Below, one piece after another: positions 1 through 64,000 of a stretch of DNA of 64,000 nucleotides. Both the position numbers and the translations under genes were made by a program. A model generated the notes under the pieces. The model was not told the origin of the DNA and did no database searches. It saw nothing but the letters and a program-made list of their open reading frames with translations. How positions within the stretch are numbered: the first letter of the stretch is position 1; the number at the start of each line of letters is the position of its first letter. The stretch is taken from NCBI RefSeq assembly GCF_054482525.1, contig NZ_CM137006.1, one strand, 5' to 3'.

Positions 1-1022
1 TCATGCAGCATCAACCCTAATGCCACCCCGACAAACACTGCCGGGAAGATTCGCCCACCGCGAAAGCCACTGGCGGCAGCAACGACCAGGGCGGCAAGTT
101 TAATTACCGCCAGCAAAAAGTAATCGCTGGTGCTGAAAGCCTGATTTGCCACCATCTGCTGCATCTCATCCAGCCCTTTAAACAGCGAAACTGGTCCACC
201 CATAACCCCCAGAATACCGAGAATAAATCCGCCAATACCCAGCACGAGCACCGGATTTTTCATTTGATGCATCATCGCGTGCAACCGTGGTAAGCACCAT
301 ACGGCGACCATCCCTGCTGCGATGGCAATCGCCGCGACAATTGCACCGCTGAGAATATCGGTCATTTCCATTTTTCCGTAATGCGCAATGGGCAGTGAAA
401 AATGGGGATGGAAAAATAATCCGGTAGTAAGTGCACCAGCTGCTGCCGCCATTAACGGCGCAAAAAGACGATCCCATAGCGGAACTTCACTACTACCATT
501 TAAGGTTTGCGAAAATATCAACGCCGCCGCAACAGGTGTGCCAAACAGTGCGCCGATGGTGCCGGCAGAGGCTAAAATAGTCCACTCCATTCGGTTGACG
601 CGCGGTAACAGACGAGCGCCAATGGCAACCGCAAGGGCGATATTGACGGTCATGATCGGATGTTCCGGCCCCAGGCTGACGCCGCCAGCAAGACCGAGAA
701 TTAATGCTACGATAAGTCCAGGTAGCGCAGAGGGCGGAACCGGTGCGCCGATCAGCGGTTCACAGGCGGGGTCTGGTCCGGCATGACCCTGGCTGAAACG
801 GATAACCAACCCCACCGCAATACCCGTTAGCGTTAATACACCGATGATCCAGAGGGGGGAATCCTGGGCTATCCCCAGAGTTCCCGGCAGTCGTTGCCAG
901 AGCAAATTCTGTAATACCGAGGCGATTTTCATCACCACAATCAGAATAAGACTGGACGCAATCCCAATTGCCACGGCGGGGAGCGATAATAACAACATGG
1001 TTCTGGCTCGCGGATGGAGCAT
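1..1022 (-). CDS. yfeO: YfeO, ClC-family putative ion-transport protein (partial; C-terminus lies beyond window start)
   Basis: Reverse-strand translation from ATG (complement of 1020-1022) reads [24 protein letters not shown]...; open to the window edge, so absent from the ORF track. Divergent from glk as in K-12. Confidence 0.85.
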
Positions 1023-1225
1023 GTTCTATTCCTTATGCGGGGTCAGATACTTAGTTTGCCCAGCTTGCAAAAAGGCATCGCTGCAATTGGTGCTGAAACG
1101 ATAAAGTAATTGTGTGACCCAGATCGATATTTACAGGGAGCCTGCCTTTCCGGCGTTGTTGTTATGCCCCCAGGTATTTACAGTGTGAGAAAGAATTATT
1201 TTGACTTTAGCGGAGCAGTTGAAGA

Positions 1226-2191
1226 ATGACAAAGTATGCATTAGTCGGTGATGTGGGCGGCACCAACGCACGTCTTGCTCTGTGTGATATTGCCAGTGGT
1301 GAAATCTCGCAGGCTAAGACCTATTCAGGGCTTGATTACCCCAGCCTCGAAGCGGTCATTCGCGTTTATCTTGAAGAACATAAGGTCGAGGTGCAAGACG
1401 GCTGTATTGCCATTGCTTGCCCAATTACCGGTGACTGGGTGGCAATGACCAACCATACCTGGGCGTTCTCAATTGCCGAAATGAAAAAGAATCTCGGTTT
1501 TAGCCATCTGGAAATTATTAACGATTTTACCGCTGTATCGATGGCGATCCCGATGCTGAAAAAAGAGCATCTGATTCAGTTTGGTGGCGCAGAACCGGTC
1601 GAAGGTAAGCCTATTGCGGTTTACGGTGCCGGAACGGGGCTTGGGGTTGCGCATCTGGTCCATGTCGATAAGCGTTGGGTAAGCTTGCCAGGCGAAGGCG
1701 GTCACGTTGATTTTGCGCCGAATAGTGAAGAAGAGGCCATTATCCTCGAAATACTGCGTGCAGAAATTGGTCATGTTTCGGCAGAGCGCGTGCTTTCTGG
1801 TCCTGGGCTGGTGAATTTGTATCGCGCGATTGTGAAAGCCGACAACCGCCTGCCAGAAAATCTCAAGCCAAAAGATATTACCGAACGTGCGCTGGCTGAC
1901 AGCTGCACCGATTGCCGCCGCGCGTTGTCGCTGTTTTGCGTCATTATGGGCCGTTTTGGCGGCAATCTGGCGCTCAATCTCGGGACATTTGGCGGCGTGT
2001 TTATTGCGGGTGGTATCGTGCCGCGCTTCCTTGAGTTCTTCAAAGCCTCTGGTTTCCGTGCCGCATTTGAAGATAAAGGGCGCTTTAAAGAATATGTCCA
2101 TGATATTCCGGTGTATCTCATCGTCCATGACAATCCGGGCCTTCTTGGTTCCGGTGCACATTTACGCCAGACCTTAGGTCACATTCTGTAA
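1226..2191 (+). CDS. glk: Glucokinase
   Basis: 321 aa ORF; N-terminal [18 protein letters not shown]/glucokinase ATP-binding motif. Confidence 0.96.
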
Positions 2192-2204
2192 ATCCTTCCT
2201 GTTA

Positions 2205-2235
2205 TATCGGGAGGTAACTCTCCCGATAATCTTTT
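2205..2235 (+). terminator. Rho-independent terminator-like hairpin after glk
   Basis: tatcggga...tcccgata stem (2205-2228) followed by atctttt. Confidence 0.5.
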
Positions 2236-2409
2236 AAATCATACAGTTAATTCAATTTTCCTTTGTGTCCCCTCACAAGGCCGACCTGCGTCACACTTCC
2301 GTACAGCGGGATTAATTCTCCAGTAAATGCATTATTTGTCTGGTAACGGCGATTTGTTTTGCACGTTCATAATTTCACTCGTCAACTATCACCGAACGAG
2401 GAATTAATG

Positions 2410-2736
2410 ATGAGTAAGAAACTGATTGCCTTATGTGCCTGCCCAATGGGCCTGGCTCACACCTTTATGGCCGCTCAGGCGCTGGAAGAAGCGGCGGTAG
2501 AAGCAGGCTATGAAGTAAAAATTGAAACCCAGGGTGCGGACGGTATCCAGAACCGTCTGACGGCGCAGGATATCGCCGAAGCAACCATCATCATCCACTC
2601 CGTGGCAGTTACCCCGGAAGATAACGAACGTTTCGAATCACGCGACGTTTATGAAATCACTTTGCAGGACGCAATTAAAAACGCTGCGGGCATCATCAAA
2701 GAAATCGAAGAGATGATTGCCTCTGAACAACAGTAA
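2410..2736 (+). CDS. fryB: PTS fructose-like EIIB component
   Basis: 108 aa from the second of two adjacent ATGs (MSKKLIALCACPMGLAHTFMAAQ...), active-site Cys in a PTS IIB-like context; track ORF 2359-2736 extends upstream. Confidence 0.85.
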   Translation: MSKKLIALCACPMGLAHTFMAAQALEEAAVEAGYEVKIETQGADGIQNRLTAQDIAEATIIIHSVAVTPEDNERFESRDVYEITLQDAIKNAAGIIKEIEEMIASEQQ

Positions 2737-2757
2737 TATTCGACAGGGATAATTGTT

Positions 2758-4005
2758 ATGGCCATTAAAAAACGCAGTGCAACCGTTGTGCCTGGCGCAT
2801 CCGGTGCGGCAGCGGCAGTTAAGAATCCGCAGGCCTCTAAAAGCAGCTTCTGGGGTGAACTCCCGCAGCATGTGATGTCAGGGATTTCACGCATGGTGCC
2901 GACCTTAATTATGGGCGGTGTGATCCTCGCTTTCAGCCAGCTGATTGCTTATAGCTGGCTTAAAATTCCTGCTGATATCGGCATCATGGATGCTCTTAAT
3001 AGCGGGAAATTCTCCGGTTTCGACCTCTCCTTACTGAAATTTGCCTGGCTGTCGCAATCCTTCGGCGGCGTGTTGTTTGGTTTCGCCATTCCGATGTTTG
3101 CTGCATTTGTGGCGAACTCTATCGGTGGCAAACTGGCGTTCCCGGCTGGTTTTATCGGCGGCTTGATGTCTACCCAGCCGACGCAACTGCTGAACTTCGA
3201 TTCCAGCACGATGCAATGGGCGACCTCTTCGCCGGTGCCGTCCACCTTCATTGGTGCGCTGATTATTTCTATCGTTGCCGGTTACCTTGTGAAGTGGATG
3301 AACCAGAAAATCCAGTTACCGGATTTCCTGTTAGCGTTCAAAACCACATTTTTGCTACCGATTCTTTCCGCCATATTTGTCATGCTGGCGATGTACTACG
3401 TCATCACCCCGTTTGGTGGCTGGATCAACGGCGGTATCCGTACCGTGCTGACTGCCGCAGGTGAGAAGGGCGCGCTGATGTACGCGATGGGGATCGCCGC
3501 GGCGACAGCAATCGACCTTGGTGGCCCAATCAACAAAGCAGCTGGTTTCGTTGCCTTCAGCTTTACCACGGACCACGTATTACCGGTCACCGCACGTTCC
3601 ATCGCTATTGTTATTCCGCCGATTGGTCTGGGTCTGGCGACCATTATTGACCGTCGTTTAACCGGCAAACGCCTGTTCAACGCTCAGCTTTATCCGCAGG
3701 GTAAAACCGCCATGTTCCTGGCCTTTATGGGGATCAGTGAAGGTGCGATTCCGTTTGCACTGGAAAGCCCCATCACCGCCATTCCGTCCTATATGGTCGG
3801 CGCGATTGTCGGCTCAACCGCTGCAGTCTGGCTGGGCGCAGTGCAATGGTTCCCGGAATCCGCTATCTGGGCATGGCCACTGGTCACTAACCTGGGCGTC
3901 TATATGGCGGGGATCGCGCTGGGAGCAGTCATTACTGCGCTGATGGTGGTGTTCCTGCGTCTGATGATGTTCCGCAAAGGCAAATTGTTAATCGATAGCC
4001 TGTAA
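2758..4005 (+). CDS. fryC: PTS fructose-like EIIC permease
   Basis: 415 aa polytopic membrane protein, IIC-like. Confidence 0.9.
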
Positions 4006-4019
4006 GAAGGACAATCCTG

Positions 4020-5105
4020 ATGACATTACTCGCTTCGCTGCGCGACTGGCTTAAGGCGCAACAACTGGATGCGGTGCTTCTCTCCTCACGGCAGAACAAA
4101 CAGCCGCATCTGGGGATCTCCACCGGATCAGGCTATGTGCTGATTAGCCGTGAAAGTGCGCACATTCTGGTGGACTCGCGCTATTACGCGGATGTAGAAG
4201 CCCGCACGCAAGGTTACCAGCTGCATTTGCTTGACGCGACGCACAAGCTTACAACCATCGCCAGGCAAATCATTGCCGATGAGCAGTTGCAAACGCTCGG
4301 TTTTGAGGGCCAGCAGGTGAGTTGGGAAACCGCGCACTGCTGGCAGTCTGAACTCAATGCGAAACTGGTTAGCGCCACGCCGGATGTGCTGCGGCAAATC
4401 AAAACGCCAGAGGAGGTGGAGAAAATCCGCCTCGCCTGTGGGATTGCCGATCGTGGTGCGGAGCATATTCGCCGCTTTATTCAGGCGGGGATGAGCGAGC
4501 GCGAGATAGCCGCTGAACTGGAGTGGTTTATGCGCCAGCAGGGCGCAGAAAAAGCCTCTTTTGACACCATTGTCGCCAGCGGCTGGCGTGGGGCGCTGCC
4601 GCACGGTAAAGCCAGCGACAAGATTGTTGCAGCGGGCGAGCTTGTCACTCTTGATTTTGGTGCGCTCTATCAGGGGTACTGCTCTGATATGACGCGCACC
4701 TTGCTGGTGAATGGCGAAGGGGTGAGCGCCGAATCTCACCCGCTGTTTAACGTCTATCAAATTGTCCTGCAGGCACAGCTCGCAGCAATCTCCGCGATTC
4801 GCCCCGGCGTGCGCTGCCAGCAGGTTGACGACGCCGCGCGCCGGGTGATTACCGAGGCTGGATTTGGTGACAATTTCGGTCATAACACCGGTCATGCTAT
4901 CGGTATTGAAGTCCATGAGGATCCGCGTTTTTCACCGCGGGACACCACGACGCTACAGCCAGGCATGTTACTGACCGTGGAGCCGGGGATTTATTTGCCA
5001 GGGCAAGGGGGCGTGCGCATCGAGGATGTTGTGCTGGTCACCCCGCAAGGCGCAGAAGTGCTCTACGCCATGCCGAAAACAGTGTTGCTCACGGGAGAGG
5101 CATAA
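4020..5105 (+). CDS. ypdF: Xaa-Pro aminopeptidase (M24 family)
   Basis: 361 aa; pita-bread metallopeptidase motifs ([19 protein letters not shown]). Confidence 0.9.
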
Positions 5106-6142
5106 TGGATTTATCGTTATTAAAAGCGTTGAGCGAGGCAGATGCGATCGCCTCCTCGGAACAGGAAGTGCGGCAGATCCTGCTGGAAGAAGCGGATCGC
5201 CTGCAAAAAGAAGTGCGATTTGACGGCCTGGGATCGGTGCTGATCCGCCTCAATGAATCGACAGGTCCGAAGGTGATGATCTGTGCGCATATGGATGAAG
5301 TGGGATTTATGGTGCGCAGCATCTCCCGCGAAGGGGCGATCGATGTGTTGCCGGTTGGCAATGTACGCATGGCTGCCCGCCAGCTTCAGTCGGTGCGTAT
5401 CACTACCCGTGAAGAGTGCAAAATTCCAGGCCTGCTTGACGGCGACCGGCAGGGGAATGACGTCAGCGCCATGCGCGTGGACATTGGTGCGCGCTCGTAT
5501 GACGAAGTGATGCAGGCGGGAATTCGTCCAGGCGATCGCGTCACCTTTGATACCACTTTTCAGGTTCTCCCTCACCAGCGGGTGATGGGGAAAGCTTTTG
5601 ATGACCGCCTCGGTTGTTATCTGCTGGTGACGTTACTGCGCGAGCTGCACGACGCCGAACTGCCTGCGGAAGTGTGGCTGGTGGCCAGCTCCAGCGAAGA
5701 GGTCGGCTTACGCGGCGGGCAAACCGCTACCCGCGCGGTGTCACCGGACGTTGCGATTGTGCTGGATACCGCCTGCTGGGCGAAAAACTTTGATTATGGC
5801 GCGGCTAACCATCGCCAGATTGGTAACGGGCCGATGCTGGTGTTAAGCGACAAGTCGCTGATTGCGCCGCCAAAACTTACCGCGTGGATTGAAACCGTGG
5901 CGGCAGAAATTGGCGTGCCGTTACAGGCAGATATGTTCAGCAACGGCGGCACGGACGGTGGAGCGGTGCATTTAACCGGCACTGGCGTACCCACAGTGGT
6001 GATGGGGCCTGCCACCCGCCACGGACATTGCGCCGCATCGATTGCCGATTGCCGTGACATTTTGCAGATGCAGCAACTTTTATCTGCCCTTATTCAACGT
6101 CTTACGCGTGAGACGGTTGTTCAACTGACGGATTTCAGATGA
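5105..6142 (+). CDS. ypdE: M42-family aminopeptidase
   Basis: 345 aa; start overlaps ypdF stop (translational coupling). Confidence 0.9.
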
Positions 6143-6166
6143 TCTCCTGATTAACCCGGAGCGGTT

Positions 6167-8662
6167 ATGCTAACGATTCAATTTCTCTGTCCTCTGCCTA
6201 ACGGTCTGCATGCTCGTCCGGCGTGGGAGCTTAAAGAACAGTGCAGCCAGTGGCAAAGCGAAATCACCTTCATCAACCATCGCCAGAACGCAAAGGCAGA
6301 TGCCAAAAGCTCGCTGGCGCTGATTGGCACCGGCACTTTATTTAATGACAGTTGCAGCCTGAACATTAGCGGCAGCGATGAAGAGCAGGCGCGGCGCGTG
6401 CTGGAAGAGTACATCCAGGTGCGCTTTATCGACAGCGACAGCATTCAGCCGACGCAGGCAGAACTGACGGCGCATCCGCTGCCGCGTTCATTAAGCCGTC
6501 TGAATCCTGATTTACTGTACGGCAATGTGCTGGCAAGCGGCGTCGGCGTGGGTACGCTGACCCTGTTACAGAGCGACAGCCTCGACAGTTATCGGGCCAT
6601 CCCGGCCAGTGCGCAAGACTCCACCCGGCTGGAGCACAGCCTGGCAACGCTTGCCGAGCAACTGAACCAGCAGCTGCGTGAGCGTGACGGCGAAAGCAAA
6701 ACTATCCTCAGCGCCCATTTGTCGCTGATTCAGGATGATGAATTTGCAGGCAATATCCGTCGCCTTATGGCAGAACAGCATCAGGGGCTGGGGGCGGCGA
6801 TCATCAGCAATATGGAGCAGGTTTGCGCCAAACTATCTGCTTCTGCCAGCGATTATCTGCGCGAGCGGGTCAGCGACATTCGCGATATCAGCGAACAGTT
6901 GCTGCATATCACCTGGCCGGAACTGAAGCCGCGCAACAATCTGGTGCTGGAAAAACCGACTATTCTGGTGGCCGAGGATTTAACCCCAAGCCAGTTTTTG
7001 AGCCTCGATTTAAAAAATCTTGCGGGCATGATTCTGGAGAAAACCGGGCGCACCTCGCATACACTGATTCTGGCCCGTGCCTCGGCGATCCCGGTACTGA
7101 GTGGCTTGCCGCTGGATGCGATCGCGCGCTATGCCGGGCAACCGGCAGTGCTTGACGCCCAGTGCGGCGTGCTGGCGATTAACCCTGATGACGCGGTGAG
7201 CGGTTATTATCAGGTCGCGCAGACGCTGGCGGATAAACGCCAAAAACAACAGGCGCAGGCCGCCGCGCAGCTGGCCTATTCCCGTGATAACAAGCGTATT
7301 GATATTGCGGCGAATATCGGCACCGCTCTGGAAGCGCCAGGCGCGTTTGCCAACGGCGCGGAAGGTGTCGGGCTGTTCCGTACCGAAATGCTCTATATGG
7401 ATCGCGACAGCGCGCCGGACGAGCAGGAGCAATTTGAAGCCTACCAGCAGGTGCTACTGGCGGCGGGCGACAAGCCGATTATCTTCCGCACGATGGACAT
7501 CGGCGGCGATAAAAGCATTCCTTATCTGAATATTCCCCAGGAAGAGAACCCGTTCCTCGGCTATCGCGCGGTACGTATTTACCCGGAATTTGCTGGCCTG
7601 TTCCGCATTCAACTGCGGGCCATTTTGCGCGCCGCCAGTTTCGGCAACGCCCAGTTGATGATCCCAATGGTTCACAGCCTCGATCAGATCTTATGGGTGA
7701 AGGGCGAGATCCAAAAAGCGATCGTTGAGCTTAAGCGCGATGGCCTGCGTCATGCAGAGACGATTACGCTGGGTATCATGGTGGAAGTGCCGTCGGTGTG
7801 CTACATCATCGACCACTTCTGCGATGAGGTCGATTTCTTCAGTATCGGTTCTAACGATATGACCCAGTATCTGTATGCGGTCGATCGTAATAACCCGCGC
7901 GTATCGCCGCTGTATAACCCGATTACGCCATCGTTCCTGCGCATGTTGCAGCAGATTATTACCACTGCGCATCAGCGCGGAAAATGGGTAGGTATTTGCG
8001 GTGAACTGGGCGGTGAAAGTCGTTATCTGCCGCTACTGCTTGGGCTGGGCCTGGATGAGCTGAGTATGAGTAGCCCGCGCATTCCGGCGGTGAAAAGCCA
8101 GCTTCGTCAACTGGATAGCGAGGCGTGTCGGGAACTGGCGCGTCAGGCGTGTGAATGTCGCAGCGCGCAGGAAATTGAAGCGTTACTCACCGCCTTTACG
8201 CCGGAAGAAGACGTTCGCCCGCTGCTGGCGCTGGAGAATATCTTCGTTGATCAGGCCTTTAGTAATAAAGAGCAGGCGATCCAGTTCCTGTGCGGCAACC
8301 TTGGTGTTAACGGGCGTACTGAACATCCGTTTGAGCTGGAAGAAGATGTCTGGCAGCGGGAAGAGATTGTCACTACTGGCGTTGGTTTTGGCGTGGCGAT
8401 CCCGCACACCAAATCTCAGTGGATCCGTCATTCCAGTATCAGCATTGCCCGGCTGGTGAAACCGGTTGACTGGCAGTCAGAGATGGGCGAAGTCGAACTG
8501 GTGATCATGCTGACGCTGGGTGCTAACGAAGGGATGAACCATGTGAAAGTCTTCTCGCAGCTGGCGCGCAAACTGGTGAATAAAAACTTCCGCCAGTCGC
8601 TGTTCGCCGCGCAAGATGCGCAAAGCATCCTGACGCTGCTGGAAACGGAATTAACCTTCTGA
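6167..8662 (+). CDS. fryA: Multiphosphoryl transfer PTS protein (HPr-like, EI-like and IIA-like domains fused)
   Basis: 831 aa; N-terminal HPr-like GLHARPA motif, central EI PEP-utilising domain, C-terminal IIA-like domain. Confidence 0.92.
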   Translation: MLTIQFLCPLPNGLHARPAWELKEQCSQWQSEITFINHRQNAKADAKSSLALIGTGTLFNDSCSLNISGSDEEQARRVLEEYIQVRFIDSDSIQPTQAELTAHPLPRSLSRLNPDLLYGNVLASGVGVGTLTLLQSDSLDSYRAIPASAQDSTRLEHSLATLAEQLNQQLRERDGESKTILSAHLSLIQDDEFAGNIRRLMAEQHQGLGAAIISNMEQVCAKLSASASDYLRERVSDIRDISEQLLHITWPELKPRNNLVLEKPTILVAEDLTPSQFLSLDLKNLAGMILEKTGRTSHTLILARASAIPVLSGLPLDAIARYAGQPAVLDAQCGVLAINPDDAVSGYYQVAQTLADKRQKQQAQAAAQLAYSRDNKRIDIAANIGTALEAPGAFANGAEGVGLFRTEMLYMDRDSAPDEQEQFEAYQQVLLAAGDKPIIFRTMDIGGDKSIPYLNIPQEENPFLGYRAVRIYPEFAGLFRIQLRAILRAASFGNAQLMIPMVHSLDQILWVKGEIQKAIVELKRDGLRHAETITLGIMVEVPSVCYIIDHFCDEVDFFSIGSNDMTQYLYAVDRNNPRVSPLYNPITPSFLRMLQQIITTAHQRGKWVGICGELGGESRYLPLLLGLGLDELSMSSPRIPAVKSQLRQLDSEACRELARQACECRSAQEIEALLTAFTPEEDVRPLLALENIFVDQAFSNKEQAIQFLCGNLGVNGRTEHPFELEEDVWQREEIVTTGVGFGVAIPHTKSQWIRHSSISIARLVKPVDWQSEMGEVELVIMLTLGANEGMNHVKVFSQLARKLVNKNFRQSLFAAQDAQSILTLLETELTF

Positions 8663-8664
8663 CG

Positions 8665-9522
8665 TTAGCCCTGAAAACGGGCGCTGTACTCTCCCGGCGT
8701 CAGGCCAAACTGACGCCGGAAAACGCGACAAAAATAGTCGCTGTCCGGAAAACCGCAACGCTGTGCCACTTCATGAATCGACAGATGATATTTCTGCAAA
8801 ATCATCCTTGCCTTTGCCATTCGTACCCAGCGAACATACTCGATAAAACGCATTGTTCCATGCTGAGCAAACAGTTTTGACAGATGATTGGGCGTGATAT
8901 TAAAAAACTGAGCCACGCTCTCGCGGGTGAGCGGCTGGGCATAATTATCCTGAACCCAGTTACAAATGCTGTGATAGAGAAAATCGCTGCGCGGCTGCGA
9001 ATTGCCCGGCGGCATATTCACCACGTTACGGCAAAGATGCAGCAAACTTAACACCAGTGGCTGAATGATATTCTGCTCCAGCGGCGAACGGCTAAGATGG
9101 GTGAGGGCGGTAAGCATCGCTTCACCTTCACCGCGTTGCAGGCTGGGAAGCTGGATCTGGCGGGCAGGATGCAACAACGACGTGGTACGGCTATCGTAAA
9201 ATGATAAGCCAAGCCAGGTCGGTGCGAACACCAGGCTTAACAGCATCACCGGTTTGTTGTTGATCGGTAAATTAGCCGCGCGCGCTGGAATAAACAGCAT
9301 TTCTCCTTCCACCATACGTTGCTGCTTTGCTTCCAGCAGATTGCCGTATTCGCCGCGTAGCACGATATCCAGACGGGGAAAATCAATACATAAACTGCCC
9401 ACTGGCAATGAAGCAGGCTGGCTGGCAAACCAGACGCGCCCCAGTAGTTGCGGGTTAAGCACCAGGCCGCTGAGCAGATCGGCGAAAAATTGTTGATCGG
9501 CGGGCAAGCCTGGTGCTTTCAT
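8665..9522 (-). CDS. ypdC: AraC-family transcriptional regulator
   Basis: 285 aa with C-terminal AraC-type HTH; convergent with fryA, stops 2 bp apart. Confidence 0.9.
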   Translation of the reverse strand: MKAPGLPADQQFFADLLSGLVLNPQLLGRVWFASQPASLPVGSLCIDFPRLDIVLRGEYGNLLEAKQQRMVEGEMLFIPARAANLPINNKPVMLLSLVFAPTWLGLSFYDSRTTSLLHPARQIQLPSLQRGEGEAMLTALTHLSRSPLEQNIIQPLVLSLLHLCRNVVNMPPGNSQPRSDFLYHSICNWVQDNYAQPLTRESVAQFFNITPNHLSKLFAQHGTMRFIEYVRWVRMAKARMILQKYHLSIHEVAQRCGFPDSDYFCRVFRRQFGLTPGEYSARFQG

Positions 9523-9534
9523 GAAAGTTCCCGA

Positions 9535-10269
9535 TTAAAGATGCATTAACTGGCGGAATTCTTTAACTTTGCTGCGGCTGACCGGCACTTCAAAATCCAG
9601 ATCTTTCAGCCGCAGAATATAGGTGTTATTAAACCACGGTTCGATCTCGCGGATTTTGTTCAGATTGACACAAAATGAGCGATGGCAGCGGAAAAAATGC
9701 GACGGCGGCAGCTTGCTGCAAAACTCGGTAATGTTCATCGGCATTACGTAGGATTCACGCCGCGTATAGACAAAGGTCATTTTCTCGTGCGCTTCGGCGT
9801 AATAGATATCGTTAATTGGCGTGACAATGATTCGCTCATCTTTCACCAGATTAATGGTGTCATTCTCACGCGTTACCGTCGTGGCAGGCGTACTGCTGGT
9901 CTGCTGTTGTTGCCAGGCCGCTTCCAGTTTTTGCAGCATCCCGGTAATGCGTGACTCCTGATACGGTTTGAGAATGTAGTCAAACGCTTCCAGTTCAAAT
10001 GCTTCTACCGCATGTTCTTTCCACGCGGTGATGAACACAATAAACGGTTTATGGGCGAACTGGCTGATGTTTTGCGCCAGCAACACGCCATCCAGCGACG
10101 GAATATTGATATCCAGAAAAATGGCGTCGACGCGGTTATGCTGCAAAAACTTCAACACGTCCAGACCGTCGTCAAAGGTGCCGACAATCTCCATCTGGCT
10201 GTGCTCTTTAATTAGCCAGCTCAGTTCCTGTTGTGCCAGGAATTCGTCTTCAACAATGATGACTTTCAC
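9535..10269 (-). CDS. ypdB: LytTR-family response regulator of the YpdA/YpdB two-component system
   Basis: Receiver domain (KVIIVEDEFLAQ...) plus LytTR output domain; track ORF extends to 10287, but the likely start is the GTG giving MKVIIVEDE (244 aa). Confidence 0.85.
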   Translation of the reverse strand: MKVIIVEDEFLAQQELSWLIKEHSQMEIVGTFDDGLDVLKFLQHNRVDAIFLDINIPSLDGVLLAQNISQFAHKPFIVFITAWKEHAVEAFELEAFDYILKPYQESRITGMLQKLEAAWQQQQTSSTPATTVTRENDTINLVKDERIIVTPINDIYYAEAHEKMTFVYTRRESYVMPMNITEFCSKLPPSHFFRCHRSFCVNLNKIREIEPWFNNTYILRLKDLDFEVPVSRSKVKEFRQLMHL

Positions 10270-10283
10270 AATATCACTCCGGC

Positions 10284-11981
10284 TCAAAGCAATAACGTAG
10301 CCTGTGAGGCGACTGGGGTGCGTTGGTTAGGAATGTAAAACGCAATTTCCGTTCCTGGTTCCAGGCGGCGGATATGCAGCCCCTCGCCATACAATAACTT
10401 CACGCGATGATGGACATTCAGCAGACCAATTTTATTGCCCGGCATTTCGTTCGCTTCGACCCGCTCAATGACTTTTGGATCGATGCCGTGCCCGGTGTCT
10501 CGCACCGCAATGCGTACCCGATTACCGCACTCTGCAACGCTGATGGTGACAACGCCTTTACCTTTGCAAGGCTGGATACCGTGGACAATGGCGTTTTCCA
10601 CCAACGGCTGGATCAGCAGGCTGGGAATGCAGCAATTCACCTCTTCATCAATATCATAGATAACCGTCAGCTTGTCGCCAAAGCGGGCCTGCTCAATGGC
10701 AATATAGTCTTTAATTTGATACAGCTCTTTTTTGATATCGATTTGCTCATCGTCTTTTAATTCAATGTTATAGCGCAGATAACGCGACAGATTAAAGATC
10801 AGCTGGCGAGCGGTATCTGGATTCAGACGGATTGACGATGAAATAGCGTTCAGAGCGTTAAACAGAAAATGGGGATTAATTTTGCTTTGCAGGGCGCGAA
10901 GCTCTGCCTTATTTGCCATTTCACGTAACTGCTCGGCGCGTGAAACCTCCAGTTGCGTGGAGATGATTTGCGACAGACCGACAGCCATTTCCTGTAATGA
11001 CGAGGTTATCTGATGCGCGTGGCAGTAGTAAATTTTCAGCGTTCCGGTCACAACGCCTTTCTCCCACAATGGGATCACCAGCATGGAATGAATCTCTGGT
11101 GTGCGGTGGGCTTCATCATTGTTTTTAATGATGATTTTTCCGTAATTCATCGCCTGACGGGTAGTCGGGCTAATGAAGTCATCGCCATTCTGATAGTTAT
11201 GTTCACCCACGCCAACATAGGCCAGCACATGATCGGTATTAGTAATCGCCACCGCATCGGCGTGAATGTCATCGCGGATAATTTCGCAGACCTTGCGTAA
11301 TGACTCGCTATTGACATGGCGAAACAGCGGCAGCGTTTTGTTGGCAATATCCAGCGCCAGCTTGGCCTGCCGCGCGGCGCTGGCCTCCTTTTCGCCCTCA
11401 ACGCTTTGCACCAGCAGCACAATAAAGCCGATACAGACGCTGCCGAGGATCATTGGAATTCCGATTTTAGAGACGATATCGATCCCCAACGCGGTAGTTG
11501 GTGCCCAGACAATCACCAGAATCATGGTCAACGTTTCACACAACATGCCGCCGAGAATACCGACGCGCCAGCGCTGTGCTTTAGGGATTTTCAGGTTGAT
11601 CCAGCCCGATATACAACCCGCCAGAATGCTGGTGATAAAGCAGGGGATCGCCGTCACGCCGCCGATATCAATTAAATACCGGTGAATACCCGCAATCACG
11701 CCGGTAATGATGCCTACCCACGGGCCAAACAGAATTCCGCCTGACATCACCGCGATAATACGTACGTTCACCAGCGAGCCTTCTACGGGAACGCCGGACC
11801 AGGTGCTAAACAGGGCGAACAGCGAGAAAATGGCGGTAACGGCGAGCAGCTCTTTCGGTGAGTGTGCCGACTTGTGCAACAGTTCGCGAAACAGGCGGAT
11901 ACGGATGAGAAAGAACAGGCAGATAAGCATTAACGCTGCCCGATCGAAGACCGCCAGCAGCATGTTGAATATTTCGTGCAC
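10284..11981 (-). CDS. ypdA: Sensor histidine kinase (5TM-LytS and GAF-type)
   Basis: 565 aa; N-terminal multi-TM region, C-terminal HATPase; sits directly upstream of ypdB (track ORFs overlap by 4 bp). Confidence 0.92.
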
Positions 11982-12357
11982 GGGTGACTCTGAATAAGGA
12001 TTAAACCTCTATGATAGGTAACCTGAAGGCTGATGACCAGCAGGCCGTTTTTGAGGAAAAACCACAATTTTAAAAGGGGATTGAAAGATAAATGGTGTAT
12101 TAGCAATGCATCTCTTGATAATGCATATCTGGTTAGTAAATTTATTGAAATTATAATGTTAATAAAATGAGTGGTATTTTTCTTGTTAGCGCAGATAAAT
12201 TTCCTGTTTTTGAAGTGGAGTTCCTCATTTAAAGCCATTGATAAAAATGTTCTAAAACGCTGGACAGACAGAAATTAATCAGGCTATTTTCAAAACAGCC
12301 ACCATCGTGGCAGCGTCGCTCGGACGGTCCGGGCGCTAACGTTAATCTGAGGAAATT

Positions 12358-13596
12358 ATGGCTGACACTCGCCCTGAACGTCGCTTTACGCGCATTGATC
12401 GTCTCCCGCCCTACGTTTTTAATATTACCGCTGAACTGAAAATGGCTGCGCGTCGGCGCGGCGAAGATATTATCGATTTCAGTATGGGTAACCCGGACGG
12501 TGCGACTCCGCCGCATATCGTCGAAAAATTATGTACGGTGGCCCAGCGCCCGGACACGCATGGTTACTCCACGTCACGCGGCATTCCGCGGCTACGTCGC
12601 GCCATTTCCCGCTGGTATCAGGATCGCTACGACGTTGAAATCGACCCGGAATCAGAAGCTATCGTCACTATTGGTTCGAAAGAGGGACTGGCGCATCTGA
12701 TGCTGGCGACGCTGGATCATGGTGACACGGTGCTGGTGCCGAATCCAAGCTACCCCATTCATATTTATGGCGCGGTGATTGCCGGGGCGCAGGTACGCTC
12801 AGTGCCGCTGGTGGAAGGTGTCGATTTCTTCAACGAACTGGAACGCGCCATTCGCGAAAGTTATCCGAAACCGAAGATGATGATCCTCGGCTTCCCGTCG
12901 AATCCAACCGCGCAATGCGTGGAGCTGGAGTTCTTCGAAAAGGTTGTGGCGCTGGCGAAACGCTACGATGTGCTGGTGGTCCATGACCTGGCCTATGCCG
13001 ATATCGTCTACGATGGCTGGAAAGCGCCGTCAATCATGCAGGTGCCGGGTGCACGCGATGTGGCGGTCGAGTTCTTTACGCTGTCGAAAAGCTATAACAT
13101 GGCGGGCTGGCGTATCGGCTTTATGGTTGGCAACAAAACGCTGGTCAGCGCCCTGGCACGTATTAAAAGCTATCACGATTACGGCACCTTTACGCCGTTG
13201 CAGGTGGCAGCGATTGCGGCGCTGGAGGGAGATCAACAGTGCGTGCGCGACATTGCTGAACAGTACAAACGCCGCCGTGATGTACTGGTAAAAGGGCTGC
13301 ATGAAGCGGGCTGGATGGTCGAAATGCCGAAGGCTTCGATGTATGTCTGGGCGAAAATCCCGGAACCGTATGCTGCCATGGGCTCGCTGGAATTTGCTAA
13401 GAAGCTGCTGAACGAAGCGAAGGTCTGTGTCTCTCCGGGGATTGGCTTTGGCGACTACGGCGACACGCATGTTCGCTTTGCACTGATTGAAAACCGCGAT
13501 CGTATTCGCCAGGCGATTCGTGGAATTAAAGCGATGTTCCGTGCCGACGGTTTACTACCCGCCAGCAGCAAACATATTCACGAAAACGCGGAATAA
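12358..13596 (+). CDS. alaC: Glutamate-pyruvate aminotransferase (class I PLP aminotransferase)
   Basis: 412 aa; [15 protein letters not shown]-lysine motif. Confidence 0.93.
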
Positions 13597-13615
13597 ACAC
13601 CGACCTCAAAAATGC

Positions 13616-13645
13616 AAACAGGAGCCTGATGGCTCCTGTTTTTCA
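13616..13645. terminator. Bidirectional rho-independent terminator (alaC / ypdK)
   Basis: aaacaggagcc-tgat-ggctcctgttttt perfect hairpin flanked by A-tract and T-tract. Confidence 0.75.
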
Positions 13646-13660
13646 TTGCACAGTTTGCTT

Positions 13661-13732
13661 TTAGATCATCAGGGCAAAAGTACCGGCCCAAACGATGACC
13701 ATAAAAGAAATGCCCATAAAGAAATATTTCAC
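13661..13732 (-). CDS. ypdK: 23-aa small membrane protein
   Basis: Hand translation of reverse strand from GTG: VKYFFMGISFMVIVWAGTFALMI-stop; too short for the ORF track. Confidence 0.6.
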   Translation of the reverse strand: MKYFFMGISFMVIVWAGTFALMI

Positions 13733-14030
13733 TTTACATCTCTCCGCGTAATTACTGTTACGCCTGAATGACTTCATTACACCTGATACAGTGAGTTGAC
13801 ACCGGGCAAAACGACCTTAAAAGTCCTGTATTTTACCGTGGGCATCACCCCAGAATTCTGAGCTAAACTGCTCCAGACGGCGCTAATGTACGCCTAAAAC
13901 TGAAACGAGACAAGAGGCATTTTCTTATTTACTTTTAGTAACTTACAGGTGTCTCATATCGGCGACAGTTTAATTTCTGACGGTAATAATTAGAGATTCA
14001 GCGAAGGAAAAAACCTTAAGAAAAAAGCCA

Positions 14031-14066
14031 TAAAAACCATGAGGTTATTATGGCTGATTTGAGGAG
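14031..14066 (-). terminator. Rho-independent terminator after lpxP
   Basis: agccataa / ttatggct stem with T-tract on the minus strand, immediately 3' of lpxP. Confidence 0.55.
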
Positions 14067-14087
14067 GGAAAGAGTAAGAGCAGTTTG

Positions 14088-15008
14088 TTAAATGTATAGC
14101 GACGATTCTCCCACCGGGCGCGTTTTAAAGCGACGGTGGATCCAGAGGTACTGCTCCGGTGCGCGCATGATCTCTTTTTCGATAATCTTGTTCATATAGG
14201 CAGCGGCTTGATTTTCATCTGCCGGGTAGCCTTCCATCTCTGGGGTGATGTACAAACGATATCCGCTGTAATCCGCTTTTCTTACCATCGTTACGGTTAA
14301 CATGGCTGCGCCAGAGAGACGTGAAAGGACATACGTACCATTGGTTGTGGCGACATTTTCCACCGCAAAGAACGGCGCGAAGGAGCTGCCTTTACGACCA
14401 TAATCCTGATCGGGAGCAAACCATACCGCTTCACCTTTCTTCAGTGCACCAACAATGCCGCGCAGATTATTTCTGCCGATCATCGCTTTGTTAGAGCGCA
14501 TGCGCCCACGGGTCTGCACCCATTCCATCAGCTGATTATTATGTGGACGATAGGTAGCCATCATTGGTTGACACAGTCCCATCACGCGGCCGCCCAGTTC
14601 CAGCGACATAAAATGGACGCCGACAACCATTACGCCGCGATTTTGCATTTGTGCGCGTTTAAGGTTATCCAACCCTTCAACATCAAACCATTTACGTACG
14701 CGACTGTCGGGCCAGAACCACGCCATGCCGGTTTCTACCAGCGCCATGCCGAGTGAACGAAAGTTTTCGGCAATCATCTTCTCGCGTTCTTCCGCAGAAT
14801 GCTGTGGGAAACAAAGTTCCAGGTTTTTACGGGCGATAGATTCACGCCGTTTCAGGAATGGTCGCGCCATTGCGCCAATACGCGTGCCGAGAAAGCAGAG
14901 AACAGGATAAGGAAGCTGTACCCAAAGCCAGAGTACACCAAGCCCAAACCATGTGAGCCAGTAGCGAGGATGTAGAAACTCGCGGGAAAATTTGCATTGT
15001 GGAAACAT
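14088..15008 (-). CDS. lpxP: Lipid A palmitoleoyltransferase (cold-induced late acyltransferase)
   Basis: LpxL/LpxM family; likely start MFPQCKFSREF... (306 aa), track ORF extends 22 codons upstream. Confidence 0.9.
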   Translation of the reverse strand: MFPQCKFSREFLHPRYWLTWFGLGVLWLWVQLPYPVLCFLGTRIGAMARPFLKRRESIARKNLELCFPQHSAEEREKMIAENFRSLGMALVETGMAWFWPDSRVRKWFDVEGLDNLKRAQMQNRGVMVVGVHFMSLELGGRVMGLCQPMMATYRPHNNQLMEWVQTRGRMRSNKAMIGRNNLRGIVGALKKGEAVWFAPDQDYGRKGSSFAPFFAVENVATTNGTYVLSRLSGAAMLTVTMVRKADYSGYRLYITPEMEGYPADENQAAAYMNKIIEKEIMRAPEQYLWIHRRFKTRPVGESSLYI

Positions 15009-15360
15009 AGTTACCTTCTGTAGATACGAATTGTTGTATCGCAGAAGATTCCATGTCGACAGCGGTACACTCAATTGGTTGGGCCATCATGTACGACAAT
15101 GGTTCCTGTAAAGAGTGTAAAGACTAGTCAGGACATAACCACGAGGAGCATGAATGCGGTGGCTCTACTTTATCACTGGCTGACTGCTTTCAGCTACTGA
15201 TTATTAATCGTGCAAAGTAAAAAATTTTCCGCACGCAATAGCGTTGCATTTAACGTGCTGTTTTCATTGATGCTTAGCAAAAATTGCCAGAGGTTAAGGA
15301 TTGTCTTACTATTAAAGTGACTGAAGTTACAGGTTTTTTAGCGCGGCAGGAGGTTGAGCT

Positions 15361-15603
15361 ATGATTTATTTATGGATGTTTCTCGCCCTGTGTATTGTCT
15401 GCGTAAGCGGATACATCGGTCAGGTACTGAACGTGATCTCGGCGGTCTCTTCTTTCTTCGGCATGGTGATCCTCGCTGCACTCATTTACTACTTCACCAT
15501 GTGGTTAACTGGCGGTAATGAACTGGTGACGGGGATATTTATGTTTCTTGCCCCGGCTTGTGGCTTGATGATTCGCTTTATGGTGGGGTATGGCAGGCGG
15601 TAG
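15361..15603 (+). CDS. yfdY: DUF2545 small inner-membrane protein
   Basis: 80 aa, two hydrophobic helices. Confidence 0.8.
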   Translation: MIYLWMFLALCIVCVSGYIGQVLNVISAVSSFFGMVILAALIYYFTMWLTGGNELVTGIFMFLAPACGLMIRFMVGYGRR

Positions 15604-15679
15604 TAGTTCAGGATGGATCATTTGGGCAGGTGCTCACATCAGCATCAGGAATGATTGTTCACCTGCCATGTGACAGACG

Positions 15680-15955
15680 CTATCGCACAGGATGAATAAG
15701 ATAATTCGCCTTTGTCGGAAAAGGGGGCTTAATGTCTTCTGTGAGATTTAATGGTGGCGCATCTTCTCTCATCTTAAACAAAATCGCCTGTGATGGCTGA
15801 AGTTTTGTAGAATGAGTTGTCGTCATCATTGACGTTTTTTCTGTCTCTTTATAGCTCGTCTCACTTCCACCACCAGAAATGGAAAATGCAAAAACATTGC
15901 ATGCCATAATAGAGACCAATAAAAATAAGCTAAAAAGCATTAAGTTTACTTTCAT
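15680..15955 (-). CDS. ypdI: Small putative lipoprotein
   Basis: 91 aa; signal peptide with lipobox-like IMAC. Confidence 0.75.
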   Translation of the reverse strand: MKVNLMLFSLFLLVSIMACNVFAFSISGGGSETSYKETEKTSMMTTTHSTKLQPSQAILFKMREDAPPLNLTEDIKPPFPTKANYLIHPVR

Positions 15956-16097
15956 AGAAAGTTATCCTGAAAATGGTTCACTGAGAACCTACGATGTTAT
16001 GGCTGTATTTACATTTAATTAATCAGTATTTACATCGATATAATAAATGACATCTCTTTGTGGTATATAAGAATAGTTCTCTGTGACAGGAAGCATA

Positions 16098-16115
16098 TTC
16101 CTACAATTGTAAGAC
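16098..16115. promoter_or_regulatory. EvgA-box-like 18-bp inverted repeat upstream of yfdX
   Basis: TTCCTACA-AT-TGTAAGAC; a second weaker copy at 16136-16153 (TAACTACA-AC-TGTAAGAT). Confidence 0.5.
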
Positions 16116-16250
16116 TAAAATACTTCTTGCGATAATAACTACAACTGTAAGATAACCCTTTCAAAATGAGCGTTGCTCTCTGATTTCTCATTTCATGCTC
16201 ACCCAATATGATGGCGGCGTTTTCTAAAACTGTTAAAGAATGAGGTAAGT

Positions 16251-16883
16251 ATGAAACGTTTAATTATGGCTACGATGGTCACAGCAGTTCTGGCATCTTC
16301 AACTGTATGGGCTGCTGATAATGCACCGGTAGCGGCACAACAGCAAACTCAGCAAGTTCAGCAAACCCAGAAAACGGCAGCAGCAGAGCGTATCTCTGAA
16401 CAAGGTTTATATGCGATGCGTGACGTGCAGGTAGCGCGCCTGGCTCTGTTTCATGGCGATCCGGAAAAGGCAAAAGAACTGACCAATGAAGCTTCAGCTT
16501 TGTTGTCAGATGACAGTACCGAATGGGCAAAGTTCGCTAAGCCAGGTAAAAAGACCAATGTCAATGATGACCAATATATTGTCATTAATGCATCTGTCGG
16601 AATTTCTGAGAGTTATGTAGCGACACCCGAAAAAGAAGCCGCGATAAAAATTGCCAACGAAAAAATGGCGAAAGGGGATAAAAAGGGCGCAATGGAAGAG
16701 CTGCGCCTGGCCGGTGTTGGCGTAATGGAAAACCAATATCTGATGCCGCTCAAACAGACTCGTAATGCACTTGCTGATGCGCAGAAACTGCTTGATAAAA
16801 AGCAATACTACGAGGCAAACCTGGCGCTTAAAGGTGCGGAAGATGGAATCATCGTCGATAGCGAAGCTCTGTTTGTGAACTAA
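16251..16883 (+). CDS. yfdX: YfdX periplasmic protein (EvgA-induced)
   Basis: 210 aa with signal peptide. Confidence 0.9.
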
Positions 16884-16939
16884 CGCTGACAGGCAGTATA
16901 TTGAGGTAAAGGATTTAACTCCCTCCAGCCGACAATTTT

Positions 16940-16972
16940 TTATGACCACAATACGACAGGTTGTGGTCATAA
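16940..16972 (+). terminator. Inverted repeat after yfdX (possible terminator)
   Basis: ttatgaccacaa / ttgtggtcataa 12-bp perfect arms; tail only weakly T-rich. Confidence 0.35.
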
Positions 16973-17126
16973 AATTATTTGGCGCTCGCGGTTCTATAAA
17001 CTCGCATTTTATCTTCCTCAAAGTAAACCGCAATAATCCCGTGTCATCACAAATCATTTATTATGTTATGTTTTATGGTACGCTTTAAAAGGCGTAATCA
17101 TACCCTTACTTGTAAATCACCGGCGC

Positions 17127-17144
17127 TTCTTACAGTTGTAAGAA
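17127..17144. promoter_or_regulatory. Perfect EvgA-box palindrome upstream of frc
   Basis: TTCTTACA-GT-TGTAAGAA, a perfect 18-bp inverted repeat about 250 bp upstream of the frc start. Confidence 0.6.
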
Positions 17145-17395
17145 TAACATCACAAATGTCGCGGCTCTCTCTGATTACCGCGAACCAATATTTATCATAT
17201 TCTTCTTTTCGTCCTCACTACTTACCATGCAGAAAGGAATTGGAAGTGGCGATGAAATGATTTTCAGCACTTGATACAGGAATTTAAAAATATCGAGTGC
17301 AGCTACGACGATATTTTGCGGATTATTTATAGAGGGCGTTATGCCTTAAATAAACGCTAAATTAACATATATTTAATTAACTAATAGGTATTGCT

Positions 17396-18646
17396 ATGTC
17401 AACTCCACTTCAAGGAATTAAAGTTCTCGATTTCACCGGTGTGCAATCTGGCCCATCTTGTACTCAAATGCTGGCCTGGTTTGGCGCTGACGTCATTAAA
17501 ATTGAACGTCCCGGCGTTGGTGACGTAACGCGTCACCAGCTGCGAGATATTCCTGATATCGATGCGCTTTACTTCACCATGCTTAACAGTAACAAACGTT
17601 CTATTGAATTAAATACCAAAACAGCGGAAGGCAAAGAGGTAATGGAAAAGCTGATCCGCGAAGCTGATATCTTAGTCGAGAACTTTCATCCTGGGGCCAT
17701 TGATCACATGGGCTTCACCTGGGAGCATATTCAAGAAATCAATCCACGTCTGATTTTTGGTTCGATCAAAGGGTTTGATGAGTGTTCGCCTTATGTGAAT
17801 GTAAAAGCCTATGAAAACGTTGCTCAGGCAGCGGGTGGCGCGGCATCCACTACGGGTTTTTGGGACGGTCCGCCGCTGGTAAGCGCTGCAGCGTTGGGTG
17901 ACAGCAACACCGGAATGCATTTACTGATCGGTTTACTTGCTGCTTTGCTGCATCGCGAAAAAACGGGGCGTGGGCAACGAGTCACCATGTCAATGCAGGA
18001 TGCCGTATTGAACCTTTGCCGCGTGAAATTACGCGACCAGCAGCGTCTCGATAAATTGGGTTATCTGGAAGAATACCCGCAGTATCCGAATGGCACATTT
18101 GGTGATGCAGTTCCCCGCGGAGGTAATGCGGGGGGTGGCGGTCAGCCTGGCTGGATCCTGAAATGTAAAGGCTGGGAAACCGATCCTAACGCCTATATTT
18201 ATTTCACTATTCAGGAGCAAAACTGGGAAAACACCTGTAAAGCCATCGGCAAACCAGATTGGATTACCGATCCGGCATACAGTACAGCCCATGCCCGACA
18301 GCCACATATTTTCGATATTTTTGCTGAAATCGAAAAATACACTGTCACTATTGATAAACATGAAGCGGTGGCCTATTTGACTCAGTTTGATATTCCTTGT
18401 GCACCGGTTTTAAGTATGAAAGAAATTTCACTTGATCCCTCTTTGCGCCAAAGTGGCAGTGTTGTTGAAGTGGAACAACCGTTGCGTGGAAAATATCTGA
18501 CAGTTGGTTGTCCAATGAAATTCTCTGCCTTTACGCCGGATATTAAAGCTGCGCCGCTATTAGGTGAACATACCGCTGCTGTATTGCAGGAGCTGGGTTA
18601 TAGCGACGATGAAATTGCTGCAATGAAGCAAAACCACGCCATCTGA
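17396..18646 (+). CDS. frc: Formyl-CoA:oxalate CoA-transferase
   Basis: 416 aa, family III CoA-transferase. Confidence 0.93.
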
Positions 18647-18699
18647 TATTAACGGGGGCTTCTGGCTCCCAATTTATAAAAATTTCGAGGTTATTAATC

Positions 18700-20394
18700 A
18701 TGTCAGATCAACTTCAAATGACAGATGGTATGCATATCATCGTTGAAGCATTAAAACAGAATAATATTGACACTATTTATGGTGTTGTAGGTATTCCTGT
18801 GACGGATATGGCACGCCATGCCCAGGCGGAAGGCATTCGTTATATTGGTTTTCGTCATGAGCAGTCGGCAGGCTATGCCGCTGCGGCAAGCGGTTTTCTT
18901 ACCCAAAAACCAGGGATCTGCCTGACAGTGTCTGCGCCAGGATTCCTCAATGGTTTGACCGCATTGGCCAACGCAACGGTAAATGGTTTTCCGATGATCA
19001 TGATTAGCGGCTCCAGCGACCGCGCGATCGTCGACCTACAGCAAGGTGATTATGAAGAGCTGGACCAAATGAATGCGGCAAAACCGTATGCCAAAGCAGC
19101 ATTCCGCGTTAATCAGCCGCAGGATCTTGGCATTGCATTGGCACGCGCTATCCGGGTCTCAGTATCGGGTCGCCCTGGCGGAGTTTATCTTGATTTACCA
19201 GCAAATGTCTTGGCCGCGACGATGGAAAAAGACGAAGCGTTAACCACGATTGTAAAAGTTGAAAATCCGTCGCCAGCATTATTGCCATGCCCGAAGTCAG
19301 TCACTAGCGCAATTTCGCTTTTAGCAAAAGCTGAACGTCCATTAGTTATCCTTGGCAAAGGTGCGGCGTATTCACAAGCTGATGAACAGCTTCGTGAATT
19401 TATTGAAAGTGCCCAGATTCCATTCCTGCCAATGTCTATGGCGAAAGGGATCCTGGAAGATACGCATCCACTTTCTGCGGCAGCTGCGCGTTCGTTTGCC
19501 CTGGCAAATGCTGACGTTGTCATGCTTGTTGGTGCACGACTGAATTGGTTACTGGCGCACGGTAAAAAAGGATGGGCGGCAGATACACAGTTTATTCAAC
19601 TGGATATTGAACCGCAGGAAATTGACAGCAACCGCCCCATTGCTGTGCCAGTCGTTGGCGATATTGCATCCAGTATGCAAGGTATGCTGGCAGAACTGAA
19701 ACAAAACACATTTACGACTCCACTGGTATGGCGCGATATTTTAAATATCCACAAGCAGCAAAATGCACAAAAAATGCATGAAAAATTAAGTACAGATACT
19801 CAACCATTAAATTACTTTAATGCATTAAGTGCTGTGCGCGATGTATTGCGCGAGAACCAGGATATTTATTTAGTTAATGAAGGTGCAAATACCCTGGATA
19901 ATGCACGAAATATTATTGATATGTATAAACCACGTCGCCGTCTGGATTGTGGTACCTGGGGTGTCATGGGCATCGGTATGGGCTATGCCATCGGTGCTAG
20001 CGTGACCTCTGGTTCTCCGGTTGTCGCCATTGAAGGTGATAGTGCTTTTGGTTTCAGTGGGATGGAGATTGAAACGATTTGTCGATATAACCTGCCGGTG
20101 ACGATCGTTATTTTTAATAATGGCGGCATTTACAGAGGAGACGGTGTTGATCTCAGTGGCGCTGGTGCACCATCACCAACGGATCTGCTGCACCATGCAA
20201 GGTATGACAAATTAATGGATGCGTTTCGTGGCGTTGGCTATAACGTCACTACGACAGATGAACTTCGTCATGCTTTAACCACCGGTATTCAGTCGCGCAA
20301 ACCGACCATTATTAATGTGGTCATCGACCCTGCAGCAGGAACTGAAAGTGGCCATATTACCAAACTTAACCCAAAACAAGTCGCTGGTAATTAA
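18700..20394 (+). CDS. oxc: Oxalyl-CoA decarboxylase (ThDP-dependent)
   Basis: 564 aa; ThDP-binding motif region GDSAFGFSGME...NNGG. Confidence 0.93.
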   Translation: MSDQLQMTDGMHIIVEALKQNNIDTIYGVVGIPVTDMARHAQAEGIRYIGFRHEQSAGYAAAASGFLTQKPGICLTVSAPGFLNGLTALANATVNGFPMIMISGSSDRAIVDLQQGDYEELDQMNAAKPYAKAAFRVNQPQDLGIALARAIRVSVSGRPGGVYLDLPANVLAATMEKDEALTTIVKVENPSPALLPCPKSVTSAISLLAKAERPLVILGKGAAYSQADEQLREFIESAQIPFLPMSMAKGILEDTHPLSAAAARSFALANADVVMLVGARLNWLLAHGKKGWAADTQFIQLDIEPQEIDSNRPIAVPVVGDIASSMQGMLAELKQNTFTTPLVWRDILNIHKQQNAQKMHEKLSTDTQPLNYFNALSAVRDVLRENQDIYLVNEGANTLDNARNIIDMYKPRRRLDCGTWGVMGIGMGYAIGASVTSGSPVVAIEGDSAFGFSGMEIETICRYNLPVTIVIFNNGGIYRGDGVDLSGAGAPSPTDLLHHARYDKLMDAFRGVGYNVTTTDELRHALTTGIQSRKPTIINVVIDPAAGTESGHITKLNPKQVAGN

Positions 20395-20463
20395 ATACTG
20401 ACATCGTCTCCTCTTGCCAACTCATTATGCGATGGTGAGGGGACCCTTATCGGAAATACTATT

Positions 20464-21408
20464 ATGCTAACATTTTTTATTGGCGATTTATTGCCTATTA
20501 TCGTAATCATGCTGTTGGGTTATTTTAGCGGCAGACGAGAAACTTTTTCAGAAGATCAAGCCCGGGCATTTAATAAACTGGTATTAAACTACGCTCTTCC
20601 TGCGGCTCTATTTGTATCTATTACCCGGGCAAACAGGGAAATGATTTTTGCGGACACTCGTCTGACCCTTGTATCACTTGTGGTTATTGTCGGATGTTTC
20701 TTTTTCTCCTGGTTCGGTTGCTACAAATTTTTTAAACGTACTCATGCAGAAGCAGCAGTATGTGCATTAATTGCAGGTTCACCTACCATTGGATTCCTGG
20801 GATTTGCAGTTCTCGATCCTATTTATGGTGATTCCGTATCAACAGGTTTAGTGGTAGCAATTATTTCAATTATCGTTAACGCAATTACTATTCCTATTGG
20901 TCTGTATTTGCTGAATCCCTCCTCAGGAGCGGATGGTAAGAAGAATAGTAATCTGAGCGCATTAATTTCTGCGGCAAAGGAGCCAGTAGTATGGGCACCT
21001 GTTCTGGCAACGATCCTGGTGTTGGTTGGGGTAAAAATTCCGGCAGCATGGGACCCAACCTTTAATCTGATTGCGAAGGCTAACTCAGGGGTGGCGGTAT
21101 TCGCTGCGGGGTTGACTCTGGCTGCACATAAATTCGAGTTCAGTGCCGAAATTGCTTATAACACCTTCCTGAAGCTGATTCTGATGCCACTGGCGCTGCT
21201 TCTCGTGGGTATGGCATGTCATTTGAACAGCGAACATCTGCAGATGATGGTACTGGCAGGCGCATTACCGCCGGCATTCTCCGGAATCATTATTGCCAGT
21301 CGGTTTAATGTCTACACCCGCACTGGTACAGCGTCATTGGCTGTGAGCGTACTGGGTTTTGTCGTCACGGCTCCCTTGTGGATTTATGTCAGTCGACTGG
21401 TTTCATAA
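20464..21408 (+). CDS. yfdV: AEC-family (auxin efflux carrier-like) transporter
   Basis: 314 aa polytopic membrane protein. Confidence 0.88.
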
Positions 21409-21436
21409 TTAATCATGTTATTGATTTTACATAAAT

Positions 21437-21467
21437 GCCGAAGTGTCTTTTCACCTTCGGCTTTTTT
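21437..21467 (+). terminator. Hairpin plus T-tract between yfdV and yfdE
   Basis: gccgaagtg / caccttcggc stem followed by tttttt, 15 bp before the yfdE ATG. Confidence 0.5.
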
Positions 21468-21481
21468 CAAGGCATAAGCAA

Positions 21482-22627
21482 ATGACAAATAATGAAAGCA
21501 AAGGGCCGTTTGAAGGCTTATTAGTTATCGATATGACACACGTCCTTAATGGACCTTTCGGAACTCAACTTCTTTGTAATATGGGCGCAAGGGTAATTAA
21601 AGTTGAGCCGCCGGGTCATGGTGATGATACCCGCACATTTGGTCCCTATGTGGATGGACAGTCACTCTATTACAGTTTTATTAATCATGGCAAAGAGAGT
21701 GTGGTTCTTGATTTAAAGAATGATCACGATAAAAGTATATTTATAAATATGCTTAAACAAGCTGATGTATTAGCTGAGAATTTTCGCCCAGGTACAATGG
21801 AAAAACTGGGGTTTTCATGGGAAACGCTACAAGAAATCAACCCGCGCCTCATCTATGCTTCATCGTCAGGTTTCGGACATACCGGCCCGCTAAAAGATGC
21901 TCCTGCCTACGATACCATCATTCAGGCAATGAGCGGGATAATGATGGAAACAGGGTACCCTGATGCTCCGCCAGTGCGTGTTGGTACCTCTCTTGCGGAT
22001 CTATGCGGCGGTGTCTATTTATTCAGTGGAATAGTGAGTGCACTTTATGGCCGCGAAAAGAGCCAGAGAGGGGCGCATGTCGATATAGCGATGTTTGATG
22101 CCACGCTGAGTTTTCTGGAGCATGGTCTGATGGCATATATTGCGACAGGGAAGTCACCACAACGCCTGGGAAATCGCCATCCCTACATGGCACCTTTTGA
22201 TGTTTTTGATACTCAGGATAAGCCGATTACTATTTGTTGTGGTAATGACAAGCTTTTTTCTGCGTTATGCCAGGCACTGGAGCTTACGGAACTGGTTAAT
22301 GATCCCCGATTTAGCAGCAATATTTTACGCGTACAAAACCAGGCTATTCTTAAACAATATATTGAGCGAACGTTAAAAACGCAGGCAGCTGAAGTTTGGT
22401 TAGCCAAAATACATGAAGTTGGTGTGCCCGTCGCGCCGTTATTAAGTGTGGCTGAGGCCATTAATTTGCCACAAACTCAGGCGAGAAATATGTTGATTGA
22501 AGCCGGGGGAATAATGATGCCAGGTAATCCGATAAAAATCAGCGGCTGGGCGGACCCGCATGTTATGCCGGGAGCGGCAACGCTCGACCAGCATGGGGAA
22601 CAAATTCGCCAGGAATTCTCATCGTAA
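21482..22627 (+). CDS. yfdE: Family III CoA-transferase (acetyl-CoA:oxalate CoA-transferase)
   Basis: Paralogous to Frc; likely start MTNNESKGPFEGL (381 aa), track ORF starts upstream at 21443. Confidence 0.88.
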   Translation: MTNNESKGPFEGLLVIDMTHVLNGPFGTQLLCNMGARVIKVEPPGHGDDTRTFGPYVDGQSLYYSFINHGKESVVLDLKNDHDKSIFINMLKQADVLAENFRPGTMEKLGFSWETLQEINPRLIYASSSGFGHTGPLKDAPAYDTIIQAMSGIMMETGYPDAPPVRVGTSLADLCGGVYLFSGIVSALYGREKSQRGAHVDIAMFDATLSFLEHGLMAYIATGKSPQRLGNRHPYMAPFDVFDTQDKPITICCGNDKLFSALCQALELTELVNDPRFSSNILRVQNQAILKQYIERTLKTQAAEVWLAKIHEVGVPVAPLLSVAEAINLPQTQARNMLIEAGGIMMPGNPIKISGWADPHVMPGAATLDQHGEQIRQEFSS

Positions 22628-22649
22628 ATTAAGATGTGCTGGTAAATAG

Positions 22650-22674
22650 CTCCCACATTTGAACATTGTGGGAG
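22650..22674. terminator. Hairpin between convergent yfdE and evgS
   Basis: ctcccaca / tgtgggag 8-bp stem with 9-nt loop. Confidence 0.45.
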
Positions 22675-22681
22675 CCGCAAT

Positions 22682-25600
22682 TTAGTCATTTTGTTGACAG
22701 AAAACAGCAATCTCCTGGTCCAGCTCTGCAATGTGTTCTTTAACAGAGTTCAGCAACTTAAGAATTTCAGGCTTACTGTCATCTGAAACAGGTGTTATTT
22801 CTAACTGATGGCTAATATTAATCAACTTTTGCAAATTCAGGATGTTAGCCGCACCGTGGATGCGATGAATACACTGATGGAAAATTCTGTTGTCGCCAGC
22901 TTCTAGTGCATGAAACGCAGCGGGTAGATCTTTATGCGTTTCATGCTGGAAAGTCATGAGAATCTCCTGCATCAGTTGTAGATCGTTCGCCGTATTATTT
23001 TTCAGGGCCTCGATATCAAGGTGGCGATACTGAGGTGCAATAGGCGCAACCTGGTGTAACTGACTTAAATGTGTTTTCAGTACATCCAGGGTCAACGGTT
23101 TGAACAAACATAAGTTCATGCCGCAATTTAACCCTTTTTCACGTTCGTTAGCCTGTGCGTTGGCTGTAAGCCCCCAGATGGGTAAGGAAGAATTTTGCTC
23201 ACGGAGTTTGCGAGTCAACTCAAAACCATCCATATTCGGCATATTAACGTCAGTAATAAGCAGATCATAATGTTGCATACTGACTTTGTGTAGCGCTTGC
23301 ACACCATCAGTGGCTTCATCAACATCATATCCTAATAGATTTAGCTGGCGTTTGAGTAATAGCCTGTTGGTCGGATGATCATCCGCGATTAATATGCTCA
23401 ACTTTTCAGGTAGTGTGATGGGTTGTTCTGCTTTTGCCTCGACAGCCGCCACTTGTTGGGTAATTTCTACCGGGATTGTGATCGTAAATGTTGTTCCTAT
23501 GCCTGGATGACTTTCTAATGACAAATCACCCTGCATGTTTTTAATTAATTCTTTGCAGATCATTAAGCCTAAACCAGAACCTGTTTGCTGACGACCTGCA
23601 CTTGTTTGGCTATAGCGTTTAAACAGTTGTTGTTGTTCTTCCTGTGATAATCCACTTCCAGAATCCATAATCGTCATTTTGATTACAGCGTGGTTGTCAT
23701 CAATGTTAACCAGGGAGGTCGTAATTTTTACTGCCCCCTCGGTGGTAAATTTGAGAGCATTGCTCAGTAAATTAGATAAGACCTGCTTAAACGCCTGAGG
23801 GTCGATCTTAACCAGGTAATGTTCAGGAAACGTACTGCTGCAACTTAATGCGATCGATTTGCTTGCAGCAATCGCACCGAAAGAGTGACAAGTGTTCTGG
23901 ACTAAAGTAGGGATATCGACCCATTGTGGTTGAAGTTGATAGTTACCCGATTCAATTTTGTCGACATCAAGGATTTCACCAATTAAGCCGAGGAGTGATT
24001 GTCCGGTGGCGTAGGCAAGTGAAATCGCCTCCACCCGTTGCTCCTTGCTAAGACCAGAACCCGACAGAAGTTCCAGGAAGCCCATAATGGAGCTTATTGG
24101 TGTTCTTATTTCGTGACTCATTGTTGCCAGAAACTGGCTTTTTGCGACAGTTGCATTGATCGCTTTATTTCTCTCTACTTCGAGTGCATGAATTAAATCA
24201 CGCGTCTCGGTAATATCTTGCCAACCACAAATATAAACAGCATGATCGCTGGCTGGCAGATTGCATAATGTATGCCAGTGATTAATGCATCTTTTCTCGA
24301 TGCCATTATCAATTTCAAATACCTGTGTGTATATTGTTCGATTTTCTTTCGTTTCTGCTGTGACTTCATGCGCATTAGAAAAAACATCTTTAAAGGGTGA
24401 GTCACTGTTTTCTAATGGTAACATTGCATTTTTGTAGTAATCCGCAGTGAAATAATGTTCAAAAGCACTATTATGACTAATGACATTACCTTGCCAGTTT
24501 ACAACATAAGTTGGATTCGGTAAGGAATCCGAGAGTGCTTTTCGGAATGATATTTGGTTTTCTAAATCACCCTGAATGACTTTACGACGACGAACTGAGC
24601 GTAACAGGTAGAATCCCCATAAAAGGCTACTGCCAACTAATAAAACGGATAATGTCGTGACAATATAAAATTGCTCGCTATAGAGGTCCCATGTGTCAAT
24701 GGTCACATTGGGCATTTTAATCCATTTTTCCGTCAGGCGCAGAACTTCGCTTGGGGGAATTGCATTCAGTACTTTATTAATAATATCCTTAAGTTCCGGT
24801 TCTCCGCGAGGAAAAGCGAACGAAAGCGATGCATTCGGAACGCCGGGAATAAGAAAATGATAAAGTTCATTAGGATAGTAATGGTCGATCATGTAACGTG
24901 AATTTAACTGTGTCGCGACCAGAGCATCAAGTTCGCCTTCCTTGACCTTGTGAAATGCAGCGCTGGCGTTATCGACTTTTATCCACTCTACCTCCGGATA
25001 CATCTCTTTTAATTGCGAATGAAGCTCATAATAATAGGGAATGGCAACTTTCATTCCTTTTTTTAATGTTTGTTCACTGTCAGGCGCTTTTTGCATGACA
25101 AAAACGTAAGGCGTTGTTATGAAGGCTTCAGCAAATAAAACATTATTTTCTCTATCTTCACTATAAATAGCGGCGGGCAATATATCCCATCCACCGGGGT
25201 TAAGCTGTGTCCCCGCATGAATATTGTGTGAAACGGTGATCGGAGAAAAATTTAAACCTGTTTGCAAGGTAATAATATTAAGAATATCACCCATCACGCC
25301 CCGAACTGAGCCAGTTTCATCTGTCATAGAATAGGGTGGCGAGTAAGGATTTTCCAGCACCTTTAAATCGGGATGCTGCTTAATCCACTGTTTTTCATGT
25401 TCAGTGAGTTCTAATGGTTTGTTCAGAAAGGCCAGGTTTCCTGTATCAAGCCAATTTTGTGATACTTCATAGCGAACTTCATTTGTTAAAGCATCAACAA
25501 ACCGATTGAGTACTTCATTAAGAACGACTGAATCTTTTCTGGTTAAGAAAAAGTTATATTGACGCGGCGAGTTATAATATTTCACTACATTTAAGGAGTG

Positions 25601-26275
25601 AGTGAAATAGCGGGAAATCATACTGCTGGTAATAATGTTACTACCAATAAAGTAATCATTCTGTCCGGCTGAGACGGATGCTAATGCCTGATATAAATTT
25701 GTAAAAGAGATAATTGTTGCTTTTGGAAATGATTGATGAATTACCTCGTCAGGGGGATAATTTGCTACTCGAGCAATATTTACTGGTTTTGATGAGGTAA
25801 GCGGTCGCATTGAATCGTGAAGGGTGGTGACGAGCGCCGGAAAGGTAATTATCAGTGGTTTGGTTGCAGCAATGTCATCATTAAGAGGCGGCGAAGCAAC
25901 TAAATGTGATAACACTATATCGACTTCACCTTCTTCCAGCGCGTCCATTGCTTTTTGATGATCGGCGTATTCCCGGAGTGTTAATTTGATATTTAACGCT
26001 CTTTTTAACAGATTTAAATAATCAGCATTAATACCACGAACCCGTTGCTGCGAATCGGTATGCAACAACGTAGCCGTTTGGGACTTGTGTACTGCAATCA
26101 CAAGATTTTTCTTGCTCGCTAACCAACGTAATTCCTTGTTGCTCAGACGTAGTGGATCAAGTGTGACACGGTTGTTACTACTGATGCCACGATATTCGAT
26201 GTAATCTTCGTCTGCGAAACTTATGGTCGACCAAAGACCACAACAGAGAAGAAAAATATAGGGTAAAAACTTCAT
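22682..26275 (-). CDS. evgS: Hybrid sensor histidine kinase EvgS
   Basis: 1197 aa; tandem periplasmic solute-binding domains, TM, HisKA/HATPase, receiver and HPt domains. Confidence 0.96.
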   Translation of the reverse strand: MKFLPYIFLLCCGLWSTISFADEDYIEYRGISSNNRVTLDPLRLSNKELRWLASKKNLVIAVHKSQTATLLHTDSQQRVRGINADYLNLLKRALNIKLTLREYADHQKAMDALEEGEVDIVLSHLVASPPLNDDIAATKPLIITFPALVTTLHDSMRPLTSSKPVNIARVANYPPDEVIHQSFPKATIISFTNLYQALASVSAGQNDYFIGSNIITSSMISRYFTHSLNVVKYYNSPRQYNFFLTRKDSVVLNEVLNRFVDALTNEVRYEVSQNWLDTGNLAFLNKPLELTEHEKQWIKQHPDLKVLENPYSPPYSMTDETGSVRGVMGDILNIITLQTGLNFSPITVSHNIHAGTQLNPGGWDILPAAIYSEDRENNVLFAEAFITTPYVFVMQKAPDSEQTLKKGMKVAIPYYYELHSQLKEMYPEVEWIKVDNASAAFHKVKEGELDALVATQLNSRYMIDHYYPNELYHFLIPGVPNASLSFAFPRGEPELKDIINKVLNAIPPSEVLRLTEKWIKMPNVTIDTWDLYSEQFYIVTTLSVLLVGSSLLWGFYLLRSVRRRKVIQGDLENQISFRKALSDSLPNPTYVVNWQGNVISHNSAFEHYFTADYYKNAMLPLENSDSPFKDVFSNAHEVTAETKENRTIYTQVFEIDNGIEKRCINHWHTLCNLPASDHAVYICGWQDITETRDLIHALEVERNKAINATVAKSQFLATMSHEIRTPISSIMGFLELLSGSGLSKEQRVEAISLAYATGQSLLGLIGEILDVDKIESGNYQLQPQWVDIPTLVQNTCHSFGAIAASKSIALSCSSTFPEHYLVKIDPQAFKQVLSNLLSNALKFTTEGAVKITTSLVNIDDNHAVIKMTIMDSGSGLSQEEQQQLFKRYSQTSAGRQQTGSGLGLMICKELIKNMQGDLSLESHPGIGTTFTITIPVEITQQVAAVEAKAEQPITLPEKLSILIADDHPTNRLLLKRQLNLLGYDVDEATDGVQALHKVSMQHYDLLITDVNMPNMDGFELTRKLREQNSSLPIWGLTANAQANEREKGLNCGMNLCLFKPLTLDVLKTHLSQLHQVAPIAPQYRHLDIEALKNNTANDLQLMQEILMTFQHETHKDLPAAFHALEAGDNRIFHQCIHRIHGAANILNLQKLINISHQLEITPVSDDSKPEILKLLNSVKEHIAELDQEIAVFCQQND

Positions 26276-26279
26276 GTGG

Positions 26280-26894
26280 TTAGCCGATTTTGTTACGTTG
26301 TGCGAATGTGTAAAGATCCATCAGTGATTTACATTCTAATTTTTCCATCAGGCGACTTTTATAAGTGCTGACAGTTTTGTTGCTGATGAACATTTTTTCA
26401 GCAATGTCATTATTATCCTTGCCATCAAGAATATACCGCATGACACTAATTTCTTGTTTCGATAAGGAGTCGAGTTTTTGCTGGTCGGACGTTAAACTTC
26501 CAACAAACCGGTTGAGAGAGAAGGGGAAATAGCAGTAGCCATTTTTTGCAGCTTCAATAGCTGCAATGATATTGTTCATGCCTTCTTTTTTACTCACGAA
26601 ACCATTAGCGCCAGCATCAGCACAATGTTTCCCGTAAAAATGGTCATTTTTAGCGGAGACAATAATAATAATTCCGCTATATTGGCGCTTTCTCAGCGTT
26701 TCTAACACCTGGATACCGTTAACTCCGGGGATATCGACATCAATGATGACGATATCAGGCTTAAGTGTTTCCACCCGCTGAACGGCGCTTCCGCCTTCAG
26801 TCAACTCCGCTAAGATTTCAATATCGTTTTTGATCAATAAATTACGAATTGCTGCGATAGCAAGAGGATGGTCATCAATAATTATTGCGTTCAT
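26280..26894 (-). CDS. evgA: Response regulator EvgA (NarL/FixJ family)
   Basis: 204 aa; receiver domain plus LuxR-type HTH. Confidence 0.96.
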   Translation of the reverse strand: MNAIIIDDHPLAIAAIRNLLIKNDIEILAELTEGGSAVQRVETLKPDIVIIDVDIPGVNGIQVLETLRKRQYSGIIIIVSAKNDHFYGKHCADAGANGFVSKKEGMNNIIAAIEAAKNGYCYFPFSLNRFVGSLTSDQQKLDSLSKQEISVMRYILDGKDNNDIAEKMFISNKTVSTYKSRLMEKLECKSLMDLYTFAQRNKIG

Positions 26895-27118
26895 AGATTA
26901 TTCCCTTTGCAATGAAGCATTTCCCTTCTCCCTGTAGTAATACAGACATAAGGCATCATCTCATTTTCTCAATAAAAATAAGAAAATTTGAGCTTCCTTT
27001 AAGATAATTCGACAAGTATACCATATAAATAGTCGGCATAAATGAAATGTCAACAATAAAATCAGGGATTGTACCGATGATTTATAGTTTCACATTAGCA
27101 CTATAAGTCTTCTCACTA

Positions 27119-27136
27119 ATCCTACAGGCGTAAGAA
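27119..27136. promoter_or_regulatory. EvgA-box-like inverted repeat in the evgA-emrK divergent region
   Basis: ATCCTACA-GG-CGTAAGAA, one mismatch per half-site relative to the frc palindrome. Confidence 0.5.
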
Positions 27137-27309
27137 TTGTATTGCAAAAGCTACGGTTTAGTCCTCTGTTGTTTTTTTTGCACCTCATTTAAATTAGGCC
27201 TCCAACGTTCCTGGGACAATGTGCAACACATGCACTGTGTTTGATATGAAGAATGAATACTCTTTTCATTCAATTCATAAATTTCATCTATGCGAAATGA
27301 GAGATAATA

Positions 27310-28473
27310 GTGGAACAGATTAATTCAAATAAAAAACATTCTAACAGAAGAAAATACTTTTCTTTATTGGCGGTAGTTTTATTTATTGCGTTTTCAGGTG
27401 CCTATGCCTATTGGTCAATGGAATTAGAAGACATGATTAGTACAGATGATGCCTATGTCACGGGGAATGCAGATCCAATTTCTGCACAAGTTTCAGGCAG
27501 CGTCACTGTCGTTAATCATAAAGATACGAACTACGTTCGACAGGGTGACATTTTAGTCTCACTGGATAAGACTGATGCCACTATCGCACTCAATAAAGCT
27601 AAAAATAATCTGGCAAATATTGTTCGGCAAACGAATAAACTGTACTTACAGGATAAACAATACAGTGCCGAAGTCGCTTCAGCACGTATTCAGTATCAAC
27701 AATCTTTAGAAGATTATAACCGTCGTGTGCCTTTAGCGAAGCAGGGGGTTATCTCAAAAGAAACGCTGGAGCATACCAAAGATACGTTAATAAGTAGCAA
27801 AGCGGCATTGAATGCCGCTATCCAGGCTTATAAAGCGAATAAAGCTTTAGTAATGAACACACCATTAAACCGTCAGCCACAAGTCGTTGAAGCTGCGGAT
27901 GCAACCAAAGAAGCCTGGTTGGCGCTTAAACGTACGGATATTAAGAGTCCGGTTACCGGCTATATTGCCCAGCGAAGTGTTCAGGTCGGCGAAACAGTGA
28001 GTCCCGGACAATCGTTAATGGCTGTCGTACCGGCACGTCAAATGTGGGTTAATGCTAACTTTAAAGAAACACAACTCACGGATGTACGGATTGGTCAATC
28101 GGTCAATATTATCAGCGATCTTTATGGTGAAAATGTTGTGTTTCATGGTCGGGTGACAGGGATCAATATGGGAACCGGCAATGCGTTCTCCTTATTACCT
28201 GCACAAAATGCGACAGGGAACTGGATCAAAATCGTTCAGCGTGTCCCGGTTGAAGTTTCTCTTGATCCAAAAGAACTCATGGAACATCCCTTGCGCATTG
28301 GTTTATCGATGACTGCAACTATTGATACCAGGAACGAAGACATTGCCGAGATGCCCGATCTGGCTTCAACCGTGACGTCCATGCCTGCTTATACCAGTAA
28401 GGCTTTAGTTATCGATACTACTCCGATAGAAAAAGAAATTAGCAACATTATTTCGCATAATGGACAACTTTAA
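27310..28473 (+). CDS. emrK: Multidrug efflux membrane fusion protein
   Basis: 387 aa, EmrA-like; GTG start at 27310. Confidence 0.93.
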   Translation: MEQINSNKKHSNRRKYFSLLAVVLFIAFSGAYAYWSMELEDMISTDDAYVTGNADPISAQVSGSVTVVNHKDTNYVRQGDILVSLDKTDATIALNKAKNNLANIVRQTNKLYLQDKQYSAEVASARIQYQQSLEDYNRRVPLAKQGVISKETLEHTKDTLISSKAALNAAIQAYKANKALVMNTPLNRQPQVVEAADATKEAWLALKRTDIKSPVTGYIAQRSVQVGETVSPGQSLMAVVPARQMWVNANFKETQLTDVRIGQSVNIISDLYGENVVFHGRVTGINMGTGNAFSLLPAQNATGNWIKIVQRVPVEVSLDPKELMEHPLRIGLSMTATIDTRNEDIAEMPDLASTVTSMPAYTSKALVIDTTPIEKEISNIISHNGQL

Positions 28474-30011
28474 TGGCAATCACTAAATCAACTCCGGCAC
28501 CATTAACCGGTGGGACGTTATGGTGCGTTACTATTGCATTGTCATTAGCGACGTTTATGCAAATGTTGGATTCCACTATTTCTAACGTCGCAATACCGAC
28601 AATATCTGGCTTTCTGGGAGCATCAACAGACGAAGGCACCTGGGTTATCACCTCGTTTGGCGTAGCAAATGCCATTGCGATCCCTGTTACCGGCAGGCTG
28701 GCACAAAGAATAGGCGAATTAAGGTTATTTTTACTTTCAGTCACTTTTTTTTCGCTGTCTTCCTTAATGTGTAGTTTATCGACCAATCTTGATGTGCTGA
28801 TATTTTTTAGAGTCGTTCAGGGATTAATGGCGGGGCCGTTAATTCCACTGTCACAGAGTTTATTATTAAGGAATTATCCACCAGAAAAAAGAACATTTGC
28901 TCTGGCATTATGGTCAATGACCGTAATTATCGCTCCGATATGTGGGCCGATATTGGGTGGCTACATTTGCGATAACTTTAGCTGGGGTTGGATATTTTTA
29001 ATCAATGTCCCAATGGGGATTATCGTCCTGACATTATGCTTAACCTTACTTAAAGGAAGAGAAACTGAGACTTCACCGGTCAAAATGAATCTACCAGGAC
29101 TGACCCTGTTAGTGCTCGGTGTTGGTGGCTTGCAAATTATGCTTGATAAAGGGCGCGATCTGGATTGGTTCAACTCGAGTACAATAATAATATTAACAGT
29201 AGTATCAGTTATTTCTCTGATCTCTTTAGTCATTTGGGAGTCGACCTCAGAGAATCCGATTCTTGATCTCAGTTTGTTTAAGTCCCGTAACTTCACCATT
29301 GGTATTGTGAGTATCACATGCGCGTATTTATTTTACTCTGGAGCGATAGTCCTTATGCCGCAGTTACTCCAGGAAACAATGGGGTATAATGCGATTTGGG
29401 CCGGGCTTGCTTATGCGCCCATCGGCATCATGCCACTATTAATTTCACCTTTGATAGGACGTTATGGCAACAAAATAGATATGCGGTTGTTAGTGACATT
29501 TAGTTTTTTGATGTATGCGGTTTGCTATTACTGGCGTTCTGTGACATTTATGCCAACGATTGATTTTACAGGCATCATTTTGCCACAGTTTTTTCAGGGA
29601 TTCGCCGTCGCCTGTTTCTTTTTACCCTTAACAACGATTTCGTTTTCAGGTTTGCCAGATAATAAATTTGCCAATGCCTCGAGTATGAGTAATTTTTTTC
29701 GTACCTTGTCAGGATCAGTTGGTACGTCGTTGACAATGACGCTGTGGGGACGCCGAGAATCATTACACCATAGTCAGTTGACAGCAACAATCGATCAATT
29801 TAACCCCGTGTTTAATTCATCGTCACAAATTATGGATAAATATTATGGTTCGCTTTCAGGGGTTCTTAATGAAATTAATAATGAAATAACTCAGCAGTCA
29901 CTTTCAATTTCTGCAAATGAGATTTTCCGTATGGCGGCTATTGCTTTTATCTTACTTACGGTATTGGTTTGGTTTGCGAAACCGCCGTTTACAGCGAAAG
30001 GTGTTGGGTGA
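28473..30011 (+). CDS. emrY: MFS multidrug efflux pump (14 TM, EmrB-like)
   Basis: 512 aa; start overlaps emrK stop. Confidence 0.93.
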   Translation: MAITKSTPAPLTGGTLWCVTIALSLATFMQMLDSTISNVAIPTISGFLGASTDEGTWVITSFGVANAIAIPVTGRLAQRIGELRLFLLSVTFFSLSSLMCSLSTNLDVLIFFRVVQGLMAGPLIPLSQSLLLRNYPPEKRTFALALWSMTVIIAPICGPILGGYICDNFSWGWIFLINVPMGIIVLTLCLTLLKGRETETSPVKMNLPGLTLLVLGVGGLQIMLDKGRDLDWFNSSTIIILTVVSVISLISLVIWESTSENPILDLSLFKSRNFTIGIVSITCAYLFYSGAIVLMPQLLQETMGYNAIWAGLAYAPIGIMPLLISPLIGRYGNKIDMRLLVTFSFLMYAVCYYWRSVTFMPTIDFTGIILPQFFQGFAVACFFLPLTTISFSGLPDNKFANASSMSNFFRTLSGSVGTSLTMTLWGRRESLHHSQLTATIDQFNPVFNSSSQIMDKYYGSLSGVLNEINNEITQQSLSISANEIFRMAAIAFILLTVLVWFAKPPFTAKGVG

Positions 30012-30069
30012 TGGTAAAAAGAGAGAGCTATAGCAGGTAAGACGGTAGAATCTTAAGCCTGCGCCATCG

Positions 30070-30107
30070 GCAGCATCGCTCACCCAGGGAAAGGATGGCG
30101 ATGCTGC
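30070..30107. repeat. 10-bp perfect inverted repeat between convergent emrY and dsdA
   Basis: gcagcatcgc ... gcgatgctgc with an 18-nt loop; no clear U-tract. Confidence 0.35.
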
Positions 30108-30119
30108 ATTGAAAATTAA

Positions 30120-31448
30120 TTAGCGGCCTTTTGCCAGATATTGCTCCATCTCTTCTTCCGGCACCATTCCACCTCCCGTCGCCCACACCAGATGAGTGGC
30201 ATTACGCAGTTGTTCTGCGCTGAAACCGTGCATCTGTTGGTAACTTACTGATGCGCACACGCGCTGAGGCCCGGCCATACCCGCCAGTGCCGAAGGTTCA
30301 AGACGAATGCCTTCTTCCTGCGCCAGCCAGCCAAGCATGTCATACATGGTTTGATCGCTAAGGGTATAGAAGCCATCCAGCAGACGCTCCATTGCCCGCC
30401 CGACAAAGCCTGATGCGCGACCAACTGCAAGGCCATCCGCTGCGGTAAGGTTGTCGATACCAATATCCTGAACAGAAATCTGATCGTGTAATCCAGTATG
30501 GACGCCTAACAACATACAAGGGGAGTGCGTTGGTTCGGCAAAAAAGCAGTGAACATGATCGCCAAACGCCAGTTTAAGTCCGAATGCGACGCCACCAGGA
30601 CCACCGCCAACACCACACGGCAGATAGACAAACAGAGGGTTATCAGCATCGACGATACGACCTTGCTCGGCAAATTGCGCTTTAAGACGCTGGCCAGCGA
30701 CGGAATACCCAAGGAACAACGTGCGGGAATTCTCGTCATCAATAAAGAAACAGTTCGGGTCAGACTGCGCTGCTTTACGTCCTTCCTCGACGGCAACACC
30801 ATAATCTTGCTCATATTCCACGACCGTAACGCCATGGCTGCGCAGTTTCGCTTTTTTCCATGCCCGGGCATCAGCAGACATATGCACTGTCACCTTAAAG
30901 CCAATGCGGGCGCTCATTATGCCGATTGATAACCCCAGATTTCCGGTTGAGCCCACAGCAATGCTGTATTGACTAAAGAACTGTTTAAACTCCGGAGACA
31001 GCAGTTTGCTGTAGTCATCTTCAGGCGTCAGCAACCCCGCTTCCAGAGCCAGTTTTTCTGCGTGTGCCAGGACTTCATAAATCCCGCCGCGTGCTTTTAT
31101 GGAGCCGGAAATGGGCAAATGGCTATCTTTTTTCAGTAACAGTTGCCCGCTGATCGGTTGTTGATATTCCTTTTCCAGCCGTTTTTGCATAGCTGGAATG
31201 GCAACCAGTTCTGATTCAATAATCCCCCCAGTAGCAGCAGTTTCAGGAAATGCTTTTGCCAGATAGGGTGCAAAACGGGATAAGCGCGCATGGGCGTCCT
31301 GAACATCCTGTTCGGTCAGGCCAACATAAGGTAAACCTTCAGCCAATGAGGTCGTGCCAGGATTAAACCAGGTGGTTTCTTTAAGAGCAACCAGATCCTT
31401 TACCAACGGATACTGGGCGATGAGCGAGTTCATTTTAGCGTTTTCCAT
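30120..31448 (-). CDS. dsdA: D-serine dehydratase (PLP-dependent)
   Basis: 442 aa, full length. Confidence 0.95.
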
Positions 31449-31465
31449 AGTACGTCTCTTTGCGC

Positions 31466-31696
31466 TTAGATGATAAATGACAGCAGGAATGTGCCCGCCA
31501 GAGCGACGACTGAAGCGATAAATGTCGCTGTCGTATAGTATTTAAATGTTTCATTGAGCGTAGCGCCGCAATATTGCTTCGCCAGCCAGAAAAGCGAGTC
31601 CGTAACGATCGTGCAGCCAATTGCACCTGAACCGATAGCAATCGTAAAAATTTCCGGGCTGATGTCGGGATACAGCGCCAGCACAATGATCCATAT
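31466..31696 (-). pseudogene. dsdX: 3' remnant of dsdX (GntP-family D-serine permease), truncated at the csc island junction
   Basis: Only about 75 C-terminal codons of a permease-like frame remain, ending 18 bp before dsdA; the frame hits a stop upstream at about 31697, and no dsdC follows. Confidence 0.7.
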
Positions 31697-31926
31697 TTAT
31701 ATTTTCTTCTCCAGATTGGCGATGCCAGTTGGCATGTTTTACCTACTTGCCTACATGGTTACTCGTTGGCGAGAACAGAGGCGGAATTGGGTACAATTGT
31801 CCGGGAATTATTGTTATTTTTTATTGTATTGCCGTGTCGGGTTATAGGGCGTTGAGAATATCGTTGGATCTCGCCAGTGACGTCTGTTTCTGCTACAGTG
31901 CCCGTTTTACGGCAAACGGCTTGGGT

Positions 31927-32922
31927 ATGGCTTCATTAAAGGATGTCGCACGCCTGGCGGGAGTGTCGATGATGACAGTCTCCCGGGTGATGCATAATGC
32001 AGAATCTGTGCGTCCTGCAACGCGTGACCGCGTATTGCAGGCAATCCAGACCCTGAATTATGTTCCTGATCTTTCCGCCCGTAAGATGCGCGCTCAAGGA
32101 CGTAAGCCGTCGACTCTCGCCGTGCTGGCGCAGGACACTGCTACCACTCCTTTCTCTGTTGATATTCTGCTTGCCATTGAGCAAACCGCCAGCGAGTTCG
32201 GCTGGAATAGTTTTTTAATCAATATTTTTTCTGAAGATGACGCTGTCCGCGCGGCACGTCAGCTGCTTGCCCACCGTCCGGATGGCATTATCTATACTAC
32301 AATGGGGCTGCGACATATCACGCTGCCTGAGTCTCTGTATGGTGAAAATATTGTATTGGCGAACTGTGTGGCGGATGACCCAGCGTTACCCAGTTATATC
32401 CCTGATGATTACACTGCACAATATGAATCAACACAGCATTTGCTCGCGGCGGGCTATCGTCAACCGTTATGCTTCTGGCTACCGGAAAGTGCGTTGGCAA
32501 CAGGGTATCGTCGGCAGGGATTTGAGCAGGCCTGGCGTGATGCTGGACGAGATCTGGCTGAGGTGAAACAATTTCACATGGCAACAGGTGATGATCACTA
32601 CACCGATCTCGCAAGTTTACTCAATGACCACTTCAAATCTGGCAAACCAGATTTTGATGTTCTGATATGTGGTAACGATCGCGCAGCCTTTGTCGCTTAT
32701 CAGGTTCTCCTGGCGAAGGGGGTACGTATCCCGCAGGATGTCGCCGTAATGGGCTTTGATAATCTGGTTGGCGTCGGGCATCTGTTTTTACCGCCGCTGA
32801 CCACAATTCAGCTTCCACATGACATTATCGGGCGGGAAGCTGCATTGCATATTATTGAAGGTCGTGAAGGGGGAAGAGTGACGCGGATCCCTTGCCCGCT
32901 GTTGATCCGTTGTTCCACCTGA
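31927..32922 (+). CDS. cscR: LacI-family sucrose repressor
   Basis: 331 aa from MASLKDVARLAGVSMMTVSRV (HTH); track ORF extends 66 codons upstream. Confidence 0.9.
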   Translation: MASLKDVARLAGVSMMTVSRVMHNAESVRPATRDRVLQAIQTLNYVPDLSARKMRAQGRKPSTLAVLAQDTATTPFSVDILLAIEQTASEFGWNSFLINIFSEDDAVRAARQLLAHRPDGIIYTTMGLRHITLPESLYGENIVLANCVADDPALPSYIPDDYTAQYESTQHLLAAGYRQPLCFWLPESALATGYRRQGFEQAWRDAGRDLAEVKQFHMATGDDHYTDLASLLNDHFKSGKPDFDVLICGNDRAAFVAYQVLLAKGVRIPQDVAVMGFDNLVGVGHLFLPPLTTIQLPHDIIGREAALHIIEGREGGRVTRIPCPLLIRCST

Positions 32923-32929
32923 TATTATG

Positions 32930-42629: not shown

Positions 42630-42874
42630 GGAATGTTGCAAGTATGTTTCTATCTTTTTTCAAATATGATCTAAGAAACGCGATCCAGCTGGCAAAATTT
42701 GGAGGTGGCGCACTCATGGATTCGGGTGAATTTTGTTTTAGATCATTTTTAAGTGTGATTTCGGTCACTTATCCGATTTTGCAGAATTAACAACTGGAGC
42801 AGCACTTTCCGGAAGCGTAAAATATCCACAACGTTTATCTGGCACCTTGGGTGCACATACAGAGGAAATCAACG

Positions 42875-43159
42875 ATGAGTAAATGTAGTGCTGATGAAAC
42901 CCCGGTTTGCTGCTGTATGGATGTTGGCACCATTATGGACAACTCCGACTGCACCGCGTCTTATAGCCGCGTGTTTGCAAACCGCGCAGAAGCAGAACAA
43001 ACGCTGGCGGCGCTGACTGAAAAAGCCCGTAGCGTGGAATCCGAACCGTGCAAAATCACCCCGACTTTCACTGAAGAGTCTGACGGTGTGCGCCTGGATA
43101 TCGATTTCACTTTTGCCTGCGAAGCTGAAATGCTGATCTTCCAGCTGGGTCTGCGTTAA
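42875..43159 (+). CDS. yfcZ: UPF0381 family protein
   Basis: 94 aa from MSKCSADETPVCCCMDVG; track ORF begins 8 codons upstream. Confidence 0.85.
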   Translation: MSKCSADETPVCCCMDVGTIMDNSDCTASYSRVFANRAEAEQTLAALTEKARSVESEPCKITPTFTEESDGVRLDIDFTFACEAEMLIFQLGLR

Positions 43160-43176
43160 TTCCTCTCGGGTACGTA

Positions 43177-43213
43177 CGCCCCTGTCAGTTGTTGGCAGGG
43201 GCGTTTTATTTTC
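43177..43213 (+). terminator. Rho-independent terminator after yfcZ
   Basis: cgcccctg / caggggcg stem followed by ttttatttt. Confidence 0.65.
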
Positions 43214-43296
43214 TCTTCTACTTTTCTCTCTGTGTCATAGCTCCCACTTTCCCTTTTCTCCACTTGGCTAAATGTAAAAAAATGGTTAAGACTATG

Positions 43297-43313
43297 ATCA
43301 GGTCAGACCACTT
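43297..43313. promoter_or_regulatory. FadR-operator-like site in the fadI promoter region
   Basis: ATCAGGTCAGACCACTT about 27 bp upstream of the fadI ATG. Confidence 0.45.
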
Positions 43314-43339
43314 TATTTATTATTTTACAGGGGAGTGTT

Positions 43340-44650
43340 ATGGGTCAGGTTTTACCGCTGGTTACCCGCCAGGGCGATCGTATCGCCATTGTTAGCGGTT
43401 TACGTACGCCTTTTGCCCGCCAGGCGACGGCTTTTCATGGCATTCCCGCGGTTGATTTAGGGAAGATGGTGGTAGGCGAACTGCTGGCACGCAGCGAAAT
43501 TCCCGCCGAAGTGATTGAACAACTGGTTTTTGGTCAGGTCGTACAAATGCCGGAAGCCCCCAACATTGCGCGTGAAATTGTTCTCGGTACTGGAATGAAT
43601 GTGCATACCGATGCTTACAGCGTCAGCCGCGCTTGCGCTACCAGTTTCCAGGCGGTTGCAAACGTCGCAGAAAGCCTGATGGCGGGAACTATTCGCGCGG
43701 GGATTGCCGGTGGGGCAGATTCCTCTTCCGTATTGCCAATTGGCGTCAGTAAAAAACTGGCGCGCGTGCTGGTTGATGTCAACAAAGCCCGCACAATGAG
43801 CCAGCGCCTGAAACTCTTCTCTCGCCTGCGTTTGCGCGACTTAATGCCCGTACCACCTGCGGTAGCAGAATATTCTACCGGCTTGCGGATGGGCGACACC
43901 GCAGAGCAAATGGCGAAAACCTACGGCATCACCCGAGAACAGCAAGATGCATTAGCGCACCGTTCGCATCAGCGAGCCGCTCAGGCGTGGTCAGACGGTA
44001 AACTCAAAGAAGAGGTGATGACTGCCTTTATCCCTCCTTATAAACAACCGCTTGTCGAAGACAACAATATTCGCGGTAATTCCTCGCTTGCCGATTACGC
44101 AAAGCTGCGCCCGGCGTTTGATCGCAAACACGGAACGGTAACGGCGGCAAACAGTACGCCGCTGACCGATGGCGCGGCAGCGGTGATCCTGATGACTGAA
44201 TCCCGGGCGAAAGAATTAGGGCTGGTGCCGCTGGGGTATCTGCGCAGCTACGCATTTACTGCGATTGATGTCTGGCAGGACATGTTGCTCGGTCCAGCCT
44301 GGTCAACACCGCTGGCGCTGGAGCGTGCCGGTTTGACGATGAGCGATCTGACATTGATCGATATGCACGAAGCCTTTGCAGCTCAGACGCTGGCGAATAT
44401 TCAGTTGCTGGGTAGTGAACGTTTTGCTCGTGATGTACTGGGGCGTGCACATGCCACTGGCGAAGTGGACGATAGCAAATTTAACGTGCTTGGCGGTTCG
44501 ATTGCTTACGGGCATCCCTTCGCGGCGACCGGCGCACGGATGATTACCCAGACATTGCATGAACTTCGCCGTCGCGGCGGTGGATTTGGTTTAGTGACCG
44601 CCTGTGCTGCCGGTGGGCTTGGCGCGGCAATGGTTGTGGAGGCGGAATAA
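43340..44650 (+). CDS. fadI: 3-ketoacyl-CoA thiolase (anaerobic beta-oxidation)
   Basis: 436 aa thiolase. Confidence 0.95.
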
Positions 44651-46794
44651 TGGAAATGGCATCAGCGTTTACCCTTAATGTCCGTCTGGACAACATTGCT
44701 GTTATCACCATCGACGTACCGGGTGAGAAAATGAATACCCTGAAGGCGGAGTTTGCCTCGCAGGTGCGCGCCATTATTAAGCAACTCCGTGAAAACAAAG
44801 AGTTGCGCGGCGTGGTGTTTATCTCCGCGAAACCAGACAACTTCATTGCTGGCGCAGACATCAACATGATCGCCAACTGCAAAACGGCACAAGAAGCGGA
44901 AGCACTGGCGCGGCAGGGTCAACAGTTAATGGCGGAGATTCATGCTTTGCCCGTTCCGGTTATCGCGGCTATTCATGGCGCTTGCCTGGGCGGTGGGCTG
45001 GAGTTGGCGCTGGCGTGCCACGGTCGCATGTGTACTGACGATCCTAAAACGGTGCTCGGTTTGCCTGAAGTACAACTTGGATTATTACCCGGTTCAGGCG
45101 GCACCCAGCGTTTACCGCGCCTGATAGGTGTCAGCACAGCATTAGAGATGATCCTCACCGGAAAACAACTTCGGGCGAAACAGGCATTAAAGCTGGGGCT
45201 GGTGGATGACGTTGTTCCGCAATCCATTTTACTGGAAGCCGCTGTTGAGCTGGCAAAGCAGGATCGTCCATCTTCACGCCCTCTACCTGTACGCGAGCGT
45301 ATTCTGGCGGGGCCGTTAGGTCGTGCGCTGCTGTTCAAAATGGTCGGCAAGAAAACAGAACACAAAACTCAGGGTAACTATCCGGCGACAGAACGCATCC
45401 TGGAGGTTGTCGAAACGGGATTAGCGCAGGGCACCAGTAGCGGCTATGACGCTGAAGCCCGTGCTTTTGGCGAACTGGCGATGACGCCGCAATCGCAGGC
45501 TTTGCGTAGTATCTTTTTTGCCAGTACGGAAGTGAAGAAAGATCCTGGCAGTGACGCGCCGCCTGCGCCATTAAACAGCGTGGGAATTTTAGGTGGTGGC
45601 TTGATGGGCGGCGGTATTGCTTACGTCACTGCTTGTAAAGCGGGGCTTCCGGTCAGAATTAAAGATATCAACCCGCAGGGCATAAATCATGCGCTGAAGT
45701 ACAGTTGGGATCAGCTGGAGGGCAAAGTTCGCCGTCGTCATCTCAAAGCCAGCGAACGTGACAGACAGCTGGCATTAATCTCCGGAACGACGGACTATCG
45801 CGGCTTTGCCCATCGCGATCTGATTATTGAAGCGGTGTTTGAAAATCTCGAATTAAAACAACAAATGGTAGCGGAAGTTGAGCAAAATTGCGCCGCTCAT
45901 ACCATCTTTGCTTCGAATACGTCATCTTTACCGATTGGTGATATCGCCGCTCACGCTACGCGACCTGAGCAAGTTATTGGCCTGCATTTCTTCAGTCCGG
46001 TGGAAAAAATGCCGCTGGTGGAGATTATTCCTCATGCGGGGACATCGGCGCAAACCATCGCTACCACAGTAAAACTGGCGAAGAAACAGGGTAAAACGCC
46101 AATTGTCGTGCGTGACAAAGCCGGGTTTTACGTCAATCGCATTTTAGCGCCTTACATTAATGAAGCTATCCGCATGTTGACCGAAGGTGAACGGGTAGAG
46201 CACATTGATGCCGCGCTGGTGAAATTTGGTTTTCCGGTAGGCCCAATCCAACTTTTGGATGAGGTAGGAATCGACACCGGGACTAAAATTATTCCTGTAC
46301 TGGAAGCCGCTTATGGAGAACGTTTTAGCGCGCCTGCAAATGTTGTTTCTTCAATTTTGAACGACGATCGCAAAGGCAGAAAAAATGGCCGGGGTTTCTA
46401 TCTTTATGGTCAGAAAGGGCGTAAAAGCAAAAAACAGGTCGATCCCGCCATTTACCCGCTCATTGGCGCACAAGGGCAGGGGCGACTCTCCGCACCGCAG
46501 GTAGCTGAACGGTGTGTGATGTTGATGCTGAATGAAGCAGTACGTTGTCTGGACGAGCAGGTTATCCGTAGCGTGCGTGACGGAGATATTGGCGCGGTAT
46601 TTGGCATTGGTTTTCCGCCATTTCTCGGTGGTCCGTTCCGCTACATCGATTCTCTCGGTGCGGGTGAAGTGGTTGCAATAATGCAACGACTGGCCACGCA
46701 GTATGGTTCCCGTTTTACCCCTTGCGAGCGTTTAGTCGAGATGAGCAAGCGTGGGGAAAGTTTTTGGAAAACAACTGCAACTGACCTGCAATAA
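44650..46794 (+). CDS. fadJ: Fatty-acid oxidation complex alpha subunit (enoyl-CoA hydratase / 3-hydroxyacyl-CoA dehydrogenase)
   Basis: 714 aa; crotonase fold then NAD-binding dehydrogenase domain; start overlaps fadI stop. Confidence 0.95.
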
Positions 46795-46996
46795 GAAGGT
46801 CAAAGCTATATGAATCCGCGCTGAATGGCGGAGTGTTGCTCAAAATGTAAACGCATATTGACTATACTTACGCCATTGAGGTAAAAAACAGCGTTTCATT
46901 CGGTGAATGGATAAGGCACAATGCCGGCCACCGTTTTCTTTCTCTGGTTTCAGATGAAAGAAAACGGGCGAATCTGGTTAACAAAAGCGGTGCAAT

Positions 46997-47482
46997 ATGC
47001 AAGTTTTTATCATGCGTCACGGCGACGCAGCCCTCGATGCCGCCAGTGATTCGGTTCGTCCTCTGACTACTAACGGTTGTGACGAATCTCGCCTGATGGC
47101 GAACTGGCTGAAAGGTCAAAAAGTGGAAATCGAACGCGTTCTGGTGAGCCCGTTCCTGCGAGCCGAGCAAACACTGGAAGAAGTAGGGGATTGTCTGAAC
47201 CTGCCTTCCAGTGCAGAAGTTCTGCCGGAGTTAACACCCTGCGGCGATGTTGGTCTGGTCAGTGCCTATTTGCAGGCGTTGACCAATGAAGGTGTTGCTT
47301 CGGTACTGGTGATCTCCCACTTACCCTTAGTCGGGTATCTGGTTGCCGAGTTATGTCCGGGCGAAACGCCGCCTATGTTTACCACCTCGGCCATTGCCAG
47401 CGTAACGCTTGATGAAAGCGGAAACGGCACATTCAATTGGCAGATGAGCCCATGTAATCTGAAGATGGCAAAGGCGATTTAA
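46997..47482 (+). CDS. sixA: Phosphohistidine phosphatase SixA
   Basis: 161 aa; N-terminal RHG motif (MQVFIMRHGDA). Confidence 0.93.
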   Translation: MQVFIMRHGDAALDAASDSVRPLTTNGCDESRLMANWLKGQKVEIERVLVSPFLRAEQTLEEVGDCLNLPSSAEVLPELTPCGDVGLVSAYLQALTNEGVASVLVISHLPLVGYLVAELCPGETPPMFTTSAIASVTLDESGNGTFNWQMSPCNLKMAKAI

Positions 47483-47494
47483 TACGCATGCACA

Positions 47495-47529
47495 AGGCCC
47501 GCTGGTGTAAGCTATCGGGCCTTTATTTT
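47495..47529 (+). terminator. Rho-independent terminator after sixA
   Basis: aggcccg / cgggcct stem followed by ttatttt. Confidence 0.6.
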
Positions 47530-48141
47530 CTGGCAATGTTGAATTTTTTTAATCTTATTGTACTAACAATGATCCGCTTGTGATCGAATAGTCATAATTT
47601 TATACGGTATGACGCTTTTATTTGTGGAAATTTACATATTGAAAGAAAATTTACTTTTATTCATAAATTATTTTTCTGGAAGCATTTTTAGGTAAATAAT
47701 GACTAAAGTGAAAAATATTATTGGGTCTTGATTTTATATTAATTATAGTGTTTTAATATTATATCGTTGCGAAATTAATATCACAAGATAGTCATTGCCA
47801 TGTGATTGTTTTTGACTTTGATTTATTCACTGTATTTTTGCATTTGCCGTTTTTTTGAACTCATTCTTCATAACTGAGATGAAAAATTTCAGTAATTATT
47901 ATTCCTGCCTATTAATTAAGTATTTCTAACTTTGAATGTTAGAAAATCTAAATTGCGTCAGTCATATTAAAATATCAATATGTTCGGCACGCCAAAGAAT
48001 ATTGATTCAAGGGACCTGTTTTTTCAGGATCTGAAAATATGTTCATTGGCTGGTTAAAAGTCGCTGCAAAAAATTGAAGAAGTTCTGTGTCAATATTTCA
48101 GTTGGCTTATATTCTAATTATTTATGATTTAAGGACAAATA
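47530..48141. promoter_or_regulatory. About 610-bp AT-rich leader upstream of the yfc fimbrial operon
   Basis: Long noncoding AT-rich tract with T/A runs; contains an 8-bp inverted repeat atcaatat...atattgat near 47975-48007. Confidence 0.4.
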
Positions 48142-48708
48142 ATGAGTAAGTTTGTAAAAGCAGCAGTTGCCACGGCAATGCTCATGGGGGCGCTGACTTC
48201 AGCATCAGTCGTTGCCGCAGGGAACAACGGTACAGTGAGATTTTACGGCACAATTGAAGACTCCCCGTGCTCAATTGTTCCTGACGATCATAAACTGGAA
48301 GTGGATATGGGCAGCATCGGTACGGGTTCTTTAACCGGCGGCAAAACAACCACACCAAAAGATTTCCAGATTCGTTTACAGGACTGTAATTTCAATACAG
48401 AAACGACAATGGCTACCACATTCACCGGTAATCCGTACTCCACTAACGCAGATAACTATTCTCTGTCTAACATGGATAATGGAACTGAAATTCCAAACGT
48501 TAGCCTGGTTATCGGTGACCAGCACGGTACAGGTTATGCTCTGGGAGCAGAGATTAAGCAACCTATCGTGAAGGACAGTTCAACGGGAAAAGGCAAGCCT
48601 AAACAAACTCTGAACTTTAAAGCATGGTTAGTGGGTGAAACGGATGCTGTAACACCAACACCGGCACCGTTTGAAACGCTGACGACGTTCCAGATCACGT
48701 ATCTCTAA
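48142..48708 (+). CDS. yfcV: Fimbrial major subunit (chaperone-usher pathway)
   Basis: 188 aa with signal peptide and fimbrial subunit C-terminal beta-strand motif. Confidence 0.88.
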   Translation: MSKFVKAAVATAMLMGALTSASVVAAGNNGTVRFYGTIEDSPCSIVPDDHKLEVDMGSIGTGSLTGGKTTTPKDFQIRLQDCNFNTETTMATTFTGNPYSTNADNYSLSNMDNGTEIPNVSLVIGDQHGTGYALGAEIKQPIVKDSSTGKGKPKQTLNFKAWLVGETDAVTPTPAPFETLTTFQITYL

Positions 48709-48779
48709 TGTATTTCCCCCATAGCTGCAAAGTTATGGGGTTTATAACTACCAAATAACTAAATTATAAAAAATCATGG

Positions 48780-51431
48780 ATGGATACGCCGATGCCAGAA
48801 CATTCTTTTCTCCGTTTACGGGGGCTTTCGTGGTGGATTGCTCTGGCAATTTCTGGAAGTCCATTTAATGCCCTGGCAGACGATACCATTCAGTTTGATG
48901 GCCGATTTCTTGATTTAAAAGGCAATACCAAAATTGATTTGGGCCGTTTTTCGCAAAAAGGCTATGTAGAACCGGGAAAATATAACTTACGCGTTCATGT
49001 AAATAATCAGCCGTTACCTGACGACTACGATATCTACTGGTACGCAACTGAAAACGATCCGAATAAATCATATGCCTGCTTATCGCCAGAGCTGGTTGCC
49101 CAGTTTGGTCTGAAGGAAGATATTGCAAAGAATTTGCAATGGATCCGCGATGGTCAGTGTCTGAATACGGCACTTTTAGCAGGTACAGAAATTAGCGGCG
49201 ATTTAGGCCAGTCTGCACTCCTTGTTTCTGTACCGCAGGCTTATCTGGAATATACCGACAGCGAGTGGGACCCGCCTTCGCGCTGGGATGACGGTATCCC
49301 TGGGCTTATTGCCGATTACAGTATCAACGCGCAAACCCGACATGAAAATGGGGGGGATGACACCAACGACATCAGCGGTAATGGTACGGTCGGCGTTAAC
49401 GTTGGGCCGTGGCGCTTACGAGCTGACTGGCAGAGCGATTATCAGCATACCCGCAGTAACGATGACGGCGACACCGACGATAGCTGTACGCAAAAAAACT
49501 GGGAGTGGAGTCGTTACTACGCCTGGCGCGCCTTGCCGTCATTAAAAGCCAAACTTTCGCTGGGCGAAGATTATCTCAACTCCGATATTTTTGATGGCTT
49601 CAGTTACATTGGCGGCAGCATCAGTACCGATGATCAAATGTTACCGCCAAACCTGCGCGGCTACGCCCCCGATATTTCAGGTGTTGCACACACTACCGCT
49701 AAAGTGACTGTAACCCAAATGGGCCGTGTCATTTACGAAACCCAGGTGCCCGCAGGGCCATTCCGCATTCAGGATATTGGCGATTCCGTCTCTGGCACGC
49801 TGCATGTCCGCATTGAAGAACAAAACGGCCAGGTACAGGAATACGACGTCAGCACGGCGTCCATGCCGTTCCTGACTCGCCCCGGCCAGGTGCGTTACAA
49901 AGTGACAATGGGGCGTCCACAAAACTGGGACCATCAGGTTGCAGGTAGCTTCTTCTCGGGCGGCGAGGCATCGTGGGGGATTGCCAATGGCTGGTCGCTC
50001 TACGGCGGTGCGTTAGCCGATGAAAACTACCAGTCGGCGGCGCTGGGCCTCGGTCGTGACCTGGCGCTGCTAGGCGCGTTAGCGTTTGATGTCACTCACT
50101 CTCGTGTTCAACTCGACGATAACAGCGTGTATGGCAACAAAACGCTGGACGGCAACTCTTATCGCGTCAGCTATGCCAAAGATTTTGATGAACTCAACAG
50201 TCGGGTGACGTTTGCTGGATACCGCTTCTCTGAAAAAAACTACATGACCATGAGCGAGTATCTGGATGCGAACGACGACGACCGGGCGCGCACCGGTAAC
50301 GACAAAGAGATGTATACGGTCACCTATAACCAGAACTTCACGGATGCGCGCGTTTCGGTCTATCTCAATTATTCCCACCATACCTACTGGGATCGCCAGG
50401 ATCAGACCAACTACAACATGATGCTTTCTCATTATTTCAATTTAGGAAGCCTTCGCAACCTGAGCGTTTCTCTGACCGGTTATCGCTACGAATACGATAA
50501 AAGTGCCGACAAGGGTGTTTATCTGTCCTTAAGTTTGCCGTGGGGCGACAACAGCACCATCAGTTACAACGGCAACTATGGCAGCGGTGCCGACAGCAAT
50601 CAGGTGAGCCTGTACCACCGCATTGATGACGCCAGCCACTACACGGTAAGCGCCGGAACCAGCGAAAACCACAGCAGCGTGGATGGCTACTACAGCCACG
50701 ATGGTACTCTGGCAAAAGTGGATCTCAGTGCCAACTACCATGAAGGGCAATACACCTCAGCAGGGATCTCTTTACAGGGCGGGGCAACGTTGACCGCTCA
50801 CGGCGGGGCGCTGCATCGTACACAAAACATGGGCGGTACACGTCTGTTAATCGACGCTGATGGCGTTGCTAATGTGCCGGTTGAAGGTAATGGTTCCGCC
50901 GTTTATACCAACATGTTCGGCAAAGCGGTGGTGGCAGATGTTAATGATTACTACCGCAACCAGGCTTATATCGATTTGAACAAACTGCCGGAAAACGCCG
51001 AAGCCACGAAATCAGTGGTTCAGGCAACGCTGACGGAAGGCGCTATTGGCTACCGTAAATTTGCGGTGATCAGCGGTGAGAAGGCGATGGCAGTGCTGCG
51101 CTTGCAGGATGGCAGCCATCCGCCATTTGGGGCGGAAGTGAAAAACGATAATCAACAACAAGTTGGATTGGTTGATGACGAAGGTAATGTTTATCTGGCA
51201 GGCGTTAAACCGGGTGAACATATGACCGTTTCTTGGGAGGGTGAATCTCACTGCGATATCAGCCTGCCAGACCCGTTACCGAATGACCTGTTCAATGGCT
51301 TGTTGTTGCCATGCCAGCAAAAGGGGGGAAGTTCTCCCGTCATACCGCATGATATTCAACCTGTCATTCAGGAGCAGACACAACAGGTGGCACCAATGGA
51401 ACCGCCGATGTCTGTTTCATCGAACCAATAA
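48780..51431 (+). CDS. yfcU: Fimbrial outer-membrane usher, uninterrupted frame
   Basis: 883 aa single ORF with usher-like domain arrangement. Confidence 0.9.
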   Translation: MDTPMPEHSFLRLRGLSWWIALAISGSPFNALADDTIQFDGRFLDLKGNTKIDLGRFSQKGYVEPGKYNLRVHVNNQPLPDDYDIYWYATENDPNKSYACLSPELVAQFGLKEDIAKNLQWIRDGQCLNTALLAGTEISGDLGQSALLVSVPQAYLEYTDSEWDPPSRWDDGIPGLIADYSINAQTRHENGGDDTNDISGNGTVGVNVGPWRLRADWQSDYQHTRSNDDGDTDDSCTQKNWEWSRYYAWRALPSLKAKLSLGEDYLNSDIFDGFSYIGGSISTDDQMLPPNLRGYAPDISGVAHTTAKVTVTQMGRVIYETQVPAGPFRIQDIGDSVSGTLHVRIEEQNGQVQEYDVSTASMPFLTRPGQVRYKVTMGRPQNWDHQVAGSFFSGGEASWGIANGWSLYGGALADENYQSAALGLGRDLALLGALAFDVTHSRVQLDDNSVYGNKTLDGNSYRVSYAKDFDELNSRVTFAGYRFSEKNYMTMSEYLDANDDDRARTGNDKEMYTVTYNQNFTDARVSVYLNYSHHTYWDRQDQTNYNMMLSHYFNLGSLRNLSVSLTGYRYEYDKSADKGVYLSLSLPWGDNSTISYNGNYGSGADSNQVSLYHRIDDASHYTVSAGTSENHSSVDGYYSHDGTLAKVDLSANYHEGQYTSAGISLQGGATLTAHGGALHRTQNMGGTRLLIDADGVANVPVEGNGSAVYTNMFGKAVVADVNDYYRNQAYIDLNKLPENAEATKSVVQATLTEGAIGYRKFAVISGEKAMAVLRLQDGSHPPFGAEVKNDNQQQVGLVDDEGNVYLAGVKPGEHMTVSWEGESHCDISLPDPLPNDLFNGLLLPCQQKGGSSPVIPHDIQPVIQEQTQQVAPMEPPMSVSSNQ

Positions 51432-51450
51432 CGTGATTAAGGAATGATCC

Positions 51451-52200
51451 ATGATTAAACATCTCTCTGCCAAAACATTGACAACGGTACTGTCGTTGCT
51501 GGCAGCAACGGTAAGTTTTTCTGCCCAGGCGTCAGTAACGCCCGATCGTACCCGGCTGATTTTCAATGAAAGCGATAAATCTATCAGCGTGACGCTGCGT
51601 AATAACGACCCCAAACTGCCTTATCTGGCGCAAAGCTGGATTGAAGATGAAAAGGGCGTCAAGATCAGCTCGCCGCTGGCGGTATTGCCGCCCGTACAGC
51701 GCATTGATGCAATGATGAATGGTCAGGTTAAAATTCAGGGCCTGCCGGATATTCATAAATTACCTGCCGATCGGGAATCGATGTTCTATTTCAACGTGCG
51801 CGAAATTCCGCCGAAATCGAACAAATCCAACACGCTGCAAATCGCCCTCCAGACGCGTATCAAACTTTTCTGGCGACCGAAAGCCCTGGAAAAAACCACT
51901 ACGCAAAACCCGTGGCAGCATAAAGTGACCTTAACCCGCAACGGTCAGGAATTTACCGTCAATAACCCGACGCCGTATTACGTCATTTTCAGTAATGCCA
52001 GCGCACAGAAAAATGGCAATCCGGCAGCCGGTTTCTCGCCAATAGTGATGTCGCCGAAAACCTCTGCACCGCTGAATGTGAAGATGGGGAGTGTGCCGGT
52101 ACTGACCTATGTCAACGACTATGGCGCTCGGATGCCGCTCTTTTTCACCTGCAACGGTAACAGTTGCCAGGTTGATGAAGAGCAGAGCCGCAAAGGCTGA
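51451..52200 (+). CDS. yfcS: Fimbrial periplasmic chaperone (PapD-like)
   Basis: 249 aa with signal peptide. Confidence 0.9.
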   Translation: MIKHLSAKTLTTVLSLLAATVSFSAQASVTPDRTRLIFNESDKSISVTLRNNDPKLPYLAQSWIEDEKGVKISSPLAVLPPVQRIDAMMNGQVKIQGLPDIHKLPADRESMFYFNVREIPPKSNKSNTLQIALQTRIKLFWRPKALEKTTTQNPWQHKVTLTRNGQEFTVNNPTPYYVIFSNASAQKNGNPAAGFSPIVMSPKTSAPLNVKMGSVPVLTYVNDYGARMPLFFTCNGNSCQVDEEQSRKG

Positions 52201-52215
52201 GGCCGGGAGTGTGAG

Positions 52216-52707
52216 ATGAAACGACTACTTTTGGCCGGGCTGGGAGGAGTGCTGCTTACGGGCAGTGCTCTTGCCGGTGAAACGAAAAGTGTGCCATTGA
52301 CATTGCGCGTACTGGTAGACCCACCACCTCCTTGTACTGTAAAAGGCAGTAACGTCGATTTTGGTGATGTGATCATCAAAAAAATCAATGGTACTGAATA
52401 TCGCAAAGATGCAGGTTATACCCTGAACTGTGCCAATAGCCTGAGCGATGACCTTCAGATGCAGTTTAAGGGCACAACCACCACGATCAATGGCGAAACG
52501 GTGTTAAGCACGGGAATTACCGGGTTTGGCATTCGTATTGAAAATGCAGCCGATAACTCTCTGTTTGCGATTGGCGACAATACCTGGACTCCATTTAGCG
52601 TCAGTAGCCAGCCACAACTAAAAGCAGTGCCAGTCAAACAGAATGGCGTGACGCTGACAGGCGCACAGTTTAACGCCAGCATGACAATGGTGGTGGATTA
52701 CCAATGA
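52216..52707 (+). CDS. yfcR: Fimbrial minor subunit
   Basis: 163 aa with signal peptide. Confidence 0.85.
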   Translation: MKRLLLAGLGGVLLTGSALAGETKSVPLTLRVLVDPPPPCTVKGSNVDFGDVIIKKINGTEYRKDAGYTLNCANSLSDDLQMQFKGTTTTINGETVLSTGITGFGIRIENAADNSLFAIGDNTWTPFSVSSQPQLKAVPVKQNGVTLTGAQFNASMTMVVDYQ

Positions 52708-53183
52708 AACGACTCTCGTTAATTTTATTATCCGCTTTTTGCACCATAACGCATGCCGCACCGGAAGATATCACCTTCACGGGTACGCTGATCGAACCTC
52801 CGGTCTGCACCGTCAGCAATGGTGATGATATTGAGATCCAGTTTATCGACGTCATTATCGACAATATTGACGGGGTTAATTACCGCAAAGATGTTCCGTA
52901 CCAGATAACGTGTGACCCTGATATTACCGATGACGCCTGGGTAATGACGCTAACCTGGACCGGTACACAGACCAGCTATAACGATGCGGCGATTCAGACG
53001 GATGTCACGGGATTAGGGATTGAACTCCAGCAAAACGGTCAGCCCTTTAAGCTGAATACCCCGCTTAACGTGACACCCGCCAACCTGCCGAAGTTGAAGG
53101 CCGCACCTGTAAAAGCTTCCGATGCCACGCTGACTGACGGTAACTTTTCCGCTTACGCCACATTGCAGGTGGATTATCAATGA
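52704..53183 (+). CDS. yfcQ: Fimbrial minor subunit
   Basis: 159 aa; overlaps yfcR stop. Confidence 0.85.
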   Translation: MKRLSLILLSAFCTITHAAPEDITFTGTLIEPPVCTVSNGDDIEIQFIDVIIDNIDGVNYRKDVPYQITCDPDITDDAWVMTLTWTGTQTSYNDAAIQTDVTGLGIELQQNGQPFKLNTPLNVTPANLPKLKAAPVKASDATLTDGNFSAYATLQVDYQ

Positions 53184-53725
53184 ACAAACTGAAGAAATAT
53201 CAATGTATCAGGGTGCAAACCCTTCTGTTGGGCGGTGTGCTGGTGCTGGTGAGTCATTCAGCACTGGCAGCTAATAATTTGCATTTTTACGGCAACCTGA
53301 TGAGCAAAACCTGTACTCCGGTGGAACAGGCTGGAACGTTGGCAGAGGTACAGTTTGCTGATATCAGCTACAAAGATTTGATGGTGCGCGGTCAGTCCGA
53401 TCGTGTACCGGTGGTTTTTCGCCTGAAAGATTGCCATGGGCCAGCGCAGTACAGCGTAAAAGTTACCCTGACCGGAACAGAAGACAGTGGACAACCGGGG
53501 TTCCTCGCTCTGGATGGTACCTCCGGCGCACAGGGCGTAGGCATTGGTATGGAAACTACTGATGGTACTGCTGTTGCTATTAATAACACGACGGGGGTGA
53601 CCTTTGTGCTGAATGATGGCAATAACAGTCTTAATTTCAGAGCATGGTTACAGGCAAAAGAGGGGCGTGATGTAACACCCGGTGATTTTACCGCCCAGTT
53701 AACCGCCACGTTTGAGTATATTTAA
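53180..53725 (+). CDS. yfcP: Fimbrial minor subunit
   Basis: 181 aa; overlaps yfcQ stop. Confidence 0.85.
   Translation: MNKLKKYQCIRVQTLLLGGVLVLVSHSALAANNLHFYGNLMSKTCTPVEQAGTLAEVQFADISYKDLMVRGQSDRVPVVFRLKDCHGPAQYSVKVTLTGTEDSGQPGFLALDGTSGAQGVGIGMETTDGTAVAINNTTGVTFVLNDGNNSLNFRAWLQAKEGRDVTPGDFTAQLTATFEYI

Positions 53726-64000: not shown

Follow-up and report, generated by a model that had tools for sequence, protein, structure and literature searches.

All three M42 aminopeptidases of E. coli, YpdE, FrvX and SgcX, are encoded within PTS operons (cf. PMC3511314), and that of YpdE, the fry locus, is already known and annotated. The substrate of its transporter, FryABC, was given as unknown in 2017 (PMC5364489) and entered merely as 'fructose-like' in 2023 (PMC10305011). 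No paper naming it was found in the literature searched, as a sequence-only reading of the present DNA had supposed. Deleting fryA in frame improves survival following extended growth in LB (PMC5364489), and in the mouse bladder UTI89 without ypdE loses competition (competitive index 0.30; PMC8767336). Unmodified ordinary peptides are reported to be cleaved in vitro by YpdE and YpdF (Zheng et al. 2005, as cited in PMC3511314). The adjacently encoded YpdAB senses pyruvate and controls yhjX (PMC5552118).

The fry module and its neighbours

The window analysed here spans 64 kb of DNA. Its first 13 kb match three E. coli chromosomes at 100% identity, and 5424 of the 5426 complete genomes of the species carry them (with at least 80% query coverage in 5413), in keeping with the earlier description as core genome. 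On the plus strand, glk (1226–2191, glucokinase, Pfam PF02685), which has its own terminator, is followed by fryB (2410–2736), for a 108 aa EIIB of the fructose family (PF02302, PTS_IIB), and fryC (2758–4005), for the 415 aa EIIC membrane permease (PF02378, PTS_EIIC). Next are ypdF (4020–5105; 361 aa, a metallo-aminopeptidase of the Xaa-Pro, M24B type with PF01321, Creatinase_N, and PF00557, Peptidase_M24; NCBIfam NF007310), ypdE (5105–6142; 345 aa, a TET-type M42 metallo-aminopeptidase, PF05343, Peptidase_M42) and fryA (6167–8662; 831 aa, fused HPr, Enzyme I and type 2 EIIA, with five Pfam domains). On the minus strand are ypdC (8665–9522; a 285 aa AraC-family regulator, HTH_18/HTH_AraC), its stop codon 2 bp from that of the convergent fryA, ypdB (9535–10269; LytTR response regulator, receiver plus LytTR) and ypdA (10284–11981; LytS-type kinase, 5TMR-LYT, GAF, His_kinase and HATPase). 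Coordinates and Pfam domains agree with what had been read from the letters: glk, then a PTS operon with two peptidases whose genes overlap at start and stop (by one base, TAATG at 5103–5107), a fused HPr-EI-IIA protein, and a convergent AraC regulator and LytS/LytTR system.

All ORFs of the locus are intact and the catalytic residues are retained. Compared with Escherichia whittamii, Citrobacter braakii, Salmonella diarizonae and Superficieibacter, at dS >1, dN/dS is 0.02–0.18 for all fry genes, with fryB and fryC (0.02–0.05) equal to glk, and ypdF at 0.13–0.18. The fry genes are real and intact, not chance ORFs, and are under purifying selection. That they are a cryptic or decaying remnant, retained by chance in E. 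coli with no current function, is very improbable. Neither a phenotype in the laboratory nor an inducer has been described, a lyase of the ancestral cassette (below) is missing from the E. coli operon, and FryC-YpdF fusion ORFs occur in some strains (P0080, P0082, P0112), all of which could be taken as decay. However, the near-universal presence of the region, its intact ORFs and low dN/dS, a promoter and operator-like block kept in 23 of 23 aligned enterobacterial sequences, and the attenuation of the ypdE mutant in mouse bladder speak against it.

In Enterobacteriaceae the module occupies two chromosomal sites, glk..alaC and dcuC-rna..rnk; glk adjoins it in 17 of 36 enterobacterial loci, and elsewhere it lies between dcuC-rna and rnk. 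M24 and M42 genes are present in 34 of the 36 (the other two are on truncated contigs) and the EI fusion in 32. Of the 32 loci in which fryA is visible, 29 have ypdC with the fry genes and 11 have ypdAB, the latter pair being absent beside fry-ypdC in Salmonella arizonae and diarizonae, Superficieibacter, Enterobacter, Hafnia, Serratia, Lelliottia and Pluralibacter. Together, fryB-fryC-ypdF-ypdE-fryA and the convergent ypdC make up the functional unit, which we read as a self-contained inducible PTS catabolic cassette, and both glk and ypdAB are lineage-specific neighbours outside it.

The promoter region and YpdC

Between glk and the fry promoter region, a hairpin resembling a terminator for glk, TATCGGGAG-N6-CTCCCGATA with a T-rich tail behind it (2205–2228, plus strand), was found both by a terminator scan and as an inverted repeat. 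In the alignment it is confined to Escherichia, a different hairpin being present in other genera. Phylogenetic footprinting across genera reveals, on the same strand, an upstream block, CCGAC..(C/A)(G/A)TCACA(C/T)TTC (2280–2299). The CRP consensus is TGTGA-N6-TCACA, and the sequence at 2280–2295 (GCCGA-N6-TCACA) can be read as a half-consensus candidate CRP site. It is followed by an operator-like block (2317–2349, plus strand) with a direct repeat, TCCAGTAAA (2319–2327) and TCTGGTAAC (2339–2347), 20 bp from start to start. This block, a candidate YpdC site that falls inside the promoter interval suggested earlier (2240–2400), aligns gap-free in all 23 enterobacterial sequences. A PWM made from it scores 50.1 bits at its own site, the second-best match in the 64-kb window being 11 bits, and across 29 loci it finds a single strong match per locus (27–46 bits), always upstream of fryB.

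The −10 box, CATAAT (2368–2373, plus strand), is nearly invariant, CATA[A/C]T being found in all genera in the alignments. The alignments of the 23 enterobacterial sequences show no conserved −35 ahead of it, and a consensus promoter scan found no two-hexamer sigma-70 promoter upstream of fryB. A −10 box with no conserved −35 fits an activator-dependent promoter with an activator of the AraC type. We propose that YpdC is the dedicated activator of this promoter and would bind the repeat at 2319–2347. Binding by either YpdB or YpdC had been suggested. Of the two, YpdC is much the better supported as fry regulator, since it is ypdC that travels with fry while the published target and signal of YpdAB are yhjX and pyruvate (PMC5552118).

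Transporter, peptidases and their company in other bacteria

The FryB phosphorylation motif is C9-A-C11-P-M-G-L-A-H-T, and CAC(P/T)MGLAHTFM is unchanged throughout the 80 related loci compared, a set that includes the 36 enterobacterial loci and 44 loci of the FryC clade from outside Enterobacteriaceae. FryB is 70–76% identical to the cassette IIB of Firmicutes. FryC is merely 27–29% identical to FruA, FrwC, MngA and FrvB, while members from Firmicutes and Fusobacteria are 50–67% identical to it, and FryC founds a distinct clade within the Fru family. In FryA, Pfam places HPr at 6–84, the N-terminal, mobile and PEP-binding domains of EI at 119–650 and EIIA type 2 at 687–826, and the motifs GLHARPA, GRTSHT, ICGELGG and AIPHT are present. 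The PGAP name for fryA is 'ptsP'.

YpdF (solved structure 5CNX) has the metal ligands D212, D223, H292, E321 and E335, invariant in 27 of 27 distant cassette homologs. Those of YpdE, of whose Shigella ortholog 1YLO is the structure, are H62, D166, E198, E199, D221 and H308, invariant in FrvX, SgcX and 15 distant cassette homologs. The metal ligands for catalysis are invariant across all cassette peptidases.

The 44 outside loci (50–67% identity) divide with no overlap and no remainder into 27 of peptidase type and 17 of GH38 type. In all 27 of the former an M24 gene (YpdF-like) begins 29–175 nt past IIC on the same strand. The second peptidase is either M42 (15 loci) or a PepV-like M20 (11), never both; 23 of the 27 also have a PatB/MalY-family C-S lyase, and 6 have a type I PMI. 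Each of the 17 GH38-type loci has a GH38 alpha-mannosidase immediately after IIC, and none of them contains a peptidase, the lyase or PMI. By family, the cassette M20 falls with Sapep/PepV; its match to the 'Cys-Gly-3M3SH dipeptidase' family is weaker. Remoter relatives (~40% identity) have an MngA-like IIABC adjoining GH38, GH13 and glycerate kinase genes. In a rough NJ tree with no support values the two operon types are intermixed. Distances of the cassette genes correlate with each other, though a shared species phylogeny would give the same. The pairing of PTS and peptidases, earlier considered unusual, is certainly present, but it is no oddity: the cassette is conserved in Clostridia, Negativicutes and Rahnella and is not peculiar to E. 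coli. An Enterobacterales metagenome-assembled genome (L052) has the order AraC-IIB-IIC-M24-M42-(HPr-EI-IIA)-PatB, its terminal lyase being 65% identical to E. coli MalY.

These comparisons bear on whether fry is a plain PTS for fructose (or another simple hexose or ketose), its peptidases being housekeeping enzymes that act on cytoplasmic peptides independently of the sugar. PGAP and NCBIfam label FryB and FryC 'PTS fructose transporter', every PTS domain is of the Fru family by Pfam, and the action of both peptidases on unmodified peptides in vitro, to the extent that PMC3511314 relates it, suits such independence. We nevertheless consider it unlikely. FryC is 27% identical to FruA and scores 157.2 bits against the fructose IIC model (TIGR01427), just below its cut-off of 157.55. 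None of 80 operons has a 1-phosphofructokinase within the fry genes. Among the 27 peptidase-type loci, 3 have a PfkB-family kinase nearby, either 4 ORFs upstream of IIC or 6 downstream. Hitch-hiking does not explain why M24 is directly past IIC in all 27 peptidase-type loci and in all complete enterobacterial loci, nor why the peptidase set and a glycosidase are strict alternatives. The mutual replacement of M42 and M20, which never co-occur, argues that a peptidase step is required.

The proposed substrate and its processing

We tentatively favour fry being a PTS, activated by YpdC, that takes up an amino acid or peptide conjugated to a hexose (possibly mannose), a substrate whose nature is read entirely from gene neighbourhood. 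Coupling of transporter and peptidases is suggested by the 27 versus 17 split, the position of M24 directly past IIC and the invariant metal ligands, and the L052 operon with its MalY-like lyase links the cassette to E. coli. YpdC would sense the inducer, bind its direct repeat, with CRP possibly bound upstream, and turn on the promoter. Phosphate would pass from PEP through EI, HPr and IIA of FryA to Cys11 of FryB, and FryC would bring in a small hexose conjugate, phosphorylated on entry, with an amino acid or short peptide as aglycone. YpdE, a broad M42 aminopeptidase, and YpdF, of the Xaa-Pro type, would then trim the peptide part in the cytoplasm. For the ancestral cassette we infer that the PatB/MalY-type PLP enzyme, which Clostridia, Negativicutes and a single Enterobacterales genome retain, would free the phospho-sugar from the leftover Ser or Cys by beta-elimination, yielding pyruvate and ammonia, with mannose-6-phosphate isomerase passing the sugar into glycolysis. 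PMI linkage in just 6 of 27 cassettes weakens this last step. Characterised PatB/MalY enzymes act as C-S lyases, and cleavage of O-glycosyl-serine by one would be an extrapolation. The lyase appears to have been lost from the E. coli operon, where MalY or MetC could act in trans. Against the conjugate, the E. coli operon is without lyase, glycosidase, isomerase or kinase, so that the fate of the sugar part is not accounted for. Further, YpdE and YpdF, going by the cited account of Zheng et al., need no glycosylated substrate. We also know of no PTS that carries a peptide conjugate.

Fructoselysine and glucoselysine are taken up by PTS systems (gfr), and with this precedent the substrate could be an N-linked sugar-amine adduct (Amadori/Heyns, fructosyl- or glucosyl-peptides) or opine-like, not an O- or S-glycoside, from which the peptidases release the glycated amino acid. 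The earlier suggestion of glycosylated peptide or amino-sugar substrates leans this way, as does a metagenomic relative (L004), IIABC-M24-M20-PatB plus RidA, an AlaDh/PNT-family dehydrogenase and an RpiR/SIS regulator, which looks opine-like. However, no cassette has a SIS, FrlB, GfrE/F or FraB deglycase or an amadoriase, a beta-lyase has no obvious role there, and glycation of the alpha-amine prevents an aminopeptidase from removing the N-terminal residue. The GH38 glycosidase of the sister operons points instead to a glycosidic bond, and altogether an adduct is quite unlikely.

More doubtful is a regulatory phosphorelay, in the manner of PTS-Ntr or DhaM, in which FryA and FryB sense PEP, or an external ligand via FryC, and control the activity of the peptidases or YpdC by phosphorylation. 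Its own EI and HPr would insulate FryA from the general PTS, as in PtsP-Npr and DhaM, and the E. coli operon has no sugar-catabolic enzyme. Yet the permease is full-length, as strongly selected as glk (dN/dS 0.03–0.05), and joined to a glycosidase in the sister operons. In Firmicutes the same IIB and IIC come with a separate IIA, the general PTS and a PRD/Mga-type activator bearing an EIIA domain, a layout that is standard for substrate-inducible transport operons.

The possible mannosyl nature of the conjugate is suggested by the GH38 neighbours, the MngA-like relatives and the annotation of E. coli MngA as a mannosylglycerate PTS with the alpha-mannosidase MngB adjacent. The GH38-type sister operons are themselves uncharacterised and E. 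coli MngA is only 27% identical to FryC, which weakens its extension to fry. In Staphylococcus the Cys-Gly-3M3SH dipeptidase acts together with a PatB lyase, a precedent for the cassette's pairing of dipeptidase and lyase. Within E. coli the frw cluster is paralogous: FryA corresponds to PtsA/FrwA (45% identity), FryB to FrwB and YpdC to YijO (36% identity), yijO lying convergent at the end of the frw cluster, so that in both clusters the regulator gene faces the PTS genes.

The fry genes and the extent of the module

The first 13 kb of the window match E. coli SCU-102, 19KM1776 and PCN033 at 100% identity and belong to the E. coli core chromosome, being found in 5424 of 5426 complete genomes. 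The claim of a core-genome location made in the sequence-only reading therefore stands, and its modest framing of the region, as known core genome whose function is unexplained, was right. By the RefSeq annotation of the identical record and the translation made here, the forward strand carries glk (1226-2191), fryB (2410-2736), fryC (2758-4005), ypdF (4020-5105), ypdE (5105-6142) and fryA (6167-8662), the reverse strand ypdC (8665-9522), ypdB (9535-10269) and ypdA (10284-11981), and alaC starts on the forward strand at 12358. The start/stop overlap described for ypdF and ypdE proved on translation to be a single base (TAATG), and Pfam bore out every domain that had been named, including the HPr - EI - EIIA order of FryA. 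No RNA elements were found in the region with Rfam.

Comparison with Escherichia whittamii, Citrobacter braakii, Salmonella diarizonae and Superficieibacter gave dN/dS values of 0.02-0.05 for fryB and fryC, equal to glk, 0.03-0.12 for ypdE and fryA, 0.06-0.15 for ypdC and 0.13-0.18 for ypdF. These values hold at dS > 1, and such low ratios at that distance mark the operon as alive and not as a decaying remnant. In RefSeq/PGAP, fryA bears the symbol 'ptsP' and the product name 'phosphoenolpyruvate--protein phosphotransferase'. Since ptsP in E. coli K-12 is a separate gene, for EI-Ntr, the symbol is misleading, and the HPr and IIA domains are hidden by it as well. In some E. coli assemblies (protein matches P0080, P0082 and P0112) an ORF of 657-688 aa joins FryC to YpdF, with EIIC, Creatinase_N and M24 domains in a single product; a mutation in the 14-bp fryC-ypdF spacer is the likely cause, and the fusions are either sequencing errors or genuine read-through variants.

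The extent of the module was judged from 80 loci with 10-kb flanks, retrieved by a genome-collection scan using a FryC-clade alignment and labelled first by ORF calls and phmmer and then by tblastn (the counts quoted are those of the tblastn census). M24 and M42 genes follow fryBC in 34 of the 36 enterobacterial loci, the remaining two contigs being truncated. In 32 of the 36 the EI fusion is visible, and 29 of these 32 also have an AraC gene homologous to ypdC. By comparison, glk is adjacent in only 17 of the 36, and ypdAB in only 11 of the 32 (Escherichia, Citrobacter and Pseudocitrobacter). The six-gene module has another location, flanked by dcuC-rna and rnk, in Superficieibacter, Enterobacter, Lelliottia, Pluralibacter and others, and no locus at this rna-rnk site has ypdAB beside fry. 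ypdAB is also missing in Salmonella arizonae and diarizonae, where the order is fry-ypdC-alaC. These neighbourhood counts define the unit as fryB-fryC-ypdF-ypdE-fryA plus ypdC, and glk and YpdAB are its lineage-specific neighbours. Co-inheritance thus fails to place fry in the YpdA/YpdB regulon; the published target of the pyruvate-sensing YpdAB is yhjX (PMC5552118). One locus, in a record titled Chryseobacterium sp. 18061, has a fry-ypdC module typical of the Enterobacter type, enterobacterial flanks and a FryC 74% identical to the E. coli protein; contamination or mis-binning has most likely given it the wrong taxonomic label.

Elsewhere in the window (~30120-37328), sucrose-utilisation genes adjoin dsdA, with dsdX present only as a fragment (31466-31684, annotated partial). 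The block comprises a LacI-type regulator (31927-32922), cscA (32930-34363), a kinase annotated 'aminoimidazole riboside kinase' (34579-35493) and an MFS transporter (35565-36812), adjoins tRNA-Arg (37257-37328), and is a known strain-variable island.

Permease, peptidases and the cassette outside Enterobacteriaceae

The phosphotransfer components are intact. FryB (PF02302, 71 bits) has its phosphorylatable Cys11 within the motif CACPMGLAHT, and the motif with this cysteine is invariant in 80 of 80 loci. In FryA the HPr (GLHARPA) and EI (GRTSHT, ICGELGG) motifs are preserved, an EIIA domain of type 2 (PF00359, 110 bits) with its AIPHT motif spans residues 687-826, and the HPr His, the EI His and Cys and the IIA His are all present. 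FryC matches PF02378 at 52 bits (cut-off 30.7) and falls just under the cut-off of the NCBIfam fructose-IIC model TIGR01427 (157.2 against 157.55 bits). It is 27-29% identical to FruA, FrwC, MngA and FrvB (27% to FruA), and by its sequence would form a separate clade within the Fru superfamily, not close to any characterised permease. A gene for 1-phosphofructokinase or another kinase is absent from the E. coli operon and from the fry genes of all 80 loci; three of the 27 peptidase-type loci described below have a PfkB-family kinase in the vicinity, outside the run from IIA to lyase. (The phosphohistidine phosphatase gene sixA lies at 46997-47482. SixA has been linked to dephosphorylation of a PTS-Ntr component, and no evidence of a link between sixA and fry was found in this analysis.)

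Both peptidases likewise retain their metal and catalytic residues. YpdF matches PF00557 at 245 bits and PF01321 (Creatinase_N) at 67 bits, has all five metal ligands (D212, D223, H292, E321 and E335) and corresponds in sequence to a solved structure, PDB 5CNX, 'Aminopeptidase YpdF'. YpdE (PF05343, 288 bits), of which the Shigella ortholog has been solved (1YLO), conserves the metal and catalytic residues H62, D166, E198, E199, D221 and H308. Across every cassette peptidase the metal ligands are invariant. A dodecameric state is reported for YpdE as a TET-type M42 aminopeptidase, and E. coli has exactly three proteins of the family (PMC3511314). All three, YpdE, FrvX (frvX, 5856-6926 of the K-12 locus L002) and SgcX (sgcX, 8531-9652 of the K-12 locus L003), are encoded within orphan PTS operons and keep the full metal and catalytic residue set.

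A word-indexed protein search with FryC offered no distant context, the 120 matches listed, out of roughly 1270, being all enterobacterial and at least 64% identical. In the exhaustive search of representatives no more than 54 clusters fell below E = 1e-30. The clade members from outside Enterobacteriaceae, 44 in number and 50-67% identical to FryC, belong to Clostridia (including C. difficile, Enterocloster and Hungatella), Negativicutes, Fusobacteria, Streptococcus suis and Rahnella, and their loci divide in the tblastn census into two types with no exceptions. In all 27 loci of the peptidase type a YpdF-like M24 gene follows IIC on the same strand at 29-175 nt. An M42 gene is present in 15 of the 27 and a PepV/Sapep-like M20 gene in 11, never together with M42; a C-S lyase gene of the PatB family occurs in 23 (the four without it are one truncated contig and three Rahnella loci), and type I mannose-6-phosphate isomerase (PMI) in six. 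None of these five genes was found in any of the 17 loci of the other type, all of which have a GH38 alpha-mannosidase directly after IIC. GH38 in turn is absent from all 27 peptidase-type loci, and also from all 36 enterobacterial fry loci. Pfam and NCBIfam upheld the cassette assignments and place a PRD/Mga-type regulator with an EIIA domain at the head of the Firmicutes operons. Relatives at about 40% identity are fused IIABC proteins beside GH38, GH13 and glycerate kinase, which is a mannosylglycerate or glucosylglycerate pattern. The C. difficile PTS genes CD2486-CD2488, with pmi (CD2491), figure in a map of glucose-/CcpA-controlled carbon metabolism (PMC3510511).

E. coli fry shares with the cassette the M24 gene after IIC and the second metallopeptidase, and is without the lyase. 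In a rough neighbour-joining tree, drawn without support values, the enterobacterial FryC group lies beside the M24-M42-PatB cassettes of Lachnospiraceae and Ruminococcaceae. Distances between cassette genes correlate, and this is given little weight since shared phylogeny alone would produce such a correlation. A complete set, AraC, IIB, IIC, M24 (61%), M42 (65%), HPr-EI-IIA and PatB, is present in an Enterobacterales MAG (L052). Its lyase (16030-17205) is 65% identical in protein sequence to K-12 MalY (malY, 4958-6130 of L099), a divergence about that of the other fry proteins of the same MAG. The K-12 gene malY itself follows a PTS gene, malX, in the orphan unit malI-malX-malY, and MalY may be a relocated, or trans-acting, lyase of the Fry pathway. 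The neighbouring alaC was considered for the part of displaced lyase and rejected: AlaC is only 23% identical, and unrelated, to the lyase of the MAG, and alaC is missing where the module occupies the rna-rnk site.

A variant cassette occurs on a metagenome contig of 34.5% GC (L004, 313-7936), where genes for RidA, a dehydrogenase of the AlaDh/PNT family and an RpiR/SIS regulator are followed by those for a fused IIABC (IIC 53% identical to FryC, IIB 66% to FryB), M24, M20 and a PatB-like lyase. The RidA fits an aminoacrylate-releasing lyase, and the dehydrogenase hints at an opine-like aglycone.

A candidate operator upstream of fryB

Alignment of the 150-260 bp upstream of fryB from 23 enterobacterial sequences, Hafnia and Serratia among them, disclosed three conserved elements: GTCACA(C/T)TTC at 2290-2299, a block at 2317-2349 containing a direct repeat whose copies, TCCAGTAAA (2319-2327) and TCTGGTAAC (2339-2347), are 20 bp apart, and a nearly invariant CATAAT -10 box at 2368-2373. 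The 20 bases between the repeat block and CATAAT are variable, and the repeat of 20-bp period ends 20 nt upstream of the -10 box; no conserved -35 is present in the alignment, and the promoter was also missed by a consensus promoter scan. (Consensus promoter and terminator scans gave sites no commoner than in shuffled sequence, the glk hairpin excepted.) A weight matrix of the block scores 50 bits at fryB, no other site in the 64-kb window exceeding 11 bits, and has exactly one strong match per locus, always upstream of fryB.

By analogy the layout is that of a promoter dependent on an activator of the AraC family, as are rhaBAD and araBAD. Those promoters and that of fryB have in common direct-repeat half-sites for an AraC-family protein that reach the -35 region (for fryB predicted, and at estimated positions), a good -10 with no -35, and a possible CRP site further upstream. 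For fryB the upstream element may be read as half a CRP site, GCCGA-N6-TCACA. YpdC has HTH_18 and HTH_AraC domains (Pfam), and the promoter layout taken together with co-inheritance points to it as the likely activator of the fryB promoter. That YpdC regulates fry is, on this comparative footing, probable, and is the firmest part of the general model set out below. Overproduction of CpxR raised ypdF 1.9-fold and fryA 1.5-fold (PMC2731931).

Two other sites were considered and rejected. A look-alike of the block on the reverse strand at 9524-9556, CCAGTTAATGCATCTTTAATCGGGAAC, falls within the 3' end of ypdB, just ahead of the ypdC start codon, and would have been an autoregulatory site for YpdC. 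It agrees at 22 of 28 nt, scores only 8.7-13.5 bits and is confined to Escherichia, with nothing comparable in the genera without ypdAB. The inverted repeat TTTGTG-N6-CACAAG at about 2262-2279 has the wrong spacing for a CRP site and is unconserved outside Escherichia. A tandem 15-nt repeat, AATGCATCTCTTGAT / AATGCATATCTGGTT, occurs at 12105-12134 in the AT-rich divergent control region of ypdA and alaC; the words AATGCAT and TCTGGT are common to it and the fryB operator, at a different spacing.

The convergent fryA and ypdC stop codons are only 2 bp apart (8660-8667), which leaves no room for terminators. At the same junction in other genera (L034, L042 and L040) there are gaps of 3 and 3 bp and an overlap of 4 bp, and the paralogous pair frwD/yijO overlaps by 14 bp (9467-9480 of L017, a compared locus). 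It is hard to see how the operon and its regulator could escape antisense read-through of each other, which might serve as a feedback device.

What fry may import, and the systems that it resembles

FryA was without an assigned function and the FryABC substrate unknown as of 2017, when a 48-bp in-frame deletion in fryA was reported to better survival after prolonged growth in LB (PMC5364489), and a 2023 review still has fryB and fryC as 'fructose-like' (PMC10305011). The literature searched contained no functional study of fry, ypdC or the C. difficile CD2485-CD2488 cassette, and no paper describing a PTS-peptidase-lyase cassette. The fry locus itself is already known; what is added here is the module boundary, a candidate operator and regulator, and a place for fry in a conserved PTS-peptidase-lyase cassette, which makes a long-standing orphan directly testable.

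Three features of the cassettes argue that the peptidases act on what the permease imports: M24 is invariably right after IIC, M42 and M20 replace one another, and the peptidase-lyase set alternates strictly with a glycosidase on the same permease clade. In chemical terms such gene content would be most simply explained by a hexose bearing an amino acid or short peptide. The conjugate would be phosphorylated upon entry via the PTS and its peptide part trimmed by the aminopeptidases, and where the cassette is full a beta-lyase would then cut a Ser or Cys residue away from the sugar phosphate. The E. coli operon would be without the final step, for which MalY or MetC are candidate suppliers.

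Several things count against this scheme. PMI is linked in only six cassettes, and to our knowledge no PTS carries a peptide conjugate. Cleavage of plain peptides by YpdE and YpdF in vitro, as PMC3511314 cites it from Zheng (2005), also tells against it. The general model, of a conjugate substrate together with activation by YpdC, is accordingly put forward as a leading candidate that falls somewhat short of being probable. Its parts differ in strength. GH38, PMI and the MngA-like outgroup suggest that the hexose may be mannose, which is possible and rather doubtful. Release of the sugar by a lyase is unlikely, though by no means negligibly so; enzymes of the PatB family are known as C-S and not C-O lyases, which weighs against it. 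Equally speculative is the widest reading, namely that fry is the enterobacterial branch of an undescribed cross-phyla pathway in which a glycosylated amino acid or short peptide enters, and is phosphorylated, through a PTS, two metallopeptidases strip it of its flanking residues, and a PLP beta-lyase of the PatB/MalY type, not a glycosidase, frees the sugar phosphate. On that reading the conjugate would most plausibly be an O-mannosyl-Ser/Thr or S-glycosyl-Cys peptide.

Whatever its substrate, fry is one of several orphan PTS systems of E. coli, the most closely studied of bacteria, and is present in essentially every strain under strong purifying selection, and its cassette is common to C. 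difficile, Enterocloster, Hungatella and other gut Clostridia. Were the substrate a glycosylated amino acid or peptide, the pathway would provide bacteria of the gut and urinary tract with a new means of exploiting glycoprotein debris. The recurrent M42 'peptidases' in PTS operons would be explained as well, and the enigmatic MalY would gain a first physiological context, as perhaps would the malXY, frv and sgc operons. A ypdE deletion in UTI89 was outcompeted in the mouse bladder (competitive index 0.30; PMC8767336), and this attenuation of a UPEC mutant suggests that the pathway matters in the host.

In its proposed chemistry the cassette recalls the staphylococcal Cys-Gly-3M3SH pathway, where a PepV/Sapep-like M20 dipeptidase is likewise followed by a beta-lyase of the PatB family. 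That order is known in staphylococci for cysteine S-conjugates; uptake there is by a peptide transporter and not a PTS, and sugar is not involved. E. coli fry differs further in having M42 for M20 and no lyase in cis. Within this analysis the precedent is supported only by an NCBIfam family name and a sub-threshold match, the cassette M20 proteins scoring 181-217 bits against NF052477, far below the cut-off of 1025 bits; the cassette lyases score 307-345 bits against TIGR04350.

MngA/MngB of E. coli (a PTS for 2-O-alpha-mannosyl-D-glycerate and a GH38 alpha-mannosidase) resemble fry in the use of a Fru-family PTS, and there the imported hexoside has a small acidic aglycone and is split in the cytoplasm. 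FryC relatives at 40-62% identity are directly beside GH38, with GH13 and glycerate kinase as further neighbours of the more distant ones. However, MngA is only 27% identical to FryC, the position of the glycosidase is taken in fry by two peptidases, and the fusion partners of IIA in fry are EI and HPr instead of IIB and IIC.

The E. coli operons frvABXR and sgcXBCQAER are, like fry, orphan PTS operons with a hydrolase of the M42 family. FrvX and SgcX are 35% and 32% identical to YpdE (BLASTP), all six metal and catalytic residues being conserved, and SgcC is annotated as a putative PTS IIC. They lack both the M24 peptidase and the EI-HPr fusion, and their regulators (FrvR and SgcR) differ from that of fry.

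E. coli K-12 also has a gene-for-gene paralog of fry, the ptsA(frwA)-frwCB-pflDC-frwD-yijO cluster. The identities between the two are 45% for FryA and PtsA, 46% for FryB and FrwB, 29% for FryC and FrwC and 36% for YpdC and YijO. In both, an AraC regulator gene converges on the 3' end of the operon with a near-zero gap or an overlap, and in frw pyruvate-formate-lyase-like genes stand in place of the peptidases.

Follow-up and report, generated by a model that had tools for sequence, protein, structure and literature searches.

Introduction

Small inner-membrane proteins that bind larger ones are among the closest described parallels to the locus considered here, and include AcrZ (which binds AcrB), MgtS (MgtA), MgrB (PhoQ), CydX (CydAB), and KdpF (KdpABC); for these small proteins, both the partners and the phenotypes are known. 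Type I toxins, with which a short hydrophobic peptide may also be compared, have a patchy and often multi-copy distribution. YpdK itself was reportedly presented among the small proteins of E. coli by Hemm and co-workers in 2008.

PMC3009722 counts ypdK among the 18 small ORFs of Hemm et al. and gives its product as a putative single-transmembrane peptide. The protein is also listed among small membrane proteins with a length of 23 aa and the transmembrane segment FFMGISFMVIVWAGTFAL (PMC10470546, Table S1). Bidirectional terminators between convergent E. coli genes, a category relevant to the 3′ end of ypdK, have been described as a class (Ju et al. 2019, via bioRxiv 10.1101/2022.10.23.513370), whose RNA, according to that preprint, does not resemble intrinsic terminators.

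Here, we analyze ypdK and its surroundings in a 64,000-nucleotide stretch of DNA (the window). The best explanation of the locus as a whole, which we hold with high confidence, is that ypdK is a genuine gene with its own transcription unit, and that its product would be a 23-residue inner-membrane protein with a single transmembrane helix and a helix-packing partner.

Identity of the ypdK reading frame

The ypdK CDS occupies positions 13661..13732 of the minus strand and consists of GTG, 22 further codons, and TAA; the assignment draws on a RefSeq CDS, a match to the family NF033437, and 75 syntenic orthologues. Translation of the minus strand from 13732 to 13661 gives VKYFFMGISFMVIVWAGTFALMI (23 codons, then a stop), encoded by GTG AAA TAT TTC TTT ATG GGC ATT TCT TTT ATG GTC ATC GTT TGG (the first 15 codons) and GCC GGT ACT TTT GCC CTG ATG ATC TAA (codons 16-23 and the stop). 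The peptide, (f)M-KYFFMGISFMVIVWAGTFALMI, is predicted to be one hydrophobic helix over nearly its whole length. An initial annotation of the window had recorded a 23-codon, GTG-initiated frame on this strand and had named it ypdK: direct reading of the sequence and its translation confirmed the frame, and the name was borne out by the RefSeq CDS, which lies at exactly matching coordinates, and by the NF033437 match.

RefSeq gives the gene as "ypdK, membrane protein YpdK" (WP_010723117.1) at identical coordinates in strains PCN033 and DH5alpha, and a 701-nt probe of the locus was 100% identical to E. coli PCN033. In MG1655, RefSeq annotates ypdK as b4680 (2496921..2496992), between lpxP and alaC. 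Residues 1-23 of the peptide aligned to profile positions 1-23 of NCBIfam NF033437 ("YpdK", an equivalog 23 positions long) with 57.5 bits and an E-value of 9.4e-16, against a curated cut-off of 30 bits, and all 41 distinct orthologue peptides matched this profile as well. The exact sequence is called YpdK by NCBI and UniRef, as are its variants from Enterobacteriaceae and Pantoea. A Pfam search with the peptide returned no family, and the PDB held no YpdK chain, a profile search there giving a chance match of 10 residues to a light-harvesting protein (E 0.67). The initial identification is thus right, but the gene was already annotated and is no novelty.

Transcription unit and upstream DNA

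The gene lpxP lies 355 nt upstream of ypdK on the same strand and has its own terminator (14020..14055, minus strand), a hairpin at 14055-14026 followed by U6 (dG -18.4 kcal/mol, z -5.4), which separates ypdK from the lpxP unit. A simple scan missed this terminator because of its long composite stem-loop. A predicted sigma-70 promoter of ypdK was located at 13885..13913 of the minus strand, with a -35 element TTGTCT (13913-13908), a 17-nt spacer, and a -10 element TACATT (13890-13885); the predicted transcription start is near G13878, 146 nt before the GTG. Of the 75 ypdK loci, 73 retain the pattern cTTGT-N17-TACATTAGCGCC with unchanged spacing, the other two not being assessable by this search, and the -10 variants TAAATT or TAGATT are used in Erwiniaceae. 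The proposed promoter was not among the calls of a generic promoter scan. A tiling-array transcript (2494795-2494997, against a ypdK start at 2494943) begins 148 nt upstream of the gene (PMC3009722, supplementary file 3). The names ypdK, alaC, and lpxP, like the start coordinates expected for ypdK, are absent from the Cappable-seq and SMRT-Cappable-seq supplements. As an upstream neighbour, lpxP occurs only in Escherichia, Salmonella, Citrobacter, and Enterobacter and is replaced by varying genes elsewhere, while the promoter and leader of ypdK are retained as that neighbour changes between genera. From this comparison, ypdK appears to be its own transcription unit with its own conserved promoter.

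Upstream of the promoter elements, a conserved non-coding block (approximately 13891..14005, or 13879-14005 when the repeat over the -10 is included) is kept in Enterobacteriaceae whatever the upstream gene. Its approximately 115 nt contain an A/T-rich, UP-like tract beside the -35, an inverted repeat, and further A/T-rich words. The inverted repeat has the form (T)GTC(G)-N8-10-(C)GACA(C), with the window version GTGTCG-N8-CGACAC at 13949-13968, and a second repeat alike in format, GGCG-N8-CGCC, lies over the -10 (13894-13879; general form GNCG-N8-CGNC). Across a 140-nt piece comprising the promoter and upstream block, Kluyvera and Klebsiella are 92% identical. The block is presumed to be regulatory DNA. 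The possibility that it is another micro-ORF was rejected, as it has no 3-nt codon periodicity, and resemblances to LexA, CpxR, RcsB, and YpdB sites were set aside, since conservation does not extend to the key bases. No significant second copy of the upstream palindrome was found within the window. As a side observation, the ypdK promoter and upstream block of Kluyvera genomosp. 1 fill the 227 nt before a chromosomal class A beta-lactamase gene of the CTX-M/KLUC family, which is divergent from ypdK (locus L020, 4229-5101, plus strand) and matched NF033089 with 582.5 bits against a cut-off of 570.

At the other end of the unit, alaC (alanine transaminase; 12358..13596, plus strand, from the ORF list and RefSeq) converges on ypdK and shares with it a stem-loop at 13616..13641, a putative bidirectional intrinsic terminator identified by scanning, folding, and conservation. 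According to the consensus terminator scan, the hairpin has 11 pairs (6 of them G-C) and a 4-nt loop, ATCA. A gap of 19 nt separates it from each of the two stop codons, that of ypdK at 13661 and that of alaC at 13596. The initial annotation had put the distance from the ypdK stop to the hairpin at 15 bp and had described the ORF as overlapping it; the actual gap from the stop to the stem is 19 nt, and the two do not overlap, only the reported interval (13616-13732) spanning both. On the minus strand, the stem is followed by the tail GCAUUUUUGA (13615-13606), which the scan gave as GCATTTTTGA; on the plus strand, the U-run UUUUU (13639-13643) lies partly inside the stem and is weaker than that on the ypdK side. 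Folding of the 64-nt alaC-ypdK spacer gave -22.1 kcal/mol (z -4.2) for the plus strand and -23.6 kcal/mol (z -3.5) for the minus strand.

In most of the 75 species, the spacer measures 36-90 nt and is essentially one strong hairpin; in three lineages, genes have been inserted in it. The stem AACAGGAGCC... is common to Enterobacteriaceae, and Erwiniaceae carry GGGGCGAC... in its place with the hairpin retained. A single hairpin is thus kept in the spacer even though the Erwiniaceae stem has been replaced, which argues for one element used by both genes, and one hairpin most likely terminates both the alaC and the ypdK transcripts. The earlier suggestion that the hairpin serves both genes is, in this respect, partly upheld: the anatomy and the single hairpin conserved in most species agree with it, but the terminator scan called the site on the minus strand only.

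The 5′ leader

Between the predicted transcription start and the GTG, the ypdK mRNA would carry a 5′ leader of approximately 146 nt (13733..13878, minus strand), which was characterized through an alignment of 45 Enterobacteriaceae leaders, an RNAalifold consensus, and counts of the pairs in the proposed structure. On this strand, the leader comprises a 5′ hairpin (13877-13857); a conserved, single-stranded linker, AAUUCUG; a long-range helix, in which 13851-13841 pairs with 13803-13793; and a hairpin that abuts the Shine-Dalgarno (SD) sequence (13763-13746). In the long-range helix, 90% of the alignment cells are paired and 6 of the 10 pairs have changed on both sides; the corresponding values for the SD-adjacent hairpin are 89% and 4 of 6. 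Covariation on the proposed structure was 0.353, against 0.211 in shuffled alignments (none of 500 reached the observed value) and 0.06-0.12 when the partners were slid. G-U pairs are frequent (at one pair, for example, GU is found in 26 sequences), which places the structure on the ypdK-sense strand.

The first 36 nt fold at -5 kcal/mol or below in 72 of 75 leaders, usually as a 5′-proximal hairpin with modest z-scores, and the stems of this hairpin show visibly compensatory variants among species; Erwiniaceae leaders have a covarying 5′ hairpin of their own. The single-sequence fold of the leader from E. coli does not stand out (z -1.6). Species differ in the length of the leader, from 48 to 195 nt, and E. 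coli SCPM-O-B-8794 (locus L003, 3872-3999) has a 33-nt central deletion relative to K-12 and PCN033; thus, the centre of the leader, and indeed much of it, is dispensable. Searches of Rfam 15 returned nothing relevant for the leader in the window (E up to 1) or in 8 other species (E up to 0.1), and no tRNA or tmRNA genes were found. Nor was a consistent SD-sequestering partner found in the leader; predicted SD accessibility and the pairing partners differ between species. Candidate anti-SD sequences are UUCUG in Enterobacteriaceae and UCCU in Erwiniaceae, both of which are invariant and therefore beyond covariation testing.

Taken together, the invariant GTG, the covarying leader, and the upstream repeats indicate, at the level of comparative sequence analysis, a dedicated regulation of ypdK that is undescribed in the searchable literature. 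We tentatively propose that the leader, alone or with a DNA-binding factor, could be a new cis-regulatory element tying YpdK synthesis to a specific signal, possibly one within the pyruvate/alanine neighbourhood of pyrS(ypdA), alaC, and ypdK. A further reading would make the transcript of approximately 270 nt dual-functional, its leader serving also as a regulatory RNA or as a sensor (a riboswitch or thermosensor). The covarying helices on the sense strand and the conserved single-stranded linker AAUUCUG would suit such a role, as would the lack of an Rfam match, but the central leader has been deleted in several lineages, including the E. coli lineage that is 33 nt shorter, and no target or ligand is indicated by the sequence data examined; we consider this reading rather improbable.

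A type I toxin-like nature of ypdK, in which the leader would silence the primary transcript and an antisense or divergent small RNA would exert control, is less probable still. The small hydrophobic peptide, the long structured leader, and the fixed weak start codon would fit such a system, the conserved divergent block contains hairpin-like repeats, and the transcript overlapping ypdK was reported to be UV-induced (+1.06; PMC3009722, supplementary file 3). On the other hand, the sequence shows no evident LexA-box-like site, a search for conserved pairing that would sequester the SD found none, and the search for an antitoxin RNA was negative: RefSeq annotates no RNA gene at the ypdK locus, there was no Rfam match, and when the conserved divergent block was tested for duplexes with the leader in 14 species, the complementarity of a hypothetical divergent plus-strand RNA was as in shuffles (z ~0). 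A divergent small RNA that pairs with the leader was accordingly rejected as a candidate. Because ypdK is present in one copy, keeps strict synteny, and is strongly constrained by purifying selection throughout an order, and because no partner RNA was found, the toxin reading is unlikely, and we give it a small probability.

Conservation and coding status

The mechanical ORF list has 73 ORFs with 20 aa or more that overlap the local 4.5 kb, so length alone does not set a 23-codon ORF apart from chance; what lifts ypdK above chance is its conservation across species. Orthologues were collected by fetching 80 alaC loci from different species and then applying local tblastn and HMM searches; 79 of these loci were assessable, the E. 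albertii contig being left out because it ends too early. A convergent ypdK directly follows alaC in 75 of these 79 Enterobacterales loci, each from a different species, with carriers that include Escherichia, Citrobacter, Salmonella, Enterobacter, Kluyvera, Phytobacter, Kosakonia, Buttiauxella, Cedecea, Pantoea, Erwinia, Mixta, and Serratia. The four loci that lack it belong to Erwinia endophytica, Symbiopectobacterium, Lonsdalea, and one record labelled Pseudomonas. In the last of these (NZ_AUIE01000007.1, titled Pseudomonas resinovorans), the AlaC protein shares 91% identity with that of E. coli, and the assembly is probably mislabelled or contaminated.

Conservation of the frame across Enterobacteriaceae, which the initial annotation had named as a check, was found throughout: the 75 syntenic orthologues contain no frame disruption, their GTG is invariant, and the SD is kept. 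Orthologue length is always 23-24 aa, and over the first 23 codons, 69 distinct nucleotide sequences encode 40 distinct peptides (41 at full length). Entropy at codon positions 1, 2, and 3 was 0.58, 0.19, and 1.13, respectively, the third position being approximately sixfold above the second, and the median dN/dS relative to E. coli was 0.11. Residues M1, Y3, M6, G7, S9, G17, T18, and F19 are invariant, and K2, W15, L21, and M22 nearly so; at G7, S9, G17, and T18, all four synonymous codons are in use while the residue is never altered.

Within E. coli, the 701-nt locus probe was present in 5422 of 5426 complete genomes, with a median of one place per genome. Identity over the ORF and its SD reaches 99% or more in 5421 of the 5423 E. 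coli records, whereas the surrounding 701 nt are merely 95-99% identical in 5071 records.

Since synonymous-site substitutions dominate, dN/dS is 0.11, and frame-breaking indels are absent, ypdK is, on these comparative grounds, a translated gene under purifying selection. It could be argued that the frame arose by chance within a conserved non-coding RNA and owes its conservation to the RNA rather than the peptide, given the long, conserved, structured leader on the same transcript and the opening 8 nt of the reading frame, GUGAAAUA, which are invariant beyond coding need. Such an origin is very improbable in view of third codon positions that vary approximately six times more than second positions, four invariant residues that each use all four synonymous codons, the low dN/dS, and the intact frame in all 75 species.

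Translation start

The SD core GGAG, read directly from the sequence, lies at 13742..13745 of the minus strand, 9 nt upstream of the GTG, and is invariant in the 45 aligned Enterobacteriaceae leaders. Every locus has GGAG, or rarely a GGA/GAGC variant, upstream of GTG, in the context GCGGAGnGATG in Enterobacteriaceae and CAGAGGAG in Erwiniaceae. GTG is the start codon in all 69 distinct orthologous sequences, and the AAA codon that follows is equally invariant. ATG is one transition away from this GTG, and the fixation of GTG beside saturated fourfold sites implies, as far as sequence comparison can tell, that selection keeps either a weak start or the sequence GUGAAAUA.

The short interval between the SD and the GTG has features of its own. 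In E. coli it contains an ATG-TAA "start-stop" (13734-13739, minus strand), and in other genera it reads GATGAAAC, with an out-of-frame ATG 2 nt after the SD and an in-frame TGA before the GTG. The conserved GATG motif near the SD may pair with UUCAUU, which lies upstream of the SD-adjacent hairpin.

In the mechanical ORF list, the ypdK frame is prolonged to an in-frame ATG at 13777 (13661..13777, 38 aa), and a true product of 38 aa beginning MKSFRRNSNYAERCKVKYFF... is barely credible, since most genera have an in-frame stop 1-2 codons upstream of GTG, which makes the extension an Escherichia-specific accident, and since this ATG lies inside the conserved leader with AGGTG just 2 nt before it, NF033437 aligns to residues 17-38 of the long form only, and both RefSeq and the EcoGene-derived annotation take the GTG.

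Proposed mechanism and genomic context

Our preferred reading, that of a small helix-packing membrane protein with its own unit, can be stated as follows. Transcription of a unit of approximately 270 nt would begin at the sigma-70-type promoter and pass through the structured leader of approximately 146 nt to GGAG and the GTG start; 23 codons would then be translated, and the hairpin 19 nt past the stop would terminate the transcripts of both ypdK and the convergent alaC. The YpdK helix would pack against a larger membrane protein, or against itself, and modulate its partner. The helix displays invariant small or polar residues (G7, S9, G17, and T18) and invariant aromatic residues (Y3 and F19), together with the nearly invariant W15. 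By analogy with the characterized small proteins, helix-helix binding to a larger membrane protein is the likeliest mechanism. The fixed weak start and elaborate leader suggest that YpdK synthesis may be kept low and regulated after transcription.

A hint to the role of YpdK may also be sought in its genomic context. The arrangement pyrS(ypdA) <- -> alaC -> <- ypdK (10284-13732 in the window) is kept together in 63 of 80 loci and spans Escherichia to Pantoea, Erwinia, and Serratia; this block is the sole genomic hint available. The Salmonella locus lacks ypdA and retains ypdK.

Significance and comparison with known systems

As a finding, ypdK matters little, being a real, annotated micro-gene of the kind that ORF tracks miss. 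It also provides a clean positive control, in that comparative genomics alone validates an ORF whose length could arise by chance, and YpdK ranks among the most conserved yet least understood small proteins of E. coli. Within the locus, further work might be worthwhile only on the undescribed leader and the upstream repeats.

Compared to YpdK of E. coli K-12, the gene in the window encodes the same peptide (WP_010723117.1) from the same GTG start and has the same position relative to alaC and lpxP; no difference was found, and the window simply represents another E. coli strain. At its 3′ end, the alaC-ypdK element resembles the bidirectional terminators of Ju et al. (2019), as these are presented in the citing preprint, in being a single element at a conserved position within a short convergent spacer, and differs from them in its classical form, a G+C-rich hairpin whose U-run is clear on the ypdK side and weaker on that of alaC. 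RseP left HA-MBP-YpdK uncleaved, so that YpdK was no RseP substrate in the sole screen that included it (PMC10470546, Table S1).

Like the type I toxin mRNAs (tisB, dinQ, ldr, shoB, and zorO), that of ypdK encodes a peptide that is short and hydrophobic, has a 5′ leader that is long and structured, and would be of low translatability, but it departs from them in its single copy, order-wide synteny, strong purifying selection, and the failure to find an antitoxin RNA. The likeness to AcrZ, MgtS, MgrB, CydX, and KdpF is broader: like these proteins, YpdK is shorter than 50 aa and has a single predicted transmembrane helix that carries conserved small or aromatic residues, together with what appears to be a small transcription unit of its own. 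What sets it apart from them is its shorter length, 23 aa, and its near lack of residues outside the membrane.

What the first reader, a model, noticed from the sequence alone, without database searches (positions are those of the whole stretch)
16098..27136. Cluster of EvgA-box-like inverted repeats, including a perfect palindrome upstream of frc
Four 18-bp sites of the form TTCYTACA-NN-TGTARGAA are visible: upstream of yfdX (16098-16115 and 16136-16153), a perfect palindrome TTCTTACAGTTGTAAGAA upstream of frc (17127-17144), and one in the evgA-emrK divergent region (27119-27136). Recurrence of the same motif in front of three transcription units flanking evgAS suggests direct control of the oxalate/CoA-transferase genes and emrKY by EvgA in this strain. 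The frc site is about 250 bp upstream of the ATG, implying a long 5' UTR or a distal activation site.
Basis: partly seen in the sequence, partly recalled or inferred. Interest (0 to 1): 0.4.

Follow-up and report, generated by a model that had tools for sequence, protein, structure and literature searches.

The report
Known EvgA boxes around evgAS
The four inverted repeats are real, but they are the already published binding sites of the acid-response regulator EvgA in front of yfdX, frc-oxc-yfdVE and emrKY, identical to those of E. coli K-12, so the finding is correct but ordinary.

Summary
The window is an E. coli chromosome segment, 100% identical to strain PCN033 over the 1.6 kb compared, carrying ypdI | yfdX | frc-oxc-yfdV-yfdE | evgS-evgA | emrKY. 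All four sites sit at the stated coordinates. Only the frc site fits TTCYTACA-NN-TGTARGAA exactly; the others have 1, 3 and 2 mismatches.

The sites are not chance. A weight matrix trained only on three K-12 EvgA sites outside the window (safA, ydeP, yegR) ranks them 1-4 of about 64,000 positions. Across eight Escherichia sequences the 16 specified box positions vary 3/64 times, against 20.7% for other intergenic positions; the central NN varies 4/8.

All four sites are base-for-base identical in K-12 MG1655, and EvgA protein is 204/204 identical. The frc box with 16 downstream bases is exact in 5,337 of 5,426 complete E. coli genomes. Papers read here state that EvgA binds the yfdX, frc and emrK promoters, citing Kato 2000, Masuda & Church 2003 and Itou 2009.

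Aligning six EvgA promoters on the box shows a -10-like hexamer 52-54 bp past the box end. The 178-nt ydeP leader used in one paper is consistent with this, putting the box centre near -74. By analogy frc has a leader of about 187 nt rather than a distal activation site.

Verdict: already known, low interest.

The parts
16098..16115 (.). yfdX upstream EvgA box 1 (TTCCTACAATTGTAAGAC), distal, strong match
   Evidence: 1 mismatch; PWM 15.1 bits, rank 3; only spacer position 10 varies among 8 strains; identical in K-12. It lacks the downstream geometry shared by the other promoters, so it is probably an auxiliary upstream site (inference).
16136..16153 (.). yfdX EvgA box 2 (TAACTACAACTGTAAGAT), weak match but at the canonical promoter distance
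   Evidence: 3 mismatches; PWM 12.4 bits, rank 4; varies only at the NN spacer and at position 2 in the divergent L006; shares CA at +9/+10, TC at +26/+27 and a -10-like hexamer at +54..+59 with the other EvgA promoters.
16207..16212 (+). predicted yfdX -10 hexamer TATGAT (TSS predicted near 16219)
   Evidence: The promoter scan found TTCTCA-16-TATGAT at 16185-16212; invariant in 8 strains. Position inferred, not mapped.
16251..16883 (+). yfdX coding sequence
   Evidence: RefSeq annotation of the identical PCN033 region.
16938..16974 (+). intrinsic-terminator-like hairpin after yfdX, separating yfdX from the frc unit
   Evidence: 15-pair stem followed by a T-rich tail; conserved in all strains.
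17127..17144 (.). frc EvgA box (TTCTTACAGTTGTAAGAA), perfect 8-bp arms
   Evidence: Exact match; PWM 22.1 bits, rank 1; only spacer position 10 varies, in L006; identical in K-12; box plus 16 nt is exact in 5,337 of 5,426 genomes.
17196..17201 (+). predicted frc -10 hexamer CATATT, overlapping TATCAT at 17193-17198 (TSS predicted near 17209-17210)
   Evidence: It lies at +52..+57 after the box end, against +53/54..+58/59 in the other five promoters. The C/T polymorphism at 17196 improves either hexamer. Inferred, not mapped.
17209..17395 (+). predicted frc 5' leader of about 187 nt
   Evidence: Geometry by analogy with ydeP. No Rfam family match. Fold z-score -2.2. The 5' part, about 17190-17262, is nearly invariant even in L006.
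17396..22627 (+). frc-oxc-yfdV-yfdE operon (frc 17396-18646, oxc 18700-20394, yfdV 20464-21408, yfdE 21482-22627)
   Evidence: Annotation; EvgA-dependent induction in K-12 (PMC4283999, PMC3720670).
22682..26275 (-). evgS sensor kinase
   Evidence: Annotation; 28 substitutions against K-12, 97.7% identity.
26280..26894 (-). evgA response regulator, with the 9-codon leader ORF evgL at 26891-26920
   Evidence: Annotation; EvgA is 204/204 identical to K-12; evgL read from the sequence and from PMC11210196.
27119..27136 (.). EvgA box in the evgA-emrK divergent region (ATCCTACAGGCGTAAGAA)
   Evidence: 2 mismatches; PWM 19.2 bits, rank 2; identical in K-12. In the divergent L006 both mismatches are changed to the consensus, giving TTCCTACAGGTGTAAGAA. 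Its geometry fits the emrK side. It lies about 110-120 bp upstream of the reported evgA starts (inference).
27190..27195 (+). predicted emrK -10 hexamer TAAATT (TSS predicted near 27202)
   Evidence: At +54..+59 after the box end, as in the other EvgA promoters. Inferred.
27310..30011 (+). emrK-emrY efflux pump genes
   Evidence: Annotation; direct EvgA regulation in K-12 (Kato 2000, as cited in PMC9496106 and PMC5706723).

Best explanation
The four repeats are the operator sites (EvgA boxes) of the EvgS/EvgA acid-sensing phosphorelay, which is encoded between them.

From established knowledge: mild acidity activates EvgS, which phosphorylates EvgA, a NarL/FixJ-type regulator.

Inferred here: an EvgA dimer binds the 18-bp inverted repeat, one monomer per TTCYTACA half-site, with the central NN uncontacted. 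The box is centred about 74 bp upstream of the transcription start and activates weak sigma-70 promoters. These drive yfdX (start near 16219), frc-oxc-yfdV-yfdE (start near 17209, leader about 187 nt) and emrKY (start near 27202). The emrK box also lies about 110-120 bp upstream of the evgA promoters and may serve autoregulation.

At yfdX the weaker box 2 occupies the canonical activating position, and the stronger box 1, 38 bp further upstream, probably helps occupancy.

Shown here: presence of the sites, their specificity, their conservation, their identity with K-12, and the shared spacing. Taken from papers: EvgA binding and EvgA-dependent induction. Inferred only: the start sites and the roles of the two yfdX boxes.
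For: - Sites are at the stated positions.
- An independent PWM from the K-12 safA, ydeP and yegR sites ranks them 1-4 in the window.
- Specified box positions vary 3/64 against 234/1130 for other intergenic positions (Fisher p = 4e-4), while the NN spacer varies 4/8. Two of the three changes move the emrK box towards the consensus.
- Sites are identical in K-12, and EvgA is 204/204 identical.
- The frc box plus flank is exact in 5,337 of 5,426 genomes.
- The frc-oxc-yfdV clusters of Moellerella and Providencia, which have no evgAS within 10 kb, lack any box.
- Literature: PMC3720670, PMC4283999, PMC8147483, PMC9496106, PMC5706723.
- Shared geometry: a -10-like hexamer starting at +52 to +54 after the box end in six promoters, and 11 columns at least 5/6 identical within +1..+70, against a mean of 2.8 and a maximum of 10 in 5,000 shift controls.
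- The 178-nt ydeP leader probe in PMC11210196, if it starts at the transcription start, puts that start at +66 after the box end.
Against: - No binding or expression data exist for this strain.
- The primary papers (Kato 2000, Masuda & Church 2003, Itou 2009) could not be read here, so I could not check which of the two yfdX boxes, or which exact bases, they report.
- Box 2 at yfdX is a weak match: 3 mismatches and 12.4 bits, a score reached on average 0.6 times per simulated 64-kb sequence.
- The start sites are predicted, not mapped, and the promoter scan did not call the frc promoter.
- The safA/ydeP and frc/yfdX promoters look paralogous, so the six aligned promoters are fewer than six independent observations.
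- EvgS differs from K-12 at 28 residues, and natural EvgS variants differ in acid responsiveness (PMC5706723). Inducibility in this strain is therefore untested.
Confidence: 0.93

Rival explanations
1. The frc box is a distal, enhancer-like activation site. The frc promoter lies close to the ATG, the leader is short, and EvgA acts over about 200 bp by looping.
For: The box is 252 bp from the ATG. The promoter scan did not flag a canonical promoter just downstream of the box.
Against: The same scan found no + strand promoter-like site anywhere between 17145 and 17396. The frc box has the same offsets to CA (+9/+10), TC (+26/+27) and a -10-like hexamer (+52..+57) as five other EvgA promoters. 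The ydeP box is equally far from its ATG (252.5 bp), and the ydeP leader probe in PMC11210196 spans 178 nt upstream of the ATG.
Confidence: 0.07
2. The repeats are bound mainly by another NarL/FixJ-family regulator with similar half-sites, such as RcsB, which binds the yfdX promoter in Klebsiella, rather than by EvgA.
For: RcsB binds PyfdX in K. pneumoniae (PMC6394985). One 2-mismatch match to the degenerate RcsB pattern overlaps the left half of yfdX box 1, at 16090-16103.
Against: The RcsB pattern is uninformative in this window: 58 matches against 44 expected. The motif that ranks these sites first was trained on EvgA-regulon promoters only. Papers report EvgA binding and EvgA-dependent induction of these promoters.
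Confidence: 0.03
3. The matches are chance A+T-rich inverted repeats in intergenic DNA, or RNA hairpins, with no regulatory role.
For: Intergenic DNA is A+T-rich. With 3 mismatches allowed, 0.68 matches per window are expected, and 1 of 100 shuffles gave 4.
Against: They hold ranks 1-4 with an independent PWM. All four fall in 1.9% of the window. Variation is confined to the uncontacted NN spacer. The frc allele is nearly fixed in 5,426 genomes. A 2-nt loop cannot close an RNA hairpin (established knowledge of hairpin sterics).
Confidence: 0.01

Closest known systems
EvgA box of the E. coli K-12 EvgS/EvgA regulon (Masuda & Church 2003; Kato et al. 2000; Itou et al. 2009, as cited in PMC3720670, PMC8147483, PMC9496106)
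   Same: Same genes, same 18-bp inverted repeat, base-for-base identical sites, identical EvgA protein, and the same motif as at safA, ydeP and yegR.
   Different: Nothing in cis. The strain differs from K-12 only in trans: 28 EvgS substitutions, which may change acid inducibility (PMC5706723).
BvgA-activated promoters of Bordetella (Pfha, Pptx)
   Same: BvgA is described as similar to EvgA in PMC9496106. A high-affinity inverted repeat lies well upstream of the core promoter. From my own knowledge, the BvgA heptad is TTTCCTA, which resembles the EvgA half-site TTCYTA. BvgA binds as head-to-head dimers on one helical face (PMC7250471).
   Different: BvgA promoters carry arrays of 3-6 dimers at 22-bp spacing, with the last one abutting -35. 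Here only one full box per promoter is recognisable (two at yfdX, 38 bp apart, not 22 or 44). Downstream there are only short conserved patches, CA at a 20-bp offset and TC at a 42-bp offset from the corresponding bases of the distal half-site. Multi-dimer binding by EvgA is not shown.
frc-oxc-yfdV oxalate clusters of Morganellaceae (Moellerella wisconsensis, Providencia stuartii)
   Same: Orthologous frc (86% identity), oxc and yfdV in the same order.
   Different: No yfdX, evgAS or emrKY within 10 kb. A second frc paralogue stands where yfdE is. There is no EvgA box: at up to 3 mismatches there is one match unrelated to frc in Moellerella and none in Providencia. Among the loci recovered here, EvgA control of frc is confined to Escherichia.

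Membership tests
EvgA box (operator of the EvgS/EvgA regulon) | 18-bp inverted repeat TTCYTACA-N2-TGTARGAA | tested here: met
   0, 1, 2 and 3 mismatches at the four sites. They are the top four scores of a PWM trained on the safA, ydeP and yegR sites only. The 3-mismatch site (yfdX box 2) is marginal on sequence alone.
EvgA box (operator of the EvgS/EvgA regulon) | Located upstream of genes induced by EvgA | tested here: met
   The sites lie in the ypdI-yfdX, yfdX-frc and evgA-emrK intergenic regions. Induction of frc, oxc, yfdX and emrKY by EvgS/EvgA is reported in PMC4283999, PMC3720670 and PMC5706723.
EvgA box (operator of the EvgS/EvgA regulon) | Same sequence as the sites for which EvgA binding was reported in K-12 | tested here: met
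   All four 18-mers are identical in MG1655. The primary binding papers were not readable here, so the exact footprinted bases were not compared.
EvgA box (operator of the EvgS/EvgA regulon) | Cognate regulator present with unchanged DNA-binding domain | tested here: met
   evgA is intact and 204/204 identical to K-12.
EvgA box (operator of the EvgS/EvgA regulon) | Selective constraint on contacted positions but not on the spacer | tested here: met
   3/64 specified positions vary, against 4/8 spacer positions and 20.7% of other intergenic positions.
EvgA box (operator of the EvgS/EvgA regulon) | Binding of phosphorylated EvgA and EvgA-dependent transcription in this strain | not testable with these tools
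   Needs EMSA or footprinting and reporter or RNA assays.
BvgA-type multi-dimer activator array | Several head-to-head dimer sites at about 22-bp centre spacing, with the promoter-proximal one abutting -35 | tested here: inconclusive
   There is one full box per promoter. The yfdX boxes are 38 bp apart. Conserved CA at +9/+10 and TC at +26/+27 after the box end lie 20 bp and 42 bp downstream of the corresponding bases of the distal half-site, but no full secondary inverted repeat is present.

The most novel reading that the evidence does not exclude
EvgA-dependent promoters share more than the 18-bp box. They have a fixed architecture: the box centre near -74; invariant CA 9-10 bp and TC 26-27 bp past the box end, the latter resembling the TCYTA core of a third half-site four helical turns from the distal one; and a weak -35. 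This would fit BvgA-like spreading of further EvgA dimers, or a fixed contact with RNA polymerase. At yfdX the poorly matching box 2 would be the activating site and the near-consensus box 1 a helper. I could not check whether Itou et al. 2009 already describe this.
Probability: 0.25. Interest if true: 0.3.

Novelty: already known. Interest (0 to 1): 0.1.

Why it matters
It matters little as a discovery. The link from EvgA to yfdX, frc-oxc (the proton-consuming oxalate / formyl-CoA cycle) and the EmrKY pump is established E. coli K-12 biology, and this strain carries the species-standard sites and an identical EvgA.

It is useful as a positive control for the scan, since a reader without tools recovered a real regulon motif. 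It also serves as annotation: the cis side of the EvgA regulon is intact here, so any difference in acid induction in this strain would have to come from its 28 EvgS substitutions.

The by-products are modest, testable refinements: the predicted frc start near 17209 with a leader of about 187 nt, and the idea that yfdX box 2 is the canonical activating position.

Tried and rejected
- Reading the primary papers (Masuda & Church 2002, PMC151933; Fontenot 2013, PMC3624534; Ma 2004, PMC523220). None is held, so the claim of prior knowledge rests on secondary citations in open-access papers.
- Looking for a 3-mismatch EvgA box upstream of gadE in K-12. The only match in that 10-kb stretch lies inside mdtE and is probably chance, so gadE was left out of the training set.
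- A search for related frc loci in other Escherichia species. The scan returned one divergent 'E. coli' (L006), two Morganellaceae, and otherwise Burkholderiales, actinobacteria and other phyla.
- An Rfam scan for a riboswitch or leader RNA upstream of frc found nothing; the only hit in the window is a tRNA. The leader fold is only mildly better than shuffles, z = -2.2.
- A small ORF in the frc leader (17228-17275, MQKGIGSGDEMIFST). It has no Shine-Dalgarno sequence, and in L006 its 3' half diverges with amino-acid changes and a shifted stop, so I did not treat it as a gene.
- An RcsB-box scan was uninformative: 58 matches against 44 expected.
- Box 1 as the activating yfdX site. It lacks the downstream offsets shared by the other promoters.
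- A three-dimer BvgA-like model. The third dimer would be centred near -31 and would clash with the -35 region, so it is kept only as a low-probability reading.
Full report
WHAT THE WINDOW IS

The region around the finding is 100% identical to the chromosome of E. coli PCN033 and 95-100% identical to 5,419 records of complete E. coli genomes. The RefSeq annotation of the identical stretch gives this order: ypdI (-), yfdX (+), frc-oxc-yfdV-yfdE (+), evgS-evgA (-), emrK-emrY (+). Window coordinate equals L001 coordinate plus 1899.

CHECKING THE OBSERVATION

All four 18-mers are at the stated coordinates. The others deviate:
- yfdX box 1, 16098-16115, TTCCTACAATTGTAAGAC: 1 mismatch.
- evgA-emrK box, 27119-27136, ATCCTACAGGCGTAAGAA: 2 mismatches.
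- yfdX box 2, 16136-16153, TAACTACAACTGTAAGAT: 3 mismatches.

The frc site has perfect 8-bp arms, but its central GT is not self-complementary, so it is not a strict palindrome.

IS IT MORE THAN CHANCE?

- With up to three mismatches these four are the only matches in 64 kb. The expectation is 0.68, and 1 of 100 shuffles reached four.
I built a symmetrised weight matrix from them and scanned the window.
- The four sites took ranks 1-4, at 22.1, 19.2, 15.1 and 12.4 bits; the next position scored 10.5. In 200 simulated sequences a mean of 0.6, and at most 3, positions reached 12.4 bits.
- All four lie in the three intergenic regions beside evgAS, which make up 1.9% of the window.

CONSERVATION

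I aligned the three intergenic regions from eight sequences:
- the window;
- K-12;
- O157:H7, which lacks the emrK region within the fetched stretch;
- SMS-3-5;
- an ST95 strain;
- 2014C-3075;
- GN02350;
- L006, a divergent lineage labelled E. coli whose EvgS is only 90.7% identical.

The 16 specified positions of the four boxes vary in 3 of 64 columns. Other intergenic columns vary in 234 of 1,130 (20.7%; Fisher p = 4e-4). The central NN varies in 4 of 8 columns. Two of the three changes at specified positions are in the emrK box of L006 and convert both of its mismatches to the consensus, giving TTCCTACAGGTGTAAGAA. This is the pattern expected for a dimeric regulator that reads the two arms but not the spacer.

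NOTHING IS STRAIN-SPECIFIC

- All four 18-mers are identical in K-12 MG1655.
- EvgA is 204/204 identical to the K-12 protein.
- The frc box plus 16 downstream bases is exact in 5,337 of 5,426 complete E. coli genomes.
- The emrK box with its flanks is found in 5,038 genomes. It is exact in 2,317 records; most of the rest fall in the 95-99% identity band, about one mismatch in 37 bases. The flank is polymorphic in the eight-strain alignment.
- The strain differs from K-12 in EvgS at 28 residues, 97.7% identity. PMC5706723 reports that natural EvgS variants differ in acid responsiveness while EvgA is invariant.

OUTSIDE ESCHERICHIA

The closest frc genes recovered outside E. coli are in Moellerella wisconsensis and Providencia stuartii, at 86% identity. 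They sit in frc-oxc-yfdV-frc2 clusters with no yfdX, evgAS or emrKY within 10 kb and no EvgA box. PMC9496106 states that EvgS/EvgA is confined to E. coli and Shigella. Among the loci recovered here, the box-frc link therefore appears only in Escherichia, alongside the regulator.

WHAT IS ALREADY PUBLISHED

- PMC3720670 (Fig. [quoted passage not shown] - PMC5706723 uses PyfdX as a reporter 'directly activated by phosphorylated EvgA' and PemrK as directly regulated, citing Kato 2000. PMC9496106 says the same for emrKY.
- PMC4283999 finds frc and oxc among the most induced genes in evgS-constitutive mutants, and an EvgA site in all directly regulated genes.
- The primary papers were not available to me.

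HOW IT MOST LIKELY WORKS, AND THE 250-BP QUESTION

I oriented six EvgA promoters towards their genes and aligned them on the box: yfdX box 2, frc, emrK, safA, ydeP and yegR.

All six have a -10-like hexamer that starts 52-54 bp after the box end:

| Promoter | Hexamer |
|---|---|
| yfdX | TATGAT |
| frc | CATATT |
| emrK | TAAATT |
| safA | TGtTATATT |
| ydeP | TGtTAATTT |
| yegR | TATTAT |

They also share:
- invariant CA at +9/+10;
- invariant TC at +26/+27;
- invariant T at +31;
- the better-matching half-site on the promoter-proximal side in most cases.

Eleven columns within +1..+70 are at least 5/6 identical, against a mean of 2.8 and a maximum of 10 in 5,000 shifted controls. One caveat applies: the safA/ydeP and frc/yfdX promoters look paralogous, so these are fewer than six independent observations.

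PMC11210196 used a ydeP 5' leader probe running from -178 relative to the ATG. If that probe begins at the transcription start, the start is +66 after the box end and the box centre is at -74.5, which fits the shared geometry.

By analogy, the predictions for the window are:

| Gene | Predicted start | Leader |
|---|---|---|
| frc | about 17209-17210 | about 187 nt |
| emrK | about 27202 | about 108 nt |
| yfdX | about 16219 | about 32 nt |

- The ydeP box is likewise 252 bp from its ATG, so the long distance at frc is normal for this regulon.
- At yfdX it is the weak box 2 that holds the canonical position. The strong box 1, 38 bp upstream, lacks the downstream offsets and is probably auxiliary.
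- A terminator-like hairpin at 16938-16974 separates yfdX from frc. This agrees with two transcription units, each with its own box.
- For evgA, PMC11210196 gives the evgL ATG at +89 and a leader probe from -124. That puts the starts near 27008-27018, so the shared box lies about 110-120 bp upstream. The same paper notes that evgA shows little acid response despite reported autoregulation.

COMPARISON WITH THE CLOSEST SYSTEM

BvgA of Bordetella, which PMC9496106 describes as similar to EvgA, binds as head-to-head dimers spaced 22 bp apart on one face of the helix. A high-affinity inverted repeat lies furthest upstream and the last dimer abuts the -35 region (PMC7250471).

The EvgA promoters resemble this in having a distal high-affinity inverted repeat. 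I found no full secondary repeats, only the short conserved patches noted above. Multi-dimer binding by EvgA therefore remains a low-probability reading that has not been excluded.

RIVALS

- Chance is excluded by the tests above.
- An RNA hairpin is impossible with a 2-nt loop.
- A different NarL-family regulator such as RcsB, which binds PyfdX in Klebsiella (PMC6394985), has no specific support. The RcsB pattern gives 58 matches against 44 expected.

VERDICT

The content is textbook K-12 regulon biology that holds across the species. Novelty: already known. Interest: low.

Noticed in passing
window 16154-16212, 17145-17201, 27137-27195; L003 and L004 (K-12 safA, ydeP, yegR promoters): Beyond the 18-bp box, six EvgA-dependent promoters share fixed offsets: CA at +9/+10, TC at +26/+27, T at +31, and a -10-like hexamer starting at +52 to +54 after the box end. 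Eleven columns are at least 5/6 identical, against a mean of 2.8 in shift controls. The TCYTA patch resembles a third half-site 42 bp from the distal one.
   Followed up: partly
window 16098-16153: At yfdX the near-consensus box 1 is not at the canonical distance from the -10 hexamer; the 3-mismatch box 2 is. The two box centres are 38 bp apart, which is not a multiple of a helical turn.
   Followed up: partly
window 17190-17262: The first 50 nt or so of the predicted frc leader are almost invariant, even in the divergent L006. They contain two GGA motifs (AAGGAAUUGGAAG) in a predicted hairpin loop, the kind of motif CsrA binds. CsrA is known to act on the EvgA circuit (PMC11210196), but frc was not examined there.
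   Followed up: no
window 17228-17275: A 15-codon ORF (MQKGIGSGDEMIFST) in the frc leader. It has no Shine-Dalgarno sequence, and its 3' half is not conserved as protein in L006, so it is probably not a gene.
   Followed up: partly
window 30120-37330 (L091 26673-33881): Between dsdA and the tRNA-Arg gene (37257-37328, - strand) lies a sucrose-utilisation cluster: cscA, a LacI-family regulator, a kinase and an MFS transporter. It sits next to a truncated dsdX pseudogene, and no dsdC is annotated, so it appears to replace dsdC-dsdX. A DUF4942 gene fragment lies beside the tRNA.
   Followed up: no
window 42650-44793 (L091 17208-19351): fadJ is annotated as frameshifted in the identical PCN033 record.
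   Followed up: no
L086 16986-23031 (E. coli O157:H7 PV15-279): In this O157:H7 strain yfdE, the last gene of the EvgA-controlled frc operon, is split by ISEc8/IS66-family insertions.
   Followed up: no
L006 (NZ_JAATUR010000016.1, labelled E. coli SCPM-O-B-8794): This genome has the same yfdX-frc-evgAS-emrKY layout, but its EvgS is only 90.7% identical to the window's. For comparison, the Clade I strain in PMC5706723 is 95.5% identical to MG1655, so L006 may belong to a cryptic Escherichia clade. All four EvgA boxes are kept, and its emrK box is a perfect consensus.
   Followed up: partly
L007 14390-15628, L008 14157-15395: The Morganellaceae oxalate clusters carry a second frc paralogue (about 74-89% identical to E. 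coli Frc) at the position where E. coli has yfdE. In Providencia stuartii it aligns in three pieces in different frames, so it may be disrupted.
   Followed up: no

Follow-up and report, generated by a model that had tools for sequence, protein, structure and literature searches.

Hairpins at gene boundaries in described operons

Internal intrinsic terminators that release only part of the transcribing polymerases are represented by T1 between rpsU and dnaG, the rplL-rpoB attenuator, and the pap/fim-type hairpin located after the major pilin gene. Intercistronic structures associated with differential mRNA decay include the malE-malF REP and the Rhodobacter puf hairpins. The frc-oxc-yfdVE (yfdXWUVE) acid- and oxalate-response operon of the EvgA regulon is the very locus analyzed here. 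The literature found on this operon describes its five genes as a single co-expressed unit and makes no mention of an internal hairpin or terminator. On balance, and with slightly better than even confidence, we interpret the element upstream of yfdE as a Rho-independent terminator that follows yfdV and acts constitutively but incompletely (leaky).

Like the internal partial terminators, the element is a GC-rich hairpin followed by a U-tract between co-directional genes of one transcription unit, and the distal gene, yfdE, has no promoter of its own and would be expressed by read-through. Unlike the textbook examples, the hairpin is weaker, with a bulge and a 6-nt loop, termination is predicted from sequence, and the same operon carries two more intercistronic hairpins lacking U-tracts. 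Operons with internal terminators hold roughly 8% of all E. coli genes, a figure from an E. coli study as quoted in a paper citing it. Resemblances also exist to the differential-decay structures, as described by Dar & Sorek 2018 (PMC5927463): stable, maintained stem-loops at cistron boundaries, an adjoining AU-rich segment, and a predicted non-uniform stoichiometry of the operon genes. According to the abstract of that study, its structures lie mostly inside coding regions, whereas the frc-operon hairpins are intergenic; moreover, the E. coli element between yfdV and yfdE has a canonical U-tract, and the operon is outside the lists of that study.

Gene content and operon context

The window, that is, the whole 64-kb stretch of DNA analyzed, belongs to the chromosome of E. 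coli PCN033, and its yfdV/yfdE junction is 100% identical to that of K-12. The operon genes and the EvgA-box-like repeats are as follows:

16098-16115: EvgA-box-like repeat upstream of yfdX, at most 2 mismatches
17127-17144, + strand: EvgA-box-like inverted repeat TTCTTACAgtTGTAAGAA, exact match to TTCYTACANNTGTARGAA, about 250 nt upstream of frc
17396-18646, + strand: frc (yfdW), formyl-CoA:oxalate CoA-transferase (NCBIfam NF003809, 798 bits; TIGR03253, 784 bits)
18700-20394, + strand: oxc (yfdU), ThDP-dependent oxalyl-CoA decarboxylase (NCBIfam NF006721, 1067 bits)
20464-21408, + strand: yfdV, auxin-efflux-carrier-family transporter (NCBIfam NF007384, 714 bits)
21482-22627, + strand: yfdE, acetyl-CoA:oxalate CoA-transferase (NCBIfam NF008511, CoA:oxalate CoA-transferase, 881 bits)
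27119-27136: EvgA-box-like repeat in the evgA/emrK gap, at most 2 mismatches

The four NCBIfam models are of equivalog level and were matched with scores far over their cut-offs; together with the RefSeq annotation, they confirm the gene content and coordinates given in the first-pass annotation. The yfdE product matched the YfdE crystal structure PDB 4hl6 with E = 2e-259, and the function of YfdE as an acetyl-CoA:oxalate CoA-transferase has been described (PMC3720670). Its start codon is the ATG at 21482, the GTG at 21443 in the list of open reading frames being merely a mechanical start. The gene order, the vicinity of evgAS, and the convergent evgS, as seen in RefSeq PCN033 and MG1655, are those of the EvgA-regulon operon. 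Using TTCYTACANNTGTARGAA, which we take to be the EvgA-box consensus, three repeats with at most 2 mismatches were found in the window versus 0.07 expected, and the one at 17127-17144 probably indicates where the EvgA-dependent promoter for frc-oxc-yfdV-yfdE lies. EvgA is known to bind inverted repeats, inducing yfdX and yfdWUVE (PMC3720670).

The hairpin and U-tract upstream of yfdE

The gap between yfdV and yfdE is organized in the following manner:

21409-21436, + strand: AU-rich 28-nt spacer from the yfdV stop to the hairpin, partly conserved in lineages L012 and L004
21437-21461, + strand: terminator-like stem-loop GCCGAAGUG-UCUUUU-CACCUUCGGC, 9 bp with one bulged C and a 6-nt loop
21462-21467, + strand: U6 tract, 0 nt from the 3' side of the stem
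21469-21472, + strand: probable yfdE Shine-Dalgarno AAGG, 1 nt past the U-tract and 9 nt before the ATG

The stem-loop has a predicted dG of -11.2 kcal/mol, with 5 G-C pairs in its lower 7-bp stem, and thus displays the anatomy of an intrinsic terminator, namely a GC-rich stem-loop on the transcribed strand with an adjacent U-run. The hairpin and T6 tract lie exactly where the first-pass annotation had placed them (21437-21467), and its distance of 15 bp to the yfdE start is right within 1 nt, the T-tract ending 14 nt before the ATG. The stem begins 28 nt past the yfdV stop codon, a distance that should clear the footprint of a terminating ribosome and is too far for masking of the stem. No usable promoter was found between the U-tract and the yfdE ATG; the sole promoter-like match, at 21464-21493, places its -10 hexamer past the ATG. 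With no room for a promoter after the U-tract, yfdE therefore depends on read-through.

The location of a terminator directly before a gene would also suit a regulated attenuator, in which a ligand, protein, or translation switches termination and thereby restricts yfdE expression to a particular signal such as oxalate, and YfdE may indeed be needed only when oxalyl-CoA must be primed. The folding results argue against such a switch: when the 3' arm was forced open, the 5' arm remained essentially unpaired with a loss of 8-12 kcal/mol, and no antiterminator pairing was formed. Additionally, no Rfam match with E <= 1 was obtained in 15000-23000 save a spurious rRNA match, no leader ORF was seen, with the yfdV stop located 28 nt upstream of the hairpin, and the spacer is poorly conserved beyond Escherichia and L004. 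The attenuation mentioned in the first-pass annotation is consequently unsupported by the pairing, Rfam, and stop-codon results, and we consider regulated termination the least credible explanation of the element.

Terminator scoring and chance expectation

A d'Aubenton-Carafa-type scan was applied to both strands of the 64 kb (128 kb), with dinucleotide shuffles as the control. The site before yfdE obtained d = +3.2 and rank 12 in 128 kb; 12 sites with d >= +3.2 were found in the window versus 1.9 +/- 1.3 in the shuffles, which corresponds to a chance expectation of about 1e-3 such sites in a single strand of a 73-nt gap. Of the 11 other top sites, nine lie at annotated gene 3' ends (alaC, lpxP, mlaA, yfcZ, sixA, fabB, and bidirectional partners), and the remaining two are antisense hairpins, weak at -4.7 and -6.1 kcal/mol and probably false positives. 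The gene-end terminators of the window have hairpins with dG values from -9.1 to -20.8, a range that includes the hairpin upstream of yfdE. A rule-based terminator scan did not report this site, a miss we attribute to the bulge, which breaks the perfect stem: counted without gaps, the stem has 7 bp and its loop grows to 11 nt, and the limit of that scan is 8 nt.

A chance resemblance, or an element with no effect on expression, would be compatible with a d-score that is marginal and barely positive and with the probable false positives among the 12 sites at or above it. Nevertheless, the combined score separates the site from the background, the expectation of about 1e-3 for this gap and strand is low, and its dG resembles that of the true terminators and not that of the false ones. 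Considering also the compensatory changes in L004, the near-invariance in more than 5000 genomes, and the recurrence of hairpins at this position in 12 of 13 lineages, all described below, we regard a non-functional element as highly improbable.

Conservation of the element

Of 5405 E. coli records, 5273 carry the 45-nt core of the element without any change. In the sampled E. coli genomes, the only variant within the element was T>C at 21446, in the loop, and the other variants fell outside it. Insertion sequences were found around the element in two strains: in ETEC1701, IS200C is inserted exactly between 21467 and 21468, and in ETEC1738, IS1 is inserted in the AU-rich spacer. As a GC-rich palindrome in an intercistronic gap that could stabilize the upstream mRNA, the hairpin is reminiscent of REP/BIME elements; its core is single-copy (median of 1 place per genome, 5404 genomes), and it is therefore not a dispersed repeat of this type.

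In the divergent lineages L012 and L004, the stem is maintained and the U-tract is longer than the U6 of E. coli. L012 keeps the stem core and has a T7 tract, while the L004 stem, ACCGAAGUA/UACUUCGGU, has its pairing preserved by G-C to A-U changes on both sides and is followed by an A plus T8. L054 bears a non-homologous hairpin (GCCGCC...GGCGG) followed by AUUUUU just upstream of yfdE, and weaker non-homologous hairpin-plus-U elements occupy the same place in L043 and Herbaspirillum L008. The hairpin before yfdE is kept without a real U-tract in L041, L045, L047, L015, L005/L065/L066, L051, and L052; the Klebsiella-type lineage among them (L005/L065/L066) has the same layout as E. coli, composed of the hairpin, a short U-containing linker, AAGG, and the ATG, and shows compensatory changes in the helix. 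Since most lineages lack a U-tract before yfdE, the broadly conserved feature is the hairpin and not termination.

The strong conservation of the 45-nt core within E. coli could also suggest that the terminator forms the 3' end of a candidate small RNA derived from the yfdV 3' UTR, induced by EvgA and acting through Hfq or ProQ, with a lower yfdE dosage as a side effect. The class is well established (e.g., GlnZ), and the layout of the 59-nt 3' UTR, with an AU-rich single strand, a GC-rich stem, and at least 6 U, is that of Hfq-binding 3'-UTR-derived small RNAs. Conversely, the spacer is unconserved outside Escherichia and L004, neither a candidate seed nor an Rfam match was found, and the literature search returned no expression, Hfq-binding, or target data for a putative yfdV 3'-UTR small RNA. 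Such a product seems improbable to us.

Other hairpins of the operon and the window

The remaining gaps of the operon and its downstream end also contain hairpins:

18654-18670, + strand: frc-oxc intercistronic hairpin GGGGGCUUCUGGCUCCC, dG -9.8, no U-tract in E. coli
20406-20444, + strand: oxc-yfdV intercistronic hairpin GUCUCCUC...GAGGGGAC, dG -15.6, no U-tract
22649-22675, no strand assigned: hairpin GCUCCCACA/UGUGGGAGC in the 54-nt convergent yfdE/evgS gap, U-tract on neither strand

The conserved hairpins of the other two intercistronic gaps had been missed by the first-pass annotation. All three operon gaps contain stable hairpins in at least 13 lineages, and the gap bearing the U-tract varies by lineage. 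For instance, L045 and L052 have a hairpin equivalent to the frc-oxc one followed by U5 (d = 17.7 and 18.0, respectively). Between frc and oxc, 11 lineages share a consensus 6-bp helix, of which 3 pairs show compensatory changes; the oxc-yfdV hairpins, in turn, are unalignable by sequence between lineages, their position being conserved and their sequence not. Compared to shuffled sequences, the gaps of 11-13 lineages were more structured, with mean z values of -2.0 (frc-oxc), -2.6 (oxc-yfdV, 13 lineages), and -3.0 (yfdV-yfdE), and a partial run was in agreement. Among the window controls, the short, tight operon junctions and one 71-nt co-directional gap showed no comparable structure. A hairpin analogous to the one before yfdE, CCCCAUAGCUGCAAAGUUAUGGGG followed by UUUAU, is located at 48717-48740, downstream of a gene for a fimbrial subunit, probably the major one. 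In the yfdE/evgS gap, no site appeared among the best 30 of the terminator scan (down to d of about -13), so that the end of the operon looks less terminator-like than the internal site before yfdE.

Given the conserved hairpins in the other two gaps, mRNA stability is a real competitor or an additional role. The hairpin upstream of yfdE could be mainly an element of mRNA decay or processing with little termination, one of three intercistronic stem-loops that would each keep 3'-to-5' exonucleases from advancing into the upstream cistron or, alternatively, leave the downstream cistron with a structured, protected 5' end after an RNase E cut in the AU-rich spacer. The ratios of Frc, Oxc, YfdV, and YfdE would then follow from the half-lives of the individual segments, and the U6 of E. 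coli would be either incidental or acquired secondarily. The structure at all three junctions and its absence from the controls, the conservation of hairpin positions while sequences turn over, the compensatory changes in the frc-oxc and Klebsiella-type yfdV-yfdE helices, the missing U-tract in most lineages, and the AU-rich spacer upstream of the hairpin are all consistent with this role. The equally significant hairpins without U-tracts at the other two junctions point to a function in stability or processing, and the bulge and 6-nt loop should weaken termination. In contrast, the U6-U8 directly after the stem in Escherichia and L004 is needless for an exonuclease block and a hallmark of intrinsic termination; the operon is also missing from the Dar & Sorek supplementary lists, probably for want of expression. 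A main role in decay is thus a serious but rather doubtful alternative, and decay and termination are compatible rather than mutually exclusive.

The three hairpins might further be regarded as evolvable "valves" that fix the Frc:Oxc:YfdV:YfdE ratio, which would be retuned by gain or loss of a U-tract, with L045, L052, and L051 using the junction that follows frc and Escherichia, L004, and L054 the one that precedes yfdE. The E. coli valve before yfdE might additionally yield the EvgA-induced 3'-UTR small RNA or, because no canonical terminator closes the operon, limit polymerase traffic antisense into the convergent evgS. Taken with these extra roles, we find this proposal unlikely.

Expression and proposed function

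The reported co-expression of yfdE with the operon under EvgA (PMC3720670, citing Masuda & Church) implies that termination cannot be complete. In Ribo-seq data at pH 5.8, yfdX, frc, yfdV, and oxc were in the top-20 list with log2FC values of 4.3-4.9 (frc 4.78, yfdV 4.40, oxc 4.28), and yfdE was missing from this list, whose cut-off was a log2FC of 3.33; a lower fold-change of yfdE could equally reflect a higher basal signal. In two transcriptome studies, yfdE was listed as differentially expressed while frc, oxc, and yfdV were not. The predicted 3' end corresponds to 2,489,183-2,489,187 on the minus strand of MG1655, and the supplementary Term-seq tables of Adams 2021 and TERMITe contain no 3' end near 2,489,18x; as the operon was probably silent in those conditions, this absence is uninformative rather than negative.

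Under the leaky-terminator reading that we favor, RNA polymerase would start at the EvgA-dependent promoter that precedes frc and proceed through frc, oxc, and yfdV, and at the GC-rich hairpin and U6 a fraction of the complexes would release an frc-oxc-yfdV mRNA with its 3' end capped by the hairpin. The remaining complexes would read through, and only their transcripts would carry the yfdE ribosome-binding site. The hairpin thereby probably lowers yfdE output, and YfdE would share the inducing conditions of Frc, Oxc, and YfdV while being made at a lower level, one that would fit the accessory role proposed for this enzyme in "priming" the oxalyl-CoA cycle (PMC3720670). As for the first-pass suggestion that partial termination uncouples yfdE dosage from the upstream genes, the structure and its conservation speak in its favor, and a lower yfdE dosage is plausible, with an indirect fit to the promoter gap, the co-expression, and the Ribo-seq data. 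A leaky hairpin before yfdE would represent ordinary fine-tuning within an operon.

Locus Identity and Gene Content

The 2.3 kb around the hairpin that precedes yfdE showed 100% identity to the E. coli PCN033 chromosome, and at least 80% of this segment was present in 5398 of 5426 complete E. coli genomes. The locus is the known yfdXWUVE (frc-oxc-yfdVE) operon of the EvgA regulon (PMC3720670), and its RefSeq genes are organized as follows.

Genes of the locus and their NCBIfam assignments (window coordinates)
16251-16883, yfdX
17396-18646, frc; equivalog formyl-CoA transferase, far above cut-off
18700-20394, oxc; equivalog oxalyl-CoA decarboxylase, far above cut-off
20464-21408, yfdV; equivalog transporter YfdV, far above cut-off
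21482-22627, yfdE; equivalog CoA:oxalate CoA-transferase, far above cut-off
22682-26275, evgS; convergent to yfdE, with evgA next

Given these equivalogs and the match of the YfdE sequence to its own crystal structure (4hl6), the gene content of frc, oxc, yfdV, and yfdE that the first-pass annotation had read from the sequence was right. Upstream of frc, the inverted repeat TTCTTACAgtTGTAAGAA at 17127-17144 exactly matched TTCYTACA-N2-TGTARGAA, which we take to be the EvgA-box consensus. When up to two mismatches were allowed, three such repeats were found in the window against 0.07 expected, the others being situated 5′ of yfdX (16098-16115) and in the evgA/emrK divergent gap (27119-27136). 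A perfect 15-bp AT-rich hairpin, UUUUAUGACCACAAU...GUUGUGGUCAUAAAA (16938-16974), with A/T runs on both sides, was located 55 nt 3′ of the yfdX stop codon and may be a bidirectional terminator dividing yfdX from the frc unit. Elsewhere in the window, a csc (sucrose) cluster at about 31466-37328, composed of a LacI-family regulator, cscA, a sugar kinase, and an oligosaccharide MFS transporter, adjoins a truncated dsdX pseudogene and a tRNA-Arg gene, and in this strain the annotation marks a frameshift in fadJ (about 44650-46793).

Anatomy and Scoring of the Hairpin before yfdE

Between yfdV and yfdE lie 73 nt with the sequence UUAAUCAUGUUAUUGAUUUUACAUAAAU-GCCGAAGUG-UCUUUU-CACCUUCGGC-UUUUUU-CAAGGCAUAAGCAA-AUG, and the following elements were identified there on the plus strand.

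Elements of the yfdV-yfdE gap (window coordinates)
21437-21461, stem of nine pairs with one bulged C, dG -11.2 kcal/mol
21462-21467, U6 tract
21469-21472, AAGG, probable yfdE Shine-Dalgarno sequence
21482, ATG of yfdE

The site was not listed by a consensus terminator scan of the window that required a gapless stem and a loop of at most 8 nt, a miss that we attribute to the bulge and to these rules. Since ranking by raw dG in our own scan mainly brought up long loose folds and told little, we used a score after d'Aubenton-Carafa (d), which combines hairpin dG per length with a weighted U-tract and was applied to both strands of the window. The element scored d = +3.2 and ranked 12th across both strands. 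Nine of the other 11 sites were situated at annotated gene 3′ ends, where hairpin dG ranged from -9.1 to -20.8 kcal/mol, while the remaining two, with hairpins of only -4.7 and -6.1 kcal/mol, are probable false positives. Dinucleotide shuffles gave 1.9 ± 1.3 sites this good, which corresponds to about 0.001 expected per 73-nt gap on one strand. The hairpin and T6 tract noted in the first-pass annotation are thus confirmed beyond chance expectation, and a chance resemblance to a terminator is very unlikely.

Other candidates for this gap were rejected. A YfdE extended N-terminally to GTG 21443 would have its start codon inside the stem, no Shine-Dalgarno sequence was seen for it, and RefSeq sets the start at 21482. 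The sole promoter-like match in the gap (21464-21493) has its -10 hexamer within the coding sequence, and a REP-type repeat was dismissed since the element is single-copy in E. coli genomes. An 8-bp AU helix (AUUUAUGU / ACAUAAAU, 21382-21436) is predicted to bracket the yfdV stop codon and to abut the terminator stem; it was also found in the divergent Escherichia lineage L012, and it would melt under ribosomes translating yfdV.

Comparable structures were observed in other parts of the window. A fimbrial subunit gene, which probably encodes the major subunit, is separated from the usher gene by 83 nt that contain the hairpin CCCCAUAGCUGCAAAGUUAUGGGG (48717-48740) and then UUUAU, a classic pilus-operon arrangement whose layout is analogous to that of the yfdE element. 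Three strong hairpins, each flanked by A-tracts and U-tracts, scored as terminators on both strands, namely 13619-13638 (3′ of alaC, facing ypdK), 39401-39420 (3′ of mlaA, facing a convergent hypothetical gene), and 63456-63473 (3′ of fabB).

Partial Termination as the Favored Function

The reading that we rank first, and hold with modest confidence, is that the element is a constitutive, leaky intrinsic terminator. RNA polymerase would be partly stopped at the hairpin and U6 tract, the remainder reading through into yfdE, so that yfdE output would be lower than that of the upstream genes. The anatomy is canonical, the stem starts 28 nt past the yfdV stop codon, a distance that should be clear of a terminating ribosome judging by ribosome footprints, and the 14 nt preceding the yfdE ATG offer no usable promoter. 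Expression of yfdE together with the operon is reported in a passage of PMC3720670 that cites Masuda and Church, and some polymerases must therefore read through. The same work proposes that YfdE serves only to prime oxalyl-CoA formation, a role that a reduced dosage would suit. In Ribo-seq at pH 5.8 (PMC10746267), yfdX, frc, yfdV, and oxc rose by 4.3-4.9 log2 units and yfdE was absent from the top-20 list, whose last entry is 3.33; this absence is consistent with lower distal expression, and a higher basal signal explains it equally well. In two unrelated transcriptome studies (PMC8765455 and PMC11728337), yfdE was differentially expressed without frc, oxc, or yfdV, a hint that the yfdE signal need not follow that of the upstream genes, whether owing to noise, to antisense reads originating in evgS read-through, or to real uncoupling. 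The Term-seq tables of Adams et al. 2021 and TERMITe held no entry at the yfdV-yfdE junction, the operon probably being uninduced in those conditions, and the literature searched mentioned no terminator in the yfdXWUVE operon, for which EcoCyc or RegulonDB may list a predicted one.

The uncoupling of yfdE proposed in the first-pass annotation is accordingly favored in its form of leaky termination, on the basis of the anatomy, the lack of a promoter, and co-expression, but not in its form of attenuation. Regulated attenuation, in which an antiterminator or riboswitch would control the hairpin, is extremely unlikely: an antiterminator was sought and no alternative pairing exists, the Rfam search gave no match, and no leader ORF was seen. 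An sRNA derived from the 3′-UTR is a further explanation that we consider improbable.

Conservation of the Junction within and beyond E. coli

The 45-nt core (21430-21474) was identical in 5273 of 5405 E. coli records, and the flanking 2.3 kb had only 95-99% identity to the window in all but three records; as most of the flank divergence may be in yfdE, this contrast is only suggestive. Among the sampled variants, the substitutions at 21411, 21473, 21487, and 21497 were all outside the element, and the lone variant inside it, T>C at 21446, falls in the loop. Two insertions were also observed at this site. In ETEC1701 (L063, about 2588-3300), IS200C is inserted exactly 3′ of the sixth T, between window positions 21467 and 21468, and in ETEC1738 (L067, about 1020-1790), IS1 is situated in the AU-rich spacer with a AATCATGTT target duplication, leaving the hairpin intact beside yfdE.

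Sixteen further lineages, with YfdE identities of 63-96%, were collected for comparison (L numbers denote homologous loci in other genomes). L012 retained the stem core followed by T7, while L004 (YfdE 89%) carried ACCGAAGUA/UACUUCGGU followed by A and T8, with two pairs altered on both sides relative to the E. coli stem. More distant lineages had a different, non-alignable hairpin at the same spot, just 5′ of the yfdE ribosome-binding site. No real U-tract followed the hairpin in L041, L045, L047, L015, L051, L052, or the Klebsiella-type loci L005, L065, and L066, the last three showing compensatory changes of their own. Non-homologous hairpin-plus-U elements were found again in L054 and, in weaker form, in L043 and in the Herbaspirillum oxc>yfdE gap. 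In the Providencia loci (L006, L007), where the order is oxc-yfdV-frc-yfdE, the space in front of yfdE is almost nil and contains no hairpin.

As for gene organization, oxc is directly 5′ of yfdE, without yfdV, in Herbaspirillum, a Desulfovibrionaceae MAG, and a Caulobacteraceae MAG (L008, L013, L014). The frc-oxc-yfdV-yfdE-evgS block of L004 (NZ_CACVAF010000001.1, labelled Yersinia vastinensis) shared 81-96% amino-acid identity with E. coli. A Yersinia would be expected to be far more distant, which points to horizontal acquisition of the block or to an assembly that is mislabelled or contaminated.

Hairpins at the Other Junctions and at the Operon End

The two upstream junctions, which the first-pass annotation had missed, are structured as well. 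In the window, the frc>oxc hairpin GGGGGCUUCUGGCUCCC (18654-18670) lies 3′ of frc and the oxc>yfdV hairpin GUCUCCUC...GAGGGGAC (20406-20444) lies 3′ of oxc. Stable GC-rich hairpins were observed in both gaps in nearly every lineage examined (L004, L005, L012, L015, L041-L054, L065, L066), their position being conserved and their sequence not. When the whole-gap MFE was compared with dinucleotide shuffles per lineage, mean z was -2.0 for frc>oxc (n = 11 lineages), -2.6 for oxc>yfdV (n = 13), and -3.0 for yfdV>yfdE (n = 13), and the partial results of a per-hairpin shuffle test agreed with these values. The frc>oxc consensus helix comprised six pairs, three with compensatory changes. RNAalifold gave no consensus for the oxc>yfdV junction, where the hairpins are non-alignable by sequence; because the per-sequence folds are significant, we read this as turnover and not as absence. 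Tight operon junctions elsewhere in the window were unstructured, as was one co-directional gap of 71 nt, while the gap 3′ of the fimbrial subunit gene had a hairpin; this control of 10 co-directional gaps is too small to gauge the genome-wide rarity of three structured junctions. In L045 and L052, the frc>oxc hairpin carried a U5 run and a strong-terminator score (d about 18), whereas their yfdV>yfdE hairpin had no U-tract; L051 likewise had a U-tract at frc>oxc.

At the operon end, the 54-nt gap between yfdE and the convergent evgS contained one hairpin.

22649-22675, GCUCCCACA/UGUGGGAGC, 9 bp, no U-tract on either strand

Since this gap lacks a U-tract, the operon end is, judged by sequence, less terminator-like than the internal site. 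Antisense to yfdE, inside the gene and downstream of evgS, Adams et al. 2021 reported a site (MG1655 2488340, + strand) that is Rho-dependent, being sensitive to bicyclomycin.

The main rival to leaky termination is a pure mRNA stability or processing element. Hairpins at all three junctions and the lack of a U-tract in most lineages speak for it, and it agrees with the way in which protective RNA structures are documented to reshape E. coli operons (PMC5927463). We regard this explanation as possible, if on balance unlikely; terminator and stability roles can coexist.

Biological Significance

Internal terminators and protective operon hairpins are well known, and the element adds a new and undocumented case to this familiar class of leaky terminators within operons or hairpins between cistrons. 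It belongs to a well-known operon, would not surprise a specialist, and opens no long-standing question. The most interesting by-product is the pattern of a hairpin at each junction, kept in position and not in sequence, with the U-tract at differing junctions by lineage. On a small scale, this comparison illustrates cleanly how the polarity of an operon can be readjusted while its promoters stay unchanged. If a sizeable share of transcripts terminates before yfdE, the yfdXWUVE operon would not be uniformly expressed, and output of YfdE, the proposed primer of the oxalyl-CoA cycle, would be fixed at some fraction of that of Frc, Oxc, and YfdV, which would bear on models of oxalate-dependent acid tolerance and on stoichiometry inferred from operon membership.

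Follow-up and report, generated by a model that had tools for sequence, protein, structure and literature searches.

An intact dsdA gene without its activator or permease in a csc-type allele of the Escherichia coli argW island

Overview of the locus

The dsdA gene in a 64-kb window (the whole stretch of DNA analysed here, 64,000 nucleotides of contig NZ_CM137006.1) is intact and stands without its usual upstream partners. The locus is a csc-type allele of the variable argW-dsdCXA island of Escherichia coli. It very probably arose by an ancestral replacement that left dsdA essentially silent, such that the strain would use sucrose and would not detoxify D-serine. The arrangement has long been known, is very common and has had its consequences worked out experimentally, and there is nothing new in this picture.

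At the native locus, dsdX and dsdA share a transcript whose promoter depends on both the LysR activator DsdC and D-serine. In the proposed explanation, a single ancestral event would have put the sucrose regulon cscRAKB in place of dsdC, the control region between dsdC and dsdX, and dsdX codons 1-373, with the final 72 dsdX codons and a complete dsdA staying behind. This allele would then have spread between lineages via homologous recombination in its flanks. Activator and promoter would both have been lost to dsdA, with at most a weak internal promoter left in the 3' end of dsdX. Entry of D-serine would continue via other transporters, for example CycA. By analogy with other strains of this type, a cell of the window lineage is expected to use sucrose, and neither to detoxify D-serine nor to grow on it.

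The finding that cscRAKB took the place of dsdC and part of dsdX, at the argW recombination hotspot, is credited by later reports to Jahreis 2002 and to Moritz & Welch 2006 (PMC4366372, PMC7486766, PMC11251922, PMC13054288). Whether a strain carries the csc or the dsdCXA allele decides its use of sucrose or of D-serine, and this serves strain typing; the two alleles can be typed by a triplex PCR for dsdX, dsdA and cscR (PMC13054288). With the csc-type allele, D-serine also becomes toxic to many intestinal E. coli and acts on them as a signal that represses virulence. Given that the window lineage belongs to phylogroup D and is a relative of the PCN033-like extraintestinal pathogenic E. coli (ExPEC), it would represent an extraintestinal pathogen that cannot induce D-serine catabolism.

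The dsdA gene

30120-31448, minus strand: dsdA, D-serine ammonia-lyase, 442 codons and stop (open reading frame; TIGR02035, NF002823, K-12 alignment, PDB 3SS7)

The initial annotation had described dsdA as a full 442-codon frame, which is confirmed by the open reading frame, by an end-to-end match to TIGR02035 and by gapless alignment with K-12. The product scores 810.7 bits against the NCBIfam equivalog TIGR02035 (curated cut-off 368.25 bits), with residues 9-438 on profile positions 1-431 of 431, and 778 bits against NF002823 (cut-off 246 bits). It is identical to K-12 DsdA at 437 of 442 residues (99%) with zero gaps, and residues 1-442 align with PDB 3SS7, the solved structure of E. coli DsdA. 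There is no frameshift or stop, and the segment SGSIKARGG (with K118) and the glycine-rich loop CGVGGGPGG are the same as in K-12; we take K118 to be the PLP-binding, catalytic lysine of E. coli DsdA, and the glycine-rich stretch to be the phosphate loop. Among the csc-type and dsdCXA-type genomes compared, none of the substitutions is private to the window, and all five differences from K-12 recur in dsdCXA-type genomes. By these comparisons, the window dsdA is an intact D-serine ammonia-lyase gene with a predicted enzyme function. The gene was found in 5395 of 5426 complete E. coli genomes, and has been reported to be carried by more than 98% of strains (Connolly et al., PMC4366372).

The replacement junction and the lost partners

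31449-31465, minus strand: native dsdX-dsdA intergenic segment, 17 bp, same as in K-12 and including the dsdA ribosome-binding region AAAGAGA
31466-31684, minus strand: dsdX remnant, last 72 codons and stop, 219 bp (NF007395 DsdX profile, tblastn)
31683-31684, no strand: replacement junction between native dsdX DNA and csc-side DNA (alignment with K-12)
31684-31926, no strand: csc-side spacer, non-K-12 DNA, 243 bp to the cscR ATG at 31927 (no K-12 homology)

The dsdX remnant corresponds to positions 374-445 of the 445 in the NF007395 profile, and tblastn with K-12 DsdX recovered residues 374-445 only. A GTG at 31684-31682 of the remnant straddles the replacement junction. Eleven csc-type genomes were sampled across the identity range and, with the window, make a set of 12; one of them is O157:H7 (F3113, L005). 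The 219-bp remnant is present as an annotated pseudogene in all 11 sampled genomes, and for PCN033, whose genome is near-identical to the window, RefSeq lists dsdX as a pseudogene with the remark "missing N-terminus". Across all 12, the 17-bp intergenic segment is invariant and dsdA is an intact 442-codon gene.

Homology with K-12 stops at 31683/31684, as judged by alignment and by a megablast match to 1-1784 of a junction-spanning 3.2-kb query (emrY, dsdA, dsdX', cscR and cscA). The junction sequence, GGATCATTG/TGCTG, is base-identical in 12 of 12 csc-type genomes, O157:H7 F3113 included. The edge of the remnant had initially been placed at 31697, with a spacer of approximately 230 bp; the actual break is about 13 bp nearer dsdA, and the spacer is 243 bp. 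This csc-side spacer presumably holds the cscR promoter on the plus strand. It also carries a 12-bp indel polymorphism upstream of cscR: the 12 bp at 31853-31864 are missing in four of the 11 other csc-type genomes (L010-L013), resulting in a spacer of 231 bp rather than 243 bp.

No dsdC was found in the 64-kb window by tblastn with K-12 DsdC or by blastn with K-12 dsdC, and the K-12 dsdX 5' part and dsdC-dsdX intergenic region gave zero blastn matches in the same 64 kb. The statement that the upstream partners of dsdA are gone thus stands for dsdC, for the 5' part of dsdX and for the control region. Of the marks of a canonical dsdCXA operon, the locus has neither the divergent LysR gene dsdC nor a 445-codon dsdX with a DsdC-dependent promoter. 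In comparison to the canonical dsdCXA loci of K-12 and uropathogenic E. coli (UPEC) CFT073, the segment comprising dsdA, its ribosome-binding region, the last 72 dsdX codons and the downstream emrY is collinear with the window and approximately 97-98% identical, whereas three parts of the canonical loci are not found in the window, namely the dsdC gene, the dsdX promoter that depends on DsdC, and codons 1-373 of dsdX. Because all three are absent, the inducible operon does not exist in the window.

The csc cluster

31927-32922, plus strand: cscR, LacI-family sucrose repressor, 331 aa (LacI-family profile matches, RefSeq; gene name cscR given in L010)
32930-34363, minus strand: cscA, sucrose hydrolase (invertase) (TIGR01322, 479.8 bits; RefSeq)
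34579-35493, plus strand: cscK, fructokinase (NF006957, 507.7 bits; cut-off 450)
35565-36812, plus strand: cscB, sucrose:H+ symporter of the oligosaccharide MFS type (TIGR00882, 594.5 bits)
36892-37074, minus strand: DUF4942-domain open reading frame, short gene fragment, 60 codons (PCN033 RefSeq annotation, translation)
37254-37328, minus strand: argW, tRNA-Arg(CCT), far boundary of the variable island (ARAGORN; Rfam RF00005, 63.4 bits)

All four csc genes are full length and sited between the dsdX remnant and argW, and the gene order is emrY / dsdA / dsdX' / cscR / cscA / cscK / cscB / argW. The window shares this order, and the intact dsdA, with the csc-type argW islands of O157:H7 EDL933/TUV93-0, EC3132 and E. 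coli W. The cscR gene points away from dsdA and towards cscA, and cscA shares the dsdA strand, 1481 bp upstream of the dsdA ATG. CscB of PCN033 has been identified as such, and that strain, which has the csc regulon, scored positive for sucrose in the API 20E test (PMC4578781). The DUF4942 open reading frame between cscB and argW is probably what remains of a larger gene on an element integrated at the tRNA hotspot. Rfam and tRNA scans of the whole 64-kb window found no RNA element beyond argW.

Distribution among E. coli genomes

The 3.2-kb junction-spanning query was used to count csc-type genomes, with a threshold of at least 80% coverage. Coverage at that level in one aligned piece was found in 2660 of 5426 complete E. 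coli genomes, and the remaining genomes match the query only as far as the breakpoint and then continue into a full dsdX. The arrangement is therefore ordinary, being shared by about half of the complete E. coli genomes.

One genome (L015, NZ_CP145679.1, strain S1-NGR-02-A) lacks the csc junction and has dsdX as a 297-bp pseudogene "missing N-terminus", a longer remnant (1566-1783 and beyond), next to a dsdA that is nucleotide-identical to K-12. The different remnant and the absence of the csc junction point to a second, independent way of orphaning dsdA. In another genome, of the csc type (L009, NZ_AP024561.1, strain NIPH17_0036), cscA is a pseudogene (3030-3200; frameshifted, with an internal stop, and truncated); judging from its sequence, this strain probably uses neither sucrose via Csc nor D-serine.

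Possible transcription of dsdA

Promoters and terminators were sought over 29900-34700, with a strict threshold for the sigma-70 consensus. No sigma-70 consensus site was found at this threshold on either strand of that interval, and a relaxed scan of the dsdA strand over the cscA-dsdA stretch gave best matches of at most 8 of 12. A new promoter in the csc-side spacer was rejected as a candidate, given that the strict scan was empty and that such relaxed matches are no evidence of a promoter. From cscA to the dsdX remnant, the minus strand has no predicted intrinsic terminator. A terminator that insulates dsdA from cscA was also rejected, since the single terminator-like element predicted on the minus strand, at 31500-31481, lies inside native dsdX DNA. 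Transcription of the dsdXA operon passes through that element.

Native DNA is kept for 236 bp upstream of dsdA, and a weak dsdA promoter element has been reported 115 bp upstream of the ATG (PMC7486766). In the window it would fall as follows:

31555-31600, minus strand, element at about 31563: weak internal dsdA promoter, approximate site in the retained dsdX 3' end (position from PMC7486766)

A -10-like hexamer, CAATAT, can be read by eye at 31576-31571, without a good -35; neither the strict nor the relaxed scan picked it up, and the combination of CAATAT with a poor -35 fits a weak promoter. The initial annotation had held that any dsdA transcription must start in the foreign spacer, which is too narrow a view, given that two further sources lie upstream: the retained native 236 bp, where a weak promoter has been reported, and cscA on the same strand.

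The consequences of this arrangement have been studied in enterohemorrhagic E. coli (EHEC) O157:H7. The sampled O157:H7 genome has the same junction sequence, 72-codon dsdX remnant and RefSeq annotation as the window, and F3113 and the window differ by approximately 15 SNPs in the 481 bp upstream of dsdA, point differences only. The hosts differ as well: that of the window is a phylogroup D lineage near porcine ExPEC PCN033, whereas O157:H7 is a LEE-positive intestinal pathogen. With some 15 positions in the 481 bp setting it apart from O157:H7, the window may have a lineage-specific dsdA promoter that consensus scans would miss.

In EHEC O157:H7, which lacks DsdC, dsdA is not expressed and the system is non-functional (O'Boyle et al. 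2020, PMC7486766). Addition of D-serine slows the growth of EHEC in M9-glucose (0.63 per hour without it, 0.19 per hour with it), D-serine as carbon source gives no growth, and a reporter with the wild-type dsdA upstream region shows low fluorescence (PMC7486766). Intracellular D-serine accumulates in EHEC, and cells are rescued by plasmid-borne dsdA, which lowers its level more than 7-fold (Connolly et al., PMC4366372). Spontaneous deletions spanning cscR raise dsdA mRNA 33-fold and restore D-serine catabolism, and these reactivating deletions put dsdA under the control of cscAp or z3622p (PMC7486766). The dsdA of the window could likewise be re-activated by deletions that bring cscAp or another promoter near, although the 8-bp CCGGATAA repeat behind one of the EHEC deletions is absent from 31400-37400 of the window. 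The prediction that dsdA is silent and D-serine toxic despite an intact gene matches the published O157:H7 results, obtained with the same junction, and by analogy would extend to the window. The expression and growth experiments that had been proposed along with it have essentially been done already in strains with the same junction, and gave the predicted result.

Constraint on the orphaned gene

The dsdA alleles of csc-type and dsdCXA-type genomes interleave, and two csc-type genomes (L007 and L009) have a dsdA that is nucleotide-identical to K-12. Interleaved alleles fit a single ancestral replacement moved between lineages by recombination in the flanks. Constraint was compared between 12 csc-type and 9-10 dsdCXA-type genomes, a small and phylogenetically non-independent sample. 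Pairwise dN/dS of dsdA is 0.115 in the csc type (pN/pS approximately 0.12) and 0.038 in the dsdCXA type in this small, non-independent sample. Segregating nonsynonymous and synonymous sites number 13:33 and 11:78, respectively (Fisher p = 0.03, for sequences that are not independent and share alleles). Purifying selection predominates on dsdA in both groups, and the difference between them hints at relaxed constraint on the orphaned gene, within a small sample with shared alleles. Because alleles are common to both types, the low csc-type pN/pS is mostly polymorphism inherited from dsdCXA-type ancestors. It is nonetheless lower than expected for a wholly functionless gene, though most of the polymorphism predates the replacement.

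Singleton changes in the 12 csc-type dsdA genes comprise seven synonymous and eight nonsynonymous. Two genomes (L008 and L013) have private changes at codons 285 and 286 (G285S, G286D), adjoining GVGGGPGG, and another (L004) has three private nonsynonymous changes, at codons 23, 61 and 263. It is possible that such private changes represent early loss of function.

Alternative explanations

Expression of dsdA could instead be conditional, such that sucrose relieves repression by CscR and a transcript from cscAp reads past cscA, antisense to cscR and through the dsdX remnant, into dsdA. The layout allows for this, with cscA and dsdA on one strand, 1481 bp apart, and with no terminator-like element on that strand ahead of the dsdX remnant; furthermore, cscAp of EHEC does drive dsdA after deletion of cscR, and repression returns when CscR is provided in trans (PMC7486766). 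Read-through that starts from cscA faces approximately 1.5 kb, of which 1 kb is antisense to cscR, and experiments in EHEC demonstrate that it normally fails to reach dsdA (PMC7486766). GFP output remained low from wild-type DNA reaching from cscAp to codon 6 of dsdA, in a construct that carried cscR and for which sucrose was not reported (PMC7486766). The failure would be explained by Rho-dependent termination in the untranslated stretch, or by collision with convergent cscR transcription, and some 1.5 kb of untranslated RNA that faces such transcription is a likely barrier of either kind. Surveys also find use of D-serine and use of sucrose to be mutually exclusive (PMC11251922, PMC13054288). 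Sucrose-dependent read-through is therefore quite improbable. The stronger proposal that the orphaned dsdA has been rewired, with D-serine detoxification coupled to sucrose availability through cscAp read-through, is very improbable; if true, it would explain why the gene has stayed intact in about half of E. coli.

Two further readings concern a gene that is weakly expressed or has no function. A low, constitutive dsdA expression, driven by the promoter within the dsdX 3' end, might be kept by selection for a residual function, either partial detoxification of CycA-imported D-serine or that of a standby gene. The reported promoter element 115 bp upstream of the ATG is in the retained DNA (PMC7486766), and the native ribosome-binding region is intact. 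As for dsdA itself, all 12 csc-type genomes have it intact, 5395 of 5426 genomes carry it, and its pN/pS in the csc type is 0.12. Sensitivity to D-serine also depends on the medium, in that EHEC tolerates 1 mM D-serine in MEM-HEPES with no growth defect and a UPEC dsdA mutant does not (PMC4699771). However, EHEC accumulates intracellular D-serine and does not grow on it (PMC4366372), the more than 7-fold reduction brought about by plasmid-borne dsdA suggests that the chromosomal EHEC gene contributes little, and the low pN/pS mostly reflects inherited polymorphism, given the alleles shared between the types. Maintenance for a residual function is thus considered unlikely. Alternatively, dsdA may be a functionless relic in early neutral decay, which is still intact because the replacement, or its arrival in each lineage, was recent. 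The excess of nonsynonymous sites in the csc type (13:33 against 11:78, Fisher p = 0.03) is as expected of decay, as are the singletons (7 synonymous to 8 nonsynonymous), which include G285S, G286D and the three in L004. The arrangement is the same in E. coli W, whose dsdX and dsdA are called pseudogenes by the authors and whose dsdA was lost in a laboratory deletion without comment (PMC6599523). Nevertheless, a frameshift or stop is found in none of the 12 csc-type dsdA genes, and no substitution is private to the window DsdA. The genomes sampled are also few and phylogenetically non-independent, and recent singletons are always enriched in nonsynonymous changes. Early decay is accordingly a tentative reading and somewhat unlikely. 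An essentially silent dsdA, in an allele that arose by ancestral replacement, is the preferred explanation.

The window lineage and its relatives

In the 3.2 kb round the junction, the window matches E. coli PCN033 at 100% identity; this strain is a porcine ExPEC of serogroup O11 and phylogroup D (PMC4578781). Over the 64 kb the two differ by 40 substitutions and one indel, and strains SCU-102 and 19KM1776 are as close to the window as PCN033 is, or slightly closer. The window lineage is a member of a PCN033-like clone, a close relative of PCN033 and distinct from it. Among the papers searched, none mentions PCN033 together with D-serine.

A second dsdCXA copy elsewhere in the genome had been named as a finding that would overturn the prediction of a silent dsdA. 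Each of the three closest complete genomes (PCN033, SCU-102 and 19KM1776) has exactly one dsdA, and none was found on any plasmid in the genome collection searched. With one dsdA in each of these three genomes, no second dsdCXA copy is expected in the window lineage.

The comparison with PCN033 also brought out differences away from the island. In fadJ (44650-46794, plus strand), the window has a G at 45195 that is missing from the PCN033 RefSeq record, such that the window fadJ is an intact 714-codon open reading frame and that of PCN033 is annotated as frameshifted; the frameshift in PCN033 could be either a mutation particular to that strain or a fault in its assembly. Between mlaA and fadL, at 39563-40795 on the minus strand, the window has a 410-codon open reading frame that is listed in PCN033 as "hypothetical protein" WP_000937803.1. 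Of the 40 substitutions that separate the window from PCN033, 31 cluster in fabB, within approximately 620 bp (62460-63078), and are mostly spaced in multiples of three. The pattern resembles a short recombined tract in a clone that is otherwise nearly identical.

Follow-up and report, generated by a model that had tools for sequence, protein, structure and literature searches.

The sequence under study is the intergenic spacer between sixA and yfcV in a 64-kb stretch of DNA, referred to below as the window. On its left side lie fadJ (44650-46794) and the core gene sixA (46997-47482, plus strand), which encodes a phosphohistidine phosphatase and remains 98-99% identical to its K-12 counterpart until near the stop codon. 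The spacer itself spans 659 bp (47483-48141). It is followed on the plus strand by a gene of the yfcV type, specifying a major fimbrial subunit of 188 amino acids (48142-48708; 66% identity to K-12 YfcV), and by the remainder of the yfc operon (48792-54589; 45-81% identity to K-12), which comprises genes for an usher, a chaperone, three minor subunits and an adhesin of the StfH/YfcO family. The usher gene is intact and encodes 883 amino acids. Past the operon, smrB is found on the opposite strand. In the RefSeq annotation of strain PCN033, the sixA-smrB locus has the gene content of a pi-class (Yfc/Stf type) operon; Yfc and Pap have both been assigned to the pi class (PMC3032704). Over the spacer, the window agrees with E. 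coli PCN033 at every position (100% identity); over the 18.7 kb around it, identity is 99.98%, with two mismatches and one 1-bp gap relative to the PCN033 record. Since the differences are so few, and since fadJ, annotated as "frameshifted" in the RefSeq record of PCN033, has an intact 714-codon frame in the window, the latter is either a corrected version of PCN033 or a near-identical strain.

The spacer stands out by its base composition. Its GC content is 28.7% (27.0% for the segment 47530-48141), compared with 48.7% for the window, and it provides the lowest-GC 600-bp tile of the entire 64 kb. Expressed the other way, the AT content is 71.3% across the 659 bp and 51.3% in the window, an excess of the kind that characterises H-NS target regions. 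An earlier note made from the sequence alone had described more than 600 bp of AT-rich DNA with many A/T runs between sixA and yfcV, and this description holds: the spacer contains 21 A/T runs of at least four bases. The position at which that note had the region begin, 47530, is the first base past the sixA terminator. Next in AT-richness within the window is a stretch at 39563-40795 (tiles 40001-40500, 31-33% GC), which carries a 410-codon gene for a "hypothetical protein" between mlaA and fadL. This stretch is probably another H-NS target, because a yfdF/mlaA entry is also present on the K-12 list of promoter islands (see below). A further tile of low GC content (32.8%) lies at about position 26800, sites resembling the H-NS motif are densest in tiles 16801-17860 (5 per tile), and the strongest predicted curvature of the window falls in tiles 17749-18666.

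An intrinsic terminator for sixA occupies positions 47494-47529 on the plus strand and has the form AAGGCCCG-N14-CGGGCCTT followed by TATTTT. The corresponding RNA is predicted to fold into an 8-bp GC-rich stem and an inner 4-bp stem (centroid energy, -18.5 kcal/mol) ahead of the sequence UAUUUU. A GC-rich hairpin at the end of a gene, with a U-run directly after it, is the configuration of a Rho-independent terminator. A terminator scan with an 8-nt loop limit missed this element, whose loop is larger. Hairpins of different sequence are found after sixA in the K-12, O157 and B2 forms of the locus; the values calculated for the various alleles are -18.9, -26.5, -22.1 and -18.8 kcal/mol. Thus, with a hairpin at the same place in every allele and a different sequence in each, the terminator is conserved as a structure.

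The order sixA-yfcV is found in 5425 of 5426 complete E. coli genomes, and at this single locus the spacer exists as at least four deeply diverged alleles. The form present in the window, shared by strains PCN033, 042 and E2348/69, occurs in 634 genomes and measures 659 bp. The K-12 type (about 3073 genomes at 80% coverage or more) measures 680 bp, the O157/O55 type 645 bp, and the B2 type (O18, ST131) 558-565 bp, with about 100 bp missing beside the sixA terminator. Pairwise identity between the forms is 51-63% (about 53% for the PCN033-type spacer against that of K-12), values too low for blastn to link one spacer allele to another. When the window was compared with K-12, identity was 95-99% through fadJ and sixA, dropped within the 200-bp bin containing the stop codon of sixA, ranged between 40 and 53% in the spacer and between 45 and 81% in the operon, and returned to 90-99% from about position 54716. 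Judged by this fall at the sixA stop codon and the recovery some distance downstream, the spacer forms the 5' margin of a hyperdivergent yfc cassette, 7.2 kb long and set at a fixed position in the core genome. The cassette (47483-54715) comprises the spacer and seven genes, is 40-81% identical to K-12, and has sharp boundaries with the sixA and smrB flanks (95-99%). Published data agree with this picture. Yfc has been described as a core-associated fimbria (PMC3559732); in E. coli W, an O157-like pi-type cluster takes the place of the K-12 cluster at sixA-yfcN (PMC3032704); and among E. coli strains dS is 0.57-0.80 for the yfc genes versus 0.08 for sixA (PMC4720273, S2 Table).

Some individual records deserve mention. 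A 2.2-kb contig deposited as "MAG: Collinsella sp." (JAIJJM010000567.1) contains the PCN033-type sixA-yfcV spacer almost unchanged and is most likely a mis-binned E. coli contig. In strain LR-24 (NZ_AP027494.1), which carries the K-12-type allele, an IS1 element lies inside the spacer and could separate its distal part from yfcV. In the B2 strain O18 (NZ_CP007275.1, excerpt 1016-1464), the annotation gives the yfcV homologue as a pseudogene, incomplete and without its C-terminus; therefore, the yfc operon is not intact in every lineage.

Alignment of the alleles revealed three conserved blocks in the 175 bp proximal to yfcV, the rest of the spacer having diverged. These blocks, all on the plus strand, are kept in every E. 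coli allele, the alleles being otherwise 51-56% identical, as well as in E. whittamii, two other Escherichia isolates and Pseudocitrobacter vendiensis. Box A (47967-48002), with the core CACGCCAAAGAATAT at 47988-48002, is a candidate binding site for a regulator. Box B (48040-48059) reads TGTTCATTGGCTGGTTAAAA in the window and TATTCAATGGCTGGGTATAAA in other alleles, and may represent a promoter element or a binding site. Box C (48106-48141) reaches the start codon and includes the Shine-Dalgarno sequence AAGGA (48131-48135) and an invariant TATATT (48108-48113). The latter is a positionally conserved candidate for a proximal -10 motif; no good -35 motif accompanies it, a combination to be expected where a promoter depends on an activator. 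The K-12 allele has an inverted repeat here, matching at 11 of 12 positions and made up of the 3' portion of Box B together with the 5' portion of Box C, GTATAAACATTG ... CAATGTTTATAT (about 9685-9740 of the K-12 excerpt, corresponding to 48053-48113 of the window). The PCN033 allele keeps only a 5-bp complement of this repeat at the RNA level, with two compensatory changes.

In K-12, the spacer is one of 78 "promoter islands" (2453647_489, yfcV/sixA; PMC3661553). Genomic SELEX with the RpoD holoenzyme produced a peak in this spacer, associated with the predicted promoter TTGAAA-17-TATAGT and with an "HNS" flag (PMC3946193), and a peak was also obtained there with the RpoS holoenzyme (PMC5493296). 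The K-12 SELEX promoter is located 383 bp before the K-12 ATG and aligns to positions 47721-47749 of the window, where a candidate distal sigma-70 promoter, TTGGGT-17-TATAGT, is found on the plus strand. The -10 motif is kept at the aligned position and the -35 motif is weaker, TTGGGT versus TTGAAA. If used, this promoter, of which the O157 and B2 alleles show only poor conservation, would generate a leader of about 386 nt. A simple scan for sigma-70 promoters returned 6 sites in the spacer, versus 4.0 ± 2.0 in shuffled sequences, and by this measure did not show the unusually dense, overlapping start signals that define a promoter island.

The earlier note had proposed that the region is a silenced regulatory region of the H-NS type, belonging to a cryptic fimbrial operon, and had named published H-NS ChIP-seq data as the place to look. 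For the K-12 counterpart such data are in agreement: island 2453647_489 is marked as H-NS-bound in both the Kahramanoglou (MG1655) and the Oshima (W3110) data sets (PMC3661553). The coding regions of yfcV and sixA overlap an H-NS-bound region in the ChAP-seq analysis of at least one of the strains K-12, SE11 and SE15 (PMC4720273, S2 Table). Yfc is presented as cryptic, functional and repressed by H-NS in PMC3559732, which cites Korea 2010. Overproduction of TosR in strain CFT073 raises yfcV expression (log2 fold change of 5.2; PMC5956150), as does overproduction of BolA in K-12 (PMC4337573); both effects fit a silent but inducible promoter. The binding data for H-NS and RNA polymerase concern the K-12, SE11 or SE15 alleles, and by homology H-NS would be expected to occupy the PCN033-type spacer as well. 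The high-affinity H-NS nucleation motif TCGATAAATT, which is helpful but not obligatory for H-NS target regions, is not enriched in the spacer: one site with two mismatches (at 47660) was found, close to the window average of 0.9 for tiles of 659 bp. Altogether, homology (an H-NS-bound spacer in K-12, a cryptic Yfc fimbria) and composition support the proposal of the note, and we consider it probable that this DNA controls transcription of the Yfc operon, a pi-class chaperone-usher operon of the core genome, and is silenced by H-NS.

Other features attributed to this DNA fared less well. The promoter region had been described as curved; neither helical phasing nor calculated curvature exceeded that of shuffled sequences, and intrinsic curvature of the spacer was not demonstrated. 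The maximum power of AA/TT phasing (9.5-12 bp) was reached by 51% of the shuffles, and 10.5% of the shuffles were as curved as the spacer in a simple wedge model of our own, which gives this second result the weight of a weak negative. The note had also singled out an 8-bp inverted repeat. This repeat does exist, about 140 bp upstream of yfcV, with its left arm ATCAATAT at 47974-47981 and its right arm ATATTGAT at 47999-48006; the arms are 17 bp apart, lie 136-143 bp before the yfcV ATG and can be extended on neither side. They flank the conserved core of Box A, the last four bases of which are overlapped by the right arm. The special status given to the repeat did not stand. With gaps of 3-50 bp between the arms, the spacer has six pairs of perfect inverted 8-mers, one of them being the sixA terminator, versus 1.9 ± 1.9 in dinucleotide shuffles. 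Among five genomes with the same allele (94-97% identity), only E2348/69 keeps the repeat. The other four read ATCAACAT and/or ATATTATA, without any compensating change, ATATTATA being the form of the right arm in most members of the allele. No repeat is found at this position in the K-12, O157 and B2 alleles. Being at chance level, broken in four of five close relatives and missing from all other alleles, the 8-bp inverted repeat is a chance match and not a functional element.

Invertible switches control some fimbrial operons of the Enterobacterales, such as fim in E. coli and mrp in Proteus. This precedent and the several short inverted repeats of the spacer would speak for a fim-type phase switch, in which the 8-bp repeat or another one flanks a promoter segment flipped by a site-specific recombinase. 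Yet the 8-bp repeat encloses only 17 bp and is not conserved (see above), and the RefSeq annotation lists no recombinase among the 17 features within 9 kb on each side, in line with the statement of the note that no such gene is adjacent. Furthermore, 633 of the 634 genomes carrying this allele show a colinear match at one place, all those listed individually as a single colinear piece, with colinearity defined at 80% coverage or more, so that inversions of less than about 130 bp would escape; no inverted segment was seen in six aligned sequences. Conserved flanking repeats, an adjacent recombinase gene and both orientations among genomes, the marks of a fim-type switch, are thus all missing. 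The note had called such a switch unlikely, and on these data its probability is negligible. Hardly more credible is an epigenetic switch of the Pap type, in which Dam methylation of two GATC sequences within Lrp sites would be set by PapI- and PapB-like proteins. Yfc does share the pi class with Pap (PMC3032704), the spacer has three GATC sites (47571, 47582 and 48028), and TosR, which induces yfcV when overproduced, is a PapB-family regulator. But the sites are 11 bp and 446 bp apart instead of about 102 bp. Nor are they conserved: GATC at 48028 is replaced by GAGC in most sequences of the same allele and does not occur in the B2 alleles, and the other alleles lack the pair 47571/47582. In addition, no papI- or papB-like reading frame or remnant lies in the spacer of any allele or adjacent to the spacer. 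Wrongly spaced and unconserved, the GATC sites were set aside as a Pap-like switch.

The remaining alternatives concern what the spacer might encode or how its transcript might act. A length of 659 bp is considerable for an E. coli spacer, and stop-to-stop frames of 30-71 codons occur across the alleles; these facts could indicate a gene of its own, be it for a small protein, a small RNA or a decayed regulator. However, in a six-frame comparison of five alleles none of the stop-to-stop frames proved to be conserved from one allele to another; those on the minus strand that run across Box B diverge past the conserved DNA block. Pfam searches with the spacer frames gave only noise (one match with E = 0.034, well below cut-off), an Rfam search of the spacer gave no match at E ≤ 1, and RefSeq annotates no feature in the spacer of eleven complete genomes inspected. 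A hidden or decayed reading frame such as a papB-like gene, and likewise a known RNA family, were therefore rejected, and the presence of any gene in the spacer is very unlikely. A mobile-element origin was also dismissed; there was no phage match, and the two "plasmid" matches were to chromosomes (NZ_CP134663.1 and NZ_CP141089.1, 4.9-Mb records of the plasmid collection that are evidently misfiled E. coli chromosomes). Less easily dismissed, although still improbable, is control after initiation, exerted by a long leader that would hold the start codon in a hairpin (48117-48148) and pair Box B (CAAUGGCUG) with yfcV codons 8-10. RNAalifold does predict a weak hairpin with the Shine-Dalgarno sequence in the loop and the AUG in the stem, as well as the pairing of Box B with codons 8-10. 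In 11 sequences, 94.6% of the cells in the RNAalifold helices are paired, compared with 33-55% when the partners are slid; one 5-bp helix has two compensatory pairs; and the putative leader of 405 nt has a better fold than its shuffled versions (z = -2.3). Against this, the structure was scored on the same sequences that yielded it, and most of its pairs are invariant: the conserved structure predicted for the proximal leader has only two pairs that change on both sides, a number equalled by 262 of 500 shuffles, and its covariation term amounts to only -0.67 kcal/mol. Moreover, two of the nine pairs of the long-range helix are broken in the PCN033-type allele, and the hairpin is broken in the B2 alleles without compensation. 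No RfaH ops element was found in the leader.

The reading we favour, transcriptional control of the Yfc operon under H-NS silencing, leads to the following model. Transcription of sixA would end at the hairpin terminator, and the next ~610 bp, owing to their extreme richness in AT, would serve two ends. They would offer RNA polymerase several overlapping, weak promoter-like sites, among them the distal candidate at 47721-47749, with its ~386-nt leader, and the proximal candidate with a -10 motif at 48108-48113. At the same time, they would provide a platform for filaments of H-NS (and StpA), which would keep the operon silent under laboratory conditions. Expression of yfc would then require counter-silencing or activation, probably through the boxes at 47967-48141. 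For the PCN033-type allele, both the promoter presumed to be in use and the role ascribed to the boxes are inferred. More tentatively, the proximal ~175 bp with Boxes A, B and C might constitute a dedicated control module of the Yfc/Stf type, made up of an activator or counter-silencer site, an activator-dependent promoter with the -10 motif TATATT and a weak start-codon hairpin. Selection may have kept such a module, in Pseudocitrobacter as well, even as the operon and the other parts of the spacer drifted apart, down to about 50% identity among four or more E. coli alleles. We regard this last proposition as possible but rather doubtful.

The finding is real but ordinary and already known, the K-12 allele having been catalogued as an H-NS-bound silent promoter island. 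What is new is modest: the spacer is resolved explicitly into its alleles, and three conserved boxes are recognised in its proximal part. With this analysis, neither the inverted repeat nor a phase switch of any kind needs to be considered further. Since only about 175 bp beside yfcV are conserved across very different alleles, promoter dissection and pull-down experiments can focus on this segment, and the boxes could guide the search for a regulator of Yfc. The locus also offers a clear example of a known pattern, the much faster divergence of H-NS-bound loci compared with the DNA around them. The result has little practical value and will not surprise the specialist. The yfcV gene is a widely used marker for uropathogenic E. 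coli.

In the fimS element of type 1 fimbriae, conserved 9-bp repeats flank a 314-bp promoter segment and the recombinase genes fimB and fimE adjoin. The yfc spacer resembles fimS as an AT-rich fimbrial promoter region with inverted repeats, but differs from it in that its repeat flanks 17 bp and is unconserved, no recombinase gene is nearby, and no inverted form occurs among the genomes compared. Other cryptic chaperone-usher operons of E. coli (yad, yeh, ycb/elf, sfm, ybg and yra; Korea et al. 2010, as cited in PMC3559732) and the pef operon of Salmonella (PMC6844306) offer another parallel: they too have a long AT-rich upstream region, are silent in laboratory culture and give functional fimbriae when driven artificially. 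In contrast to these operons, a local regulator gene is neither known nor present at yfc, and the effects of TosR and BolA are seen on overproduction only. The yfc locus is also akin to the cases of H-NS-associated sequence diversification reported by Higashi et al. (2016; PMC4720273), in which yfc is highly divergent and part of an H-NS-bound transcription unit; this divergence matches the sharp cassette boundaries of the window. That study scored coding regions, and the portion of its text that was searched does not describe the spacer, its four or more alleles or the conserved boxes. Finally, K-12 promoter island 2453647_489 (PMC3661553; RpoD SELEX promoter, PMC3946193) occupies the same chromosomal position between the same neighbour genes as the PCN033-type spacer. 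The two differ in sequence (about 53% identity), in the -35 motif of the distal promoter (TTGAAA in K-12, TTGGGT here) and in the usher gene, a pseudogene in K-12 and intact (883 codons) here. They are alike in length (680 versus 659 bp) and GC content (31.9% versus 28.7%), and have in common the proximal boxes, the ribosome-binding site and the -10 motif TATAGT.
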